Assembly (NCBI GenBank): GCA_036679645.1
Contig: JAZDCY010000016.1
Span: 1-64,000 of the forward strand
Direction of reading: 5' to 3'
Source of the DNA: Gemmatimonadota bacterium
GTDB taxonomy: Bacteria; Gemmatimonadota; Gemmatimonadetes; Gemmatimonadales; GWC2-71-9
DNA length: 64,000 nucleotides
The notes below the pieces were generated by a model that was not told the origin of the DNA, made no database searches, and saw only the letters and a list, made by a program, of their open reading frames with translations. Of the stretch, positions 1 to 64,000 are shown one piece after another. Both the position numbers and the translations under genes were made by a program. How positions within the stretch are numbered: position 1 is the stretch's first letter; each line of letters opens with the position of its first letter.

Positions 1-1247
1 CGATCGAGCGCGAGCCGAAAGACCGCACCCACGAGTGGATCTCCGCGGTGTGCTATCTGCTCGGCGCGCGGAGTCGAAGATCCGGCGTCGGGAATGAATG
101 CGTACCCGAGGCCGGGAACGTCCGTGATCAGGCGGTGCTCCCCGCCGGGCATCGAGACGACATCACTGCGGCCGAACGGTGACGCGTTGAACACGAGCGT
201 CCCGCTCACGGGAAACGCAAAGCGCCGCGCGATCCCCTCGAGCGTCGGATCGGCGGGCGCGATCAGGCTGGCGAGCGGCGCAAACCGCTCCCGAGCGCGG
301 TGTGCGCGTTCCCGGAGGCGGTCATCGATGTCGCTCCGGAGCACAGAGACGCTGGCGACAGCGGCGCTAGCCGTCACGGATGTCGGAACCGAGGCAACCG
401 TCGCGACCGGCCCGGTTGGCTCGCCGATCTCGATATGAGGATACGCATATCGCTGGTTCCACTGCTCGACCGTCGCGAGCGCGCGCACAGCTACCTCGAT
501 GTCGTCTCCCACGATGACGGTGACGGCGGTGTCGCCCGCGTCAAGGCGCGCGAGCCACGCCTCGATGCCGGCCGTCAGCGCACCCGTCCCGTTGTCGATC
601 CCCACCGCCGATGCGGCTGCCACGTCGCGGGGAGACAGCACACGGTCCACACCCGATCCGGCCAGAGCCGCCGCGAGCGGAGATCCCGGCTGCGCGTTGT
701 CGGACAGGGCCACGCGACTTACCGGGATGCCGAACGCGCGCGCCACACGAGTCGCCGGCAGGGCGGTGCGGAGCAGCTCGATGTGGTCGCTGGCATCGAC
801 CGCGCGAGCGACGGGGTTTGCCCGAACACCCGCCTGGATGAGCAGGGCGCTCAGCCGCAACGGATCGACGGAGCTGAACCAGTAGACGGTCCATCGCGGT
901 TGCGGGGACAACGTGTGACGTGTGCGGATGGGGCGGCGTGTCCCCGGCATCTCCAACTCGCTACGCACGCGCGTCTCGCCCGCGAGCGGGAGCCACAGGT
1001 CACCGACCAGCTCGTCACCACGGCGGAGCAAACCGGCCGTGCCGACGAGACGATTGGCGCGGTCGAAGAGCCGCAGCCTTCCGGCAGGCACGCCGACCTC
1101 GGACACACGAAACCGCACCAATGTCGTCTGGCCGTCGGGATGACGATGGAAGACGGTCGGCCGTGCGGTAACGGTCGGCATGCCTCGAACGGGCATGACG
1201 CCAATGCCGGCGGCGACCGCGGCGAGAAACTCGCGGCGGTTCGTCAC
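1..1247 (-). CDS. Tat-exported protein, degenerate GH38 (alpha-mannosidase)-like; runs off the left edge
   Basis: Manual translation from GTG at 1247 gives MTNRREFLAAVAAG (twin-arginine signal) and no stop down to position 1. Segments RWTVYW, WNQRYAYPHI, VFNASPFGRSDVV and DVPGLGY resemble GH38-like proteins. Not in the ORF track. Confidence 0.6.
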   Translation of the reverse strand, partial: MTNRREFLAAVAAGIGVMPVRGMPTVTARPTVFHRHPDGQTTLVRFRVSEVGVPAGRLRLFDRANRLVGTAGLLRRGDELVGDLWLPLAGETRVRSELEMPGTRRPIRTRHTLSPQPRWTVYWFSSVDPLRLSALLIQAGVRANPVARAVDASDHIELLRTALPATRVARAFGIPVSRVALSDNAQPGSPLAAALAGSGVDRVLSPRDVAAASAVGIDNGTGALTAGIEAWLARLDAGDTAVTVIVGDDIEVAVRALATVEQWNQRYAYPHIEIGEPTGPVATVASVPTSVTASAAVASVSVLRSDIDDRLRERAHRARERFAPLASLIAPADPTLEGIARRFAFPVSGTLVFNASPFGRSDVVSMPGGEHRLITDVPGLGYAFIPDAGSSTPRAEQIAHRGDPLVGAVFRLALD

Positions 1248-1411
1248 GACCGTTCTCTCATGTCATACCGCATGTGTATGGTAAATCATCCTTATCTCTC
1301 GCCGCTGAAGTGTCGTGGAGCATTGCCCGTTTACGGGCAGAGCCGAGCCGCGAGTTTACTCGCGGATCCTATTCGCGGATGCGCACGGCGTGATTGCGGC
1401 TTGCAGGATTC

Positions 1412-2557
1412 CTAGAAGACTCCGGCAATCGCGCGCACGCCCAGGCCGTTGACATTGTCGCCCAAACGTCGCGAATCATTCATCGCGATCAACAGCGCCG
1501 CCGCGATGATCGGGAGCACGAACCCGTTCGCCACCTGCGCCAGGAGAATCAACGCAACCGGTTTCGTGCCGAGCAGCGCCACGATGGCTCCGAGAAACAT
1601 GGTCGTTCCGAACACGGCTCGTGCGGTGCCACTGCGCACATCGCGCCCGCGCCCGAGCACATCGAGCGTGGCATAGGCCGCCGCGAGCGGTGCCGTGATC
1701 GCCGATGAGATGCCCGCCGCAGCGAAGCCGATGGCAAACGCCTTTCCCGCCCAGGCGCCGAGCAACGGCTCGAGCTGCACCGCCATGTCACCGGCGGACG
1801 AGACCTGCTGCCCGCCAAGCGTGGCGGCCGCCGTGACCACGATCGCACCGGAAATGATGCCGCCAAATCCGATTGCCAGGACGAGATCGAGCCGCGCGCC
1901 GGGCAGATCCTTGCGGCCCGGCCACCGCTCGGCGGCGACGGCGGCGTGAAGAAAGAGATTGTACGGCACGATCGTCGTCCCGATGAGGCCCAACGCCGTG
2001 AGCGTGCCCGCCCCGGCAGGCAGCCGGGGAACGAAGAAGCCTGAGAAGAGATGCGTGACCCGCGGGAGCACGAGGAGAGCGGTGACCAGAAACACGATGC
2101 CCATGACCGCAACGCACGCCATGAGGAATCGCTCGACGAGCCGATAGTGGCCCAGCCACAACAGTCCGGCGGCGATCAAGGCGATGATCGCCGCCCAGGG
2201 CTTCGCGCCCAACCCGGTGGCGCCCGCCAGACCCAGACCGGCTCCGGTGAGGTTACCGGCCTGGTACGCCATCGCGCCCACGACCACGGCGCCCACGGCG
2301 AGGAAGCCGGCGGCCGTGCCCAACCAGGGCGGTCCCGGCAACTCCCGGAGCGCGCGGCCGAGGCCACCACGCGTCACGAGTCCCAGTCGCGCGCTCATCT
2401 CCTGCAGGACGATGGTCGCCACCGTGGCGAAGGCCAGCGTCCAGAGCAATGCAGTACCGAACTGCGCCCCCGCCAGCGTGGCGGTGGTCACCGTTCCCGG
2501 CCCGATGAACGCGGCCGTCACGATGAGGCCGGGGCCGATCCCGCGCCAGCGCCTCAC
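1412..2557 (-). CDS. Nramp-family divalent metal transporter
   Basis: IGPG..TAAFIGPGT, QEMSARLG and GTTIVPYNLFLH motifs with many TM helices. GTG start overlaps the upstream stop. Confidence 0.85.
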   Translation of the reverse strand: MRRWRGIGPGLIVTAAFIGPGTVTTATLAGAQFGTALLWTLAFATVATIVLQEMSARLGLVTRGGLGRALRELPGPPWLGTAAGFLAVGAVVVGAMAYQAGNLTGAGLGLAGATGLGAKPWAAIIALIAAGLLWLGHYRLVERFLMACVAVMGIVFLVTALLVLPRVTHLFSGFFVPRLPAGAGTLTALGLIGTTIVPYNLFLHAAVAAERWPGRKDLPGARLDLVLAIGFGGIISGAIVVTAAATLGGQQVSSAGDMAVQLEPLLGAWAGKAFAIGFAAAGISSAITAPLAAAYATLDVLGRGRDVRSGTARAVFGTTMFLGAIVALLGTKPVALILLAQVANGFVLPIIAAALLIAMNDSRRLGDNVNGLGVRAIAGVF

Positions 2558-3561
2558 GCGAGCGGATCGAACGGGAGAGGTACGATTTCCGCCGCCGCTC
2601 CTGCCGCATCGACGAGTTCGTCCTCTTCGATCTCGCGGCGCACGACGGCCAACCCCATCCAGCGGTCCATCTGCGGCGTCCACACCATGCTGGTCACGCG
2701 GCCACGCTTGTGATCGTTCTGGAGTACAGACGGGTCGGTCGGGTCGGGCGTCGCGTGCCAGAGCAGGCCTGCGAGATACCGGTTGGGATGCCCCCGGAAA
2801 TGCACCCGCGCTACCGTCTCCTGGCCGGTGTAACAGCCCTTGGTGTACGAGACCCCGCCGTTCTCGTCGAAACGCACTTCCTGGGGAAGCGTCTTCGCGT
2901 CCGTTTCCGCCCCCAGGCGCGGCCAACCCACCAAGATCCGCGCCAACTCCAACGCCTGCGCGGAGCCCCTGTGCGCGCCGGCCTCGGCAAGCAGCGTGGA
3001 GACGTGCTCCACGTCGCTGCGTTGCACCGTGACCTGCAACGCGAACGGTGCGATCTCACTGGGACAGGCAACGTGTACGGCGGCGGGGCCGGCGATGGCT
3101 GCGGCGACGCACCCTGGTTCCGGAACGGCGACGCCCGCCGCCGCGGCGACCTCCCGCGCGTGCGGTCCCGTGACCCGCAGCACGCTGATGTCTTCACTCC
3201 GATCGGTGAACTTAGCCAGGCGAGGCGGGAGGAACTGCGACAGCACCCCGACGAGTGCGTCCTTCCCGGTCCGTGGGACGGAGAGCACGACCCGCCCGCC
3301 TAGGCGTTCGACCCACATGTCGCACAGGATCATGCCCTTCGCCGTGAGCGTCGCCCCATACGTGAAGCTGCCCTCGCCCGGCGTCTCGATATCGCTCGTG
3401 AGCAGACCCTGGAGGCATTGCACCGCACCCGCTCCGGTCACCTCTAGGCTTACAACGTCCGCGGGTGCGACCAGTGCCCGCTCGAGCACGGCGCCGTGCT
3501 CGGTGGCCGACAGGTCATCCGGCCCAATGACGAATGGAGGAGTTTCTGTGCTATCCATCAT
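2554..3561 (-). CDS. ygfZ: YgfZ/GcvT-family folate-binding protein
   Basis: KGCYTGQE signature; LQGLLTSD near the N-terminus. Confidence 0.85.
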   Translation of the reverse strand: MMDSTETPPFVIGPDDLSATEHGAVLERALVAPADVVSLEVTGAGAVQCLQGLLTSDIETPGEGSFTYGATLTAKGMILCDMWVERLGGRVVLSVPRTGKDALVGVLSQFLPPRLAKFTDRSEDISVLRVTGPHAREVAAAAGVAVPEPGCVAAAIAGPAAVHVACPSEIAPFALQVTVQRSDVEHVSTLLAEAGAHRGSAQALELARILVGWPRLGAETDAKTLPQEVRFDENGGVSYTKGCYTGQETVARVHFRGHPNRYLAGLLWHATPDPTDPSVLQNDHKRGRVTSMVWTPQMDRWMGLAVVRREIEEDELVDAAGAAAEIVPLPFDPLA

Positions 3562-4797
3562 GTTGATAGTAACCCGCTACCGCGTACGAGCGATCGAGCA
3601 GTTCCACGGGGTGTACCACGGGAATTGGGGTTCGTGCGGCGCGCAGTCCGGCACCGATATGCATGATGCAACCCGGGTTGCCGGTGGCGACCACGTCTGG
3701 CTGCACGTCGGCGAGCGCGCGGAGTTTCCGGTCCAGAACCGCTCGCGACGTATCTGGCTCGAGCATGGCATAGAGCCCCGCGCTCCCGCAACACAACTCC
3801 TGATCTTCGTGCTCGACCAATTGCAGTTCGGGAATGGCCTCCAGCACGGCTCGCGGTGGGTCCATCACGCGCTGTGCGTGGGCCAGGTGGCAGGGTGGAT
3901 CGTAAGCAACCCGTAGATCGAGCGGCGCGCCCTGTCGCGGGCCGGTCACGGTTAGCACTTCCGACACGTCGCGCACCCGCGCGGCAAAGGCGTGCGCCTC
4001 GTCCCGCATGGGCGTGTCGTGGAGCAACTCGCCGTATGACCGGAGCATCGCGCCGCAGCCTGCGGCGTTGACGACGATCGTGGCGTCGCGCTCGGCCGCA
4101 AAGGCGCGCACGTTGGCCATGGCGAGATGGACCGCGTCCTCACGCAGCCCCGCGTGAGCATGGAGAGCGCCGCAACATCCCTGACCGGGCACATCGATAC
4201 ACGTCACGTCGTTCGCATGAAGCGTGCGACGTGTCGCCGCGTGCACGTGGGCAAAGAGCCCGCGTTGGACACATCCGAGAAAAAGGACGTAGGGGCGCAC
4301 CGCGTGCGCCCGGCGCACGGCGTGCGCCCCTACGCCCCCTCGCCCTTCCGCCTGCAACTCCTTCGTCGCCGCCAACATCCCCATCGCAAACCCGACCCGA
4401 CCCGCGCCGGCGATGAACCGCGCGACCGGACGAAGACGGCGCGCGGCGAAGAGTGTCGCCCGACTCCAGAGAGGATCGGTCAGCAAGGTCAACAGTAATC
4501 GCGTCAGGACCGGGACTTCGCCTCGCTGCGCGATCAGAAACCGCGCTTCTTCGAGGGCCGGTCCGTACTCGACACCCGACGGACAGACCGGCTCACACGC
4601 GCGGCACCCGAGACAGGTATCGAGATGCCGCGTTGCGCTTCGTTCGGTCGGCGCGATCTCACCGCGTGCGAGCCCTTGCATGAGAAGAATGCGGCCGCGC
4701 GGTCCCTCCGCCTCGTCGCCAGTCTCCAGAAACGTCGGGCACGCCTGAAGACAGAACCCGCAGTGCACGCATGGAGCCAGGCCATCGAACCCGGTGG

Positions 4798-4801
<4 letters not shown>
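3551..4801 (-). CDS. glcF: Glycolate oxidase Fe-S subunit (GlcF-like)
   Basis: Two CxxCxxCxxxCP motifs and two CCG domains; follows glcD/glcE. Confidence 0.85.
4289..4333. repeat. GTAG-type REP inverted pair inside glcF
   Basis: GTAGGGGCGCACCGCGTGCGCCCGGCGCACGGCGTGCGCCCCTAC; related copies at 11516 and 12985. Confidence 0.8.
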
Positions 4802-6017
<1,216 letters not shown>

Positions 6018-6021
<4 letters not shown>

Positions 6022-7445
6022 GCCACGCTCCCGGCCGCCGCCCACTCGCGGCAGGCGTGTACCGGAATGACCTTGCCCGGGTTGGCGCGCTCGTCGGGAT
6101 CGAAAGCGCGCCGCACACCGCGCATGGCGCCGAGCGTTACCGGATCGAAGATGGTCGTCATGTAGCGCAGCTTGTCGCGGCCGATCCCGTGTTCGCCCGT
6201 GATGGTCCCGCCGGCGCGCACACACGCATCCATGATCTCCGCCGATGCCCGCTCGACGCGCGCGCGTTGCTCGAGATCGCGCCGGTCGAACGTGATGTTC
6301 GGATGCAGGTTGCCGTCGCCGGCGTGGAACACGTTGCTGACGGTGAGTCGATATCGTTTGGCGATTGCGGCGATCTCGTCGAGGATGTCCGGGAGCGCCG
6401 TCCGCGGGACGACCGCGTCTTGCACGACGAGGTCGGGGCTTAAGCGACCGAGCGCGCCGAACGCTTTCTTGCGCCCTTGCCAGAGCCGCGCGCGCTCTGC
6501 CTCCTGGTCTGCTACCCGTACCTCGCGCGCTCCATGCTCGCGCAGCAATGCCGCCACGAGTTCCGCGCTCTCCTGCACCGGCTTGTCCGCGCGCCCGTCC
6601 AGTTCGACCAGCAGCACGGCAGCCGCGTCGGTCGGGTATCCGGCGGCGTAGATGGACGCCTCGACCGCGCGCACACAGTTCCTGTCCATCATCTCCATTG
6701 CCGCGGGCACGAGTCCCGCGCGGATGATGGCGGACACGGCTTCACCGGCCGCCCGCACAGATGAGAAATCGGCCAGCAGCGTGCGGATCGCCGTCGGGAT
6801 GGGGACGAGACGCACCGTGATCTCGGTGGCGATTCCGAACATCCCCTCGCTTCCAACGAAGAGCCCCGTGAGATCCGGTCCCCACGGCTCACCCGTCGCC
6901 GATCCCAACCGGGTCACTTCGCCGTCTGGCAACACGACCTCGAGCGCCAGAATGTGGTTCGTCGTGACCCCGTACTTCAGGCAGTGCGGACCACCCGCGT
7001 TTTCCGCGACGTTGCCACCGATGGTGCAGGCGGTCTGGCTCGAGGGATCGGGAGCGTAGTGCAGACCGTAGCGCGCGGTGGCGCGCGACAGTCGCGCGTT
7101 CACGACGCCGGGCTCGACTACGGCGCGTCGATTCTGTGGGTCGATCGTCAGGATCCGGGTGAGTCGTGTGAGTGTCAGTAACACCGCGTCCGGATTGGCC
7201 AGGGCTCCACCCGAGAGACCCGTACCGGCGCCACGTGCCACAAAAGGCAGGCGGAAGTGTGCCAAGACGCGCATGACGCGGGCGACTTCGTCCCGGGTGG
7301 CCGGGAGGACCACGGCACCCGGCCGCGCATGCAGCGTAGGCAGGCCGTCGCTCGCGTATGTGTCCCGCTCCGCGCGTGAGGTCCTGAGCCAGCGAGGGCC
7401 GACGATCTGGCCGATCGCGTCTAGCGCCTGACGGATGATGGTCAT
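6018..7445 (-). CDS. glcD: FAD-linked oxidase, GlcD-like
   Basis: RGAGTGLSGG, PDPSSQTACTIGGNVAENAGG, HAGDGNLHP and GEHGIG motifs. Confidence 0.9.
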
Positions 7446-7552
7446 GGGGGCGGGGGCGGGGGAGAGGGTCGGGCGAAGCGAGCGTCGGGGCCTGGCATGG
7501 GCTGAAATATGCGGCTCGGTACGATGTGTGGAGAGGCGCGCCTGGGGGGCGC

Positions 7553-7583
7553 AAAAAAAGGGCGGCCGATTGGTCGGCCGCCC
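7553..7583 (-). terminator. Rho-independent terminator after the sigma factor gene
   Basis: GGGCGGCCGA-4 nt loop-TCGGCCGCCC hairpin followed by T7 on the minus strand. Confidence 0.85.
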
Positions 7584-7612
7584 CCGCCGGTTGCTGCTAG
7601 GGTGACGAACGC

Positions 7613-8506
7613 TTAAGCGGCTTCCCAGAATCCCATCAGGGCCTGCCCATCCGGGCTCTGGCGGAGCTTCTCGAAGGCGCGCTCACGGATCTGGCGGATC
7701 CGCTCACGTGTGACGCCCATGAGGGAGCCGATGCGCTCGAGGGTCATGCCCTCGGCGCCTTCCTCCAGTCCGTAGTACAGATAGAGGATCTTGCGCTCAC
7801 GTGGGGTTAGGTACTTCTCGAAGATGCGGTCCATGAACTCGCGCATCAGCTTGGTGTCGGTCAGGTCCTCGATCTCACGTCCCTGCTGACCAGCGAAACG
7901 CTCGCCGACCGTCGCGGCATCTTTGTCGGTACGATCGATAGGCGCGTCGAGAGAAATCTCGGCCGCCGTCATGCGTCGAGCGCTGCGCACGTTCTCTTCG
8001 GTGTCCTCGAGCGCCCTGGCGATCTCCTTGTCGGTAGGTTCCCGGCCAAGCTCCTGCGACAGATAGGTCTCGGTGCGCGACATGCGAATCAGATGGCTGT
8101 TCTGGTTCAGCGGGATGCGCACGCTCCGGGTCTGCTCCGCAAGCGCCTTGAGCACCGCTTGCCGTACCCACCACACGGCGTACGAGATGAACTTCACGCC
8201 CTGATCGGGATCGAACTTCTTGACCGCTTTCAGCAGTCCCTCGTTCCCGATCGCTACCAACTCCGAGAGATCCAGCCCGTGTCCCTGATACTTCTTCACA
8301 TACGAGATCACGAAGCGCAGGTTGGCGGTCACGAGCCGCTCAGCGGCCGTGCGATCACCTTTCTGCGCGCGGCGGGCGAGTGCCCGTTCCTCCCCGGGAT
8401 CCTTGATGAGGGGAAGTTTCTGGATGTCCTGGAGGTACTGATCGAAAGCCCCCGACGAGTGCACCCGGAAGAATGCTTTCGATTTGGTGGTACGCAACTC
8501 GGCCAT
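7613..8506 (-). CDS. RNA polymerase sigma-70 factor, RpoD/SigA family, short form lacking region 1.1
   Basis: ANLRFV, KFISYAVWW and TRERIRQI motifs. Confidence 0.92.
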   Translation of the reverse strand: MAELRTTKSKAFFRVHSSGAFDQYLQDIQKLPLIKDPGEERALARRAQKGDRTAAERLVTANLRFVISYVKKYQGHGLDLSELVAIGNEGLLKAVKKFDPDQGVKFISYAVWWVRQAVLKALAEQTRSVRIPLNQNSHLIRMSRTETYLSQELGREPTDKEIARALEDTEENVRSARRMTAAEISLDAPIDRTDKDAATVGERFAGQQGREIEDLTDTKLMREFMDRIFEKYLTPRERKILYLYYGLEEGAEGMTLERIGSLMGVTRERIRQIRERAFEKLRQSPDGQALMGFWEAA

Positions 8507-8596
8507 AGCGCCCCTGTCGCTGGTGGTACATGGCTGTGGAGAAGCGAGCCCTGATCGATCCCAGCCCGCCAAATTGACCGACTCTCAACGCTCGCG

Positions 8597-8625
8597 AATA
8601 TAGGGAACTCCCGAAAAGCCGTCAA
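8597..8625 (-). promoter_or_regulatory. Sigma-70-type promoter for the sigma factor gene
   Basis: TTGACG-17 nt-TATATT on the minus strand. Confidence 0.6.
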
Positions 8626-8635
8626 GAAAATTGAG

Positions 8636-8800
8636 TTTTCCACATCACAAAATGTTATATAATAAGGCGTTCCGGATTTCTTCCACTATCCACGAAGTGT
8701 GTGGAAAATGGACAATCCACACAATGTGTGTAAGACCTTGGCGAGTAACAGGTTACCGGTTGTTGAAATGTGGGAGAACTGCGGAAGTCGTTGTGAAGTA
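8636..8800. promoter_or_regulatory. DnaA-box cluster in an AT-rich intergenic region
   Basis: TTTTCCACA (8636) and TGTGGAAAA (8700) match TTWTNCACA exactly; several 1-2 mismatch boxes lie nearby. Confidence 0.55.
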
Positions 8801-8812
8801 GTCGCTTGAAAA

Positions 8813-9907
8813 TCAGCCCCGCAGCGCCTCCATGATATCGGTTTCAGACGCCTCGAACGTCCAGTTTTCGGTATCTGATCGGGCCACGGCTCCTATCGCT
8901 TTGATCAATGCAAACCGGACAGCCCCGTCACGTCTTTTCTTGTCGGTCTGCATGGCCTTGAGCAACGCGTCGGCGGCGTAGTCGGAGGCGTCATCCGGCA
9001 GGCGAAATGCCTCTAGCGCGGCGACCAGGCTATCGATGCTGTCGCTATTCGTAATCCCCAGTCGCGCACCCAGGCGGGCTTCTACCGCCATCCCCGCCGC
9101 CACTGCCTCGCCGTGCAGTACCTCGTATTGCGCCACCGCTTCGATGGCATGGCCCACCGTATGGCCAAAGTTCAGGATCGTGCGCCGTCCCGACTCACGG
9201 ACGTCCTGCGCCACGACGTCGGCCTTGATCTCGACCGACCGGCGCACGACGTCGTGCAGGACGGCGCGGTCCCTGTTCAGGATGCCGTCCCGCTGGCTCA
9301 CGAGCCAATCGAAGTACGACGCGTCCGCAATGGCTCCGTGCTTGAGCGCCTCCGCCATCCCGGCGCAGAGATGAGTCGGCGGCAGCGTCTCCAGCGTGTC
9401 CAGATCGGCGACTACCACTTTTGGCTGATGGAACGCGCCGATCAGGTTCTTGCCGTGAGGTGTGTCCACGCCGGTCTTGCCACCGATGGACGAATCGATC
9501 ATCGCGAGAAGTGTGGTCGGCACCTGCACGTAGGGTATGCCCCGCATGAACGTCGCGGCCACAAAGCCTGCGATATCACCGGTCACGCCACCGCCGAGGG
9601 CAATAATTGCCGCGTCGCGGCCGTAGCCTGCTGCAAGGAGGGACTCGCCTAACTCCTGCCACTGTCCGGCCGTCTTGTTCCACTCTCCGGCGGGAAACGT
9701 GAACAGCTCGCACGGGCGGGCGCGGCCCACGGCGACCTGCACCCGCCCACCGAGTTTCTCGGCGACAGTGGAATCGGCGATGATAGCGTAGCGGTCAGCC
9801 GGGCAGCGAGAGGCTAGCGTATCCGCGAGCGTCGCGAGGAGCCCGTCGCCGATCAGAATCTCGTAGGAGTGCTCCCCTAGCTGGACGGGGACGGCTGTGG
9901 GGGTCAG
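8813..9907 (-). CDS. aroB: 3-dehydroquinate synthase (probable CTG start)
   Basis: GGGVTGD, PTTLLAMIDSSIGGKTG, LNFGHT and HGEAV motifs. AroB-like sequence (SYEILIGDGLL) continues upstream of the ORF-track start to a CTG at 9907. Confidence 0.9.
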   Translation of the reverse strand: MTPTAVPVQLGEHSYEILIGDGLLATLADTLASRCPADRYAIIADSTVAEKLGGRVQVAVGRARPCELFTFPAGEWNKTAGQWQELGESLLAAGYGRDAAIIALGGGVTGDIAGFVAATFMRGIPYVQVPTTLLAMIDSSIGGKTGVDTPHGKNLIGAFHQPKVVVADLDTLETLPPTHLCAGMAEALKHGAIADASYFDWLVSQRDGILNRDRAVLHDVVRRSVEIKADVVAQDVRESGRRTILNFGHTVGHAIEAVAQYEVLHGEAVAAGMAVEARLGARLGITNSDSIDSLVAALEAFRLPDDASDYAADALLKAMQTDKKRRDGAVRFALIKAIGAVARSDTENWTFEASETDIMEALRG

Positions 9908-10818
9908 AGTGTCACCTCGCCCTCGATGACCCTGACCGCGGATCCGCCCACTCGCACGACGAGATCGTCGCCGGTGCCACGCACCTCGACGTGGATCTCG
10001 GAAGACCGCCCGATCTCGGCACCCTGGTGGATGGTGATGCTGGCCGCGCCTTCGTGTGGCCGCACGAGCTGCCGGTGGACGAGATGGGCGCCCAATGCTC
10101 CTGCGGCGCTGCCCGTGGCGGGGTCTTCGGGCACGCCGAGCCCTGGGGCGAACATGCGGCAGTAGGCCGTCGTGCGGCTGGCGCCTCCGTCGAGCACGTA
10201 GAGCATGGCGCAGTCGGTCCCGTACTGTCGCAGCAGGTCAATGAGGGCGCCGCCGGCACCGCCGCTGGGGAGGGCGGAGAGAGCCTCGCGACTGGCGATG
10301 GGGACGATCAGTTGGGGCAGCGCAGTAGATACGACCTCCGGAGCCGGTGCGTCGGCAACGAGATCGTCTCCACCACCCAGCGCCCGGCCGAGGGCTGCGC
10401 GATCGTCTACCGCCGTCAGGAACTGCGGGGCGGCCTGCGTCATCACTACGCGTGTCACGTCGCCGCCGGTGAACGTGAGATCGACATCCAGCACGCCGGC
10501 GTCGGTTTCCTGGGTCACGGTAGACGTGCCATCCGGCCGGGCCCCTTTGACCCGGCCCAGTTCGGCCAGCAGCCACCACGTCCCAATGGTCGGATGGCCC
10601 GCGAGCGGGATCTCGGCTGTGGGCGTGAAAAACCTGACGCGCGCGTTGGCCTCGTCCGACGGCGTCACGAACGTCGTCTCCGAGAGGTTCATCTCCCGCG
10701 CGATGGCCTGCATGGTCTCGTCTTCAATGTCCTCCGCGTCGGGGAATACCGCGAGCGGGTTGCCCTGGAGCGGTGTCTGTGTGAAGACGTCGAGTTGGTA
10801 GAACCTGTGCGTGGTCAT
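9904..10818 (-). CDS. PhzF-family isomerase
   Basis: DVFT..GNPLAV, NLSET, GHPT and EDPATGSA motifs. Confidence 0.9.
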   Translation of the reverse strand: MTTHRFYQLDVFTQTPLQGNPLAVFPDAEDIEDETMQAIAREMNLSETTFVTPSDEANARVRFFTPTAEIPLAGHPTIGTWWLLAELGRVKGARPDGTSTVTQETDAGVLDVDLTFTGGDVTRVVMTQAAPQFLTAVDDRAALGRALGGGDDLVADAPAPEVVSTALPQLIVPIASREALSALPSGGAGGALIDLLRQYGTDCAMLYVLDGGASRTTAYCRMFAPGLGVPEDPATGSAAGALGAHLVHRQLVRPHEGAASITIHQGAEIGRSSEIHVEVRGTGDDLVVRVGGSAVRVIEGEVTL

Positions 10819-10826
10819 ACGCAGAC

Positions 10827-10924
10827 GATTTGCGATGTACGATTGGCGATCTGCGATCTGCGATTTGCCAATTGCGGAACCTCAATCGCCAATCGCCAAT
10901 CGCAAATTGGCAATCGCCGATCGT
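10827..10924. repeat. Heptamer tandem repeats arranged as an inverted pair
   Basis: About 7 GATTTGC/GATCTGC-like units followed by about 6 CAATCGC-like units. Confidence 0.8.
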
Positions 10925-10930
10925 CTGGTC

Positions 10931-11476
10931 CTACCATGTCCGATCCACTATCCCAGCCCGGCTATTCGCCAGCCGCGCAAGCGTAAACAACAGGTCCGAC
11001 AGTCTATTCAGATACACGACGATGATCGGCAGCACCGACTGTGTCGCCTGTAGCGCCACGACGCTGCGCTCCGCGCGGCGGCACACGGTGCGTGCCACGT
11101 GGAAGGCGGCGGCCTTTTGCGTCCCACCCGGCAGCACGAACGCGGTTAGCCCTTCGAGTTCCTCATCCGCCCGATCGATGGCGGTCTCCAACGTTGCCAC
11201 GCGATCGGCGTCGATATTCGCTTTCTCGAGGACCTTCGAGACCTTCTCCGGCTCGGGCGAAGCGAGCTGGCCCCCTATCGCGAACAGATCCCGCTGCACA
11301 CTCGTGAGCAGAGCCGCCTCGATGTCGGTCGGGTCGCACGCCATCGCAAAACCGAGCGCGGAGTTTAGCTCATCCACGTCGCCGTAGGCCGCAACGCGGG
11401 GATCGCTCTTGCGCACGCGGCCGGCGCCGAGGAGGGAGGTTTCGCCGGTGTCTCCGGTCTTGGTGTAGATCTTCAC
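10931..11476 (-). CDS. Cob(I)alamin adenosyltransferase, PduO type
   Basis: KIYTKTGDTGET, ARTVCRRAER and YLNRLSD motifs. Confidence 0.92.
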   Translation of the reverse strand: MKIYTKTGDTGETSLLGAGRVRKSDPRVAAYGDVDELNSALGFAMACDPTDIEAALLTSVQRDLFAIGGQLASPEPEKVSKVLEKANIDADRVATLETAIDRADEELEGLTAFVLPGGTQKAAAFHVARTVCRRAERSVVALQATQSVLPIIVVYLNRLSDLLFTLARLANSRAGIVDRTW

Positions 11477-11484
11477 TGTTGCAA

Positions 11485-11575
11485 GATGGCGGGAAGGCGG
11501 GATGGCGGGAAGGCGGTAGGGCCGCACGCCGTGCGCCCCTACACCTGTGCCCTTCCGCCATCCCGCCTTCCCGCC
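11485..11575. repeat. REP element flanked by inverted GA(T/A)GGCGG octamer repeats
   Basis: Four octamers, then GTAGGGCCGCACGCCGTGCGCCCCTAC (11516-11542), then CCGCCATC/CCGCCTTC. Confidence 0.75.
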
Positions 11576-11589
11576 CTATCATCCGTCCC

Positions 11590-12972
11590 ATGACACCACC
11601 ATCGCCGCTGCGCGTCGCCGTCATCGGCTCAGGTCCCGCGGCCTTTTTCACCGCTGACCACCTTCTCAAGAAGACCGACATCGACATCACCGTCGACATG
11701 ATCGAGCGGCTGCCGGCGCCGTTCGGGCTGGTGCGTTTCGGTGTGGCGCCGGATCACGAGAAGATCAAGAACGTCACCAAGCAGTTCGATCGCACGGCAC
11801 GAAAGGATGGGTTTCGCTTCTTCGGCAACGTAGATGTCGGGACCGACGTGTTGCTCGCCGATCTCGCGAGACACTACGACATGGTCTGTTATGCCACGGG
11901 TGCGCAGACCGATCGTCGGCTGGGTATCCCGGGTGAGGATCTTGCCCGCAGCCATCCCGCGACCGAGTTCGTCGCGTGGTATAACGGCCATCCGGAGTTT
12001 CAGGATAGGGAATTCGATCTGTCGGTCGAGCGCGTCGCCGTCATCGGTGTAGGGAACGTGGCGGTGGATGTTGCGCGCATGCTCTGCCGCACGGATGCCG
12101 AGCTCGGCACCACGGACATCACCGAACGGGCGCAACGTGCGATCGCCGCGAGCGGGATTCGCGAGGTCTACATGATCGGGCGGCGCGGGCCCGCGCAAGC
12201 GGCATTTACCAATCCCGAGGTGCGCGAACTGGGTGAGCTGGAAGGTGCCGATGTGCGGCTCGTGCCGGAGGAGATTGCACTCGACCCGTTGTCGCGAGCA
12301 ACTGTTGAACGCTCAGACGATCGCGCGCTGCGGAAGAAGCTCGAGATCCTCGATACACTTGCCCAACGCGCGCCCAGTGGGAAAGCGAGGACGCTTCATC
12401 TGCGGTTCCTCCTCTCGCCGGTGGAGCTTGTCGGCAACGACCGCGGCGAAGTCGCGCGTATGCGATTGGTGCGCAATCGGCTCGAACAGGATGGCGATCG
12501 TCTCCGCGCGGTGTCAACGGACGTGCACGAAGAATTGCCGGTGCAACTCGTCTTCCGATCGGTTGGCTACCGCGGCGTCGCGATTCCCGACCTTCCGTTC
12601 AACGAGAAATGGGGCACGGTGCCGAACCAGGCCGGTCGCGTGCTTTCCGACACGGGTGAACCGGTTCGCGGCGTCTACGTGAGCGGATGGATCAAGCGCG
12701 GGCCGAGTGGCGTGATCGGCACCAACAAGCCCGACGCGGCGGAAACGGTCGGGACGATGCTCGCCGACGCGGCGGCGGGAGCCATGCTGGCACCAGCCGA
12801 TCGCGACCCAGCCGCTGCCGCAGCCATGATCTTCGAGCGTCAGCCGAAGGCGATCACCTACGACGACTGGTTACGCATCGACGAGGCGGAAACGGCGAAC
12901 GGTAAGGCGGAAGGCCGGCCGCGAATCAAATTCACGACGATCGGGCGAATGTTATCGGTGGTCGGACGGTAG
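11590..12972 (+). CDS. Ferredoxin-NADP+ reductase (FprA/adrenodoxin reductase family)
   Basis: GSGPA, GLVRFGVAPDH, WYNGHP and GWIKRGPSGVIGTN motifs. Confidence 0.9.
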   Translation: MTPPSPLRVAVIGSGPAAFFTADHLLKKTDIDITVDMIERLPAPFGLVRFGVAPDHEKIKNVTKQFDRTARKDGFRFFGNVDVGTDVLLADLARHYDMVCYATGAQTDRRLGIPGEDLARSHPATEFVAWYNGHPEFQDREFDLSVERVAVIGVGNVAVDVARMLCRTDAELGTTDITERAQRAIAASGIREVYMIGRRGPAQAAFTNPEVRELGELEGADVRLVPEEIALDPLSRATVERSDDRALRKKLEILDTLAQRAPSGKARTLHLRFLLSPVELVGNDRGEVARMRLVRNRLEQDGDRLRAVSTDVHEELPVQLVFRSVGYRGVAIPDLPFNEKWGTVPNQAGRVLSDTGEPVRGVYVSGWIKRGPSGVIGTNKPDAAETVGTMLADAAAGAMLAPADRDPAAAAAMIFERQPKAITYDDWLRIDEAETANGKAEGRPRIKFTTIGRMLSVVGR

Positions 12973-12984
12973 GCGGACGTATCC

Positions 12985-13006
12985 GTAGGGGCGCACGGCG
13001 TGCGCC
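12985..13006. repeat. GTAG-type REP between convergent genes
   Basis: GTAGGGGCGCACGGCGTGCGCC. Confidence 0.7.
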
Positions 13007-13023
13007 GCAGACGGGCCCGCCGC

Positions 13024-14505
13024 CTACCGTCCCAACGTCACCACGACCGAATCGATCTGCCGCATCGCCGCATTGCCGTTGGTTGCGTGGTCGTTCACCA
13101 CCACTGAGAAAATCAGCGGCCCGCGGCGCGGATGTTCGATGTAGCCGGACAAACTGTTCACGTGTCGGATAGAGCCGGACTTCGCCACTATGCGTCCCTC
13201 GAGCGCTGTTCCGGCAAAACGGTCACGCAGAGAACCCACCGCACCCGATCGCGGGAGGGCGCGCAGGAACCCACCATTCGACGGATGCTTCCACATATAG
13301 AGCAGCAGTTGAGCAAGGGCGCGCGGTGACATCAGGTTGCTGGCAGAGAGGCCCGAGCCGTCGGTCAGACTGAAGGCGGTCGAGTCGATTCCCACCGATT
13401 CGATGAGAAACCGGCCCTCCACGTCCAGCCCCGCTTCCCACGATCCCTCACCCCCGATCTCCCGACCCAAGACCTTCAGGAGCATCTCTGCAAACCAGTT
13501 CTGACTCGAGTTGAGTATGGGAAATATGAGATCGTCGCGCGGGCGCGAGCTGAACGATACGAGGGCCGCCGCTTCGCGTGCATCTCTGTAGCGGAGGCTG
13601 TCGGTAGTGCTGAGAGTCGGGCCACCAACGCCAATGTGCCGCGCTGCAAGGGCGGCGCGGAACGCCTGTGCAAAGAAGAGGTTCGGGTCGGGCAGCGCGA
13701 AATGCTCGGTACGACCCCGATGGCCTTCGGCAACCAAACCCTCCGCCCAGATCTCCAGCGTTCCGGGTTTGCGGAAGAAATCGATCGACGTGCGCGTCCC
13801 CGACGGCGCCGTGCGTGTCCGGTTTTCAAAGAGGAAGTTTCCGAGGTCGGGCTCGAAACTGACCAGCGCCGGTGCCCCGACCGTCGGTCCGGGGCCCCAG
13901 TGCACGCCGATCGTGTTGTCGTTGAACCCCAGGGCTGACACGGGTGACGCGTACCACCAGTTTAGGTCGTAGTGTTCCCACGAAGGGTGAACGAACTCGG
14001 CGTCGAAGTAGCTCCCATCGGCTACGATCGCGCCCTCAATCTCTCTGACCCCGCGCGCAACTAGGCTGTCGGCCAGGGCGTTCATCCGTGACCACGTCCA
14101 CTCGCACGCACCGAGTGCGAGTGTGTCGGGGCCGTAGCACCGGGCCGAGAACGTGGGATCGCCCCGCCCGTAGATGATGAGGTCGCCTCGCAGCGTGCCC
14201 TCGTGGAGGGGCCCGGTCGCGTAGAGGCTGGTCCTGACGTGGTATCCCTCGGGGAGCAACGCGCTTGCGGCGGCGGAGACGACGAGCTTTGTGTTGGACG
14301 CGGGAACGAACAAGCGGTCCGCGTTGTGCTCGAACATCACACGGCCGGTGGTGTCCATCAGGATGACGCCCCACGTGGCGCGGTCGAAGGGCGGTGTGTC
14401 GAAGAGGCGGTTCACCCGGCCGGTGACGCCCCGCTGGGCGTGACAGGGAGGTGGGATCGAGGCTAAGATGGCGAGAGCCGCCACCGTCCCAACGGGGAGG
14501 CGCAA
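13024..14505 (-). CDS. dacB: D-Ala-D-Ala carboxypeptidase/endopeptidase PBP4
   Basis: PASNTK, SQN, DGSGLS and KSG motifs. Start codon is approximate. Confidence 0.9.
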   Translation of the reverse strand: MRLPVGTVAALAILASIPPPCHAQRGVTGRVNRLFDTPPFDRATWGVILMDTTGRVMFEHNADRLFVPASNTKLVVSAAASALLPEGYHVRTSLYATGPLHEGTLRGDLIIYGRGDPTFSARCYGPDTLALGACEWTWSRMNALADSLVARGVREIEGAIVADGSYFDAEFVHPSWEHYDLNWWYASPVSALGFNDNTIGVHWGPGPTVGAPALVSFEPDLGNFLFENRTRTAPSGTRTSIDFFRKPGTLEIWAEGLVAEGHRGRTEHFALPDPNLFFAQAFRAALAARHIGVGGPTLSTTDSLRYRDAREAAALVSFSSRPRDDLIFPILNSSQNWFAEMLLKVLGREIGGEGSWEAGLDVEGRFLIESVGIDSTAFSLTDGSGLSASNLMSPRALAQLLLYMWKHPSNGGFLRALPRSGAVGSLRDRFAGTALEGRIVAKSGSIRHVNSLSGYIEHPRRGPLIFSVVVNDHATNGNAAMRQIDSVVVTLGR

Positions 14506-14548
14506 CGGTACTCCTGGGCAAAAGTTGACAAGATGTCCTAACCCGCTG

Positions 14549-14577
14549 AACTTAAAGGAGTTATAGAATCTCGTCAA
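14549..14577 (-). promoter_or_regulatory. Possible sigma-70 promoter for dacB in the divergent region
   Basis: TTGACG-17 nt-TAAGTT on the minus strand. Confidence 0.35.
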
Positions 14578-14617
14578 TTTGACTCGCGGCCCCGGAGCCG
14601 CGTTTCGTTTCTCAAGT

Positions 14618-16825
14618 ATGGAGGAAGTTATCCGTTCGACGGTGTGCGCGGCCTTCGCGGCCGCGCTGGTTGGAGCGGTCGTGGCGCCGCTGGCAGCACA
14701 GGACGACCCCGGTTTGGGCCGCCCCGTCGTGCGCGGTTTGACCTTCGAGGGCAATCACGCCATCGACGACTATCTCCTTTCGATTTCGATCGCAACTACC
14801 AAGTCGACCGGTTTCTGGCAGACCTCTCCTGTGGTCCGCTGGATCGGGGTGGGGGGTCAACGGTTCTTTGACGAGCGCGAGTTCCGGCGCGACGTGCTCA
14901 GACTCCGCTTGCTCTACAACCAGCACGGCTATCTCGAGGCGCAGATCGACACGGTCGTCCACCGGTCCAACGGGAACGTCTCCGTGCGGTTCCTGATCTA
15001 CGAAGGCGAGCCGGTCCGCATCCGAACGCTCGAGGTGTCGGGAGTCGAGCGCATTCTCGGTGGGAAAGATCTCCGCGACCTCCCCCTGGCCGCCGGCGAT
15101 CCGTTCAACCGCCTGCTGCTGCAGGCATCGGCTGACTCGCTGAGCGTGTGGCTGCGGAACCGCGGGTATCCGTTCGCGGAGGTCTTCCGCAGCTTCGACA
15201 TGGATCGCGAGGCGCGGCAGGCGGACGTAGCCTTCGATGTCGAGCCGGGTTCCCGGGCACGGATCGCAAAGGTGAACGTCATTGGAGCCGAACAGATTGG
15301 TGATGGGGTAGTGCGGCGCATGATCCCGCTGCGGGCGGGGAACCTCTATCGGTTGGAAGATCTCTACGCCGCGCAGCGCAACCTCTACAACTCGCGCATC
15401 TTCAACTACGTCAGCGTGATGCTCGAGGATTCCCTCCCCGATGGTCCTAACGACTCCCTCGTCACCGTGCGCGTCGCGGTGACCCAGGGCGATCTGCACC
15501 GAATTCGCGCCGGCGTGGGTTTCGGGTCCATCGACTGTTTCCGCGGGCTTCTCGGATGGACGGCCGGCAATTTCATGGGTGGGGGCCGGACGTTCGATAT
15601 CACGGGACGGGTTTCAAAGATCGGATCGGGCGATCCGTTTTCATGGGGCTTCCAGAACAGCGTGTGCTTCGGGCTCGTGGACGAGCAGGACGAAGATCGT
15701 CTGGCGATCAACTACAACGTCACGGCGAGCATCCGTGAGCCGCGGCTCTTTATGCGTCCCCTGAGCGGCGTGCTGTCGATCTTTGCGGAAAGACGGAGCG
15801 AGCTGTCGGCCTATCTGCGCAGGGTCGTGGGCGGTGAGATGGCGGTGGCGTGGGCGACGCCCTGGAGGGTGCCGGTCACGTTCTCCTATTCGGCGCAGTA
15901 CGGTCGAACCGAAGCGGGTGACGCCACCTTCTGCGCGTTCTTGAACGTCTGCCGTAGCGAGGACGCCGCGCGCTTCCAGAAAGACGCCTTCGAATCGACC
16001 CTCGGTGTCGCGCTCGTGCGTGAACGGGCGAACTCGCCCCTCGACCCTACGCGAGGCAACCGCATCTCGGCTGAAGTGCGATGGGCATCCTCGGCCATTG
16101 GATCGAACGAGTTGGCGCAGTACACGCGCGCGGTCGGACAGATCGCCTCGTACCACCGCATTGGGCGCCGGGGTGTACTCGCGTGGCGCGTTCGCGTCGG
16201 TGCCATCTTCCCACCGCAGTTGAGCGCCATCTTCTCGCCGGCGCTGGGCCTGCAGGGGCAGAGCGTCGAGTTCGTGCCACCCGATGAACGGTTCTACGGC
16301 GGCGGGCCGAACAGCGTGCGCGGTTTCGGACAGAACGAGTTGGGACCAGTCGTGCGCGTGATTGAGGACTCGCCGGGCGACTCCGTTTTCATCCAGGACG
16401 CCAACGGGGTCCGGGACACGATCCCAGGCCGACGCTTCCGCACGACCTCACCGACGGGGGGAAATCAGCTCTACTTCGCGAATGTCGAACTCCGTGGCCC
16501 GCTCCCGGGTTTCGGGGGGCGGCTAACCGGGGCACTGTTCGTCGATGTCGGGCAAGTCTTTGTGCGCGGCGACTCGCTGGTGAGCCCGCGAGTCACGCCC
16601 GGGTTGGGGTTCCGCGTCGCGAGCCCACTGGGACCGGTGCGGCTCGACATCGCCTACAACCCGTACGATCCCCAACTCGGAGAGTTGTTCGATCTGGTCG
16701 TCACTAGCGACGAGAACGGTGAGATCACCAGGGAGCTCGTATCCAAGGGGGTCCAGCGGCCGGTGCGCGGCCGCGGACTGTTCGATCGGTTGCAACTGCA
16801 CTTCTCCGTCGGGCAGGCTTTCTGA
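14618..16825 (+). CDS. BamA/TamA-family outer-membrane protein
   Basis: Signal peptide, POTRA-like repeats, FYGGGPNSVRGF, GPVRLDIAY and C-terminal FSVGQAF. Confidence 0.88.
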   Translation: MEEVIRSTVCAAFAAALVGAVVAPLAAQDDPGLGRPVVRGLTFEGNHAIDDYLLSISIATTKSTGFWQTSPVVRWIGVGGQRFFDEREFRRDVLRLRLLYNQHGYLEAQIDTVVHRSNGNVSVRFLIYEGEPVRIRTLEVSGVERILGGKDLRDLPLAAGDPFNRLLLQASADSLSVWLRNRGYPFAEVFRSFDMDREARQADVAFDVEPGSRARIAKVNVIGAEQIGDGVVRRMIPLRAGNLYRLEDLYAAQRNLYNSRIFNYVSVMLEDSLPDGPNDSLVTVRVAVTQGDLHRIRAGVGFGSIDCFRGLLGWTAGNFMGGGRTFDITGRVSKIGSGDPFSWGFQNSVCFGLVDEQDEDRLAINYNVTASIREPRLFMRPLSGVLSIFAERRSELSAYLRRVVGGEMAVAWATPWRVPVTFSYSAQYGRTEAGDATFCAFLNVCRSEDAARFQKDAFESTLGVALVRERANSPLDPTRGNRISAEVRWASSAIGSNELAQYTRAVGQIASYHRIGRRGVLAWRVRVGAIFPPQLSAIFSPALGLQGQSVEFVPPDERFYGGGPNSVRGFGQNELGPVVRVIEDSPGDSVFIQDANGVRDTIPGRRFRTTSPTGGNQLYFANVELRGPLPGFGGRLTGALFVDVGQVFVRGDSLVSPRVTPGLGFRVASPLGPVRLDIAYNPYDPQLGELFDLVVTSDENGEITRELVSKGVQRPVRGRGLFDRLQLHFSVGQAF

Positions 16826-19800
16826 TGCGCAAGGCGTTCCGGTGGATCGGACTGGCGCTCGTGGCGCTCGCAGGCACCGCAATGGGATTGGCCGGCGCGG
16901 CCTTGGGCACGAATGCGGGGCGTGACGTCCTGGTGCGCACGGCGCTCGGAATCGCCAACGACGCGGTCCGCGGAACGGTGACCATCGAATCCTACGACGG
17001 ATCGCTCTTCGGAGGGCTCGAACTTCGAGGTATCCAGGTCGCCGACGAGAATGGAGTGCCGATCCTCGAGGTGGATCAGCTGGAGGTGCACTACCGTCTA
17101 GGGGATTTCCTGTCCCGTCGCATCGTGTTGGGCCAGGTCGTCCTCACCCGTCCACAGGTGACGCTGATACGGCCAGAGGGCAGGCGCTGGAACGTCGAAG
17201 AGCTGGTCGAGTCTACCGGCGGCGGTGGCCCGAATCCGCTTGTCGCGTTTCGCGATGTCGTGATCGTGGATGGCTACGTCTCCATCCGCCAGGGCGATCG
17301 CGTGCGCGAGATCGAGATTCCCGATCTGGCCGCCGCGTACGTGCGCCTCGCCTCACCGTTTCCGCGTGAGTCCGGCGTCCACATCGAACTAACTCGTCTG
17401 CGCGCCCGTATCTCGGACCCGGCACTGGATATCATCGATGCAGGTGGGCGCATCGATATCCACGGGGACTCACTGGCACTCGATCTCGACACGTTCAGGT
17501 TGCCGAATACGCTGAGCCCACTGCGCGGATTCCTGCGCACCTCAGGCAAGCTGACTTTCGACCTCGCGTTCGAGCCCGAACGGTTCGTCGGAGCGGACAT
17601 ACGCGGCCTGGTACCCGTTCTGCCCGCCGGTGTCGCCGGCACCGGCACAGCCCGCGTGGCAGTGGATCGAGAGGGTGTGTTGCGCTTCGAGGGCGACGAT
17701 CTCGACCTGGTGACGGCCGACGGGGGCAGGCTTGCCGGAAGGCTGGGCTTCACGGTGGGACCGGGCAACGCGTGGCGGGCGGACGCGGTCAACGTAATGA
17801 CGCAGGCGCTCGACCTCGATTACATCCGCCCGTTCATTGACACCATTCCATTTGTCGGGCGGGTCACCGGACGCACCGCCGCCGACGGCCCCAATGGGCG
17901 GCTCGACATCCAACTGGATTGGCGGTTCAGCGATGTCCGCGCGGACAGTGCGGAGACGCTGATCACGGGGGCTGGCATCGTGGCCCTCGGCGTCCCCGGA
18001 GATGAAGCCGTGTTCGAGGACTTCCGGATCGATACGGCGAGCATTGCGATGGCCACCGTGAAGGTGCTGGTACCCGCTGTGGCGCTCCGCGGCACGGTGA
18101 TGGCCACGGGAACCCTCAACGGTCCGTGGAAGAACGCCGAGTTCGCGGGCGACCTGTGGCACGTAGACGGATCCCTACCTATGAGCGCCGCGCACGGCTC
18201 ACTCCGTTTCGACGGCCAAGGGGACGTCACGGGGATCTTCTCGGATCTCAGCTTCGACTCGCTTCAGGTGGACGGCATCCGGCCAAGTTACCCCACCGCT
18301 GCCCTGGCCGGTGCCTACGCGGGTCGTGTCACGACTGACGGGTACCTCGATGCGTTGGCGGTCGCGGCTGATCTCTCGGGTCCGGCCGGAGCGCTCCGCG
18401 GGGGTGGGACCGTGGTGCTGCGGTCCCCGCGTCTCGGTATCCGGAACCTGGACCTCAACTTCTCAAACTTCACGCTCCACGCATTGCGTGGCCGGTTTCC
18501 GAATACCCGCACCTGGGGCCGCGCCACCGGCGATCTCGAGGTCGATTCGCTGGTGCATCCCGTGGTCGATCTCGAGGTGACGTTGGACCGGTCGCGGTTC
18601 AGTGGCGTCGCGATCGACAGCGCCAGGGTCAGGCTAGCGGCGCGTGACAGCCAGCTCGTCGTCGATACGCTCGCCTTTTGGGGACCCGGTGGCACTATCG
18701 CCGGGAGCGGCGCCGTCTCCCTCGCGGCTCCCCAGTCCGACAGCATCGTGTTTGAGGTCGCGGTCGACTCACTTGCCGAGATCATGCCACTGGCGATGCG
18801 CTTGGCTGGGCGGAACCCCGCCCGCCTGTCAGGTGACTCGCTCGCGGGCACGGCCTACGGAAAAGTGCTCGTGTACGGGGCGCTGGACAGTCTGGCGCTG
18901 AGCGCGGTTGGCGAGGCGCAGCGCGTGCGCTGGAACCGCGTGCGCGCTCCGACCATAGATGCGTCCGCGCTGCTCGGGATCCGGAATCGGCGGCTCGCGA
19001 TCGACGTGAGCGTCGACACGCTCATTGTAGGTGTGCTGGGGTTTTCGGGTATCGAGGGAACGATCGACGGGACCACGGATACATTCTCGTGGTTCTCTCG
19101 CGCACGTCTTGGTCCTGAGGGCTCATTCCTCGCTGGCGGGCAGGTGTCGCGGAGTGATTCCACACTAGGAGTGCGCCTCGATTCCCTGGCCGTGCTTCTG
19201 GTCCAGGATGTCTGGTTCCTCGGGGACGCGGGGTCGGTAACAGTGAACGACTCTGCCGTCACGATCAGCAACATGCTGTTCACGACCGCGTCGGGAGGTG
19301 GGCGTGTCGGGTTGGGTGGTGTGATTCCACTGCGCGGTCCCGGCAGTCTCAGCGCGACGATGGAAGGCTTGCAGCTCGACAACCTCTGGGCGCTGGCGCA
19401 GTTGGATACCGATCGCGCGTCGGGTGAGCTGAACGGGCGGCTCGACCTCGGCGGAACGGCACGCGCGCCGATCATCGATGCGGCAATCGGCTTGCGGGCC
19501 GCTCGGTTCGATGAGTTCAACGCGCCGCAAACGGAAGGCGAACTGCACTATCGTGACCGACGCCTGGGTGGCACCGTCACGCTTTGGGAAGGTGGAGGGG
19601 AGATCCTCAAGGTCGATGTAAGCTTGCCGCTAGATCTCGCCATTCGGGACGCTGGTCGCCGCCAACTTCCAGGACCGTTGACCGTTCGGGCAAACGCGGC
19701 CGGGGTCGATCTCGCGTTCGTGAGTGCCGTCTATCCGCTCGTGCGTCGGACCAGCGGTCGTTTCTGGGCCGATCTCGGGATTGCGGGGACGTGGGACGGT

Positions 19801-21084
19801 CCTGAGTTGACGGGATTCCTGCGCATCGAGGCGGGCGCGACGTCGTTGCCCAACCTTGGCCTGCGGCTCGAGCGCATCAACGGGGCGTTGAGTCTCTACG
19901 GTGACACGATCGGCGTCGACAGTCTCTCCGTACGGAGCGGCGGTGGCACCGCACAGCTCATGGGCTTCGTCCGGCTGGCCGGTCTCACGCGGCCCGAGCT
20001 GCATCTGGGCGTTCGCGCCCGGCAGTTCCGCGCGATAAACGTTCCCGATTTTCTGTCGCTCACCACGTCGGGGCAGATCGAGTTGACCGGGCCCGTGTTC
20101 GGGTCAGTCCTCACGGGCAGCGGCACGGTGACGCGCGGGGTCATTTACTTCGCCGATATCATCGAGAAGGAGATCGTGAGCCTCGAGGACTCTCTCCTGG
20201 ACTCTGCGACGGTCGCGCTCATTAGGCGCCAGGGTCTCGGGACCGCCTTCCAGAACCGGTTTCTCGACAGCCTTCGCATCGACAGCCTCCGGCTGCGGAT
20301 GGGATCGGATGTGCGGCTCCGATCGGGGGAGGCGGAGATCTTGCTCGCGGGAGACGTGACGGTCGGCAAGATCCTGGACCAATACCGAATTGACGGCGTG
20401 TTGCAGACGCCGCGCGGAACGTACAGCCTGCCGCTCGGGCCCACCCTTACGAAGGAGTTCGCGGTTACACGCGGTGAGGTGCGGTACTTTGGGACGCCAG
20501 ATCTCAACGCGGCGCTGGACATCGATGCGCGTCACCAGGTACGGAGCGTTCGTGGCGACATCGTGTCGGTATTCGTGCATGTCGGCGGTACGATCAACGC
20601 ACCCGCACTGACTCTGTCATCCGATGTACAGCCACCGCTTGCCAGCACCGAGATCATCTCGTACCTCGTCTTTGGGGCGCCGAGTGCGCAGGCGGCGGGT
20701 GGGGCTCTGGGGCAGTATGGCGTGGAGCAGTCCATCGCGAATATTGCCGGGCGTATCACCGGCCAGATCGGAAGCTCGCTCATCTCGGATCTGGGTATCC
20801 CGCTCGACTACTTCGAGATCCGGCCGAATCTCACCGGCGGGCTTGGAACGGAGGTCGTGGTCGGTCAACAGATTGGGGATCGGCTTTTCGTGACCCTGAA
20901 CCAACGCTTCTGCCCCAACCAAGCGTTCTCGTTCGATAACGTGGGTCTGAGCCTCGAACTCCGGATGAGTCGGTTGTGGCGTCTCTCTCTTGGTGCCGAG
21001 CCGCTCGTGAGTTGTTTCACCAGCATCACGCAACAGACCGCGCGGCAGCTCGGTGTCGATGTTCTCTGGGAGCGAAGCTATTGA
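16825..21084 (+). CDS. TamB-like translocation and assembly module protein
   Basis: 1419 aa with an N-terminal anchor and beta-rich body; C-terminal LNAALDIDA..GTINAPALTLSS resembles DUF490; directly follows the tamA-like gene. Confidence 0.82.
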   Translation: MRKAFRWIGLALVALAGTAMGLAGAALGTNAGRDVLVRTALGIANDAVRGTVTIESYDGSLFGGLELRGIQVADENGVPILEVDQLEVHYRLGDFLSRRIVLGQVVLTRPQVTLIRPEGRRWNVEELVESTGGGGPNPLVAFRDVVIVDGYVSIRQGDRVREIEIPDLAAAYVRLASPFPRESGVHIELTRLRARISDPALDIIDAGGRIDIHGDSLALDLDTFRLPNTLSPLRGFLRTSGKLTFDLAFEPERFVGADIRGLVPVLPAGVAGTGTARVAVDREGVLRFEGDDLDLVTADGGRLAGRLGFTVGPGNAWRADAVNVMTQALDLDYIRPFIDTIPFVGRVTGRTAADGPNGRLDIQLDWRFSDVRADSAETLITGAGIVALGVPGDEAVFEDFRIDTASIAMATVKVLVPAVALRGTVMATGTLNGPWKNAEFAGDLWHVDGSLPMSAAHGSLRFDGQGDVTGIFSDLSFDSLQVDGIRPSYPTAALAGAYAGRVTTDGYLDALAVAADLSGPAGALRGGGTVVLRSPRLGIRNLDLNFSNFTLHALRGRFPNTRTWGRATGDLEVDSLVHPVVDLEVTLDRSRFSGVAIDSARVRLAARDSQLVVDTLAFWGPGGTIAGSGAVSLAAPQSDSIVFEVAVDSLAEIMPLAMRLAGRNPARLSGDSLAGTAYGKVLVYGALDSLALSAVGEAQRVRWNRVRAPTIDASALLGIRNRRLAIDVSVDTLIVGVLGFSGIEGTIDGTTDTFSWFSRARLGPEGSFLAGGQVSRSDSTLGVRLDSLAVLLVQDVWFLGDAGSVTVNDSAVTISNMLFTTASGGGRVGLGGVIPLRGPGSLSATMEGLQLDNLWALAQLDTDRASGELNGRLDLGGTARAPIIDAAIGLRAARFDEFNAPQTEGELHYRDRRLGGTVTLWEGGGEILKVDVSLPLDLAIRDAGRRQLPGPLTVRANAAGVDLAFVSAVYPLVRRTSGRFWADLGIAGTWDGPELTGFLRIEAGATSLPNLGLRLERINGALSLYGDTIGVDSLSVRSGGGTAQLMGFVRLAGLTRPELHLGVRARQFRAINVPDFLSLTTSGQIELTGPVFGSVLTGSGTVTRGVIYFADIIEKEIVSLEDSLLDSATVALIRRQGLGTAFQNRFLDSLRIDSLRLRMGSDVRLRSGEAEILLAGDVTVGKILDQYRIDGVLQTPRGTYSLPLGPTLTKEFAVTRGEVRYFGTPDLNAALDIDARHQVRSVRGDIVSVFVHVGGTINAPALTLSSDVQPPLASTEIISYLVFGAPSAQAAGGALGQYGVEQSIANIAGRITGQIGSSLISDLGIPLDYFEIRPNLTGGLGTEVVVGQQIGDRLFVTLNQRFCPNQAFSFDNVGLSLELRMSRLWRLSLGAEPLVSCFTSITQQTARQLGVDVLWERSY

Positions 21085-21989
21085 GCCGGCGCCTCCTGCT
21101 GATCACGAATCCGGTAGCTGCCCGCACGAGCCCGGCCGTCGTGCGCACCGTGACGCGGGTGCTCGCGGCTGAGGGCTGGGATGTCGAGGTCGCCGGCACA
21201 ACCGGACCCGGTCACGCGGGCGAACTCGCGGAGGCCGCCGTTGCCGACGGTGTGGAGCGGATTGCGGTGTACGGTGGTGACGGTACAACCATGCAGGCCG
21301 TGCGCGGCATGTTGGAGCACGGTGTCGATCTCGCGGTGGGGCTGATCCCCGGAGGCACCGGCAATCTGCTCGCGGGCAACCTGCGGCTTCCGCGACACCC
21401 CGCCAAGGCGGCGCGGATCGTGGCACGAGGCGTTACCCGCGCGATCGATCTGGGCCGCATGCAGCGCGAAGATGGTGTGCGCTACTTCGCCGTCGCGTGC
21501 GGGGCGGGGTTTGACGCACATCTGATGGCGAGTACCACCAGTCGTGCCAAGCGGCGCTGGAAAATGGGAGCATACTTCGCGAGAGCGTGGCAGTCCCGCG
21601 ACGAGCTCCGCAACGTAGACTACCGCATCACCGTGGACGGCAACCTGATCGAAGGTGATGCGGCCACCGTCATGGTTGCGAACTGTGGCGAGTTCATCCC
21701 GCCGTTTGTCCGTTTCCGGCAGCGTGCGACTTTCGACGATGGTCTCTTCGATGTCGTGATGCTGCGTGCCAGCGGATTGCGCAAGACGCTTGGCGTGATG
21801 TGGTCGCTCTTCCGGGGCGTGGACAAAGACCAGGAGAACATCCGCTACGCGCGCGGTAAGGTCGTGACGGTCGAGATGGACCCGGTGCGGCCCGTGCAGT
21901 TCGACGGCGAGGCGGCGGGGGAGACGCCGTTTACCGCTGAACTGCTTCCGGGCGCGCTCAAGGTGCTCGTGCCGGCCGCGGGAGCGTAA
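21081..21989 (+). CDS. Diacylglycerol kinase-family lipid kinase (YegS-like)
   Basis: NPVA, GGDGT, PGGTGNLLA and DGE motifs. Confidence 0.9.
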   Translation: MSRRLLLITNPVAARTSPAVVRTVTRVLAAEGWDVEVAGTTGPGHAGELAEAAVADGVERIAVYGGDGTTMQAVRGMLEHGVDLAVGLIPGGTGNLLAGNLRLPRHPAKAARIVARGVTRAIDLGRMQREDGVRYFAVACGAGFDAHLMASTTSRAKRRWKMGAYFARAWQSRDELRNVDYRITVDGNLIEGDAATVMVANCGEFIPPFVRFRQRATFDDGLFDVVMLRASGLRKTLGVMWSLFRGVDKDQENIRYARGKVVTVEMDPVRPVQFDGEAAGETPFTAELLPGALKVLVPAAGA

Positions 21990-21990
21990 C

Positions 21991-22090
21991 GATTGCAGAG
22001 TGCAGAGTGCAGAGTGCAGATTACAGAACGACTGATAGTGGCGAGCCTTCAATCGGCAATCGCCAATCGCTGATCTCAGATCGCTAATCG
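21991..22090. repeat. Heptamer tandem repeats (GAGTGCA)n and (CAATCGC)n
   Basis: Five GA(G/T)T(G/A)CA units, then about six CAATCGC-like units. Confidence 0.75.
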
Positions 22091-22127
22091 ATTTGGGGGC
22101 TTGAGGGTGACTTCCGAAACCGATGCC

Positions 22128-22277
22128 ATGATCTGCCGCGCCTGCGGCAACGAAGAGCGGGCCTCCGAGGGGTATCCGTGCGCAGATTGCGAGACGTTCA
22201 TCTGTCTCATCTGCTCTTTCCGCGGTGTGACCGTGTGCAAGGCATGCGCGGAAAAGCGTGGTGCCACGGGTTCATGA
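22128..22277 (+). CDS. 49-aa zinc-finger-like protein with four CxxC motifs
   Basis: MICRACGNEERASEGYPCADCETFICLICSFRGVTVCKACAEKRGATGS; ATGA overlap with the next gene. Confidence 0.75.
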   Translation: MICRACGNEERASEGYPCADCETFICLICSFRGVTVCKACAEKRGATGS

Positions 22278-22966
22278 AGAAGCTCGTGCTCTTTGACGTG
22301 GATGGGACCCTGATCGCTACCCGGGGCGCGGGGCGTCGGGCCATCCAATCCGCGCTCCTCGAGGAGATCGGGGTCGAAGGGCCGTTGGACGGCGTACGGT
22401 TTGACGGCAAGACCGACCCACAGATCGTGCGCGAGCTGCTGAAGGTGGCGCGGCATCCCGAAGACGAATGGACGTCGCTGATTACCGAGATCTGCGAGCA
22501 CTATCTCGAGCTCCTGGCTACCGAACTCGATGAGGGACCGGCCCCCCGCGTCTATCCGGGCGTGCACCGGTTGCTCGACGCGCTCGAGGACCGGAGTGAC
22601 ACCGTCGTTGGCCTGCTCACCGGGAACCTCGCTCGCGGTGCACGACTCAAGCTGAACGCGGCGGGCATCTTGTTCGAACGCTTTCGCATCGGTGCGTTCG
22701 GCTCCGATCACCACGAGCGCGCAGAGCTACCCGCCGTAGCAGTGGAGCGCGCGGCGACGGTGATGGGCAACGTGCCCGATGGCAACGACGTGGTCATTAT
22801 TGGTGACACGCCCGCCGACATGACCTGTGGTCGGGGGATCGGTGCACGGGCCATCGGGGTCGCCACCGGTACGTACACTACCGACGAATTGCTCGACGCC
22901 GGCGGATATACCGCCGTCCCGGATTTCGCGGATCCGGAGCCGGTGCTCGCGGCGATCTATGCATGA
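22274..22966 (+). CDS. HAD-family hydrolase
   Basis: FDVDGTL, TGN and IGDTPAD motifs. Confidence 0.9.
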   Translation: MKKLVLFDVDGTLIATRGAGRRAIQSALLEEIGVEGPLDGVRFDGKTDPQIVRELLKVARHPEDEWTSLITEICEHYLELLATELDEGPAPRVYPGVHRLLDALEDRSDTVVGLLTGNLARGARLKLNAAGILFERFRIGAFGSDHHERAELPAVAVERAATVMGNVPDGNDVVIIGDTPADMTCGRGIGARAIGVATGTYTTDELLDAGGYTAVPDFADPEPVLAAIYA

Positions 22967-23700
22967 CCAGTTCGAAGCTCCTCGTTCCGCTCCGTGTTCC
23001 TGAACTCGGGCCCGCACTCGGGAAGCTGATTACCGGGTCGGGCCGGACCGCGGGTCCGCTTCCGCTAAACCGCGTCCGCCGCCGCATCGTGGGCCGTCTG
23101 ATCGATGCGGCGGGAGAGGCACGCCGACTCGCCGCGAAGGAAGAGCGCGGAGCTGCGCTCGCAGCCGTGAGCCCGCAGGTGTGGCTCGATACCTGGGAAG
23201 AAGCGGTGGGGGCGGTCTCCGGCGCACTTGCCGACTACGTCGACGGTCGTCTGGATGCTGAAGCCGTCGCGGTGCGCATGTCGGGACGAGCGCGGCGCGA
23301 CCTACCGCTCGATGCCTCGGAGAGACGGGCGCTGGCCGGCCGATTGGGCGCCGCCGGTGCCGCGCTCGTCTCGGCGCTCGATGCCATCGAGTTGCACGCG
23401 GGACGGCTGCTCGATGCAACTGTGCGCGACCGACAAGAACTCGACGCGTGGCAGAGCGCGCTCGCCTTGGCGGCGCGGCGGCTGGAAGCGGCGTGGCTCG
23501 CGTTGGAGGATCAGGTCACAATCGAGCTTGCCCAATGGGAGGCAGTGGCGGAGCGCGTGGCCCAGTGGCGCCGTTCCTGGTGGCCGGTCGCTGCCGTGGG
23601 CCTGCCGGTCTTTGTCGCCGCGCTGTGGCTCGGCCTGATCCTCGGTGGATACGTTGCGTCGCCGCGATGGCTCGAGAGTCTCTGGCAGCTCGTGTCGTGA
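22963..23700 (+). CDS. Hypothetical helical protein with a C-terminal TM segment
   Basis: Start and stop overlap both neighbours in the operon. Confidence 0.7.
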   Translation: MTSSKLLVPLRVPELGPALGKLITGSGRTAGPLPLNRVRRRIVGRLIDAAGEARRLAAKEERGAALAAVSPQVWLDTWEEAVGAVSGALADYVDGRLDAEAVAVRMSGRARRDLPLDASERRALAGRLGAAGAALVSALDAIELHAGRLLDATVRDRQELDAWQSALALAARRLEAAWLALEDQVTIELAQWEAVAERVAQWRRSWWPVAAVGLPVFVAALWLGLILGGYVASPRWLESLWQLVS

Positions 23701-25844
23701 CGCGCGCCGGCTGGGTTGCGAGTGCGTTGTTGACGGCGGGGATTGCGGGTCCGGCCACCGCGCAACAACTCGCGGTGACGGAAGTACGCATCGACTCGAT
23801 CGGTTCGCTCACCGAGTTGGCGCGAGCCGGATTCGAGGTCGCATCCGTCCGTACCGTGTCCGGCATCGATTATGCCTTGGTCGTGACCACGGCGATGCAG
23901 CGTGCGGACCTCGGGATCCGCGGGTTCGCATTGCGTCTCGAGCCGGTGGTGCCTGCGCAGTCACCACAAGTCTTCCGCACTCCGTCACGGATCGATTCGC
24001 TCCTCACGTCACTTGCAGCAACGCGTGCGAACGTGTTCGTCGACACGATCGGGCAGTCGTACGAAGGCCGCCCTATTGTCGCGGTCAAGATCGGCACGCC
24101 CGACGACGCCGGCTCCCGCCCCAACGCGCTGTTCATTGCCACGCATCACGCGCGGGAGTGGATCTCGACCGAGATGGCGCTGCGTCTCGTCGTGTGGCTC
24201 GCCGATTCCCTCGCCGCCGTGCCCGGTGGCCAAGCGCTGCTCGATAGCCGCGACATCTGGGTGGTCCCCGTACTCAACCCGGATGGCTATGCCCAGACAT
24301 TCACTACGGAACGGCTCTGGCGGAAGAACCGGCGGCCCAACGCGGACGGTACAGTGGGTGTCGATCTCAACCGTAACTACCCGGCTTTCTGGGGACGGGA
24401 CGAGATTGGATCGAGCAATGTCCCCGGTGCGGAGACGTTCCGCGGCACCGGACCGGCGTCTGAACCCGAAGTGGCGGCGATGATTGGTTTTCACGTGCGC
24501 CACCCGCCCGATGTCGCAATCTCGTATCACAGTTATACCGACCTGGTGCTTTATCCCTACGGGCACGCGTCGGGGGTGCTGGCACCGGACGAGACGATCT
24601 TCCGCGCGCTTGCCGGCAACGGCCTGTCCCCGTCGATCATCGATCGGCTTCCCGAAGCGGCGCGCGCGTTTTATCACGCGGGTCCGTCGTGGCAGCTCTA
24701 TCCCACGAACGGCGAATACACCGAGTGGGCGTACCGCGCGCATGGGACCATTGCCTTCACGGTAGAGTTGACCTCGGGATGCTGCGTGGGTGGTGCCGCG
24801 TACGGCTTCGAGTTTCCCGATGACTCGACCGCCGTCGCTCGCGTATTCGCCGATAATCTGCCCTTTGCACTCGCGCTCCTCGACGCGGCGGGCGACCTCG
24901 AGGCCGCTCGCGGGCCCGGTGGTGGGATGGTCGGTGGACCAGCAGTAGAGACGCTGTGGCCCAGCCTGCGGATCGTGGGCCCGCCCAGATCGGCAACGCT
25001 ACCGGTTGTCCTGCGCGTGGCGTTTGACGAAACAATCGTCGGCGCGCGAGCAGACTCGCTGAATAGGGGACGCGCCAGGTGGCGCTGGCAGGCCCCGACC
25101 AATGATCTGCAGCTCGGATCGGAGATCGGCGTGCCTGCCTTTGGACTGCGCACGTCCCTGATCCACCGTGAGGGTGCCGAAGACAGCCTCACGGCGTGGA
25201 CCGGTTGGCGGCGGGACTCCACCCTCGCCTTCGAGGGACGCTTCGCATGGTTGAGTGAACGGGACACGCTGACGTCACCGGTGCTCGATCTCTCTGCCAT
25301 GACCGATCCCCATCTCGCTTTCTGGACACGTCACGCTGGCTCGCTCTTTCTGCCCGACCGCCGCGGGCGGGTCGAGTTCTCCTCCGACGCGGGGACGACC
25401 TGGACTCCGGTGGCTCTGATCGAGGGCGCCGGCGGCGACTGGTATCCGGTTCGCGTGTCGCTCCCCGAACCCGCCCAGCGCGCTCGCGTGCGGTTCATTG
25501 CGGAGAACATGTCCTGGCTCATCGACGGGCTGCATCTCTTCGGCACGCTACCGCAGGTCCGACCGGTCGCGCCGGCCAGCGTCGTGTCCGTCTCCGAGAA
25601 TCCGGTGCGCTCCGACCGAGTCTTCCTCTCCTGGGCGCCGGTCGGGGGCCAGGCGAGGGTGAGCCTCCTGACGTTTACCGGCGAGTTGGTCTTTCGGGCG
25701 ACCGTGCCGGCGCAGGACGGACGGGTGTCGTGGGACCTGACGAACCGGAATGGGGTCCCGGTGAGCGACGGTGCGTACGTCGTGGTCGTCGAGCTATCAA
25801 CCGAGATCCTGCGGCGACGTCTTTTCGTGGCACGCGGACGATGA
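23697..25844 (+). CDS. Secreted M14 zinc carboxypeptidase with a C-terminal FlgD-Ig/T9SS-CTD-like domain
   Basis: HHAREW, NPDG, RKNRR, GVDLNRN and YHSY motifs; C-terminal ENPVR...WDLTN..G..V..GAY. Confidence 0.85.
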   Translation: MTRAGWVASALLTAGIAGPATAQQLAVTEVRIDSIGSLTELARAGFEVASVRTVSGIDYALVVTTAMQRADLGIRGFALRLEPVVPAQSPQVFRTPSRIDSLLTSLAATRANVFVDTIGQSYEGRPIVAVKIGTPDDAGSRPNALFIATHHAREWISTEMALRLVVWLADSLAAVPGGQALLDSRDIWVVPVLNPDGYAQTFTTERLWRKNRRPNADGTVGVDLNRNYPAFWGRDEIGSSNVPGAETFRGTGPASEPEVAAMIGFHVRHPPDVAISYHSYTDLVLYPYGHASGVLAPDETIFRALAGNGLSPSIIDRLPEAARAFYHAGPSWQLYPTNGEYTEWAYRAHGTIAFTVELTSGCCVGGAAYGFEFPDDSTAVARVFADNLPFALALLDAAGDLEAARGPGGGMVGGPAVETLWPSLRIVGPPRSATLPVVLRVAFDETIVGARADSLNRGRARWRWQAPTNDLQLGSEIGVPAFGLRTSLIHREGAEDSLTAWTGWRRDSTLAFEGRFAWLSERDTLTSPVLDLSAMTDPHLAFWTRHAGSLFLPDRRGRVEFSSDAGTTWTPVALIEGAGGDWYPVRVSLPEPAQRARVRFIAENMSWLIDGLHLFGTLPQVRPVAPASVVSVSENPVRSDRVFLSWAPVGGQARVSLLTFTGELVFRATVPAQDGRVSWDLTNRNGVPVSDGAYVVVVELSTEILRRRLFVARGR

Positions 25845-26221
25845 CCGTTCTTGCGGTCGGTATCGATCTGGTGACCGTGGCGCGTATCGAGCGTATGCTC
25901 GAACGGCATAGTGACCGGGCGCTTCAGCGTCTGCTGACCGACGCGGAGCGCGAGTACTGTCTCGGGATGGCGGTTCCGGCGCGGCACGTGGCGGCACGCG
26001 TAGCAGCGAAGGAGGCGGTCTACAAAGCCCTGCAAGGGACCGAAGACGCACGCGGGATTGGGTGGCGTGAGATCGAGGTTGTGCGGGACTGGGATGGCCG
26101 GCCCACCGTGCGGCTCAGCGGCCGGGCCCAGCAGCGATTCGAGGCCATGGGAGCCACGGGCGTGCTTCTCTCCCTCACCCACACAGACGACATCGCCGCG
26201 GCCATGGCGCTGGTGCGGTGA
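25841..26221 (+). CDS. acpS: Holo-ACP synthase
   Basis: GIDLV, AAKEAVYKAL and LSLTH motifs. Confidence 0.92.
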   Translation: MTVLAVGIDLVTVARIERMLERHSDRALQRLLTDAEREYCLGMAVPARHVAARVAAKEAVYKALQGTEDARGIGWREIEVVRDWDGRPTVRLSGRAQQRFEAMGATGVLLSLTHTDDIAAAMALVR

Positions 26222-26276
26222 TCGACAGCCGTTGCCAGCCGGGTCGGAGCCCTCTAGAATTGCTCTGGTAATCGCT

Positions 26277-28289
26277 ATGCGAATCAGGGGTATCGAGGCT
26301 CGTTTCCGGCCGCCATTGGCGGCCGTTCTGTTCGCGGCATTGTGGCTGCCGGCGAGCGCATCGGCGCAATCCGATGCGGCCAGCCTAGCACGCCGCATCG
26401 CGGCAATCGTGTCGATTGCGGCAGATGAGTACGCGCTTGGCGTGGCCGACGGACGCGTGATCTCGGCGGCCGAGCTGGATGAGGCGCGGCTCTTTCTGGA
26501 TGAGGCGTTGGAGGCGGCCGTGGAGCTTCCCGACCCGGCTCGCTCGGCGGCGGTGCCTCAGGTACAGGCCCTGGTCGAGATCGTGGCTTCGCTGGGCTCG
26601 CCCGCGGACCTGCGGGCGGGGCTTGCGGTGCTGCGCACACGACTGGCAATCGTCATTGGCGTGCCGCTCGATCCCATGCCACGCAGCCCGCCCTCCCTTG
26701 CCCGCGGCGCGCAGCTCTTCGAGGCCAACTGCACGAAGTGTCATGGCGATCGAGGTGCGGGCGACGGTCCACGTGCCGCTGAGCTGGATCCTCACCCAGC
26801 GGACCTGACCGATCGGTCTGCGCTGAGTGGGTCGAGCCCGCTCGATTTCTACCGCAAGGTGACCTTCGGAGTTGCCGGGACGGACATGTCGGCCTTCGAG
26901 GAGGGGCTCACGCTCGAGGAACGGTGGGCGGTGGCACTCTACACCTCCAGCCTGCGCCACGCGGACGAAGATCGCGCGGCCGGGGAGCGCTGGTTCGCCG
27001 AGGCGTGTGATTCCTGCCGTCTCTGGATTTCCGATTTCCAGCAAACCGCTGGACTGACCGACGACTCGCTTGCCGCGCTCGTGGCCGCGGTCGCTCCGCC
27101 GCCGCCGCCGGAAGCCGTGGGGTTCGCCCGCACCGCGGCAAGCGCGGATCTGCTGGGTGGCGACCGAGGTCTCGCGGCGCAGCGGGTTGCGCGGAGTGTG
27201 ACCCTGGGTGTCGACGAAGCGGTGGCGCTTTCACTTGCTGGTGACGGGCGTGCCGCCGTGCGCCGCGCCGTCGGGGCATACCTCCAGTTCGAACAGGTCG
27301 AGAGCGCGGTGGCCGCCAGAAACGCGGGCGCGGCGCGCGGCGTCGAGCGGGCCTTTGCGGAACTGCGTTCCGCTCTAGTGGCGGGAAACGCCGACCGTAT
27401 TGTGGCGGCGCGCGCTCAGATCGACATCTCGCTCCAGCGCGCGGTCGAGGTGCTGTCCGCGGCGTCTTCGCCCGCGCTGCTGTTCGGTCAGTCGCTCCTC
27501 ATCATTCTCCGCGAGGGGCTCGAGGCCATGCTCATTGTAGCGGCACTCGCGGCGTTCGTCGTAAAGGCGGGAGCGCGCCGACGGTTGCGGGAGATCACCG
27601 GTGGCGTGGTCGTGGCCCTCGTGGCCAGCGTGCTAACCGCGGCCGCGCTGGTGTCGATCTGGCGCCTGTCTGCTGCGCACCGCGAGGTACTCGAGGGTGT
27701 CAACATGCTGCTCGCCTCGGCGGTGCTGTTCGTCGTTGCGTCGTGGCTCGTGTCCAAGGTCGAGAGCGAGAAATGGAAGAAGTACGTAAGGCGGCAGATG
27801 AGCATCGCCCTTTCGGGCGGGGGTGCGCTCGCGTTGGCCGGCGTGTCGTTCCTGGCTGTTTATCGCGAGGGGTTCGAGACGGTGTTGTTCTACGGCGCGC
27901 TCTTTGGCACGGCCGAGGACGCGTTGGGAATGGCGGGGATCGTCACCGGGCTCGGGGTGGGACTCGTACTGCTGGTGGGGCTGTACGTCGCTATTCAGCG
28001 GTACGGCATGCACATCCCGCTGCGCCCGTTCTTTGCGATCACGGGCATCATGTTGACAGTCCTTTCAGTCAGTTTCGCCGGACAGGGTGTCGCCGAGCTG
28101 CAGGCCGCGGGGTGGATGCCCTCGACGCCCATCAACCTTCCGTCCCTTCCGGCGCTCGGGGTGTTTCCAACCGTGCAGACGTGGCTTGCGCAGCTTCTCC
28201 TGGCGGGCGCCTTCGCCGTGGCCCTCGCGTGGATTTTTCTGGTCAGCCCGCGATTTGCGGCTTCAGCGCTCCCTCGGCGGCAACAGTAG
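26277..28289 (+). CDS. Cytochrome c / FTR1 iron permease fusion
   Basis: CTKCH heme-binding motif; REGLE and REGFE motifs. Confidence 0.88.
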   Translation: MRIRGIEARFRPPLAAVLFAALWLPASASAQSDAASLARRIAAIVSIAADEYALGVADGRVISAAELDEARLFLDEALEAAVELPDPARSAAVPQVQALVEIVASLGSPADLRAGLAVLRTRLAIVIGVPLDPMPRSPPSLARGAQLFEANCTKCHGDRGAGDGPRAAELDPHPADLTDRSALSGSSPLDFYRKVTFGVAGTDMSAFEEGLTLEERWAVALYTSSLRHADEDRAAGERWFAEACDSCRLWISDFQQTAGLTDDSLAALVAAVAPPPPPEAVGFARTAASADLLGGDRGLAAQRVARSVTLGVDEAVALSLAGDGRAAVRRAVGAYLQFEQVESAVAARNAGAARGVERAFAELRSALVAGNADRIVAARAQIDISLQRAVEVLSAASSPALLFGQSLLIILREGLEAMLIVAALAAFVVKAGARRRLREITGGVVVALVASVLTAAALVSIWRLSAAHREVLEGVNMLLASAVLFVVASWLVSKVESEKWKKYVRRQMSIALSGGGALALAGVSFLAVYREGFETVLFYGALFGTAEDALGMAGIVTGLGVGLVLLVGLYVAIQRYGMHIPLRPFFAITGIMLTVLSVSFAGQGVAELQAAGWMPSTPINLPSLPALGVFPTVQTWLAQLLLAGAFAVALAWIFLVSPRFAASALPRRQQ

Positions 28290-29076
28290 CTCCCTCCGCG
28301 CGACGCCACCACGTCAGGAGCGACACACCGATCACAAGCACGATCACGCTCGTGAGCTGGGCGACCGTGAAGGTACCGAGTAGACGATCGTCCTTGGCAC
28401 GGATGAACTCCACCAGAAAACGTTCGACGCCCACGAGGACGAGGTAGAGTCCGAAGAGCCACCCCGCAGCGTGTTGGTGGCTGCGACTCCGATAGAGCAG
28501 CCAGAACATGAAGAGGAGTGCTGTCACCTCATAGAGCTGGGTGGGATGAACGGCGAGTACCTCAAAGGGTGTGACACCGGCGGGGACGTCTACCCCGAGG
28601 CGCGCCAGATCCTGCGCGGTTGTCGGCGGGGTCCCTTCGGGAAACCGCATGCCCCAGGGGAGCGCCGTGGGGATGCCATAGTCGTCCTGCACCAGGAAGC
28701 AGCCTACCCGTCCGAGTGCGTGACCCAGGGCCAGCGCCGGCGCTGTCAGCTCCATTGTGAAGCGAGTCGGAATCCGTTTCCATAAGCCCTGCACCAACAC
28801 CGCGGTAAAACCCCCGGCAAATCCGCCGTACCAGACGAGTCCGCCACGTGATAAGAGGGCTCCGCCATTCAGCAAGACGTACCAGAGCTTCGCGCCGATG
28901 ATGCCGCCGACTACCGCGGCCACCACGATGTCCGCGGCGTATTCCTGATTCATTCCGCGGCGCGCCAGTTCGCGCTGCATCGCCCATCCGGATACCAGGA
29001 AGCTCGCCATCATCATGATGCCGAAGCCGGTGATCTCGAGCCCTAAGACGGTGAACGTGAGAGGGTAAACGGTCAT
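28243..29076 (-). CDS. lgt: Prolipoprotein diacylglyceryl transferase
   Basis: GGLVWYGG, GRVGCF and HPTQLYE motifs. Confidence 0.92.
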   Translation of the reverse strand: MTVYPLTFTVLGLEITGFGIMMMASFLVSGWAMQRELARRGMNQEYAADIVVAAVVGGIIGAKLWYVLLNGGALLSRGGLVWYGGFAGGFTAVLVQGLWKRIPTRFTMELTAPALALGHALGRVGCFLVQDDYGIPTALPWGMRFPEGTPPTTAQDLARLGVDVPAGVTPFEVLAVHPTQLYEVTALLFMFWLLYRSRSHQHAAGWLFGLYLVLVGVERFLVEFIRAKDDRLLGTFTVAQLTSVIVLVIGVSLLTWWRRAEGATVAAEGALKPQIAG

Positions 29077-29077
29077 G

Positions 29078-30148
29078 TCAGGTGTGGTGCTTCTGTTTGT
29101 GTGGCGTGGCGTGTGGATGCCGCTGGTCGAGCGGTTCTGTCGCGACGAGGCCCGGCCACGGCATCGACGCGTCGGCGTCGAGATACGGATCGATCGCCTC
29201 GCCTCGCCGCCAACGGTACCAGCCGGCGCGCGCGATCATCGCCGCGTTATCCATGTTCAGTCGCTGGCACGCGACGGCGATACGGGTGCCGCGCATACGA
29301 GCATTGAGTTGGTCGACGAGCGCGCGGTTGCACGCGACCCCGCCGCCCAACACGAGCATCTCGTATCCAGTCTGCTCGATTGCGCGTTGTGCCTTCGTAG
29401 CCAGGACGTCGATTACCGCTTCCTGGAACGATGCCGCGAGGTCCGCGCGATCGGCTTCCAACTGTTCGTTGGCGCGCACCGCGTAGAGTACCGCGGTCTT
29501 CAGTCCGGAGAAGGAGAACTCCAGCCCGGTATCGCGTAAGGGACGTGGGAAGTCAAAGCGGTCCCGGCCCTGGGCGGCGAGCCGCTCGATGGCGGGACCC
29601 CCGGGATAGCCGAGCCCCAGGAGTGCCGCGACCTTGTCGAACGCCTCGCCGGCGGCATCGTCGCGCGTTTCGCCGAGCAGGCAATACCGACCCCAGGCCG
29701 GCACGTCCAGCAAGACGGTATGTCCGCCGGAGACGATCAGCGCCACGAAGGGCGGCTCCAGAGTGGAATCCTCGAGCTTCGGCGCGAAAAGGTGACCCTC
29801 GAGGTGGTGCACGCCAATGACGGGCCTGTCGAGCGCCGCACCCAACGCCTTGGCATAACACACACCGACCAGCAGGGCACCGGCGAGCCCCGGACCGGCC
29901 GTGACCGCAATGGCGTCAACGGCGGAAAGTGGAAGGCCCGCCTGTTCCAGCGCGCGGTTCACGACGGGATCGAGTGTGCGGAGGTGGGCCCGACTGGCCA
30001 GTTCGGGTACGACCCCGCCGAAGATCTCATGGACGTCCTGGGAGAGGATCACGAGACCGGCGAGTTCAGGGCGATCGGCTTCGCCCACGAGCACGGCGGC
30101 GGATGTCTCGTCGCACGACGTCTCGATACCGAGGAGTACGTCAGCCAC
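29078..30148 (-). CDS. tsaD: tRNA threonylcarbamoyltransferase TsaD
   Basis: GIETSCDET, HHLEGH, SGGHT, DDAAGEAFDK and DNAAMI motifs. Confidence 0.95.
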   Translation of the reverse strand: MADVLLGIETSCDETSAAVLVGEADRPELAGLVILSQDVHEIFGGVVPELASRAHLRTLDPVVNRALEQAGLPLSAVDAIAVTAGPGLAGALLVGVCYAKALGAALDRPVIGVHHLEGHLFAPKLEDSTLEPPFVALIVSGGHTVLLDVPAWGRYCLLGETRDDAAGEAFDKVAALLGLGYPGGPAIERLAAQGRDRFDFPRPLRDTGLEFSFSGLKTAVLYAVRANEQLEADRADLAASFQEAVIDVLATKAQRAIEQTGYEMLVLGGGVACNRALVDQLNARMRGTRIAVACQRLNMDNAAMIARAGWYRWRRGEAIDPYLDADASMPWPGLVATEPLDQRHPHATPHKQKHHT

Positions 30149-31079
30149 CGGGACGGATCAGCACGACCGAATCGGGCGTCGCGGTGGCTGTGATCCCGGC
30201 GGGCGCGACGACGCGGGTCACAACCGTATCCGGTGCAGCGGCCCCGCTCGGGGTCGCGACAACGGAGACTGAGTCACGCGTGAGCCGTACCAGCCGGGCG
30301 CTGGGGCCGCGTACGGTCACGAGCACTGCCGGCGGATCCGCGATCCACACCGTGCCATCGCTCTGAACCGTGATCGGCACACCCATTAGTACGCGCTCCG
30401 CCACGAAAGCGACCTCCGCCGACACCTCGACCTCGCGCGGGGTAACTCGCGCGATACCCAACCGCGTGGTGTCGAGACTAACGACTCGGCGCACCGGTTC
30501 GGTAACACCCCTTAGTTCGAGCGGGAGGGTAGGCACCTCACGGATGGCTCGCACGGCCGATTCGGGGCCGCGGATCGTCACCGTGCTCGGCACGATCCCT
30601 ATGCCGCCCACGACCGTGTACCCGGCATCCGGAATTATTCGTACGCGCGGCCGCACGCGAACCGTGCGCTGGGATACGTCGTCGAGTGTCACGACAATAA
30701 CCCGCGGCTGCACTTCTTGTGGACGCACGTCGATGTCGCCCGAGGTCAGCAGGTCTTCGGGCAGCAACGTGAACTCGAACTGCTCCCCGCTCACGGTGTC
30801 CGGTACCGTCTTGCGGATGATGGGCCGTGTCGAGAACAACTTGAGCAGTTCACGCGTGGGGCCCGCATACGTCGCCTGTATCGTGGGCAGTGACTGATTG
30901 AGCGTTCGTCCCTCAGGGACCTCGACCACCAAATCGACCGGTACCTGTTGCGTGGTGGGTTGTTCGGCGGCGACCGCCGCCCAGAGAACGGCGGACAAGA
31001 CCAATGCCGTGATCTTGATGGGCCAGTTGGTCACGATGGCGCGACGTATCCGGCCGGCGATGCCGCTACTCCCCGGCAA
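30141..31079 (-). CDS. YbbR/CdaR-like protein (start uncertain)
   Basis: NWPIKITALVLSAVLW anchor; repeated P..VTIRGP-type domains. Confidence 0.75.
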   Translation of the reverse strand: MPGSSGIAGRIRRAIVTNWPIKITALVLSAVLWAAVAAEQPTTQQVPVDLVVEVPEGRTLNQSLPTIQATYAGPTRELLKLFSTRPIIRKTVPDTVSGEQFEFTLLPEDLLTSGDIDVRPQEVQPRVIVVTLDDVSQRTVRVRPRVRIIPDAGYTVVGGIGIVPSTVTIRGPESAVRAIREVPTLPLELRGVTEPVRRVVSLDTTRLGIARVTPREVEVSAEVAFVAERVLMGVPITVQSDGTVWIADPPAVLVTVRGPSARLVRLTRDSVSVVATPSGAAAPDTVVTRVVAPAGITATATPDSVVLIRPGG

Positions 31080-31608
31080 GCAACCGCCGGAACAACGCTG
31101 CCTGAGTCGGGTGATCCCACTCGGTGGCCCCAATGATCTTCTTCACGATGACCCCGTCGCGATCTATGATGAAGCTTTCGGGAACACCGGTGGTTTGATA
31201 TAGCTGCTCGATATCACCCGTCCGGTCGTGCAGCACGGTGAACGTCAGTTCCCGTTCGTCGATCCACCCACGCACCTTGTCGGGGTCTCCCGTGTCGATG
31301 CTCACGGTTACCACCCGGAGCCCGTCGGGACCCAGTTCTTCGAATAGCCGTTGCATGGAAGGCATCTCCGCTTCGCACGGCGCGCACCACGTTGCCCAGA
31401 TATTGAGTAGGACCACCTCGCCCTTGAACGCGTCGATCCCAACGGTGTCACCGGTGACAACGTTCACCGCCTCGAAATCCGGTGCGTCGCTCCCGATCTC
31501 GACCCGGCGCAGGTCCGGTGAGAGCGCCACGGCTGCGAGCAGAGCAAAACCCATCATGCCCAGGATCACAGCGACCGCCACCCACTGCCCTCGATTAGTC
31601 ATGCTCAC
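31066..31608 (-). CDS. TlpA/ResA-family thiol-disulfide oxidoreductase
   Basis: NIWATWCAPC and GVPESFIID motifs. Confidence 0.9.
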   Translation of the reverse strand: MSMTNRGQWVAVAVILGMMGFALLAAVALSPDLRRVEIGSDAPDFEAVNVVTGDTVGIDAFKGEVVLLNIWATWCAPCEAEMPSMQRLFEELGPDGLRVVTVSIDTGDPDKVRGWIDERELTFTVLHDRTGDIEQLYQTTGVPESFIIDRDGVIVKKIIGATEWDHPTQAALFRRLLAGE

Positions 31609-32270
31609 ACCGTTACCGCACAGCGGCGTCGAAGTTCACTCATTGCCGCTGCCGGATCGTCCGCACCGAACACGGAAGATCCCGCGGCAAACGTATCTGC
31701 CCCCGCCCCAAAGGCATTGCCGATCGTGCCAGGCCCAATGCCACCGTCAACCGCGAGACGCGCGTCACGCTGGTGACGGTCGAGCATCGCGCGCGCGCGC
31801 GCAATCTTTGCCGTAGACGCGGGGAGGTACTGCTGTCCCGGATAGCCGGGATTGACGGTCATGATCAGCAGCAGGTCGAGGTCGTTCACCACTTCTTCGG
31901 CAACACCGAGCGGTGTCGATGGGTTCAGCGCGAGTCCGGCACGCATGCCTCGCTCGCGGACCGTCTGCAGGTGGCGCTGTACGTGACGCGTCGCCTCGGC
32001 ATGGAACGTGAAAACAGTCGCGCCGGCGTCGGCAAAGTCGTCGATGTGGCGTTCGGGCATATCCACCATGAGGTGCACATCGAGTGGCAGTTCGGTGGCA
32101 CGCCGGGCGACCGCAACCACGTTCGCACCGAAGGTGATGGGTGGCACGAACCGGCCATCCATCACGTCTATGTGAATCATGTCCGCGCCGCCCTCGGCCA
32201 CCCGGGTGATCTCATCGGTGAGACGACCCAGGTCGGCGCTGAGGATGCTGGCAGAGATCAACACGTTCAT
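31605..32270 (-). CDS. rpe: Ribulose-phosphate 3-epimerase
   Basis: SILSAD, HIDVMDG, MTVNPG and VDGG motifs. Confidence 0.95.
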   Translation of the reverse strand: MNVLISASILSADLGRLTDEITRVAEGGADMIHIDVMDGRFVPPITFGANVVAVARRATELPLDVHLMVDMPERHIDDFADAGATVFTFHAEATRHVQRHLQTVRERGMRAGLALNPSTPLGVAEEVVNDLDLLLIMTVNPGYPGQQYLPASTAKIARARAMLDRHQRDARLAVDGGIGPGTIGNAFGAGADTFAAGSSVFGADDPAAAMSELRRRCAVTV

Positions 32271-33178
32271 TGCGGGTTCCCAGAGGCCAGGATCACGTTT
32301 ACCAGCGTACCTGGAGCACTCAGTGTTCCGGCGGCTGGTTCCTGGAAGAATACCTGTCCCGGCTCGACCGCGTTACTGCGGCGGGCGTAGTTCGTCCCGA
32401 GTGCGAGCCCCGCTTCTTCGAGGGCCACGCGTGCCGAATCGAGCTCGAGCCCAATCAGAGACGGAACGCGGATCGTCGCGGTACCCACGCTCACCACGAG
32501 CGTGACCGCGGTGCCGGGCAACAGCGTTGTGCCCGCCGGAGGGCGTGTGTTGACCGCGACGTTTGCCGGGGTCGGCGCTTGCGCGGACTCGACGCGTCCA
32601 ACGACCAGTCCCGCCGCCTCCAGCAGCAGCCTGGCGTTATCGGCATCGTACCCGGCGATGTCGGGCACGGGAATGCGTTGCGGGCCCGCACTCACCGTGA
32701 GGCGCACCTCGGTGCCCTCGGGAACGACGACATCCGCGGGCGGGTCCTGCCAGACGACGTTGCCGTTGGCGATCTCGGGGTGCGTCATGCGATCGACCTC
32801 GGCCACCGAGAGCCCGAGGGCGCCCAGGGCTTCCCGTGCGGCCTCCCGTCCCATCCCGATCACCTGCGGCACGCTGCGGTTGGCAGCGAAGATCGGTGCC
32901 GGGAAAAGAAAGAAGACGGCGGTGAGGTACCCGCCGATGGCGGTTACCAGAAACACGCCCACGGCCAGCGTGGCGAACCGATGGCCCGCGAATCGGGGCA
33001 GCCAGCGGCGTCGGTCTGGCATGTACGGCGTCGCGTCATCTTGTGTGGTAGTGGGGGCGGGGACAGGGGCGGAGTCGCTGCGGTGCAGCCCCGCAAGCCA
33101 AGTGCGCGCCCGAGCGATCCCCTGTTGCCACGCGCGCGCGACTCGCCCACCGGAAGAGAAACGGCGGCGTATCCTCAT
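32267..33178 (-). CDS. Membrane protein with three PASTA domains
   Basis: TM helix followed by three VP..G...A...L...GL repeats. Confidence 0.85.
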   Translation of the reverse strand: MRIRRRFSSGGRVARAWQQGIARARTWLAGLHRSDSAPVPAPTTTQDDATPYMPDRRRWLPRFAGHRFATLAVGVFLVTAIGGYLTAVFFLFPAPIFAANRSVPQVIGMGREAAREALGALGLSVAEVDRMTHPEIANGNVVWQDPPADVVVPEGTEVRLTVSAGPQRIPVPDIAGYDADNARLLLEAAGLVVGRVESAQAPTPANVAVNTRPPAGTTLLPGTAVTLVVSVGTATIRVPSLIGLELDSARVALEEAGLALGTNYARRSNAVEPGQVFFQEPAAGTLSAPGTLVNVILASGNPQ

Positions 33179-34470
33179 GCGCGTCTCACGAGCCTGGTCC
33201 CAAACGCTCCATCGGTCTCGTCATCAGGCGGGAAGATACTGAGGTCGGGCCCCGCACGGGCAAAATCGGGGTGCCGCGACAGGAACTGCTCCACCTGGTC
33301 GCCGTTCTCCTCCGGCTCGAGCGAGCACGTCATGTAGATCAGATACCCGCCGGGCCGGACCACGTCCACGGCCCCGTCGAGCAGTGCCGACTGCTCGGCG
33401 GCCAGCCGAGTAATGGTCTGTGGCTCGAGGCGCCAGCGGGCGTCGGGATGGCGTGCGAAGGTTCCCGTGGCGCTGCACGGCGCGTCGAGGATGACCGCGT
33501 CCATCGACCCCGGTACTAGGGGCGGGGCGGTCGCGTCCGCGGCGGCCACGAGGACGGACGGTGCCGCCCGGCGCACGGTTTCGCTGAGTCGGGCGAGCCG
33601 GGCGCGGGACCGGTCGGTGGCCAGAACGCGTGCCCCCGCTGTGCGCGCGAGGACCGCCGCCTTCCCGCCGGGTGCCGCACAGGCGTCCCAAATCCGAACG
33701 TCGTCAGGCAGGTTCACGAACTGCGCGAGCAAAGCCTGGGCGGGGTCTTGGACAACAAACGCTCCGTCACGATATCCCGGGACTTGCTGCAGGCGTCCAC
33801 CGGCGAGAAAGAACCCTGGGAGCCCCGCACGGGTCGTATAGCGGATATCCGCTGCATCGAGCGCGTGGCGCAATTCGTCGGCCGACCAGCGCGCCGGCTG
33901 GAGCACGATGGGCGGTCGCCGATTGTTATGGACGAGCAGTGCCTGCGTGCGTTCCGGGCCGAATTGGGTGAGCCAGCGGTTCACCAGCCATTCCGGATGC
34001 GAATACTCATGGGCCAGAGACGGCGCGTCGTGTGCCGTTGGGGGGCGTATGCCAGATGTCGTGCGTTCGTCACCGGCCGTCTGCTTCTCCTGGGCAACCG
34101 CTCTCAGCACGGCGTTGACGAATCCGCCACCCTGCGCGCCGCGCAACGACTTTGCTAGTTCGACGGTACTGCTGACGGCCGCGTGCGGCGGCACGCGGGT
34201 GAGGTGGAGAAGCTGGTAGGCTCCCAGCCGGAGGAGGTCACGCAGGTCCTCGTGGACGCTCTGCCACCCGCGGGTCGCGAGCGGGGCGAGCACGGCGTCG
34301 AGTTGGGTGCGCGCGCGGAGCACGCCGGCGGCAATCTCGTGCGCCAGACGACGGTCGGGGTCTGCAAGGGCAGCGACGGCGTCGTCGCGCGCGGCATCGA
34401 ACGGCACCCCGCGCCGGACGGTGCGCAGAATCTCGTAGGCGGCGCGCCGCGCTGCAGTCCCGTCGCTAAT
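33175..34470 (-). CDS. rsmB: 16S rRNA m5C967 methyltransferase (start uncertain, possibly ATT)
   Basis: NusB-like N-domain (FVNAVLR); SHPEWL, DACAAPGGK, DAPCS and TCS motifs. Confidence 0.9.
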   Translation of the reverse strand: MSDGTAARRAAYEILRTVRRGVPFDAARDDAVAALADPDRRLAHEIAAGVLRARTQLDAVLAPLATRGWQSVHEDLRDLLRLGAYQLLHLTRVPPHAAVSSTVELAKSLRGAQGGGFVNAVLRAVAQEKQTAGDERTTSGIRPPTAHDAPSLAHEYSHPEWLVNRWLTQFGPERTQALLVHNNRRPPIVLQPARWSADELRHALDAADIRYTTRAGLPGFFLAGGRLQQVPGYRDGAFVVQDPAQALLAQFVNLPDDVRIWDACAAPGGKAAVLARTAGARVLATDRSRARLARLSETVRRAAPSVLVAAADATAPPLVPGSMDAVILDAPCSATGTFARHPDARWRLEPQTITRLAAEQSALLDGAVDVVRPGGYLIYMTCSLEPEENGDQVEQFLSRHPDFARAGPDLSIFPPDDETDGAFGTRLVRRA

Positions 34471-35257
34471 CCAGCATTCCTCCAGTTGGAGACGAGGGGA
34501 CCGCCACCTCGCGGCGGGGCATCCTTCCTGCGAGGAACGCGCGGCGGCCCGCATCGACCGCCTGACCCATCGCGCGGGCCATCTGCACCGGATCTGCCGC
34601 CTCGGCAATGGCCGTGTTCATGAGAATCCCATCTACACCCTGCTCCATCGTGACGCACGCGTCCGATGCGGTGCCCACTCCCGCATCGACGATGATTGGC
34701 ACGGAGAGCCGGTGTTTGATCGTGCGGATGCTGTACGGGTTCAAGAGACCCAATCCGCTGCCGATGGGTGAGGCGAGAGGCATCACCGCCGCCGCCCCCG
34801 TATCCTCGAGACGCAATGCCGTGATCAGGTCGTCGTTCGTATAGGCCATGACCTGAAAGCCTTCGGCGACGAGGGTGCGTGTTGCCGCGAGCAGTTCCTG
34901 CACGTCGGGGAGCAGCGTCTGTTGGTCGCCGATGACCTCGAGCTTGATGAACTCGTTGAATCCCGCCTCACGAGCGAGCCGGGCGTAGCGCACGGCATCA
35001 TCGCCGGAGTAGCACCCGGCAGTATTCGCCAGCAGGAAGTACGTATTGGGATCGACGTGGTGGAGGATCCCCTCATCGTTCGAGCGGTCGAGGTCGATAC
35101 GCCGAACGGCGACGGTGACGACGTCTGCCCCGGATGCCTCGAGCGCGCGTACCATCGTCTCGTTGTCTGCGTATTTTCCCGTACCGACGATCAGCCGGGA
35201 TCGGAACGTCCGACCGCCGACCACCAGAGAATCTGTTTCCGAAAGCGTTGCGGTCAC
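34466..35257 (-). CDS. thiG: Thiazole synthase
   Basis: SRLIVGTGKY, NTAGC, KLEVIGD, PIGSGLG and DAGVG motifs. Confidence 0.95.
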   Translation of the reverse strand: MTATLSETDSLVVGGRTFRSRLIVGTGKYADNETMVRALEASGADVVTVAVRRIDLDRSNDEGILHHVDPNTYFLLANTAGCYSGDDAVRYARLAREAGFNEFIKLEVIGDQQTLLPDVQELLAATRTLVAEGFQVMAYTNDDLITALRLEDTGAAAVMPLASPIGSGLGLLNPYSIRTIKHRLSVPIIVDAGVGTASDACVTMEQGVDGILMNTAIAEAADPVQMARAMGQAVDAGRRAFLAGRMPRREVAVPSSPTGGMLD

Positions 35258-35258
35258 G

Positions 35259-35471
35259 TTACCCACCTCCAACGAAATGCACGAGTTCGACGGAATCCCC
35301 TTCGCGTAACCGTGTTTCAGCAAACGCCGGGCGCCGCACGATCTCCCGGTTGTGTTCCACGACGACCGCACGAGGATCCACTTCAAAGCGCTCGAGTAGC
35401 TCGAGCAACGTGAGGTCCCGCGAGACACTTCGGGAGGTACCGTTAACTTCCACGGTGATCGCGTCTGTCAT
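35259..35471 (-). CDS. thiS: Sulfur carrier protein
   Basis: VNG start region; C-terminal ELVHFVGGG. Confidence 0.93.
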   Translation of the reverse strand: MTDAITVEVNGTSRSVSRDLTLLELLERFEVDPRAVVVEHNREIVRRPAFAETRLREGDSVELVHFVGGG

Positions 35472-35508
35472 TGCCGATGGTCTGTGTGCATCTGCAACCT
35501 CTGCGGTA

Positions 35509-36141
35509 CTATCTCGACTCATCTGTGGCTAAAGATAGCAGGAACCGCTCCGCCGCCGCAGCGGGATCCGGGGTGTCCCAGAGCCCCGTCACGGCGGCGA
35601 TGGCCCGGATGCCCGCCTCCCGGCACCGCGCCGCCCGTTCTGGCGTCACACCTCCGATCGCGACCACGCGATCGGCTGGCAGATCGGTCAGCGCGTCCAG
35701 GCCGAGAGGGGGACGATGTGGGTGAGATGGCGTCCCCCAGATGGGGCCGAGAAACACGTAATCCGCACCCCTGGCAAGGGCGGTGCGCGCCTCGTCGGGC
35801 GTATGAGTTGATTGGCCGACTGCGACCGAGTCCGCGGACAGTCGCCTCGCCGCCTGCAGCGGGAGCCCGTGCGCCGGAAGGTGGAGGCCGTCAGCGCCCG
35901 CAAGGCGGGCGATATCGGCTCGATCGTTGACGAAGAACGCGGTGTCGGTGGCGGCGGTGATGCGCCGCAGGTCGTCGGCAAGCTCGAGCAGGTGGTCCCC
36001 GGGAAGGGTCCCGCGAAGGTGGATGGCGACATCCGGGCCCGTCGCGAGTGCCGCGGCACGGTCGAGCAGGTCTGGGAGTTTGAGGATGCGGTCGTTGGTA
36101 ACGGCGTGGAGGAAAGGGGGTGGGGGGAGGAGACGGTTCAC
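35509..36141 (-). CDS. thiE: Thiamine phosphate synthase/TenI family protein
   Basis: VNDRAD, GLHL, STH, GPIWGTPSH and AIGG motifs. Confidence 0.8.
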   Translation of the reverse strand: MNRLLPPPPFLHAVTNDRILKLPDLLDRAAALATGPDVAIHLRGTLPGDHLLELADDLRRITAATDTAFFVNDRADIARLAGADGLHLPAHGLPLQAARRLSADSVAVGQSTHTPDEARTALARGADYVFLGPIWGTPSHPHRPPLGLDALTDLPADRVVAIGGVTPERAARCREAGIRAIAAVTGLWDTPDPAAAAERFLLSLATDESR

Positions 36142-37577
36142 GCGAACTGCGCGCCGCGGGCGGGACCGCTCCCGCGGAGCCACTCGGCTGCCGCCATGCG
36201 CGGTTTTCCCTCGGGTTGCACATCGAGCAACTGGAGCGCTCCGTCGCCCGTCGAGATGACGAAGGCGGGATCTGTTTCGATGATCTCACCGAGTGGCGAA
36301 GCGGGTGACGGGAAGCCCGCGGGCCGCGGGCCGAACATCTTGACGCGTTGTCCGTTGAGGGTGGTCCAGGCCCCGGGCTTGGGATCGAGACCCCGGATCA
36401 ACCGTGCTATGCGTACTGCCGGTGCTTCCCATCGGATACGTGCCATCTCCTGTGTGAGTTTGGGCGCGTATGTAGCCAACGCGGAGTCCTGCGTCTCTTC
36501 GGTCAGTGCATCTGCAGCCATGAGCGAGAGGGCCTCCACGAGGGCCAGGGCACCGAGCTCGGCGAGCCGCTCTTCAAGTTCTCCGGCAGTCTCATCGGTG
36601 GCGATGGGCGTTGGGACCTTGAGCAGCATGGGGCCCGTATCCATGCCCTCGTCGAGCCGCATGATGGTGACGCCCGTCTCCTCCAGTCCCTCGATGACCG
36701 CGTGCCGAATGGGCGCCGCACCGCGGAGCGCGGGGAGCAACGACGCATGGACATTGACCAGTCCCCGGCTGGGAACCGCAAGCATTTCCGCCTTGAGGAT
36801 GTGCCCGTACGCGACGACGACGCCAACATCCGGCGCGAGCTTGCGCAGTCCGTCGAGCAGTTCGGGAGTGTTGGGCGACTCGGGCTGAAGTACCGGGACG
36901 CCCTCGCTCTGCGCGACGAGCTTCACGGGAGGTGCGTGGAGCGCCGAACGCGAACGGCCGCGCGGTCGGTCGGGTTGCGTGACGACCGCCACAACGTCGA
37001 ACGCTTCGCCCAACAGGGCGCGCAGCGACGGGACGGCAAAATTGGGCCGGACCGGCGTCGGGTTCACCTCCTTGATGTAGCCGGTCTTCCCTTTCCGCAT
37101 CTTCTTCCATTTCGCCTGCAACATCTTGCGCTTCAGCGGACTCAGGTGGTCGAGGAAGAGGATCCCGTCGAGATGGTCTATCTCATGTAGGATGGCGCGG
37201 GCGCGGAGAGCGTTGGCCTCGACGCGCACGCGCTCCCCCTCGAGCGACGTCGTCTCAATGACGATTCGTGTTGCCCGAACGACATCCCCGTAGATTTCGG
37301 GAATGGAGAGACATCCCTCTTCGCTCTTGTCCTGTCCCTCTTGCTCGATGATCTCCGGATTGATCAACACGACGGCTCCGTCCTCACCCGTGTCCACGAC
37401 GGCCACGCGGCGGGTCTCACCGATCTGATTGGCTGCCAACCCGACACCCTGTTCGTCGCGCATCGTATCGAACAGGTCGGTGACCAGTTGCCGAACCGCG
37501 CCGTCCACCTCGGTGACCTCGGTCGCGCGCTGGCGCAGTACCGGCGAGCCGAGTAGGTGGAGGCTACGCAGGCTCAC
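36138..37577 (-). CDS. Peptide deformylase fused in frame to methionyl-tRNA formyltransferase (def-fmt)
   Basis: Def motifs GVGLAANQ, EGCLS and HEIDH, followed with no stop by Fmt motifs FAVPSL, TQPDRP and NVHASLLP..RGAAPI. Confidence 0.85.
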   Translation of the reverse strand: MSLRSLHLLGSPVLRQRATEVTEVDGAVRQLVTDLFDTMRDEQGVGLAANQIGETRRVAVVDTGEDGAVVLINPEIIEQEGQDKSEEGCLSIPEIYGDVVRATRIVIETTSLEGERVRVEANALRARAILHEIDHLDGILFLDHLSPLKRKMLQAKWKKMRKGKTGYIKEVNPTPVRPNFAVPSLRALLGEAFDVVAVVTQPDRPRGRSRSALHAPPVKLVAQSEGVPVLQPESPNTPELLDGLRKLAPDVGVVVAYGHILKAEMLAVPSRGLVNVHASLLPALRGAAPIRHAVIEGLEETGVTIMRLDEGMDTGPMLLKVPTPIATDETAGELEERLAELGALALVEALSLMAADALTEETQDSALATYAPKLTQEMARIRWEAPAVRIARLIRGLDPKPGAWTTLNGQRVKMFGPRPAGFPSPASPLGEIIETDPAFVISTGDGALQLLDVQPEGKPRMAAAEWLRGSGPARGAQFA

Positions 37578-37912
37578 GACCGCTTCTTCTCGTCACCCGT
37601 TCCCGGTGTGAGCACCTCGGCGACGCGCCCGCGCTGAATCACGAGCCGCGATTCGCCGCTCTTTATCGTGAGCTCGTCGTCTTTCACCTTGATGACCTCA
37701 CCCACGATGCCCCCGTTCGTGACGACGCGGTCGCCCCGTGAGATCTCCGCAAGGCGGGCCCGGTGCCGTTTCTCCTGCTGCGAACGGGGGCGGATCAGCA
37801 GGAAATAGATGATGCCGATGAAGGCCGCCATCTGAAACAGAAAGATGCCGAACCCAGGGCCGCCGGCCCCGCCGGACGGGGCGAACAGCAAAAACAGGGT
37901 GCTCAGGTTCAC
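37574..37912 (-). CDS. yajC: Preprotein translocase subunit
   Basis: YFLLIRP and GDRVVTNGGIVG motifs; follows tgt. Confidence 0.92.
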   Translation of the reverse strand: MNLSTLFLLFAPSGGAGGPGFGIFLFQMAAFIGIIYFLLIRPRSQQEKRHRARLAEISRGDRVVTNGGIVGEVIKVKDDELTIKSGESRLVIQRGRVAEVLTPGTGDEKKRS

Positions 37913-39042
37913 GCGTCGCTCCGGGTGTTGTACCGGGCCAGCCAGTCGCGCCGCCACGTCTCGAACGTTCCGTCGAGGACGCGGGCACGCGATGTCTCGC
38001 CCAGGCGAATCAAGAACCGCACGTTGTGCAGCGAAAGCAGTCGGAGTCCCAGCAACTCATCGGCGACGAACAGGTGTCGCAGGTATCCGCGACTGTACGT
38101 GGTGCATGTTTCACAGTCGCAACCGGCATCGATTGGTGTCTCATCGCGCCGGAAAGCCGCGTTGCGCACGTTGAGACGGCCATCGGCCGTGAACGCCGAG
38201 CCGTTGCGCCCGTTCCTCGTGGGTGCAACGCTATCGAATAGATCTACGCCACGGGCCACCGCTTCGAGCAGGTCTTCCGGAAAACCGACCCCCATAAGAT
38301 AACGTGGGATGCCATGGGGCAATGCGGGGCACAATGTTTCGAGAATGGCGTACATCGCCGCACGCTCCTCTCCCACCGCGAGCCCGCCGATCGCGAGGCC
38401 GGACCAGGCGCGCATGCCCGTGATCGCTTCGAGCGCCCGGTCACGGAGATCGGGGAAGATCGCCCCCTGAACGATGGGCCAGAGGGTCTGCCGCTCGGGC
38501 GTAGCATTGGCCAACTCGGCGTGCCGTGCCGCGCACCGTTTCAGCCATCGCGTTGTGCGCGTGAGTGCCTCCTCGGCCTCCGGCCGCGTGGCCGTTCCGG
38601 GGACGACGTGGTCGAGCGCCATGGCGACGTCGCTGCCCAGGGCCCACTGGATTTCGACAGCGCGCTCTGGCGTGACCATGCGTCTGGCACCATCGACGTG
38701 TGACTGGAACTCGACGCCCTCGTCGGTCACGCGGCGCGAGCCGTCAAGTGAAAATACCTGAAACCCGCCCGAGTCGGTGAGGATGGGTCCGTCCCACGCC
38801 ATGAACCGGTGTAGCCCGCCCAGCGCGGCGATGGTCTCTTCACCCGGACGGACGTGCAGGTGATACGTGTTCGCCAGCACCACCTGCGTTCCAACGGCCG
38901 TGAGATCGAAGGGCGAGAGCGTTCGTACGGTCGCCTGTGTCCCGACCGGCATGAACGCCGGTGTCAGTACTGATCCGTGCGGGAGCGAGAGCGTCCCGGC
39001 GCGGGCCGCGCCGCAGGTGGCGTCGATCTGGAACTCGAACAT
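37909..39042 (-). CDS. tgt: tRNA-guanine transglycosylase
   Basis: TPAFMPVGT, NTYHL, TDSGGFQ, YLMGVG and CDCETC motifs; ATG at 39042. Confidence 0.95.
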   Translation of the reverse strand: MFEFQIDATCGAARAGTLSLPHGSVLTPAFMPVGTQATVRTLSPFDLTAVGTQVVLANTYHLHVRPGEETIAALGGLHRFMAWDGPILTDSGGFQVFSLDGSRRVTDEGVEFQSHVDGARRMVTPERAVEIQWALGSDVAMALDHVVPGTATRPEAEEALTRTTRWLKRCAARHAELANATPERQTLWPIVQGAIFPDLRDRALEAITGMRAWSGLAIGGLAVGEERAAMYAILETLCPALPHGIPRYLMGVGFPEDLLEAVARGVDLFDSVAPTRNGRNGSAFTADGRLNVRNAAFRRDETPIDAGCDCETCTTYSRGYLRHLFVADELLGLRLLSLHNVRFLIRLGETSRARVLDGTFETWRRDWLARYNTRSDA

Positions 39043-39043
39043 G

Positions 39044-39100
39044 TCACACGATAGCCATCGCGTCGCCGTAGTTGTAGAGGCGATATCGCTGAGCGACCGC
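39044..39100 (-). repeat. Duplicated 3' end of queA (left island boundary, att-like)
   Basis: 39044-39094 matches 54842-54892 at 50/51 nt; the match extends to 57 nt with 3 mismatches. Confidence 0.92.
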
Positions 39101-39119
39101 CATGACCGCCCAACCTGCG

Positions 39120-39342
39120 GTTTCAATCCACGCCCGCGCGCGAGCGGGCGACCTGGGTCTTCGCGTGTGTCTACACGCTGATGTTTCAATCCACGCCCGC
39201 GCGCGAGCGGGCGACCTCGACATTCTGAGCAACGCACTAACGACGTTTCAATCCACGCCCGCGCGCGAGCGGGCGACTCGGACATGGCGCGCGTCGTCGA
39301 TGTCCTCGCGTTTCAATCCACGCCCGCGCGCGAGCGGGCGAC
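39120..39342 (-). CRISPR. Type I-C CRISPR array: 4 identical 33-nt repeats, 3 spacers (30, 29 and 32 nt)
   Basis: Repeat (minus strand) GTCGCCCGCTCGCGCGCGGGCGTGGATTGAAAC, with plus-strand starts at 39120, 39183, 39245 and 39310. Confidence 0.97.
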
Positions 39343-39524
39343 TGACTACTGCTAACTCTTTGTAGTTGAATGGCTTCAAAAGCCGGTCGCGCGAACCGGC
39401 TCCGGGTGAGCAAGGTTGGGCTACTATCGGCGCGAGTGCAAACGGTCAAGCAGTTGTCAAAGAGCGCGTTAGCCGTGGTCGCGAACCCCAGGCGAAAGAT
39501 GCACCAGCTAGAGGTTCGCGGCTA
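39343..39524 (-). promoter_or_regulatory. CRISPR leader
   Basis: Lies between cas2 and the first repeat; has CGCGAACC...GGTTCGCG inverted motifs of the kind seen in I-C leaders. Confidence 0.75.
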
Positions 39525-39815
39525 TCAAATAATCAGCGGTCCCTCCAGATCGACGCTCGGCTTCGCGCCGTGATGCTCCACCCGATGACGCCAATTCCTT
39601 CCCAGGAAGTAGAACCGCAGGCTGTCTTCCTCAGGTCGATAGAGATCGAGCAGACGCAGTTTGAACTGCGCCCACTGTGTCGGGTCGAGCTGGCACTCGA
39701 ATACCGAGTTCTGCACCCGTTGGCCAAAGCCGACGCAGGTCTTCGCGACGTGCCTGAGGCGTTTGCGGCCCTCCCGGGTTGTCGTCGCTACGTCGTACGT
39801 CACCAAGACAAACAC
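39525..39815 (-). CDS. cas2: CRISPR-associated endoribonuclease Cas2
   Basis: [17 protein letters not shown] and DSLRFY motifs. Confidence 0.96.
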
Positions 39816-39830
39816 AATGGCGTCCTCCGG

Positions 39831-40862
39831 TTACTTCCACACGAACGCCGGATAGGCATCGAGATCGCCGCGGAGTAGCCGCGCCAGGAGCCGCGCCTGC
39901 AGGTGGATCAACAACCCTACCGTGGTTTGCTCGCCCAGGAAGGGGTGTGTGATCTCATCCTGCTTGCGCTTCTGATACGCGATCAGAACCGTCTTTCGCG
40001 TGTCCTCGGACATCTCGACTCCACCGGATTCCGTCTTGCGGAAGCCCTTCGCGTGGACCTGCTGGCGGTTGATGAGCGTGAGGGCGAGCCGATCCGCCAG
40101 GAACGGTCGGAACTCCTCGATGAGATCGAGCGCGAGTCCGGGTCGGCCTGGACGGTCGCGGTGGAGGAAACCGACCTGGCTGTCCAGCCCGGCCGCCTCA
40201 CAGGCGGCTCGCGCATCGTGCCCGAGCATGGCGTACAGGAACGAGAGCAGCGCGTTGACCGGATCCAGCGGCGGCCGGCGGTTGCGCCCGGTAAACGCAA
40301 AGCCGTCGGGCTGCCCAGTGATCAGGTGGCCGAACACGGCGAAATAGATGCTGGCGCTCTCCCCCTCGATCCCGCGAATCAGGTCGAGCCGGTCCGCCGC
40401 CTGGACCTGTTGGATGGTGTGGGCCAGACGCGCCGCCGCCGCCTGCACAGCCGCCCGACCTTGGCCCTCTGGATAGTCTCGAACGCTCCGGAGCAGCACG
40501 GTCCGTGCGTTCGCGACCTTCGCAGTAACGAGATTCCGCGCAATGACGGCGCTCCGAGACTCGTCGTCGGCGCGGCGGTACTGCTCGCGACGCAGCAGGA
40601 CGTTGCCGGGTGTGAAACCGAGCACGCGGGCAAGGAACTTCCCCTGCTCGCTCAGGAACGAGATGGCGATACCCCGTTCGGCGCACGCGTGCATTAGCCA
40701 CGGGCTGATGTTGACGAGACCGAAACACACGATCCCGCCGAGCGTGTGGAGCGGCAGCTGAAGGCGGGTCTCCTCCCCGAGTTTTACCTGGAGTGCCTCC
40801 CCGTACTTCGAGACGTACGCGCCTTGCGTCGTCACGAACAGGGTATTCAGGTGCTGCTTCAC
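39831..40862 (-). CDS. cas1: Cas1, type I-C
   Basis: LNTLFVTTQG, GNVLLRREQY, RRPPLDPVNALLS and LALDLIEEFR motifs. Confidence 0.97.
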   Translation of the reverse strand: MKQHLNTLFVTTQGAYVSKYGEALQVKLGEETRLQLPLHTLGGIVCFGLVNISPWLMHACAERGIAISFLSEQGKFLARVLGFTPGNVLLRREQYRRADDESRSAVIARNLVTAKVANARTVLLRSVRDYPEGQGRAAVQAAAARLAHTIQQVQAADRLDLIRGIEGESASIYFAVFGHLITGQPDGFAFTGRNRRPPLDPVNALLSFLYAMLGHDARAACEAAGLDSQVGFLHRDRPGRPGLALDLIEEFRPFLADRLALTLINRQQVHAKGFRKTESGGVEMSEDTRKTVLIAYQKRKQDEITHPFLGEQTTVGLLIHLQARLLARLLRGDLDAYPAFVWK

Positions 40863-41545
40863 GGTGTCGCGCCTTTTGCCTCATCGAGCGTGACGCCGAC
40901 GGCGCGGGCGAGGTAACGGGCCGCCGAGCCGCGGGCGCGCCCCATAGCATCGGGGAGGCATATGTGGAGCAGGGAGCAGCGGTCGCATTTGGGCTCGCGT
41001 CGCGCCCGCGGCGTGCGGCGCGACGTGATGAGTTCGTGCAGGCGCGCGGCCGTTCCCTCGGTCAGGCGTCTGAGCGGAGCGTCAAAGGTCACGTCATGGC
41101 GCTTCCGCGTGCGGCCGTAGTACAGGGCCCCAGCCGGAACCTCGGTGTGCAGCATGTCTTCGAGGCACAGCGCTTGGGCACACAGTTGCACCTTGTCTGC
41201 CTCGTGGCGCTTGGGACGGCCGCGTTTGTACTCGACGGGGAACACAATCTGGCTGTCGCCAGCCGCGCGGAACTCGACTATGTCTGCCTTGCCCACGAGG
41301 CCCAACCGGGTCGATCGAAGCGCCAGGCCCCGCGTGACGCGAACGCCCGACCGGGTCTCGGGCCGGCCGTCGTGCGCCTTGTCGTGCATATGACGCCCCT
41401 CGACGGTCAGGCGGTTCTCGGCCCAGAGGCCCTCGATGTGGATCAGGGCGCACTGCCGCTCGCAGAAGAGCAGGTGTTGGAGGGCGGAGATGGGGAGGAG
41501 GTCGTCCTCGGTGAAGCCTGCTTCCGCCCCACCCACAGGGGTCAC
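40859..41545 (-). CDS. cas4: Cas4
   Basis: ISALQH..FCERQ, PVEYKRG, QLCAQALCLE and C-terminal CxxCS...C motifs. Confidence 0.95.
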   Translation of the reverse strand: MTPVGGAEAGFTEDDLLPISALQHLLFCERQCALIHIEGLWAENRLTVEGRHMHDKAHDGRPETRSGVRVTRGLALRSTRLGLVGKADIVEFRAAGDSQIVFPVEYKRGRPKRHEADKVQLCAQALCLEDMLHTEVPAGALYYGRTRKRHDVTFDAPLRRLTEGTAARLHELITSRRTPRARREPKCDRCSLLHICLPDAMGRARGSAARYLARAVGVTLDEAKGATP

Positions 41546-41955
41546 GGACGGACTTCTCCAGGCAACTCCGCGAGAATCGCGTCGTTGAGACGCCGTGCCA
41601 GTGCCAGCGCCGCGCGCGGCTCATCCGGAGCCGGCTCGGCGGGCTCTCCCGGGTAGCGGAACTTCCAGGCGTAGTCGGTAAGGCCTCCGCTCTCGCGGAT
41701 CACCTGCTCGAGGTCCGGCGCGATCTCAAGCACCTGGCGCCCCAGATCGGCAATGTTGTGCGTCTTCCGAAAGATGCGTCCGTGCCACGTGAGGAAGCCT
41801 TTGAGCGCCTTCTCGGCAGCCTGCTGGCAATGGAACAGGGCGTCTCCCGCAAGTGGCGGTTCGACGTTGCTGATGAGCTCCGCGGCGCGCAGGTCGTTCG
41901 CCGCCTTGATCAGCCATGCGCGGGTCTCGGCAACGAACTCGGGATCAAGCGGCAT
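41542..41955 (-). CDS. HEPN-domain protein
   Basis: FHCQQAAEKALKG, KTHN and RYP motifs. Confidence 0.88.
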   Translation of the reverse strand: MPLDPEFVAETRAWLIKAANDLRAAELISNVEPPLAGDALFHCQQAAEKALKGFLTWHGRIFRKTHNIADLGRQVLEIAPDLEQVIRESGGLTDYAWKFRYPGEPAEPAPDEPRAALALARRLNDAILAELPGEVRP

Positions 41956-42301
41956 GGAGCAGCTTCCCTTCGCGCAAGACGGTCGCTGGGAGAGAGGCGG
42001 GTACGCGTGTGCGGCGATCGAACGCGGTGCTGGTCCACACGATGACATCCGCCGCTGTCCCGATCCCCCACAGCGCTTCGTGGGCCAGCCGGGTGCCCCG
42101 CCGGTCCGGTGTAGCGTCGTCGGGCACGATCACCATGAGATCGTAGTCGCTGTCCGCGTCGGCGTCGCCGCGGGCTTTGGAGCCGAATAGGTAGACGCGC
42201 TCCGGGTCGTATGCGTCCACGAGGCGGCGGACGATCTCGGCAAGCGCCGGATCGCGGTCTGGGAGCTGGCCCGTGGGCCTTCCCTGAGACTCAGGCATCA
42301 T
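41945..42301 (-). CDS. Minimal nucleotidyltransferase (MNT)
   Basis: LFGSKARGDADADSDYD motif. Confidence 0.9.
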   Translation of the reverse strand: MMPESQGRPTGQLPDRDPALAEIVRRLVDAYDPERVYLFGSKARGDADADSDYDLMVIVPDDATPDRRGTRLAHEALWGIGTAADVIVWTSTAFDRRTRVPASLPATVLREGKLLHAA

Positions 42302-44719
42302 GAACGATCATCTTGCCGGAAGGCACGCGATAGTTGACCAGGCGTACTCGGAAGCACTCACACTACCCATGCGCTCGTGTCCTTCTGGCTCAGCAAGTGT
42401 TCCTGCCGCAGGACGCCAGCCATGTAACCGAGAAAGTCGGCCTGGTACTCCAAATCGCCCAGGCCGTATAGCCCCAGGCCCCGATCGTAGCGGTCGGTGT
42501 GAAGCTTATCAAGCCCGAGGTCGATGATCCGCCCAGGCCACATCTGGACACTGTAGGTCAACAATTCCGTCGGTGAGATTTTCTTTCTGTTCCGCACTGC
42601 CTGTGCCAGGCCTGCATCTACAATGACTGTCGCCGTCTGCTGCGGGATAACGCGGCAGAGGTGCGCGACTCCCCGTCGGCAGTGGCCGTGGGCATATGGT
42701 CGGTACTCCATGCGGTTCTCATCCTCGATCAGTTTGCGCGCTTGGTCCTCAGCGCCAGCCGTCCATTCCTTCCGCATGGCTTCCGTCGCGAGCCAGGTTG
42801 TTCCCAGCTCGGGATCGTTGAGTTGGCTCCTACTGATGCGGTGGAGTGCTCGCCGAGGCACCTCGAAGGCAGGATTTCGTCGGAAGCGGGCGTCGCGGAG
42901 TCGAAGGTCCCAGACCTCCACCTCCTCCGCGTACTCGCCACCCCGGTTGACTCGACCGCCGACCTGAATCAGGCTGGCGGTGGACGCCGATTCCCGGAAG
43001 CCGGTACGGAACGACAAGTCCATCCCGGCTTCTACACAACTGGTTGCCACAAGGACCCAGTCATCGATCTTCCCTTCCTGCAGGCGAAGCTTCATCCGCT
43101 TCACAACCAAGTCCCGATGAGCGGGCGCAAGAGCAGTCGAAAGATGTAGCACGTCGTGGCCGGCTAGGCGCATCGCTCGTGCAACTACCGCGGCCGTCTG
43201 CACGGTGTTGACGACGAGTAACCGCGGACCAGGCTTCTCCGACACGAACTTCAGAAGTCCGTCCAGGTCAAGAGCCGGCTCCAGTTCATCCTGATCGGCT
43301 TCATTCTGGCCCGCTTTGGTAATCCTGCGCTCCACGCGGACGCGCCGACCTTCCGCTCGTCGGAGCTCGTCCCTGAGCTGTCTGTTGCCTACGAGATCCG
43401 GCACGGGCGGCATTCGCTTCTCGGATCCCGTTCGGATCAGCTCCCGGTACTCGGGAAGCTCCCAAAACCGCGGCAGCGAGCCGCTAGCGAGTACAAGGTG
43501 CCCACCCCAGTCGTCTGTCCACGTCTCCAGCCATCGCCACACCTGTGGCCAGAGGTGCGAGGGCATAGCCGCGTGCATCTCGTCCACGAAGACGGCCGAT
43601 CCTGGCAACTCGTGCAGCTTTCGCAACCGGGCTGGATGATGGCTGCCCAGGGTTTCGAAGAATTGCACCGCAGTCGTGACAATGATTGGCGCCTTCCACA
43701 GCGTTGCGAGTTGTCGCAGCTCCAAGTCCTCGAAGTCGGCCCGGTGGTGATGCTCGGCGACCACGTCTTCCGGGCGCTCACCCTCCAGCACCAATGCCTT
43801 GCGGTACACGTCCACAGACTGTGTGATGATGTTCGTGTACGGCAGGACGACAACGATGTGGCGCAACTGAGGTTTTCCTTCGGTCGCCACGCGCAGGAGG
43901 TGGGCCATTACTGCCGTCGTCTTGCCGCTCCCCACCGGAGCATCGCAGGCACGGATCGCTGGCTCAATCGCGGCATCCCGGCAGGCTTCAAACACCCGTC
44001 GGCGCGCTTCATTCCGCTGCTGTTCTCGTGGTTTCTTTCCCTTCGGTAACCCGTCGACGTACCGCTGCAGTGCCGCCGCGCGCTCATCCCATCGGGTCTC
44101 GATGCCCGGCGTCTCGACCTCACCGCCATAGTGCCGTGCCGTGTCACCATGGTCAGCGTCTACGAGGCACGATAGGGCCAATCGACGGGTAAAGCCGCAC
44201 GGCTGCAATGCCTTCGGTTTAGCCTTCGGTAACTCCGGACAGCCAGCCGAACGGTGGAGATTCCGATACCCGTCGAGTCGGCCTTTCGCATCGACGTGGT
44301 CCGCTACAACAAGACCACCTGGGGTCTCGCGCCTTAACTGGCGGAACGGTCGCCCCTGTGGTTCAAGGAAATCCTCCTTCAGACTGAACAGCCCGGCATG
44401 ATGAGCGGCGACTAACGCTACCGATTCCTGCCAGTTAAGGCGATCCAGTTCGGCCACGCCTGCGTCCTCATGCGCAATCACTAACCGTTTGCGTGAACTC
44501 TGCTGCGGATTTCGGACCCATTCGGACACCTGTTTCGGAATCATCCGGACACCCATTTCGGTTTTATCCGGACACCTGTTTCGGAGCCATCCGGACACCC
44601 ATTTCGGACATTCGGACACCTGTTTCGGAGATGTCGGACACCTTCGCTGAGGGAGTGGGCGCTGGATAACTGAGGCGGATTCGGTCTCACTTCAGGGACT
44701 TTTCCCCGGAGTGATGCTG

Positions 44720-46366
44720 ATGCCCGCTCGGAGGTTGTCCATGCGCAAGATCGTAGACCTGCTGCGGTTGCAGGCGGAGGGGCTGAGTGTGCGGCAGGTG
44801 GCCGACAGCTTGGGCCTGCCGCGCAGCACCGTGGCCGACTACATGGGCCGGCTGAAGCGGGCCGGGCTGACGTGGCCGCTGCCGGATGAGGCGGACGAAG
44901 CGGAGCTTCTCGAGCGGCTGTTCGGCGCCGAGCGCTCTCGGGCTGGTGAGCGGCCGATGCCGGACTGGGCGACGGTGCATGCCGAGCGCAAGCGACCGGG
45001 TGTGACCCTGCACCTGCTGTGGCTGGAGTACAAGCAGGTCCATCCCGAGGGGTATCAGTACACTCAGTTTTGTGAGTACTACAAGCGCTGGCGTGCGCGG
45101 CTCGATCCCGTTTTACGGCAGGCCTACAAGGCGGGAGAGAAGGTGTTTGTCGACTACGCCGGTCAGACCATGCCCGTCGTCGACGGCGAGACCGGCGAGG
45201 TGCGGCAGGCGCAGATCTTCGTCGGGACCCTAGGAGCGAGCAACTACATCTATGCCGAGGCCACGTGGACGCAGCGCCTGCCCGATTGGACGGCCGCGCA
45301 CGTGCGGATGTACGAGGCATTCGGAGGTGTCCCGGCCCTGACGGTGCCCGACAATCTGAAAACAGGCGTACGGCACGCCTGCTACTACGAGCCGGATCTC
45401 AATCCCACATATCAGGACCTGGCCACGCACTACGGGACGGCGGTGCTGCCGACGCGGGCGGCCAAGCCCCGGGATAAGGCCAAAGTGGAGACCGGCGTGC
45501 AACTGGTGGAGCGCTGGTGCCTGGCCCCACTCAGGAACCACACCTTCTTCAGCCTCGCCGAGTTGAATTGCGAGCTGCGGACGCATCTCGACACCCTCAA
45601 CGAGCGACCGTTTCAAAAACTGCCCGGTACCAGACGGCAGCTCCTCGAGACGCTGGAGCGGCCGGCCTTGAAACCCTTGCCGCCGACGCCCTTCGAATAC
45701 GCCGAGTGGAAGAAGGCCCGCGTCAACATCGACTACCACGTCCAGGTCGATAGCCATCTCTACAGCGTCCCCTACATGCTCGTGCGTCAGGAAGTGGACG
45801 TGCGCCTCACGGCGAAGACGGTAGAGGTGTTGCACCGCGGCAAACGCGTCGCGGCCCACCGGCGTAGTCATCGTCCGGGCCGCTTCACTACCGAGCCGGG
45901 CCACCGTCCCAAATCCCACCAGCGGCATCTCGAGTGGACGCCATCGCGGCTGATACGCTGGGGAGCCACGCTGGGGCAGCACACCGGCGAACTCGTTGCA
46001 CACATCCTCGAGAGCAGACCCCATCCCGAGCAGGGATACCGCGCCTGCCTCGGCCTCCTCAGTCTCGCGCGCAAGTACGGCCCGGAGCGAGTCGAAGCCG
46101 CGTGCACGCGCGCCCTGCGCACTCGGGCAACGACCTATCGATCCGTGAAATCGATCCTCGAACATGCACTCGATCGTCTGCCGTCCGAGGAGGAGCAGAT
46201 CACCCTGTCGCTTCCCGCCGACCACGCCCATGTGCGCGGGTCGACCTATTACGCCACGCTCACTACAGCAAACCATCGACCGCATGCACGAACTGCGATT
46301 GACGGGCATGGCCCAAGCCCTCGACGAACAACGGGGCCAACCCGATCTGCACGACCTCGCCTTTGA
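44720..46366 (+). CDS. istA: IS21 transposase
   Basis: N-terminal HTH; VFVDYAG, VPDNLK, PRDKAKVE and YSVP motifs. Confidence 0.93.
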   Translation: MPARRLSMRKIVDLLRLQAEGLSVRQVADSLGLPRSTVADYMGRLKRAGLTWPLPDEADEAELLERLFGAERSRAGERPMPDWATVHAERKRPGVTLHLLWLEYKQVHPEGYQYTQFCEYYKRWRARLDPVLRQAYKAGEKVFVDYAGQTMPVVDGETGEVRQAQIFVGTLGASNYIYAEATWTQRLPDWTAAHVRMYEAFGGVPALTVPDNLKTGVRHACYYEPDLNPTYQDLATHYGTAVLPTRAAKPRDKAKVETGVQLVERWCLAPLRNHTFFSLAELNCELRTHLDTLNERPFQKLPGTRRQLLETLERPALKPLPPTPFEYAEWKKARVNIDYHVQVDSHLYSVPYMLVRQEVDVRLTAKTVEVLHRGKRVAAHRRSHRPGRFTTEPGHRPKSHQRHLEWTPSRLIRWGATLGQHTGELVAHILESRPHPEQGYRACLGLLSLARKYGPERVEAACTRALRTRATTYRSVKSILEHALDRLPSEEEQITLSLPADHAHVRGSTYYATLTTANHRPHARTAIDGHGPSPRRTTGPTRSARPRL

Positions 46367-47030
46367 GGACCGGCTCGCCCTGCTCGTGGAACGCGAAGCC
46401 ACCGCCCGGGCCGATCGCAGATTGACCCGGCTGCTGCAGCTCGCAAAGCTGCGTCTCCAGGCGAGCGTCGAAGAACTCGACTTCAAGACCCCTCGTGGAC
46501 TCGATCGCTCGGTCATGTTACGGCTCGCTGGCTGCGACTGGATCCGCCAGCATCAGGTCGCCCTGCTCATCGGAGCCACGGGCACGGGCAAGACCTTCAT
46601 CTCCTGTGCCCTCGGCCACAGTGCCTGTCGACAGGGACTGCGGGTGCGCTACGTCCGGCTGCCTCGTCTCTTGCACGACCTGGCGCTCGCCCAGGCCGAC
46701 GGCTCCTACGGCAAACTCTTGACCGCCTTAGCGAAGACAGAACTCTTAATAATCGACGACTGGGGCCTGGCACCGCTCGGTGATCGCGAACGCCGTGACG
46801 TGCTCGAAGTCATCGAAGATCGCTACGGCCGCCGGGCCACGATCGTGACCAGCCAGCTCCCCGTCGAGCACTGGCACGAACTCATAGGGGACCCCACCTT
46901 TGGGGACGCGATCCTCGACCGCCTCGTGCACGGTGCACATCGGATCACGCTGAAAGGCCGGTCGATGCGCCGCAAGGAAACGACCAAGAAGGAAACGAAG
47001 AAGAAACCGACAACGAAAGAAGGAAACTAG
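46284..47030 (+). CDS. istB: IS21 helper AAA+ ATPase (start uncertain)
   Basis: GATGTGKT, IIDDWG, TSQLP and DAILDRLVH motifs. Confidence 0.92.
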   Translation: MHELRLTGMAQALDEQRGQPDLHDLAFEDRLALLVEREATARADRRLTRLLQLAKLRLQASVEELDFKTPRGLDRSVMLRLAGCDWIRQHQVALLIGATGTGKTFISCALGHSACRQGLRVRYVRLPRLLHDLALAQADGSYGKLLTALAKTELLIIDDWGLAPLGDRERRDVLEVIEDRYGRRATIVTSQLPVEHWHELIGDPTFGDAILDRLVHGAHRITLKGRSMRRKETTKKETKKKPTTKEGN

Positions 47031-47385
47031 GCCAGCACCCACACCTCGGTGTCGGTGTCCGACATCAGCCGAACGGACTGTCCGACTTCAACCGAACCAG
47101 GTGTCCGACATCAACCGAACTGGGTGTCCGGATGCACCGAAATCCGCACTCTGCCGAAGTACCGCCTGATTAGCCTCGTCCAGTTTGCCGAGGTCGTGGT
47201 ACAGCGCCGCCGCATCGACCCAGCCAATGAAGGCTTCCTGGTCACCGGCGTAAAACGCGACGGCGCGCTGAGCATTACCCACCGTATCGCGACGGACATT
47301 GGTGACGTGCGCGACGTACGTCTGTGCCGACACGCCATCCCGCCGGCTATGTGCTAGAGGCGGATCGCTCGACATCGCCGCTGCC

Positions 47386-48393
47386 TTACAGGAGCTGGCT
47401 GCACCACTCCGGCAGTTCGACACACAGGTCATACAGCTTGGCGTTCCTCAGGACGCCGTGGAAGTCATTCGGCAGCGCCCTGGGCACATCGTACTGATCG
47501 GTGAGTGGAACTTGGTCCGTTGACGGCGGCATTCTCTCGTCGTCCCTGGGTTCCCACTTCCGTTTCGGGGTGAGCTTCTCGATGAATTCGAATTCCGAGA
47601 ATGAGCCGAGGCTGTATTCGCTGCCTGGCTCGTTCTCGTGCTCGGCGTACCAAGCATGGCGAACGTCAACCATGCCACGTGGCGCGGACCGAGTATGCGG
47701 GTACGCGTAGCGGATCAGGCCCAACATGAGCGCGATGTCTTTCGCAGTACAGCCACTGTTCCTGGCGGCCGTCGGGTTGACAAAGAAGGGCATGCAGTAG
47801 ACACCGTGCTCGACGATTCGACTTGCCAGCGGCGCCATGCCGCGATCCTTCGACTCCTGAGCGCTAGCCTTCTTTGTGAGGGTGTCCCGAAGCACTCGCA
47901 CCGGAGCGGCCGATACGCCGATCGGAAAATGCGCGACGCCAGTGCGGATGTACTTGCGGTCACCAGCGGTGCTGCGCCTCCCGCCCTCAGGTGCGTCCTC
48001 GCCCTTCTCAAGAAAGGTGGCTCCGAAGGTGCGAGCGTCCCAGTACTTGTTCGCCACCTTGTTGGGGTCCTCATCGATGAGTTCAACGACTCTCTTCCAG
48101 GCTTCGGCGGCTTCCTTGACGTCAGCGAAGCCGCGCTCACGGGATTCGAGAATGGAGAACTCATCGTCATTCAACCGAAACTGACTCTTCAAGTGCTGCC
48201 AGACGTCGCCATCCTTCTGCTCTACCAGATCCCGCATCTTGCGCTTGAAAGACACCCCCGTGATGTATCCACGTCCGTCGTGATTTCGCTGGCGCGGGTC
48301 GCTCTCGCGATCCGGGTCGCCGTTGGGGTTCGAATTCCGCACCTCGATAACCAGCAGGCCGGTGGCTCGGGCAATACCGTGCTTCGCGTTCAT
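47386..48393 (-). CDS. cas7: Cas7, type I-C (Csd2)
   Basis: NSNPNGDP..PR, KRKMRD and YWDARTFG motifs. Confidence 0.9.
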   Translation of the reverse strand: MNAKHGIARATGLLVIEVRNSNPNGDPDRESDPRQRNHDGRGYITGVSFKRKMRDLVEQKDGDVWQHLKSQFRLNDDEFSILESRERGFADVKEAAEAWKRVVELIDEDPNKVANKYWDARTFGATFLEKGEDAPEGGRRSTAGDRKYIRTGVAHFPIGVSAAPVRVLRDTLTKKASAQESKDRGMAPLASRIVEHGVYCMPFFVNPTAARNSGCTAKDIALMLGLIRYAYPHTRSAPRGMVDVRHAWYAEHENEPGSEYSLGSFSEFEFIEKLTPKRKWEPRDDERMPPSTDQVPLTDQYDVPRALPNDFHGVLRNAKLYDLCVELPEWCSQLL

Positions 48394-48812
48394 TGCGTAC
48401 TGTCCTTCCCGTTTTGGCCATGTTTCTCATCCGGCGGTGAGGCGAGGAACCCGAGAAGGAGCTGGGCCTTCGCTACGTCGTCTACCTCGATCGGCAGGTC
48501 GGCGGCGCCGAGTGTGGCCGCGAGCGGCTGGTACTGCCGCAGCTTCTTCCTAGCCTCATTGACGGCGATCCGTTGCTGCTCCCTTTCCTCGCCCTGTGGC
48601 GTCTGGGCCGTCTTCGCCCACCGCACGTACTCCATCATTCGTTCGCCGAGGTCGGCAACCGCGGCCGCGGGGTTGTCCAGGGCTCGGCGCATCAGGGACG
48701 TGCCGATCAGGGAATTGGGCAACTGGCCCTTGCGAACAACGGTGCAGTAGTCCTTGTGCAGTGTGTCGGCCAGCGCCAGGACCTGGCCAACCTGGTACGG
48801 CGCATTCTTCAT
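48390..48812 (-). CDS. cas11: Putative internally translated Cas11 small subunit (140 aa)
   Basis: AAAGGAG-6 nt-ATG in frame inside cas8c. Confidence 0.65.
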   Translation of the reverse strand: MKNAPYQVGQVLALADTLHKDYCTVVRKGQLPNSLIGTSLMRRALDNPAAAVADLGERMMEYVRWAKTAQTPQGEEREQQRIAVNEARKKLRQYQPLAATLGAADLPIEVDDVAKAQLLLGFLASPPDEKHGQNGKDSTQ

Positions 48813-50603
48813 GTACTGCTCCTTTCGATGGCCGAGGGCGTCGAGCAGGATCGCGGAAACGGCTACCGCCCGCAGTGCTACCTCGTCTGAGAACCGTGCG
48901 TAGTCAGGTCGTGCTCTGTGCTTCTTCTGAGCCCTCAGGGGTCCGTAGGCGTGCTGGGCGCCGAAGACGCCGATCAACAGCGGCGTGAGACGCCGGACAA
49001 GCATCCTCAGCATCGACCGCGCTGCTGGCTCCCCCTTGCCCTCTGTTCCAAGCATCACGTCGAGCACCTCGCCGAGCCCCGGCCCGACGACCGCCGCCGA
49101 CTCGCTGCCACCACGCGCCCACTGATGCGACAGCAGCCGCACCACTTGGTCCGGATACGGTGGGAACGGCTGACCCTCGCCTGCCTCCAGTTTCTTCCCG
49201 TTTCGCGTCTCTTCAGGCAACCACAGCCGCACCTGCGGGGCATTTCGCTTCACCGCCTCAACCCACTTCTGAGCCGCGTCCAGCACTTGCTGAACGGTTG
49301 GTGATTCGGCTAAGACGACCTGAGCTTGTCCCTTTGACATCTCCCTGATCACGAATAGCTGAAGGCGTGACTTCGGGTGTTGCCTCGCAACCCCCTTCAA
49401 CGCTCGGACCAGAGCGGCGGCATCGACTTCGAATCGTTGTTCGTCCACACCCATTCCGCCACCGATGTATCGTGCGGTGTTGGCGTCAAGAGCAGGAGAG
49501 TCTTCGACGTAGGCGATAAGTACGTCCGGCTTCTCGACCTGCTGGCCCCCTGCCGATTCGAACCGGCTGCTCCCGACGAACTCCCAGGTCTGGCCTTGGC
49601 GAGAATCAGCGGTGATGAACTCGAGTGCTTCCTTCAAACAGTCAGCGCGGGCCTTGGCAATGGTGCAGCGAGCTGCGCTGAACATCGAGGAAAGCGGAAA
49701 GCGCTTTCGTCCGATCTTTTGCTTCCTCATGGAATAGACAGGAAGGTCGATCTTTGGAAGCGTTTCCCGCTCGAGGGCGGCCGCTTCACCAGTGAGCGCA
49801 TCGATACCAACCGTCGCGCTGTCCTTCTGGGTGTGCGAGTGCTTCCACGTTGGCTCGCGTGGCAGATGCTCCCTCAGCAAGTTGCCAATCCTCTCGCTGT
49901 AGAGAGGATGACTGAACAGATTGGGGTCGCTCACGTCAAATGCCAGTTGGACGGTCATCGTTGGGCGGCGGCCGTTTTCATCGGGCGGGCCTTTTCCTAC
50001 GAGCAGCTGTTCGACCTGGTCGATGGCGGAGAGCGTTCCTTGCTTGAGCCCTGCAAGGGCGACCTCGCCGATGCTGGAAAGTAGCGTGTCGGGTTGCTGC
50101 GCCGCGATCACAAAGCGTTTGCCAAGTGCTGCAACGACCTGGCCCTGGTCGTTCATCTGTTGAGCGCACTTCACCAGTTCGTTGGCCTTGCGGTCTCGGA
50201 GTCGGACCCACAGGTCCTGCGTCCTTTTGGACCAGAGACACACGGATCCCTTCTGTGACGCTTCCTCCAGAGTCGTGACACGCCGAGCATCATCCAGAGT
50301 TCTACGCCGTCTCTGATGCTTGTCGAAGCCAAGCTCTTGCCAGACATCGGCAGAGACCTCCGAGAGTGGCTGCTGCACGCGAACGACGGGAAAGCTGTTC
50401 TGGTTACCTTCCATCACAGTCCACGACGGCCAGTCCTCGTGCGTTACTTCTTCAATCGCCACTACTTTGCCTTGACTGTTCAGCCTGACGCGCAGGCATG
50501 GCGCTGAGCGACCGGGTTCTGGAACGCGCCTATGCTTCCGTTCTAGCCGAAGCGAGGGTGTTCTTTCCAGCGCCTGCCAGAGCCGCCATGTCTCATTGAG
50601 CAC
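48390..50603 (-). CDS. cas8c: Divergent Cas8c-like large subunit
   Basis: Lies between cas5 and cas7; C-terminal YQVGQVLA...LLGFLA helical domain. Confidence 0.75.
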   Translation of the reverse strand: MLNETWRLWQALERTPSLRLERKHRRVPEPGRSAPCLRVRLNSQGKVVAIEEVTHEDWPSWTVMEGNQNSFPVVRVQQPLSEVSADVWQELGFDKHQRRRRTLDDARRVTTLEEASQKGSVCLWSKRTQDLWVRLRDRKANELVKCAQQMNDQGQVVAALGKRFVIAAQQPDTLLSSIGEVALAGLKQGTLSAIDQVEQLLVGKGPPDENGRRPTMTVQLAFDVSDPNLFSHPLYSERIGNLLREHLPREPTWKHSHTQKDSATVGIDALTGEAAALERETLPKIDLPVYSMRKQKIGRKRFPLSSMFSAARCTIAKARADCLKEALEFITADSRQGQTWEFVGSSRFESAGGQQVEKPDVLIAYVEDSPALDANTARYIGGGMGVDEQRFEVDAAALVRALKGVARQHPKSRLQLFVIREMSKGQAQVVLAESPTVQQVLDAAQKWVEAVKRNAPQVRLWLPEETRNGKKLEAGEGQPFPPYPDQVVRLLSHQWARGGSESAAVVGPGLGEVLDVMLGTEGKGEPAARSMLRMLVRRLTPLLIGVFGAQHAYGPLRAQKKHRARPDYARFSDEVALRAVAVSAILLDALGHRKEQYMKNAPYQVGQVLALADTLHKDYCTVVRKGQLPNSLIGTSLMRRALDNPAAAVADLGERMMEYVRWAKTAQTPQGEEREQQRIAVNEARKKLRQYQPLAATLGAADLPIEVDDVAKAQLLLGFLASPPDEKHGQNGKDSTQ

Positions 50604-51276
50604 GGTGTACCTCCGGCGGCGTCGGGTGCTCGTAGGACATCACCCCGTTGACGATGCTCCAGTTCTGCTTAAAGGCGGGGTTCAGTTGACGGCGCTCCCA
50701 CATCGAATGCAACAGAGATGGTATGATGTCGTTGATGCTCGCCTCCGGTGCGGTGCCTTCGCGGAACGTGCCGAAGTAAGTGGGGACGAACTCCTTCCAT
50801 CCCAGACAAGGCGTGTAGAACGTCTGTCCGTGTGTCAAACGCTTCTCAAAAAGTCGCTTCAGCTCTGGTGCCCAGTCCTTTCCACGGCGGCGCCTCAACT
50901 GGGGACGGTCCTTTCCAACGGTGCTGCGCTTGACGCGCATCACACCATAGATGCGGTAGCAGACGTCCACGAGAATAGTCGCGTTGAGCTGGTAATTGTT
51001 GTTCCTCCTGATTTGGTCCTGCTTACGAAGGGGGCCACCGTAGTTGGTCACGTAGCGCTCGTATCTGATCGGGCAGCAGATTTCTACACGGGTCGGGTGG
51101 ATGTACGCGTGGGGCCGCCAAACCACTGCGTCAAACATTCCCCTGGCCGCCGAATACGTGGGCACTGGATACGAAATCGGCGTTGCCCCGGTATCGGGCC
51201 GCGTGAACATTGCCGCCGGGCCAGCGACCTCAAGTTGGACTACGTATTGAGTGTCGCTCCGGGACGGGTTCGGCAC
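50593..51276 (-). CDS. cas5: Cas5, type I-C (Cas5d)
   Basis: GPAAMFTRP, SYPVPTYSAARG, LVDVCY and PCLGWKEF motifs. Confidence 0.92.
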   Translation of the reverse strand: MPNPSRSDTQYVVQLEVAGPAAMFTRPDTGATPISYPVPTYSAARGMFDAVVWRPHAYIHPTRVEICCPIRYERYVTNYGGPLRKQDQIRRNNNYQLNATILVDVCYRIYGVMRVKRSTVGKDRPQLRRRRGKDWAPELKRLFEKRLTHGQTFYTPCLGWKEFVPTYFGTFREGTAPEASINDIIPSLLHSMWERRQLNPAFKQNWSIVNGVMSYEHPTPPEVHRAQ

Positions 51277-51519
51277 AGTGTCTCCTCGCTCCCTCCGAGA
51301 CGGTGTAGCTCTCTTACGGTACCATCACTCCTGTCTCCTGGCGGAGTCGAGTACGCCACCCCGCGGATCGCCTTTCCGGCCCGTCCTGCGCCCGCACAGG
51401 GTCGCGTGCCCACGCCGCCTCCGTATTGACATTCCGCACGTCCCTCCTACCGCTACCTGCCTCCCACCCACTCACGCCTGGAGTCGTATCATGCATCGCT
51501 CTGCTACCGCCTCGCGGCC

Positions 51520-51873
51520 TCAGGTCTCTTCAGTGGGCTCCGACAACAGCGCGCCCGTCCGCTCGACCAGGCCGGGGAGTTCATCGCTGATGACCTGCCA
51601 GACAATCTCGTGGTCCAGCATGTCGTATCCGTGAACCAGGATGTTACGAAAGGCCACGATGCGGTCTACCTCACCGGCCCGCGCTGCGATCTCGGGAGTC
51701 ATTCGATGTAGCCGGTTCATCGCTTCGCCGATGATCTGGAGGTTGCGCTCCACCGCCTGACGCACCAGCCGGTTCTCCAGATACTCGGCCAGCGACGACT
51801 GCGCCGTGGCCTCGAGGACAAACGAGCCGGCGTCGCGGACGTCTTCCAAGAGCTTCAGCGCCTCAGGCTGCAT
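51520..51873 (-). CDS. DUF86/HepT-type HEPN RNase toxin
   Basis: AVERNLQIIGEA and RNILVHGY (RX4H) motifs. Confidence 0.9.
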   Translation of the reverse strand: MQPEALKLLEDVRDAGSFVLEATAQSSLAEYLENRLVRQAVERNLQIIGEAMNRLHRMTPEIAARAGEVDRIVAFRNILVHGYDMLDHEIVWQVISDELPGLVERTGALLSEPTEET

Positions 51874-52171
51874 ACAACTCCTGGCGGCTCCGCTCGACTG
51901 CCGCAATGAAGTACGGGTTTCTCAACGACCGGCGCGTGAGGAGATCGACGTCCCGGGCAAGAAGTTCCCGGAGCCCGTCCCAGAGACCGAAGTATTGATC
52001 CGCCAGCGTCATCTCCCCGGTATGCTGGAACTCCACCAGGAGATCCAGATCACTGTGGTCGGGGTCGAACGCGCCAGTGGTCGCCGAGCCGAATACGTCG
52101 AGCCGAGAAACGTGGTAGCTGCGGCAGAGCTGCTGGATGGCCGCCTGGTTCTGCTCAAGCAATGATATCAT
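51863..52171 (-). CDS. MntA-like nucleotidyltransferase antitoxin
   Basis: VFGSATTGAFDPDHSDLD, VDLLT and NPYF motifs. Confidence 0.9.
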   Translation of the reverse strand: MISLLEQNQAAIQQLCRSYHVSRLDVFGSATTGAFDPDHSDLDLLVEFQHTGEMTLADQYFGLWDGLRELLARDVDLLTRRSLRNPYFIAAVERSRQELYAA

Positions 52172-52558
52172 CTGCTCTTGCCTCGCAGCTGTGGGACACC
52201 CGCCCCGAGCGGACCCGAAGAGACACCGAAGCGCCGACCTTGGCAAGGTGTCTCATTCCGCCCCCTACGCGAGTTGGCAACACCGTCACGAGCGTGCCAA
52301 TACGGCGCTGCATCCAAGGCGCTCTCCCTAATTTCCCCTCCCGCCGCTCCCGCCCCACCACGCCCCGCGCCCTCCGCCGCTCGGTGTCCTCCAGGGATTC
52401 GTAGGCGTAGTTGTTGAGAAAGCTCTCCAACAGCTCGAGCTCCACCCGTGCACGTCGCGCAACTGCCGGATGGTCGGATCCGCGATCGTCGCTGTAGCGC
52501 CGGCGCGCCGTCTACCAACTGCCATCGGGATCTCCCTCCGTCGTTTCCGCCGACCTAA

Positions 52559-52791
52559 CATCCCTCGACGGTCATCATTCCACTCACCACCAATCCGACA
52601 GACGATGCGGAGCCTCTCCGCGTGCGTGCCCCCCCGGCGGACGATTGCGCGGGGACCCCGATCTGCTGATCGACCAGCTCCGAGCCATCGACAACCGCCG
52701 CCGGATACGAGGCCCGCTCACCCGCCTCGACGGCGCCCTCATGCGGCGTGTCGGATTGGCCATCCGTGAGGTCGTCGATCTGGTCGAGTAG
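52559..52791 (+). pseudogene. PemK/MazF toxin remnant
   Basis: HPSTVIIPLTTN...[frameshift at a C-run]...DLLIDQLRAIDNRR...REVVDL*; the 5' end is missing. Confidence 0.75.
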
Positions 52792-52870
52792 CGCCCGTTG
52801 CCGATGCAGCGACGGACCGCCAGCCCAACTCCACACAAGATCACCCCCCCTGTGACACTCCACCCGCGAA

Positions 52871-53638
52871 TCAAGCCACCCCGAGCGGATCCACAGGCAC
52901 AACCTGCCCCACGCTATCCAGATGCCACCGGCCCCCCTCCGCCAGTAACGTGCACCAGAGGTCCCAGCCCCTCTCCAGCAGCGCGCCGGCCCGCACCGGC
53001 ACCTTGATCGGGCCGTAAAGAGCCGGCTCCTGATACCGCGGCCGCAGCCACAGCAGCCCGGGCTCGATCCGTGTTACCTCAAAACAGGTATGCTCCGCGT
53101 CGGCGTCGAGGTCCCACACCGGAGCGCGCCCGCGGCACGCGCGAGCCAGTCGTTTCTTAGCCCGCTCGGCCCGGAGCAGTTTGCCCTGAAGACGGCGGGC
53201 CAGCCGCGCTATGTCGGCCGCCACTGTTGCATCCACGTACCCCTCGTCCGCTAACCACAGCGCAAACTGCTCCAGCTCCGGTAGCAGCTCGGGCGTCTGC
53301 CTCAAGTGAAGCAGCATGGTGTCGCCCAGCCATGAGATCACAAACTCCCGCAGCACCGTCGGCAGGTGTTCGCGGCCGACGCTCTCGCCGCGCGACGCCC
53401 GTGCATCCCCTGGTTGCCTCGTGGGGTGCCGCGCGTGTATCTGATGCTCGCCGCAACTCGGCTGCTCCAGTCCGGGATCGGCGTCGTGCAGATAGATAGA
53501 GAGCGCAGCACAGAGCTGGGTCGCATCGCGGCCCTGTCCAGAGGCCGCCAGCTCATACGCGGCGCCGATTTCGTCGATCGTGGGCGATGCCCCCTCCGGG
53601 ACCGGAGGCTGAGCGACGCCGCGATTCCAATACATCAC
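52871..53638 (-). CDS. Hypothetical protein
   Basis: 255-aa ORF with protein-like composition, preceded by a purine-rich SD-like stretch. Confidence 0.65.
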   Translation of the reverse strand: MMYWNRGVAQPPVPEGASPTIDEIGAAYELAASGQGRDATQLCAALSIYLHDADPGLEQPSCGEHQIHARHPTRQPGDARASRGESVGREHLPTVLREFVISWLGDTMLLHLRQTPELLPELEQFALWLADEGYVDATVAADIARLARRLQGKLLRAERAKKRLARACRGRAPVWDLDADAEHTCFEVTRIEPGLLWLRPRYQEPALYGPIKVPVRAGALLERGWDLWCTLLAEGGRWHLDSVGQVVPVDPLGVA

Positions 53639-53668
53639 GATTCCCTGTCTTGCTCCTGCACGAGGGCC

Positions 53669-54670
53669 CTAATGGTCCGCCCGGCCTCCGCTCGCACGCC
53701 CCTCCTCAACCAGCTTGATCCGCCGTTCCCGAGGCCCGAACGCCGCCGGGAACCGCACCACCCGATCGTACAGCGGCGCCCGCCGCATCATGTGCTCGTC
53801 GTCCGCCGGCGCGTCTGGCCCCCAGCTCTCGGCTTCCGATGGCCATTCCTCGATGAGCCCCATCGAGGCGAGCGGGATCAGGAAGCCGAGTTCCACCGTG
53901 GTGCCAACCAACCAGGGTGGGACGTCCTGCACGTCCCTCGTCCACGGAGGCGAGAGCATGAGGCCCAGCTCGGCGGGAATCCACCAGTTCCCGTCCACCT
54001 GTCCGAGACCCCACATCTCGTAGGCCTCGCCGCCCTGGTGCATCACTGGCCCTTCAGGGAGCGGAAGCAGCAGCGTGTCCCGCACGTTTGCGTTGCGGAA
54101 CAGCGCGCGGAGCAGCCGCGTGTAGAGGGATCCTGCGCCTTCGGGCGTGGCCAACCGCCGGCCCAGTGGGGTCAGCTCGTAGCTCCCAGTGCGCACCCGC
54201 AGACAGCCGAGATAGCGGGCCGTCTCCCGCATCTGCGTAACCGGCAACCACTCCTCGCCGCGCATCCAGGGGGGCTCCTCGTCGTCCTCCAGCAAGTCGG
54301 CATCCTCCGGTCCTGGCGGCGGGGCGCTGCGCGACCAGAGGCGCTCGCCGAGGGTGGAGGCGAAGTGGCCCTCGAACGTCCCATCGCGCCGCGCCGGTAC
54401 GCGGCCCGCGTCGGCCAGGGCCAGGAGCAGCTCGCGCAAGTCGGCGAAGTAGCTCGCATCCCCCAGCTCGTCCAACCGCACGTTGCGGTTCAGCCGCAGC
54501 GGTCCCCGCGTGTACCAGTCGCCGGCCAGCAACTTGCGGACCTCGGACGGCGACAGGCCGAACAGATCGGGACGCCGCGCGTAATCCTCGGCGTCCACCG
54601 CGGGATGGGAGCCGAGCTGCTCGAGTAACAGGCGGCTGTCGCGCGCTTGGGACGGGAAGGCGTGGCGCAT
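53669..54670 (-). CDS. Hypothetical protein
   Basis: ORF with protein-like composition; YELTPLGRRL resembles a winged-helix wing. Start chosen at MRHAF. Confidence 0.65.
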   Translation of the reverse strand: MRHAFPSQARDSRLLLEQLGSHPAVDAEDYARRPDLFGLSPSEVRKLLAGDWYTRGPLRLNRNVRLDELGDASYFADLRELLLALADAGRVPARRDGTFEGHFASTLGERLWSRSAPPPGPEDADLLEDDEEPPWMRGEEWLPVTQMRETARYLGCLRVRTGSYELTPLGRRLATPEGAGSLYTRLLRALFRNANVRDTLLLPLPEGPVMHQGGEAYEMWGLGQVDGNWWIPAELGLMLSPPWTRDVQDVPPWLVGTTVELGFLIPLASMGLIEEWPSEAESWGPDAPADDEHMMRRAPLYDRVVRFPAAFGPRERRIKLVEEGRASGGRADH

Positions 54671-54841
54671 TGCCCGTCGCACACGGGTCGCGGTGGTTGT
54701 ACCGGTCCCGGCCCATCGCTCGTTTGACACGAAGGTGAATCTGCATCCCGAGACGTGCGGCCGAAACCCCAATTGGGCGCGTGTCGCATTTTGCGTGTTG
54801 CCTGTTGCACTTCTGCGGCACCCGCTCTGTAGCCCGACTCC

Positions 54842-55897
54842 TCACACGATAGCCATCGCGTCGCCGTAGCTGTAGAGGCGATATCGCTGAGCTACGGCCT
54901 CCCGATACGCCGCCATCGCATGGTCGTATCCCGCGAATGCCGCAACCAGCATCAGCAGTGTCGATCGCGGCAGATGGAAATTGGTAAGTAACCCATCGAT
55001 AACACGGAATGTGTATGGGGGGTGGATGAACAGATCGGTCCATCCCGATCCCGCCACGATACCCGACGCTGCGCCGTCGCTCGCCCGAGTGCTCGCGGCT
55101 ACCGTTTCCAGCGTCCGTGCAGCGGTGGTCCCGACAGCCCAAATACGGTGCCCGGCCGCCTTTGCGCGATTGACCGTCTCCGCCGTGCGTTCCGATACCG
55201 CGTACCACTCGGCGTGCATCACGTGTTGGGTGGGATCATCTACCTCTACGGGCTTGAACGTGCCCGGCCCGACATGCAGCACGACCTCCGCGATCTCCGC
55301 GCCGCGATCACGGATGGCGTCCAGCAGGTCGACAGTAAAGTGCAGGCCGGCGGTTGGCGCCGCGACGCTCCCTTCTTCACGGGCGTACACAGTCTGGTAG
55401 CGCTCGCGATCGGTCTCGTCGGCGGGACGCTCGATGTAGGGAGGCAATGGGACCGCGCCGTACCGGTCCATGAGCGTGGCGACATCGAGTCCGGCAAAGC
55501 GCATGCGACGCAGCCCGCCGCCCACGACATCGACGACGGTGCCGGTGGCGTCATCGCCAAAGGCGACCTGCCGCCCGGCCTTGAGCTTGCCACCCGGGTG
55601 CACCATGGCGAGCCAACTTCCGTCGGGCTCCTCGTGGACCAGCAGCACCTCCGCCGGGCGGCCGTTGTCGCGCACGCCGGTGAGACGAGCGGGAATCACC
55701 TTGCTCGTGTTGATCACGAGCACGTCGCCCGGTTGGATCAGGTCGGGGAAGTCGGCGAACGCCCGGTGTGCGCTGGTACCGCTCTGGCGGTTGAGCACCA
55801 GCAACCGGCTCGCGCTCCGTTCGGGCGTGGGATACTGCGCGATGAGGTCGGCCGGATACGTATAGTCGAAGTCCGCTGCGTTGTATCGTGTCGTCAC
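54842..55897 (-). CDS. queA: SAM:tRNA ribosyltransferase-isomerase
   Basis: LIAQYP, PLPPYI, YQTVYA, AAPTAGLHF, TNFHLP and YSYGDAM motifs. Confidence 0.96.
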   Translation of the reverse strand: MTTRYNAADFDYTYPADLIAQYPTPERSASRLLVLNRQSGTSAHRAFADFPDLIQPGDVLVINTSKVIPARLTGVRDNGRPAEVLLVHEEPDGSWLAMVHPGGKLKAGRQVAFGDDATGTVVDVVGGGLRRMRFAGLDVATLMDRYGAVPLPPYIERPADETDRERYQTVYAREEGSVAAPTAGLHFTVDLLDAIRDRGAEIAEVVLHVGPGTFKPVEVDDPTQHVMHAEWYAVSERTAETVNRAKAAGHRIWAVGTTAARTLETVAASTRASDGAASGIVAGSGWTDLFIHPPYTFRVIDGLLTNFHLPRSTLLMLVAAFAGYDHAMAAYREAVAQRYRLYSYGDAMAIV

Positions 55898-58110
55898 CGC
55901 GGCCCACGCCGTAGAGGCGTACTCGTGACCTCGAACCGACGTGATACGGTCGCCGCCTGACCGGTCGAGCGATCGACGACCGTGAGTTCGATCTCGTAGG
56001 TCACCTGTTGATCGCTCCGGAGATCGAGCACGAGGTATTCGGCTTGGGCTGCGCCAGGGTCTATTGCGACGTCGTTGTCGTACTCCAGAACCACCCTATC
56101 GTCTCCCAGGGCCGAGAGACCGGTCGCGTCGCCGATCCCGCCCAGAACTTGCGCAAACACGCCGTGCCGCTCGATCGCGTCCACCCGCACGGCGAGTCGA
56201 ACGGTGTAATGCGCCACCCCGCTCGAATCCGGTTGGAGATTGTACATCTCCCAGAGGAACGCCACCGGATCACCCGGCGCAAACCGGGCGGCGCTGGGCA
56301 CAATGAGAAAGTCACTCCATCTGCGGAACGTCGAATCCCGGGCTTCCAGGCGCCGCGCAACCAGTATATCGGAAAGAAGAAGCGTATCGCCCGTGAAGTC
56401 CCGCACGCTGAGCATCCCGCTGCTGCGTGCGGCCCGTTGTATCGTGGGGAGTTCGGCTTCCACGCGAACGAGGTACTCTCCCGGTGCCAGGGCGAGCCGC
56501 CAGGTGCGCGTGTCGAGCTGCGTGGTATCACCGGCGGTGGCCATGTGCTCGCGGACCTCGCGCACCACGTCGTGCAAGGATCCGTCTTTCACGATGATAC
56601 CGGTGGTTACCGGCACGCGATCGATGTCGACGTTGGCCAGGCGGCCCAGGGGAGCGAAACTGTAGGCCAATACATCGGTGGCCGTCGTGTCGTCGGGCCG
56701 AAACTGTGCCAACTGGACGTGAATGGTGTCCATCTCCGCGACGGTCGGCACGTTGTCGAAGCGGACCGGATGGTTGTGTTGGTTCTCCTGGTAGACAGCG
56801 CGTCCACGCTCGAAACCAGCAAGGCGCGTCCGCGTGAACCCGGGGACCCCGCCGAAGAGAAATCGCAGTCTCGGACGATTGTAAACCCACGCTGTCAGTA
56901 CGTCCGGACTCTCCTCGCGGGTGAGGCGGTCCCGTCCGAGTACCGCCCAGATGTCCGGCGGCCCCCAGCGGACGTACACGCGCCCGCGATCGGTGTCGTA
57001 ACCCGCGTGCCCTTCCAGGTCGTCGGACCACCGATGGTACACGTAGGTGATACGCGCGAAGTATTCCGTCTCCGGTTCGTTGACGTTGCGCAGGAACAGG
57101 GGCTGGCCGGCCGCCCAGTAGAGACGGCGCAGCTCCTCCTGCTGGGCAGGCTGCCGTTCGGAGTATTGCGGGCGATCTGCAGCACGCAGGATGAGCGTGA
57201 GGTTGTCGTACGGCTCCCGTTCCTGTGGCGTCATGCGTGTGAACGCCGTGTCGAATGCCGCTTGTGCCTCCTGCCAGCGGTTCATTCGGGCAAGGGCGAG
57301 CCCGAGAACAGCCCAGCTCTTCCCGCTGTCCGGCGCAGCCCGCACGATGCGACGTGCGAGTTCGTGGGCCTCGGCCCGTCGCGCATCGTCACCGAGCACC
57401 ACCGCGAGCAAGCCGGCGGCGCGCACGTGCCTCGGATTCGCGTCAAGGGCCCAGCGCAGGTACTCCTCTGCCTTCCGTTTCTGACGATCACCGGGATGTC
57501 CCGGATCGGGTCTCGTGTAGACCTGGAAAACGCGCTGCGCGTAGCGCCAATCGGCGTAGAACAGGCTGTCATCGATGCCCGTGATGTCGCCACTGAAGAG
57601 GTAGCGGTGACCCATCTGCTCGTACCGCTCCCACTCCACACGCGCCGCTCGGTATCCGACATCGGCGACAACGAGCCCGCGGGCTCCGCGGCGTGCAGCG
57701 GCGACGGACGAATCCACGAGATCCATTACGCGAAAGCGTGAGACCATCGAGGTCTTGGTGCGGAGCAGTTCGGCCCACGCGAGCCAGTATTGGGCCGAAT
57801 CGGGAGCGATCTCGGTGGCGCGCCGGAAGTGCCGCTCTGCCCGGTTCCGGTCCCAGTTGCGCCGCCGGCGGAGGCTCAACGTAGTGTCCGGCGTGCCGAG
57901 AAAGAGCGCGCGGTGCAATCGTCCGAGACGATAGTGCGCGTCAGCGTCGTCTGGATGCCGGCGCAAGATCGCGTCGAACGCCATGAGTGCGCCAATCGTG
58001 TCACCGGCAGCGGCGAGGCTGTCTGCCGCGACCGACGTCTGCGCTCCGGCCCGGCCGACCGGTGTGAGGAGGAGAGCCGTGCCGAACAACGTGTACGGAA
58101 TGAACCGCAT
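55894..58110 (-). CDS. GWxTD-domain protein with TPRs (paralogue 1)
   Basis: Signal peptide, TPR-like helices, GYDTDRGRVYVRWGPPD. Confidence 0.85.
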   Translation of the reverse strand: MRFIPYTLFGTALLLTPVGRAGAQTSVAADSLAAAGDTIGALMAFDAILRRHPDDADAHYRLGRLHRALFLGTPDTTLSLRRRRNWDRNRAERHFRRATEIAPDSAQYWLAWAELLRTKTSMVSRFRVMDLVDSSVAAARRGARGLVVADVGYRAARVEWERYEQMGHRYLFSGDITGIDDSLFYADWRYAQRVFQVYTRPDPGHPGDRQKRKAEEYLRWALDANPRHVRAAGLLAVVLGDDARRAEAHELARRIVRAAPDSGKSWAVLGLALARMNRWQEAQAAFDTAFTRMTPQEREPYDNLTLILRAADRPQYSERQPAQQEELRRLYWAAGQPLFLRNVNEPETEYFARITYVYHRWSDDLEGHAGYDTDRGRVYVRWGPPDIWAVLGRDRLTREESPDVLTAWVYNRPRLRFLFGGVPGFTRTRLAGFERGRAVYQENQHNHPVRFDNVPTVAEMDTIHVQLAQFRPDDTTATDVLAYSFAPLGRLANVDIDRVPVTTGIIVKDGSLHDVVREVREHMATAGDTTQLDTRTWRLALAPGEYLVRVEAELPTIQRAARSSGMLSVRDFTGDTLLLSDILVARRLEARDSTFRRWSDFLIVPSAARFAPGDPVAFLWEMYNLQPDSSGVAHYTVRLAVRVDAIERHGVFAQVLGGIGDATGLSALGDDRVVLEYDNDVAIDPGAAQAEYLVLDLRSDQQVTYEIELTVVDRSTGQAATVSRRFEVTSTPLRRGPR

Positions 58111-58169
58111 GCCAACCACCAGCGGAGTCGATTCGAAAGATGACTCCGCCGCGAGTGTTCGGGAACCGC

Positions 58170-58900
58170 TACGCCATCGACCGGGTCCTCGCGGCGTGAA
58201 AGGCAGCGAGGACTGCGGTCACCAGGAGCCTGCTATGTACCAAGGCGGCCTCGGCATGAGTGAGGGCGCTGGGGTCGGAGTCAATCTCGAAACGGACTGG
58301 GCCCGGGGTTCCTCACGGCCTCGCATTGCGGGGTGGTGTTCGCCGGCGTCGATGGGGCCGATTATCATCAGCCGGTTCCGACCAATTTCGTTGGGAATGA
58401 AGTGGTCGACCCCGCCGGCGTGCCCGGGTGCCACACGCCAGAGATCCCGTGTCGCTATAGTGATGCAGCATTCATCTCATATTTGACAGGCGGACTGTCG
58501 GAGCATGGCGTGATTGCCCGGACCGAGGGTCCGGGGAGCCTCAAGATCTCGTCGTCGACCCCGCGTTTCTTCATCCAGGACGCACCACTCGGTTTCACAC
58601 CCTTCGGGACGGTGATCAACAAAATGGGACGGACGACGGGATAGACGCAGGGTTTCGTCAGCGGCACGTGCGTCGACGTCGACAGCGTAAGCTCACCCCC
58701 GTTCGTCTACACGCTCTTGTGCCAGGGGGTAGGTTTCTACGTGTCGGGAGGTGGCGACAGTGGCGGAACCATCTTCACCTGGGATGGTATCGGGTCGTCT
58801 ATTGATTCTTGGGGCATGCACGTTGCTTCCTTCGACCATTCAAATACTTTAGCTACTGGATGCACATATCGTTTGAACTTGGGGATGCGCTGGGGGTTAT
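58170..58900 (+). pseudogene. Chymotrypsin-like (S1) serine protease remnant
   Basis: FLTASHC, SDAA, KMGRTTG*TQG and GDSGG in one frame; internal TAG at 58642-58644; frameshift upstream. Boundaries approximate. Confidence 0.75.
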
Positions 58901-58948
58901 GGACCCCGTGTTCGGTGGGGGTGGGGGCGAAGGCCCAGGAGGTCCAGG

Positions 58949-59470
58949 ATGACTCGATCTCAAAGTTGGCGTGTAGCTGGCATCGTGGCCATCGCGGCTT
59001 TCGCTTGCACCGAGCAATCGGGACTCACCGACGGATTCGACGTGCCTGAACTGGATATCGATGTCCTGCGCGGTCAGCTTGAACGCGACGTCGTGATAAC
59101 GATGTCGTTCGACACACTGCCCTCCGGGAACGTGACGGCACTCCGACCCGTCGTGCACGCGGAGAACACCGGCCAGCGCGACTTCCAGGTTCTCGTGGGT
59201 GGATGTCCATGGCGGTTCACCATGTATGACAATGCTGACCTGTCTGGGGATCCGATCTGGCGTGCGCCGAGAGCGTGTGGCGATCCCCTGGTAGGGTTCA
59301 CTATCCGGAGCGGTGAGGCGGTGGAGTGGTCCGGTCCGGCAGTCGGGATGGAGACCATCATCGCCGACCATGGGATCGGGGATTACTTCTTCGCGGTGGA
59401 ACTCACCATTGACGTGCCGGCCATACGCACCGGCGAGATACCCGGTGGTTCCGTACGGTTCGAACGGTGA
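58949..59470 (+). CDS. Hypothetical lipoprotein
   Basis: Lipobox-like AAFAC at residue 20; AGGAGG upstream. Confidence 0.7.
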   Translation: MTRSQSWRVAGIVAIAAFACTEQSGLTDGFDVPELDIDVLRGQLERDVVITMSFDTLPSGNVTALRPVVHAENTGQRDFQVLVGGCPWRFTMYDNADLSGDPIWRAPRACGDPLVGFTIRSGEAVEWSGPAVGMETIIADHGIGDYFFAVELTIDVPAIRTGEIPGGSVRFER

Positions 59471-59809
59471 GCTCGGTCAGGTGAGCACCGTCTGATAGAC
59501 GCTGCGACAGGCTGGCTGAGACGCCGGCCTGTCCGCGTTTTGTGGTGAAGGAGCAAGCCATGGCGGGAGGGGAGAGCAGTGCGCCGACAGCAGGTCGGAC
59601 GAGCAGCGGCAGAAAGGAGGGGGCAGCCTACTCCCCCTCTTTCGCCCTTCATCGGTTCGGCGTCAACCCACATCGGGAAACACATTGCCTGAACGGGGAT
59701 TAACCCGTTTGCCCGTGGCACGAGGTGCTGATCCGGAGCCGCAACGGGAATCTTGCCTGCGGCGGAGGCGATGCCGCGCTCCGGATCCGCCGCGTAGAAG
59801 CGAGCGAGG

Positions 59810-62020
59810 CTATTGACGCGCCGTGAGTGGCGTGTCCGTTACCACGAACTGCCTGCGGGCGGTGATTGTCTGGCCGCTTACATGATCGGTCACGGTCAGG
59901 TAGATGCCGTACAACCCCTTCGGTGCGTCCTGCAGTTCCACCGTGAGGTACTCGACCTGTAACCCTCCGGGCAGGGTTACGGCCTCGCGGTCGTACGCGA
60001 GCGCGACCTCCTCGTCTCCCTGGGCCGAGAGCCCGACCGCGTCACCGATGCCTCCCAGAATACGGGCCATAAACCCGTGGCGTTCTACCTGACGCACTGT
60101 GAACAGGAGATCCACCGTGTATCGTGCGGTTCCGGTCGAGTCCGGCTGCAGGTTGTAGATCTCCCAGAGGAGTCCTACCGAGGACTCTGAGCCGATGCGC
60201 CCAGCGCTGGGCAACACGAAGAAATCTGTCCAGCGCGTAAACGACGAATCATGCGGCGCGACGCGTTCCGCGAGCAGCAGGTCCGATAACATGAGCGAGT
60301 CGGTGCCATATGGCCGCACGTCGAGCACTGACGTGCTGCGTGCCGCCCGTTTCGCCTCCGCCAGCAACGCCTCTACACGGAGGAGATACGATCCCGGCTG
60401 CAGCTCGAAGCGAAAGCTGCGTCGCTCGACCTGCTCCGGATCACCACCCGGGATGGTTTCGTCGCGACGATCGCGCTGTACGTCTCGCATGCGTCCGTCG
60501 CGAATGATGGCAGCGGTCGTGAGCTGCATCTGCTGTGCATCGATGCCCCGCGCCATGCGTCCAATTGGCATGAATGTGTACACACCCAGTTCGGTGCTGG
60601 CATCTCCCTCGCCGCGAAACTGGGCGAACTGTACGAGCACTGTGTCCATTTCCGCCACGGTCGGGACGTTGTCGAACCGGACGGGAAAGAGGTTGCGCGC
60701 CTCGCGGTAGAAGCTGCGGAAGTCGCCTGCGAAATTGGCCCGTGTGAATCCGGGTGTCAGGGAAAAGAGGAAACGCAGCTCGGAGCCCGTGTACACCCAG
60801 GCAATCTGATTGCGCTCTCCCTCGAGGCTCCCCAGCGGGTCGCCGCCGCCGGTCGTTCGATCCAGCTGCTGCCCGCGTCCCCTTCCGAACGATGCCCAGA
60901 TGTCGGGCGGACCGTACCGCAGGAACACGGATCCCCGGTCCGACTCCCACCCGCGATACCCGCGAGCGCGGTCGCTCCATCGGTGATCGACATACGTGAG
61001 GCGTGCCCAGAACTCCACCCGGGGCTCGTTCAGGTCGCGTAGGAAGAGCGGCTGCGACAACGCCCAGTAGAGCGCGTTCAATCCCCTCTGCTGCTCGGGC
61101 TCCATCTCCTCGAATCGTACCTGATCGATCGACTTGAGAATCGGGGCGAGATTCGCGTACGGTCCGCGCTGTGCCGGGGTCATGCGTATCATTGCGGTGT
61201 CGAAGGCTGCCTGCGCATCAGCCCAGCGGTTCAGCCGGGCGAAGGCGAGCCCCGCCAGCGCCCACGCGCGCCCGCTGTCGGGCGCGGCTGCGGTGAGCCG
61301 GCGTGCCACCTCGTCGGCCTCTTCCCGGCGATCCTCTTCGCCGAGCAACACGATCAGCAACCCCGCGGCCGCGACGTGTCGAGGGTCCGCCGAGAGCGCC
61401 GCACGCAGGTGCTCCTCCGCCGCCCGCTTGTCGCCTCCACCGGGATCGCCCGGATCGGGGTGGACCTGCTGGGCGAAGAAATTCTCGAGATCGTTCCAGG
61501 GACCCATCAGCACGCCCTGGTCGACGGACCGGGCCTCGCCGGTGAACAGGTACCGGTGGCCCAGTTGCTCGTATCGTTCCCAGTCGACGACGCCCGCTCG
61601 GAACTCGATATCGGCGAGCCGCGCGCTGCCGTGCGCGCGGGCGGCCTCGAGTGCCCGATCGATCATGCCCGGGACCTGAATCCGAGAGGCCACGTTCCCA
61701 CTGGAGCGCAGATGCTCGGCAAGGGCAAGCCAATACTTCGCGCTGTCGGGCTGGTACCGGGTGGCGAAACGGAGGTGTTCCTCCATGCGTCGCCGGTCTG
61801 CACTCACCGCGGACGAGGGATCGATGCGGATCTGATAGAGCAGCGCCACTCTATAGTGGACTTCCCCGTTTTCCCGGTCGGTGCGCAGCACTTGTTCCAG
61901 GGCGCCGATGGCACCCAGCGTGTCGCCCGCGGCGAGCAGGCTGTCGGCGGTGTCTTCCTGCGCCTGAAGCCGCGTAGTCGCTGCCAGGAGCAGCGCCAGA
62001 ATCATGAAGCGTCGATGCAT
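59810..62020 (-). CDS. GWxTD-domain protein with TPRs (paralogue 2)
   Basis: Signal peptide MHRRFMILALLLAA; GWESDRGSVFLRYGPPD. Confidence 0.85.
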   Translation of the reverse strand: MHRRFMILALLLAATTRLQAQEDTADSLLAAGDTLGAIGALEQVLRTDRENGEVHYRVALLYQIRIDPSSAVSADRRRMEEHLRFATRYQPDSAKYWLALAEHLRSSGNVASRIQVPGMIDRALEAARAHGSARLADIEFRAGVVDWERYEQLGHRYLFTGEARSVDQGVLMGPWNDLENFFAQQVHPDPGDPGGGDKRAAEEHLRAALSADPRHVAAAGLLIVLLGEEDRREEADEVARRLTAAAPDSGRAWALAGLAFARLNRWADAQAAFDTAMIRMTPAQRGPYANLAPILKSIDQVRFEEMEPEQQRGLNALYWALSQPLFLRDLNEPRVEFWARLTYVDHRWSDRARGYRGWESDRGSVFLRYGPPDIWASFGRGRGQQLDRTTGGGDPLGSLEGERNQIAWVYTGSELRFLFSLTPGFTRANFAGDFRSFYREARNLFPVRFDNVPTVAEMDTVLVQFAQFRGEGDASTELGVYTFMPIGRMARGIDAQQMQLTTAAIIRDGRMRDVQRDRRDETIPGGDPEQVERRSFRFELQPGSYLLRVEALLAEAKRAARSTSVLDVRPYGTDSLMLSDLLLAERVAPHDSSFTRWTDFFVLPSAGRIGSESSVGLLWEIYNLQPDSTGTARYTVDLLFTVRQVERHGFMARILGGIGDAVGLSAQGDEEVALAYDREAVTLPGGLQVEYLTVELQDAPKGLYGIYLTVTDHVSGQTITARRQFVVTDTPLTARQ

Positions 62021-62070
62021 TGTACGGGCAATGTACACCGGAGTGCCGGACGGTTTCCGTCCGGCAAGAT

Positions 62071-64000
62071 TCACTGCCGGGTGGTGGGACCGGATCCGAT
62101 GGTGATCACCCGAGTTCGGGATGCCGTTTGCCCGGTGACGTGCTCCGTGATCTGGACGGTGATCGTGTAGGTGCCTTCTGGCGCGTCCCGGAGATCGACC
62201 GTCAGGTACTCGACCTGTGTCCCGTCCGGGCCGGTTTCGACCTGCCGCTCGTACGATATCTCGACCTTGTCGTCGCCCAGCGCCGAGAGTCCCATAGCGT
62301 CCCCGATTCCGCCAATCACGCGGGCGGCCCATCCATGTCGCTCGATGGCGTCGACGGTCACCGCCAGGTTCACGGTGTACTGCGTCGTACCCAGGGAATC
62401 CTTCGGCAGGTTGTAGATCTCCCAGAGAAGGGCCAGGGGCGACTCGGGTTCGAAGCGGCCGGCGTTGGGCCCGATCAGGAAATCCGACCAGCGGGTGAAG
62501 TTGGAATCGCGCGGCGCCACGCGGTCAGCAGCCAGGACATCCGAGAGCGCGAGCGCGCCGCCGGTCTCGTACGAGCGCACGCGCAGCATCGCCGCGGAGC
62601 GGGCGCCCCGCTCGAGCACCGGGAGATGGGCTTCCACGCGCAGGATGTACTCGTTTGGCGGCAGCGACAGATACCACGACTCATTGCGGATGTCGCGTTC
62701 GGGTACATCCCGTAGCACGTTGTCGCGCCGGTGGCGCGCCAATTCGCGGCCGGTGCCGGTCCACAGAATGACCGCCGTCTCCAGTGCGAGATCGGTAATC
62801 CGCGCCGAGTCCACCATCCGTCTGACCGGGATCGCGGAGAAGACCGCGACCAGGGTCTGCTGTGGATTGGGTCCACGGAACTGCGCCGTCTGTACCAGGA
62901 CCGTGTCGAGCGCCAGGAAAATCGGCACGTTATCAAAGCGAGCCGGACTCCGCTCGGCCGCCACGCGCGCGGCCTCGCGGCCGAAGTCGCCAAACCGGGC
63001 GCGTGTGAAACCAGGCGTCAGGTTGAACAGAAATCGCAGGCGCGCTCGGACGTAGACCCACGCAATCTCCTGGCGATTGAACATCGCCCAGATATCCGGC
63101 GGACCGTAGCGGACGTAGACGGCCCCGATATCGGTGTCGAAGCCGCGGAAGTTCAGGTAGGGATCACTCCACCGGTGATCGACATAGGTGATCCGCGCGA
63201 AAAACTCTACGCGCAATTCGTTGGCGTCAGTTAGGGCTAACGGTTGGGCGGCCGCCCAGTAGGTGGTATCCAGGGCCGCCCGGGAGGGCGCGGACATCTG
63301 GGTGTAGTCGCGCCTGTCGCCGCGCCGCATGATCCGGCCCAGATCGAGATACGGTGCCCAGTCGCGCGGCGCCATGAGCGCCAGCGCCGTGTCGAACGCC
63401 GCCTCCGCCTCCTGCCAGCGCCGCTCGCGCGTGAGTGCCAGCCCCAAGAGCGCCCAGGCACGTCCTGAGTCCGGGCTGACCCGAACGAGGTTTCGTGTCT
63501 GTTCCAGTGCCTCCGGCCACCGGTCGTGTTCCCCCATCAGCACGACCAGCAGGCCCGCGGCGTCGATGTTGGCGGGATCGGCATCGAGGGCGGCACGCGC
63601 GCGGTCCTCGGCTTTCACGCGGTATTCTTCCCCGGCGTCCCTGGAAGCCATCCGCGAACGCGTGCGAAAGAAGGACTCGACGTACCGCCAGTCGGCGTCG
63701 AACAGGAAAGCGCTCACCCCGGTGCGAACCGCTCCCACAAAGTCGTTTGCCAGGTAGCGTCGCCCAAAGTGCTCATACCGCTCCCACTCGACGCGGGCAG
63801 CCCGGTACTCGAGCGTGGTCAGGTCCGCGGCGTCTGCGCCGTGCCGGATCGCCGCCGCGCGTGCTCGCTCGATCAGGCGGGGGACCTGGAGACGCGTGAA
63901 GCTGTTGTCCTCTCGCCGGAAGAGGTCCGCCAGAGCCAACAGGTACTTGGCACTGTCGGACTCGAACCGCGCCGCATAGCGAAAATGTTCCTCCGCGATT
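62071..64000 (-). CDS. GWxTD-domain protein with TPRs (paralogue 3; 5' end outside the window)
   Basis: GFDTDIGAVYVRYGPPD; shares RFDNVP and LLWEIYNL-type motifs with the other paralogues. Confidence 0.85.
   Translation of the reverse strand, partial: IAEEHFRYAARFESDSAKYLLALADLFRREDNSFTRLQVPRLIERARAAAIRHGADAADLTTLEYRAARVEWERYEHFGRRYLANDFVGAVRTGVSAFLFDADWRYVESFFRTRSRMASRDAGEEYRVKAEDRARAALDADPANIDAAGLLVVLMGEHDRWPEALEQTRNLVRVSPDSGRAWALLGLALTRERRWQEAEAAFDTALALMAPRDWAPYLDLGRIMRRGDRRDYTQMSAPSRAALDTTYWAAAQPLALTDANELRVEFFARITYVDHRWSDPYLNFRGFDTDIGAVYVRYGPPDIWAMFNRQEIAWVYVRARLRFLFNLTPGFTRARFGDFGREAARVAAERSPARFDNVPIFLALDTVLVQTAQFRGPNPQQTLVAVFSAIPVRRMVDSARITDLALETAVILWTGTGRELARHRRDNVLRDVPERDIRNESWYLSLPPNEYILRVEAHLPVLERGARSAAMLRVRSYETGGALALSDVLAADRVAPRDSNFTRWSDFLIGPNAGRFEPESPLALLWEIYNLPKDSLGTTQYTVNLAVTVDAIERHGWAARVIGGIGDAMGLSALGDDKVEISYERQVETGPDGTQVEYLTVDLRDAPEGTYTITVQITEHVTGQTASRTRVITIGSGPTTRQ

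Follow-up and report, generated by a model that had tools for sequence, protein, structure and literature searches.

In the available part of PMC7563491, CIMEs are elements without an integrase, relaxase, coupling protein or VirB4 and with att sites at both ends; they are deletion derivatives of ICEs or IMEs and move by accretion with an incoming ICE or IME. The streptococcal CIMEs described there carry cargo at the 3′ end of a housekeeping gene (fda, rpsI, rpmG or rplL), and the classical ones measure 1.2-13 kb. In the case of e14 at icd, the target gene stays whole, a C-terminal pseudogene fragment (icdC) lies about 15 kb away with differences at silent sites, and SOS-dependent excision yields a chimeric gene (PMC13626634, in part). 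Insertion with long target duplication (ILTD) of restriction-modification (R-M) genes is marked by defence cargo of less than 20 kb, a variable direct repeat of more than 30 bp and no integrase (PMC2853133, in part). A mobile island that has short repeats and lacks a recombinase is described for E. coli (PMC5426353, in part).

It was found that an island in a Gemmatimonadota bacterium resembles CIMEs, e14 and ILTD in part. In the window analysed here (the whole stretch of 64,000 nucleotides from contig JAZDCY010000016.1), the last 58 nt of queA occur twice, 15,798 nt apart, once in the gene and once as an orphan copy before tgt (Table 1). The copies are identical at 55 of 58 positions (95%) and enclose 15,740 nt (~15.7 kb). 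The exact runs measure 28, 22, 2 and 3 nt. A secure core of 51 nt differs at one position (50/51), and the two other mismatches lie in a 7-nt edge. As in e14 at icd, the 3′ end of the target gene is duplicated and the gene is restored. Two codon differences are silent (GCC/GCG and GTA/GTC), while AGC/AAC turns the YSYGD motif of the gene copy into YNYGD in the orphan; the preliminary description had reported these differences and a spacing of about 15.8 kb, and both copies read as it said. The exchanged residue is a near-invariant Ser (159 of 161 motif matches; Asn in none). Since the copies differ mostly at silent positions, the DNA coming in likely carried a queA end of its own, in the manner of e14 at icd. 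Apart from queA itself, the orphan alone matches the final 210 nt of the gene within the 4.05-Mb assembly (E 5e-20). No further queA fragment was found inside the island (score 25; shuffled sequences reach 33), and neither an arm-like repeat nor the crossover point could be identified in this island's queA end.

An assembly artefact was rejected, since the X1 run has contigs that span both junctions without a break, covering 37500-39152 and 51712-57400 with no differences; X1, the sole run found, may be the source sample and thus is not independent support for the assembly. Is the 15.7 kb between queA and tgt an insertion? In 24 of 29 relatives' loci, tgt lies at most 500 nt from queA, and one of these loci belongs to the same genus (G002), so that an empty site is seen at genus level. 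Thus, the intervening DNA was inserted at the queA 3′ end without disrupting the gene, as had been proposed.

Table 1. Features of the queA-tgt island and its flanks, in window coordinates
Feature	Coordinates	Strand	Evidence
tgt, ATG 1 nt after orphan stop	37909..39042	-	Pfam TGT 1e-144
Orphan queA 3′ end, attR-like, Ser to Asn	39044..39101	-	sequence; would be the displaced host end
CRISPR array, 4 identical 33-nt repeats	39120..39342	-	spacers 32, 29, 30 nt
cas2	39525..39815	-	PF09827 3e-25
cas1 (type I-C)	39831..40862	-	TIGR03640 499 bits, cut-off 385
cas4	40859..41545	-	TIGR00372 over cut-off
Second HEPN, true start probably near 41950	41542..42048	-	PF05168 1e-16
Second MNT	41945..42301	-	NTP_transf_2 1e-9
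cas3 3′ part, remaining HD and helicase	42358..44503	-	PDLC01765 positions 69-579, 1e-81
IS21-family element (istA, istB), inside cas3	44504..47148	+	NF033546, NF038214 over cut-off
cas3 5′ part, HD nuclease domain start	47155..47432	-	Cas3c PDLC01765 positions 9-67; TIGR01596
cas7	47386..48393	-	PF05107 2e-44
cas8c, divergent	48390..50603	-	PADLOC PDLC01562 5.9e-135; no Pfam match
cas5 (Cas5c)	50593..51276	-	PF09704 2e-9; PADLOC Cas5c 1.5e-24
HepT-like HEPN toxin	51520..51906	-	PF01934 1e-19
MNT (MntA-like) antitoxin	51863..52246	-	NTP_transf_2 4e-10; NF047752 7e-7, below cut-off
Hypothetical, 255 aa, wide unnamed family	52871..53638	-	94 homologues
Hypothetical, 367 aa	53669..54772	-	no Pfam, NCBIfam or PADLOC match; no recombinase family
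Gene copy of queA 3′ repeat, attL-like	54842..54899	-	sequence; may be supplied in part by incoming DNA
queA, intact, 351 aa	54842..55897	-	Pfam Queuosine_synth 1e-129

Family scans agreed with the cargo first described, namely cas, toxin-antitoxin (TA), IS and hypothetical genes without a recombinase; no integrase, relaxase, coupling protein or VirB4 was found among the scanned island ORFs. The cargo is a foreign type I-C locus. Its gene set is complete (cas5c, cas8c, cas7, cas4, cas1c, cas2 and the array, with no cas6), and the CRISPR repeat has the type I-C end ATTGAAAC. The divergent Cas8c has 116 homologues, some of them with PF09709, and is found in 0 of 200 family genomes. In the canonical type I-C order, cas3 leads the operon. 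Here, in contrast, cas3 follows cas7, an MNT-HEPN pair stands between cas3 and cas4, and an IS21 element splits cas3 within the HD domain. The 3′ part is in frame with the 5′ part by frame arithmetic. Since the nuclease domain is split and Cas3 is not intact, little or no interference is expected, and the CRISPR system of this island is probably unable to cut DNA. The array ends about 19 nt short of the orphan queA end and is the sole array of its repeat in the assembly; neither this closeness nor the splitting of cas3 was mentioned in the preliminary description. It consists of four perfect repeats and has no degenerate terminal repeat, unlike two related arrays elsewhere that finish with one.

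Several candidates for a mobiliser were examined and rejected. The IS21 element is bounded by terminal inverted repeats, has subterminal repeats of 23 nt and lies between the halves of its own 6-bp target duplication (44498-44503, 47149-47154), and it is a single internal copy; an istB piece 95% identical to that of the island lies on another contig (C22). CRISPR-associated transposons have Tn7-like tns/tniQ genes and transposon ends enclosing the cas genes, whereas this island has istA and istB only, with ends and target duplication inside cas3. For CRISPR-guided or spacer-mediated integration, no full or near-full spacer match was found elsewhere in the genome; spacer 1 has no exact match in the viral contigs, and a comparison of the array with phage genomes gave chance matches only. 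The two hypothetical genes were rejected as cryptic recombinases after negative results in the Atlas, homologue searches, Pfam, PDB profiles and, on the side of the 255-aa protein, fold searches with two models. The Atlas look-alikes of the 367-aa protein with PF27146 Y4jL_N (score 0.90-0.91) are a lead only. The predicted model of the 255-aa protein (pLDDT 84.5) has a helical N-terminal part and an OB-like barrel; the fold search gave no match at E<=0.001, with OB folds as the best rows and no recombinase catalytic fold. In its family, 2 of 42 members weakly match Phage_int_SAM_3 in Pfam (best E 0.005). The PDB profile search returned myoglobins only (E>0.09).

Cargo between two queA ends is not confined to this genome. 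Among 740 genomes of the phylum, two more (G139 and G424) have queA-end duplications around unrelated cargo, so that other cargo does occur at the junction, as the preliminary description had suggested checking. In G139, a 44-bp duplication and a 72-bp inner piece accompany a cassette array, while G424 has a 208-bp duplication around 2.2 kb with two secreted-type genes, unlike a mobile element. The ratio of silent to non-silent codon differences between the copies is 2/1 in the present island and 4/2 in G139; in G424 it is 20/12, and the 68 codons are free of stops. The 208-bp copy of G424 and the inner fragment of G139, which belong to different families, both start about 204 nt before the stop codon; no more such inner fragments were found in 301 genomes searched. 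This left edge coincides with the column at which conservation in the C-terminal block of QueA begins, and may thus mark only the point where similarity becomes visible. In G424, a 7-mer is directly repeated about 70-90 nt upstream of the orphan, an arrangement that may resemble integrase arm sites. A same-genus genome (G001) has a 72-nt queA end before tgt with other cargo ahead of it; it has no intact queA in the assembly, which may be gene loss, and the case is suggestive only.

Other apparent duplications were rejected: G039, G119, G136 and G266 show overlapping contigs or an overlap in tandem, G193 has frameshifts, and G157, G162, G522 and G611 have paralogues or a second complete queA. 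Judgement was made from match tables alone for G140, G215, G236, G241, G295, G371, G421, G431, G454, G570, G573, G580, G593, G597, G603 and three further weak ones. No queA duplication was found in the phage and plasmid sets or, with a distant queA as the query, on E. coli chromosomes (5425 chromosomal places in 5425 genomes). The viral contigs with QueA C-termini (56 loci) are prophages beside queA and not within the queA end. Prophages of enterobacteria-like hosts (IMG/VR L049, L051, L055, L057, L058; Hafnia phage Meifeng MW749008) also integrate at the queA-tgt junction. In contrast to the island, they belong to another phylum, have a tyrosine integrase, use a palindrome of 21-23 bp that lies beyond the coding sequence, and duplicate no queA codons. 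The suggested look for integrases beside queA 3′ duplications in other genomes gave none in G139 or G424; the count is 0 of 3 fully assembled cases (this genome G000, G139 C186 and G424). Nor did 740 genomes, 56 viral loci and 80 metagenome tgt loci yield an element with an integrase at the 3′ end of queA.

At a probability of roughly 45%, the leading reading is that the island is a decayed, CIME-like remnant of a site-specifically integrated element that supplied its own queA end and later lost its integrase. A circle carrying a queA 3′ segment, possibly of about 200 nt as in G424, would have crossed over once with the chromosomal gene, like e14 at icd. A deletion on the tgt side would then have removed the recombination genes together with the array's tail and the greater part of the orphan. 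Such a remnant could not excise itself and would move again only by cis-mobilisation of the CIME type, with an integrase-bearing relative landing in one end, or through an infrequent recombination event between its repeats. The gene-restoring geometry and the empty site in relatives speak for this reading. From sequence comparison, the copies resemble a pair of alleles that both once functioned, with mostly silent differences in three genomes, and the common ~204-nt left edge in G139 and G424 is placed as would be that of a fixed replacement segment. The signs of decay are the IS21 in cas3, the Asn at a near-invariant Ser, and the array without a degenerate end repeat. Against this reading, no case has an integrase at the site, the duplication lengths differ (44, 58 and 208 nt), the G424 cargo is unlike a mobile element, and this island's queA end has no arm-like repeat. 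The loss of an integrase, one of two options offered originally, leads and is unproven, because the phylum yielded no element with an integrase at this site.

It is possible that there never was an integrase, an account rated close to the remnant reading. A circle or fragment with a relative's queA end and cargo would have been inserted by host recombination, with the conserved queA end as an anchor, as in ILTD. The missing integrase in all complete cases, the varying duplication lengths and the unrelated cargoes (CRISPR/TA, cassette array, secreted-type genes) are in line with this. The insert of 15,740 nt and the duplication of 51-58 nt agree with two of three ILTD criteria (PMC2853133, in part), while homologues of the R and M genes, the defining cargo, were not found in the insert. 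ILTD also calls for an empty target within the same species; here the empty site is seen at genus level (G002). The E. coli island above is a precedent, and the most conserved 60-nt DNA window of queA in 29 relatives lies about 180-120 nt before the alignment end, only slightly ahead of a central one (0.73 vs 0.72). On the other hand, RecA works poorly on DNA that is about 70-82% identical with short exact runs, as queA is across species. The left edge common to two families also argues against host recombination, and large cargo laden with TA, IS and CRISPR genes is typical of mobile-element remnants. It is also possible, though less likely than not, that the queA 3′ end is an integrase-free landing pad, where DNA bearing queA ends (in this case an entire CRISPR-Cas locus) would be repeatedly inserted by host recombination without harm to the gene and could be released again as a circle through the repeats, spreading defence islands that have no recombinase across a phylum.

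The other option offered originally was mobilisation in trans. The island would then be a working non-autonomous element, excised and re-integrated by a recombinase that is encoded by a visiting element or at another place in the genome. The two repeats can still be recognised, with 50 of 51 core positions identical, and a helper could be missing from an assembly that is 92.7% complete. However, the nine tyrosine-recombinase matches in the genome are XerC and XerD, two integron-type integrases that are both broken (one of them split in two matches), one IS91-linked enzyme and three beside tRNA genes. No large serine recombinase, no third copy of the site and no candidate helper integrase were found in the genome. 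The proposed search for an excised junction gave neither such a joint nor a same-strain empty site in the contigs of run X1, which drop rare variants. With a broken Cas3 and a mutated orphan besides, mobilisation in trans is improbable. Excision was expected to restore queA; this holds for a crossover in the last 28 nt, which would give a normal QueA, and fails for one in the upstream 22-nt block, which would give the Asn form.

There is equally little to recommend the view that a short stretch at the end of queA was first duplicated in place and that CRISPR, TA pairs and hypotheticals were added between the copies later and separately, the block never moving as a unit. The cargo is a patchwork in GC (59-62% in cas5/7/8 vs 68-70% in the two hypotheticals), other genomes have this CRISPR repeat and the gene order MNT/HEPN-cas4-cas1-cas2 at loci without queA or tgt, and G031, G035, G367 and G522 have duplication-free inserts of 1.5-4.5 kb at the queA-tgt junction, yet a local duplicate should drift neutrally, while the mostly silent differences in all three genomes point to a second allele.

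How does the island differ from its closest counterparts? Like the streptococcal CIMEs, it has cargo at a housekeeping-gene 3′ end between att-like repeats and no integrase or conjugation genes, whereas it is larger (15.7 kb) and lies in another phylum, and no parental ICE/IME or integrase for the site was found. While e14 encodes its own integrase, the island has no site-specific recombinase of its own, no excision was seen, and its 58-nt repeat has a change at a near-invariant residue. Unlike ILTD, the island has CRISPR-Cas and TA cargo, reuse of the same gene end, two-allele copies and an internal IS21. The claim of an undescribed system does not stand, because CIMEs, e14/icdC and ILTD already describe this architecture; the kind of structure is known, and for its target no literature report was found. 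This copy is decayed and its CRISPR system is probably unable to cut, which makes it a fossil and not a new system at work.

The queA 3′ end joins the gene ends used for gene-restoring insertion. If the integrase origin is true, there is an integrase family to be found that targets a near-universal conserved gene, with possible use in genome engineering. If the integrase-free account is true, defence loci move by a route that integrase-based island finders would miss.

The two queA 3′ ends that the preliminary description placed about 15.8 kb apart were confirmed: the last 58 nt of the gene recur beside tgt, 15,798 nt away, with 55 of 58 positions identical and 28 nt as the longest exact shared run. 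Across the 4.05-Mb assembly, the final 210 nt of queA match nowhere else. Sequence comparison of the copies also bore out the described differences: the Ser of the YSYGD motif is Asn in the orphan (AGC to AAC), and the other two changes, both silent, sit at the 5′ edge. One base lies between the orphan stop and the tgt start. Both junctions are spanned with zero differences by contigs of X1, the sole public sequencing run found, which may be the source sample.

The island is an insertion at the queA-tgt junction. The queA locus was extracted from 29 relatives; 24 of them have tgt no more than 500 nt from queA, and 27 no more than 1.5 kb. The proposed comparison of this junction across relatives revealed both empty sites (same-genus genome G002) and other cargo (G139 and G424, of different families). 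The island Cas8c has zero matches among 200 genomes of the family, and GC is slightly low (0.640 vs 0.656 in the flanks). Inserts without duplication also occur between queA and tgt. In genus g29 they differ, at 1.5-4.5 kb (L110, L111, L112, L136), and the junction there is a general variable site.

Coordinates of the island features and of the loci compared with them
Feature	Position	Strand	Remark
queA 3′ end, gene copy	window 54842-54899	-	
queA 3′ end, orphan copy	window 39044-39101	-	
255-aa hypothetical	window 52871-53638		
Type I-C locus	window 42358-51276		
IS21	window 44504-47148		interrupts cas3; 6-bp target duplication
CRISPR array, tgt, yajC, fused def-fmt, thiamine genes	window 34466-39342	-	
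G139 contig C186, attC-like repeats	L041:1020-8276		
G139 contig C114, second orphan queA end	L042:9169-17861		
Enterobacteria-like prophage, site at queA-tgt	L057:1240-1290		

Is the site reused within the phylum? The last 40 QueA residues, as a profile, were searched for in 740 distinct phylum genomes at thresholds from 0.05 to 1e-4 (G352, G449, G588 and G602, flagged unpublished, are counted there only); among the matches listed, those genomes that gave more than one match, and some with a single weak one, were examined further. Duplications of the queA end are firm in at least three of the 740, namely the host, G139 and G424. In G139 the cargo behind queA measures 10.5 kb and includes five attC-like repeats; next come an inner queA fragment of 72 nt, a TA-like pair, 44 nt of the queA end and finally the first part of tgt. 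The attC-like repeats separate small genes and so form a cassette array left at the end of queA, with no integron integrase found on this contig. On another G139 contig, a block of type I RM, Fic and HipA genes is followed by a second orphan queA end with the first 60 tgt codons, 98.6% identical to the first. In G424, queA and tgt are separated by 2.2 kb holding two secreted-type genes, then by a copy of 208 nt at 82% identity and a kinase gene. The same-genus genome G001, whose assembly lacks an intact queA, carries an orphan queA end with other cargo, suggestive of a further case. No new inner queA fragments were found in 301 genomes (profile of residues 276-315), nor any orphan queA ends in 80 metagenome tgt loci.

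Neutral drift of a duplicated gene end is expected to yield mostly non-silent changes. The silent to non-silent codon differences between copies are 2:1 in the host, 4:2 in G139 and 20:12 in G424, and the copies are free of stops over 68 codons. Since the differences are mostly silent, unlike neutral drift, both ends were likely once functional alleles. The incoming DNA would have supplied one queA end and displaced the other. The E. coli cryptic prophage e14 at icd shows the same arrangement of two alleles, one displaced, in icd-icdC (PMC13626634). The insertion at the 3′ end of queA is real, left the gene whole and has since decayed; the allele pattern is silent on which enzyme made it.

The best explanation, to which I give a probability of roughly 0.45, is that the island is the remnant of an element whose integrase was lost. 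As first described, no recognisable recombinase is encoded in it. The G139 and G424 copies begin at a common left edge, some 204 nt ahead of the stop, and a 7-mer is repeated near that of the G424 copy; both points were counted for an integrase. Counted against it were that the first conserved column coincides with this edge, that duplication lengths vary and that none of the three complete cases retains an integrase; the integrase sought beside queA duplications in other genomes was not found in the G139 and G424 inserts. CIMEs (PMC7563491) are decayed elements with their att sites kept and all recombination and transfer genes gone, and the island agrees in gene content. Insertion by host recombination with no integrase is an alternative only somewhat less probable. 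Insertion with long target duplication (PMC2853133) fits the island in size and repeat length, but the RM genes that it requires are absent. E. coli is reported to have a mobile island with short repeats and no recombinase (PMC5426353).

Of the earlier proposal that queA serves as an attB, the lost integrase is thus retained as the leading reading, while a live element mobilised in trans is improbable. The host's set of tyrosine recombinases comprises XerC, XerD, two broken integron-type integrases, an enzyme linked to IS91, and three with tRNA genes as neighbours; no large serine recombinase was found in the host genome, and no same-strain empty-site joint in the X1 contigs, which drop rare variants. 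Both integron-type genes are frameshifted and lie elsewhere in the genome (L226, L227; contigs C86, C33). If recombination fell in the 22-nt block upstream of the 28-nt run, Asn would be put at the YSYGD Ser column; of 161 motif matches, 159 have Ser there and none has Asn (overlapping loci counted separately). Piecemeal accumulation of cargo between the queA ends is likewise hardly probable.

Integrases do occur at this junction elsewhere. Tailed, enterobacteria-like prophages with a tyrosine integrase (also L058/L114 of G318) are inserted between queA and tgt at a 21-23-bp palindrome, 7-nt arms around a 7-nt core. One 48-kb prophage has this palindrome at each of its ends, and it also adjoins the integrase of Hafnia phage Meifeng (L117, MW749008). 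Their site lies between the two genes, in another phylum, whereas that of the island is within the queA 3′ end in Gemmatimonadota. Many isolate prophages (L061-L098) end just upstream of queA, and some 100 nt separate their integrase from the start of that gene. The literature search found no paper on this queA-tgt prophage family and no report of queA as an integration target, although the TIGER paper or its supplements may list queA; one paper, on a tRNA-Leu island near tgt-queA, has queA, attB and integrase together (PMC2647930).

From queA to tgt, the island carries two hypotheticals, MNT-HepT, cas5, cas8c, cas7, cas3, MNT-HEPN, cas4, cas1c, cas2, leader and array, and the CRISPR-Cas system is type I-C. 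Its cas genes run cas5-cas8c-cas7-cas3, and the MNT/HEPN gene before cas4 is also seen in other Gemmatimonadota loci (with L128 and L132 in the comparison). The Cas8c family is divergent, mostly without a Pfam match. The 255-aa hypothetical has a confident structure prediction (pLDDT 84.5), a helical bundle plus an OB-like barrel, and belongs to a wide unnamed family (94 clusters); no fold matched at E<=0.001, the best rows being OB folds, and 2 of 42 family members weakly match an integrase N-terminal domain. The 367-aa hypothetical resembles Y4jL_N proteins, as a lead only.

Aligned to a single Cas3c profile, the cas3 halves take up successive positions, 9-67 and 69-579, and they are in frame. 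Since IS21 splits the gene and cuts the HD nuclease domain, interference has probably been lost, judging from the sequence. The array has four identical repeats, with short spacers (29-32 nt), and ends about 19 nt short of the orphan queA end. Its exact repeat also occurs in named Gemmatimonadota records, which places the host probably in that phylum. No spacer targets were found in the host genome, for spacer 1 in viral contigs, or for the array in phage genomes. A degenerate terminal repeat closes two related arrays, and the island array is without one, which suggests a deletion at its tgt-side end. Directly behind the array lie tgt, yajC, def-fmt and the thiamine genes, and no terminator was found on the minus strand within 38900-39600; the CRISPR leader may drive transcription of these genes.
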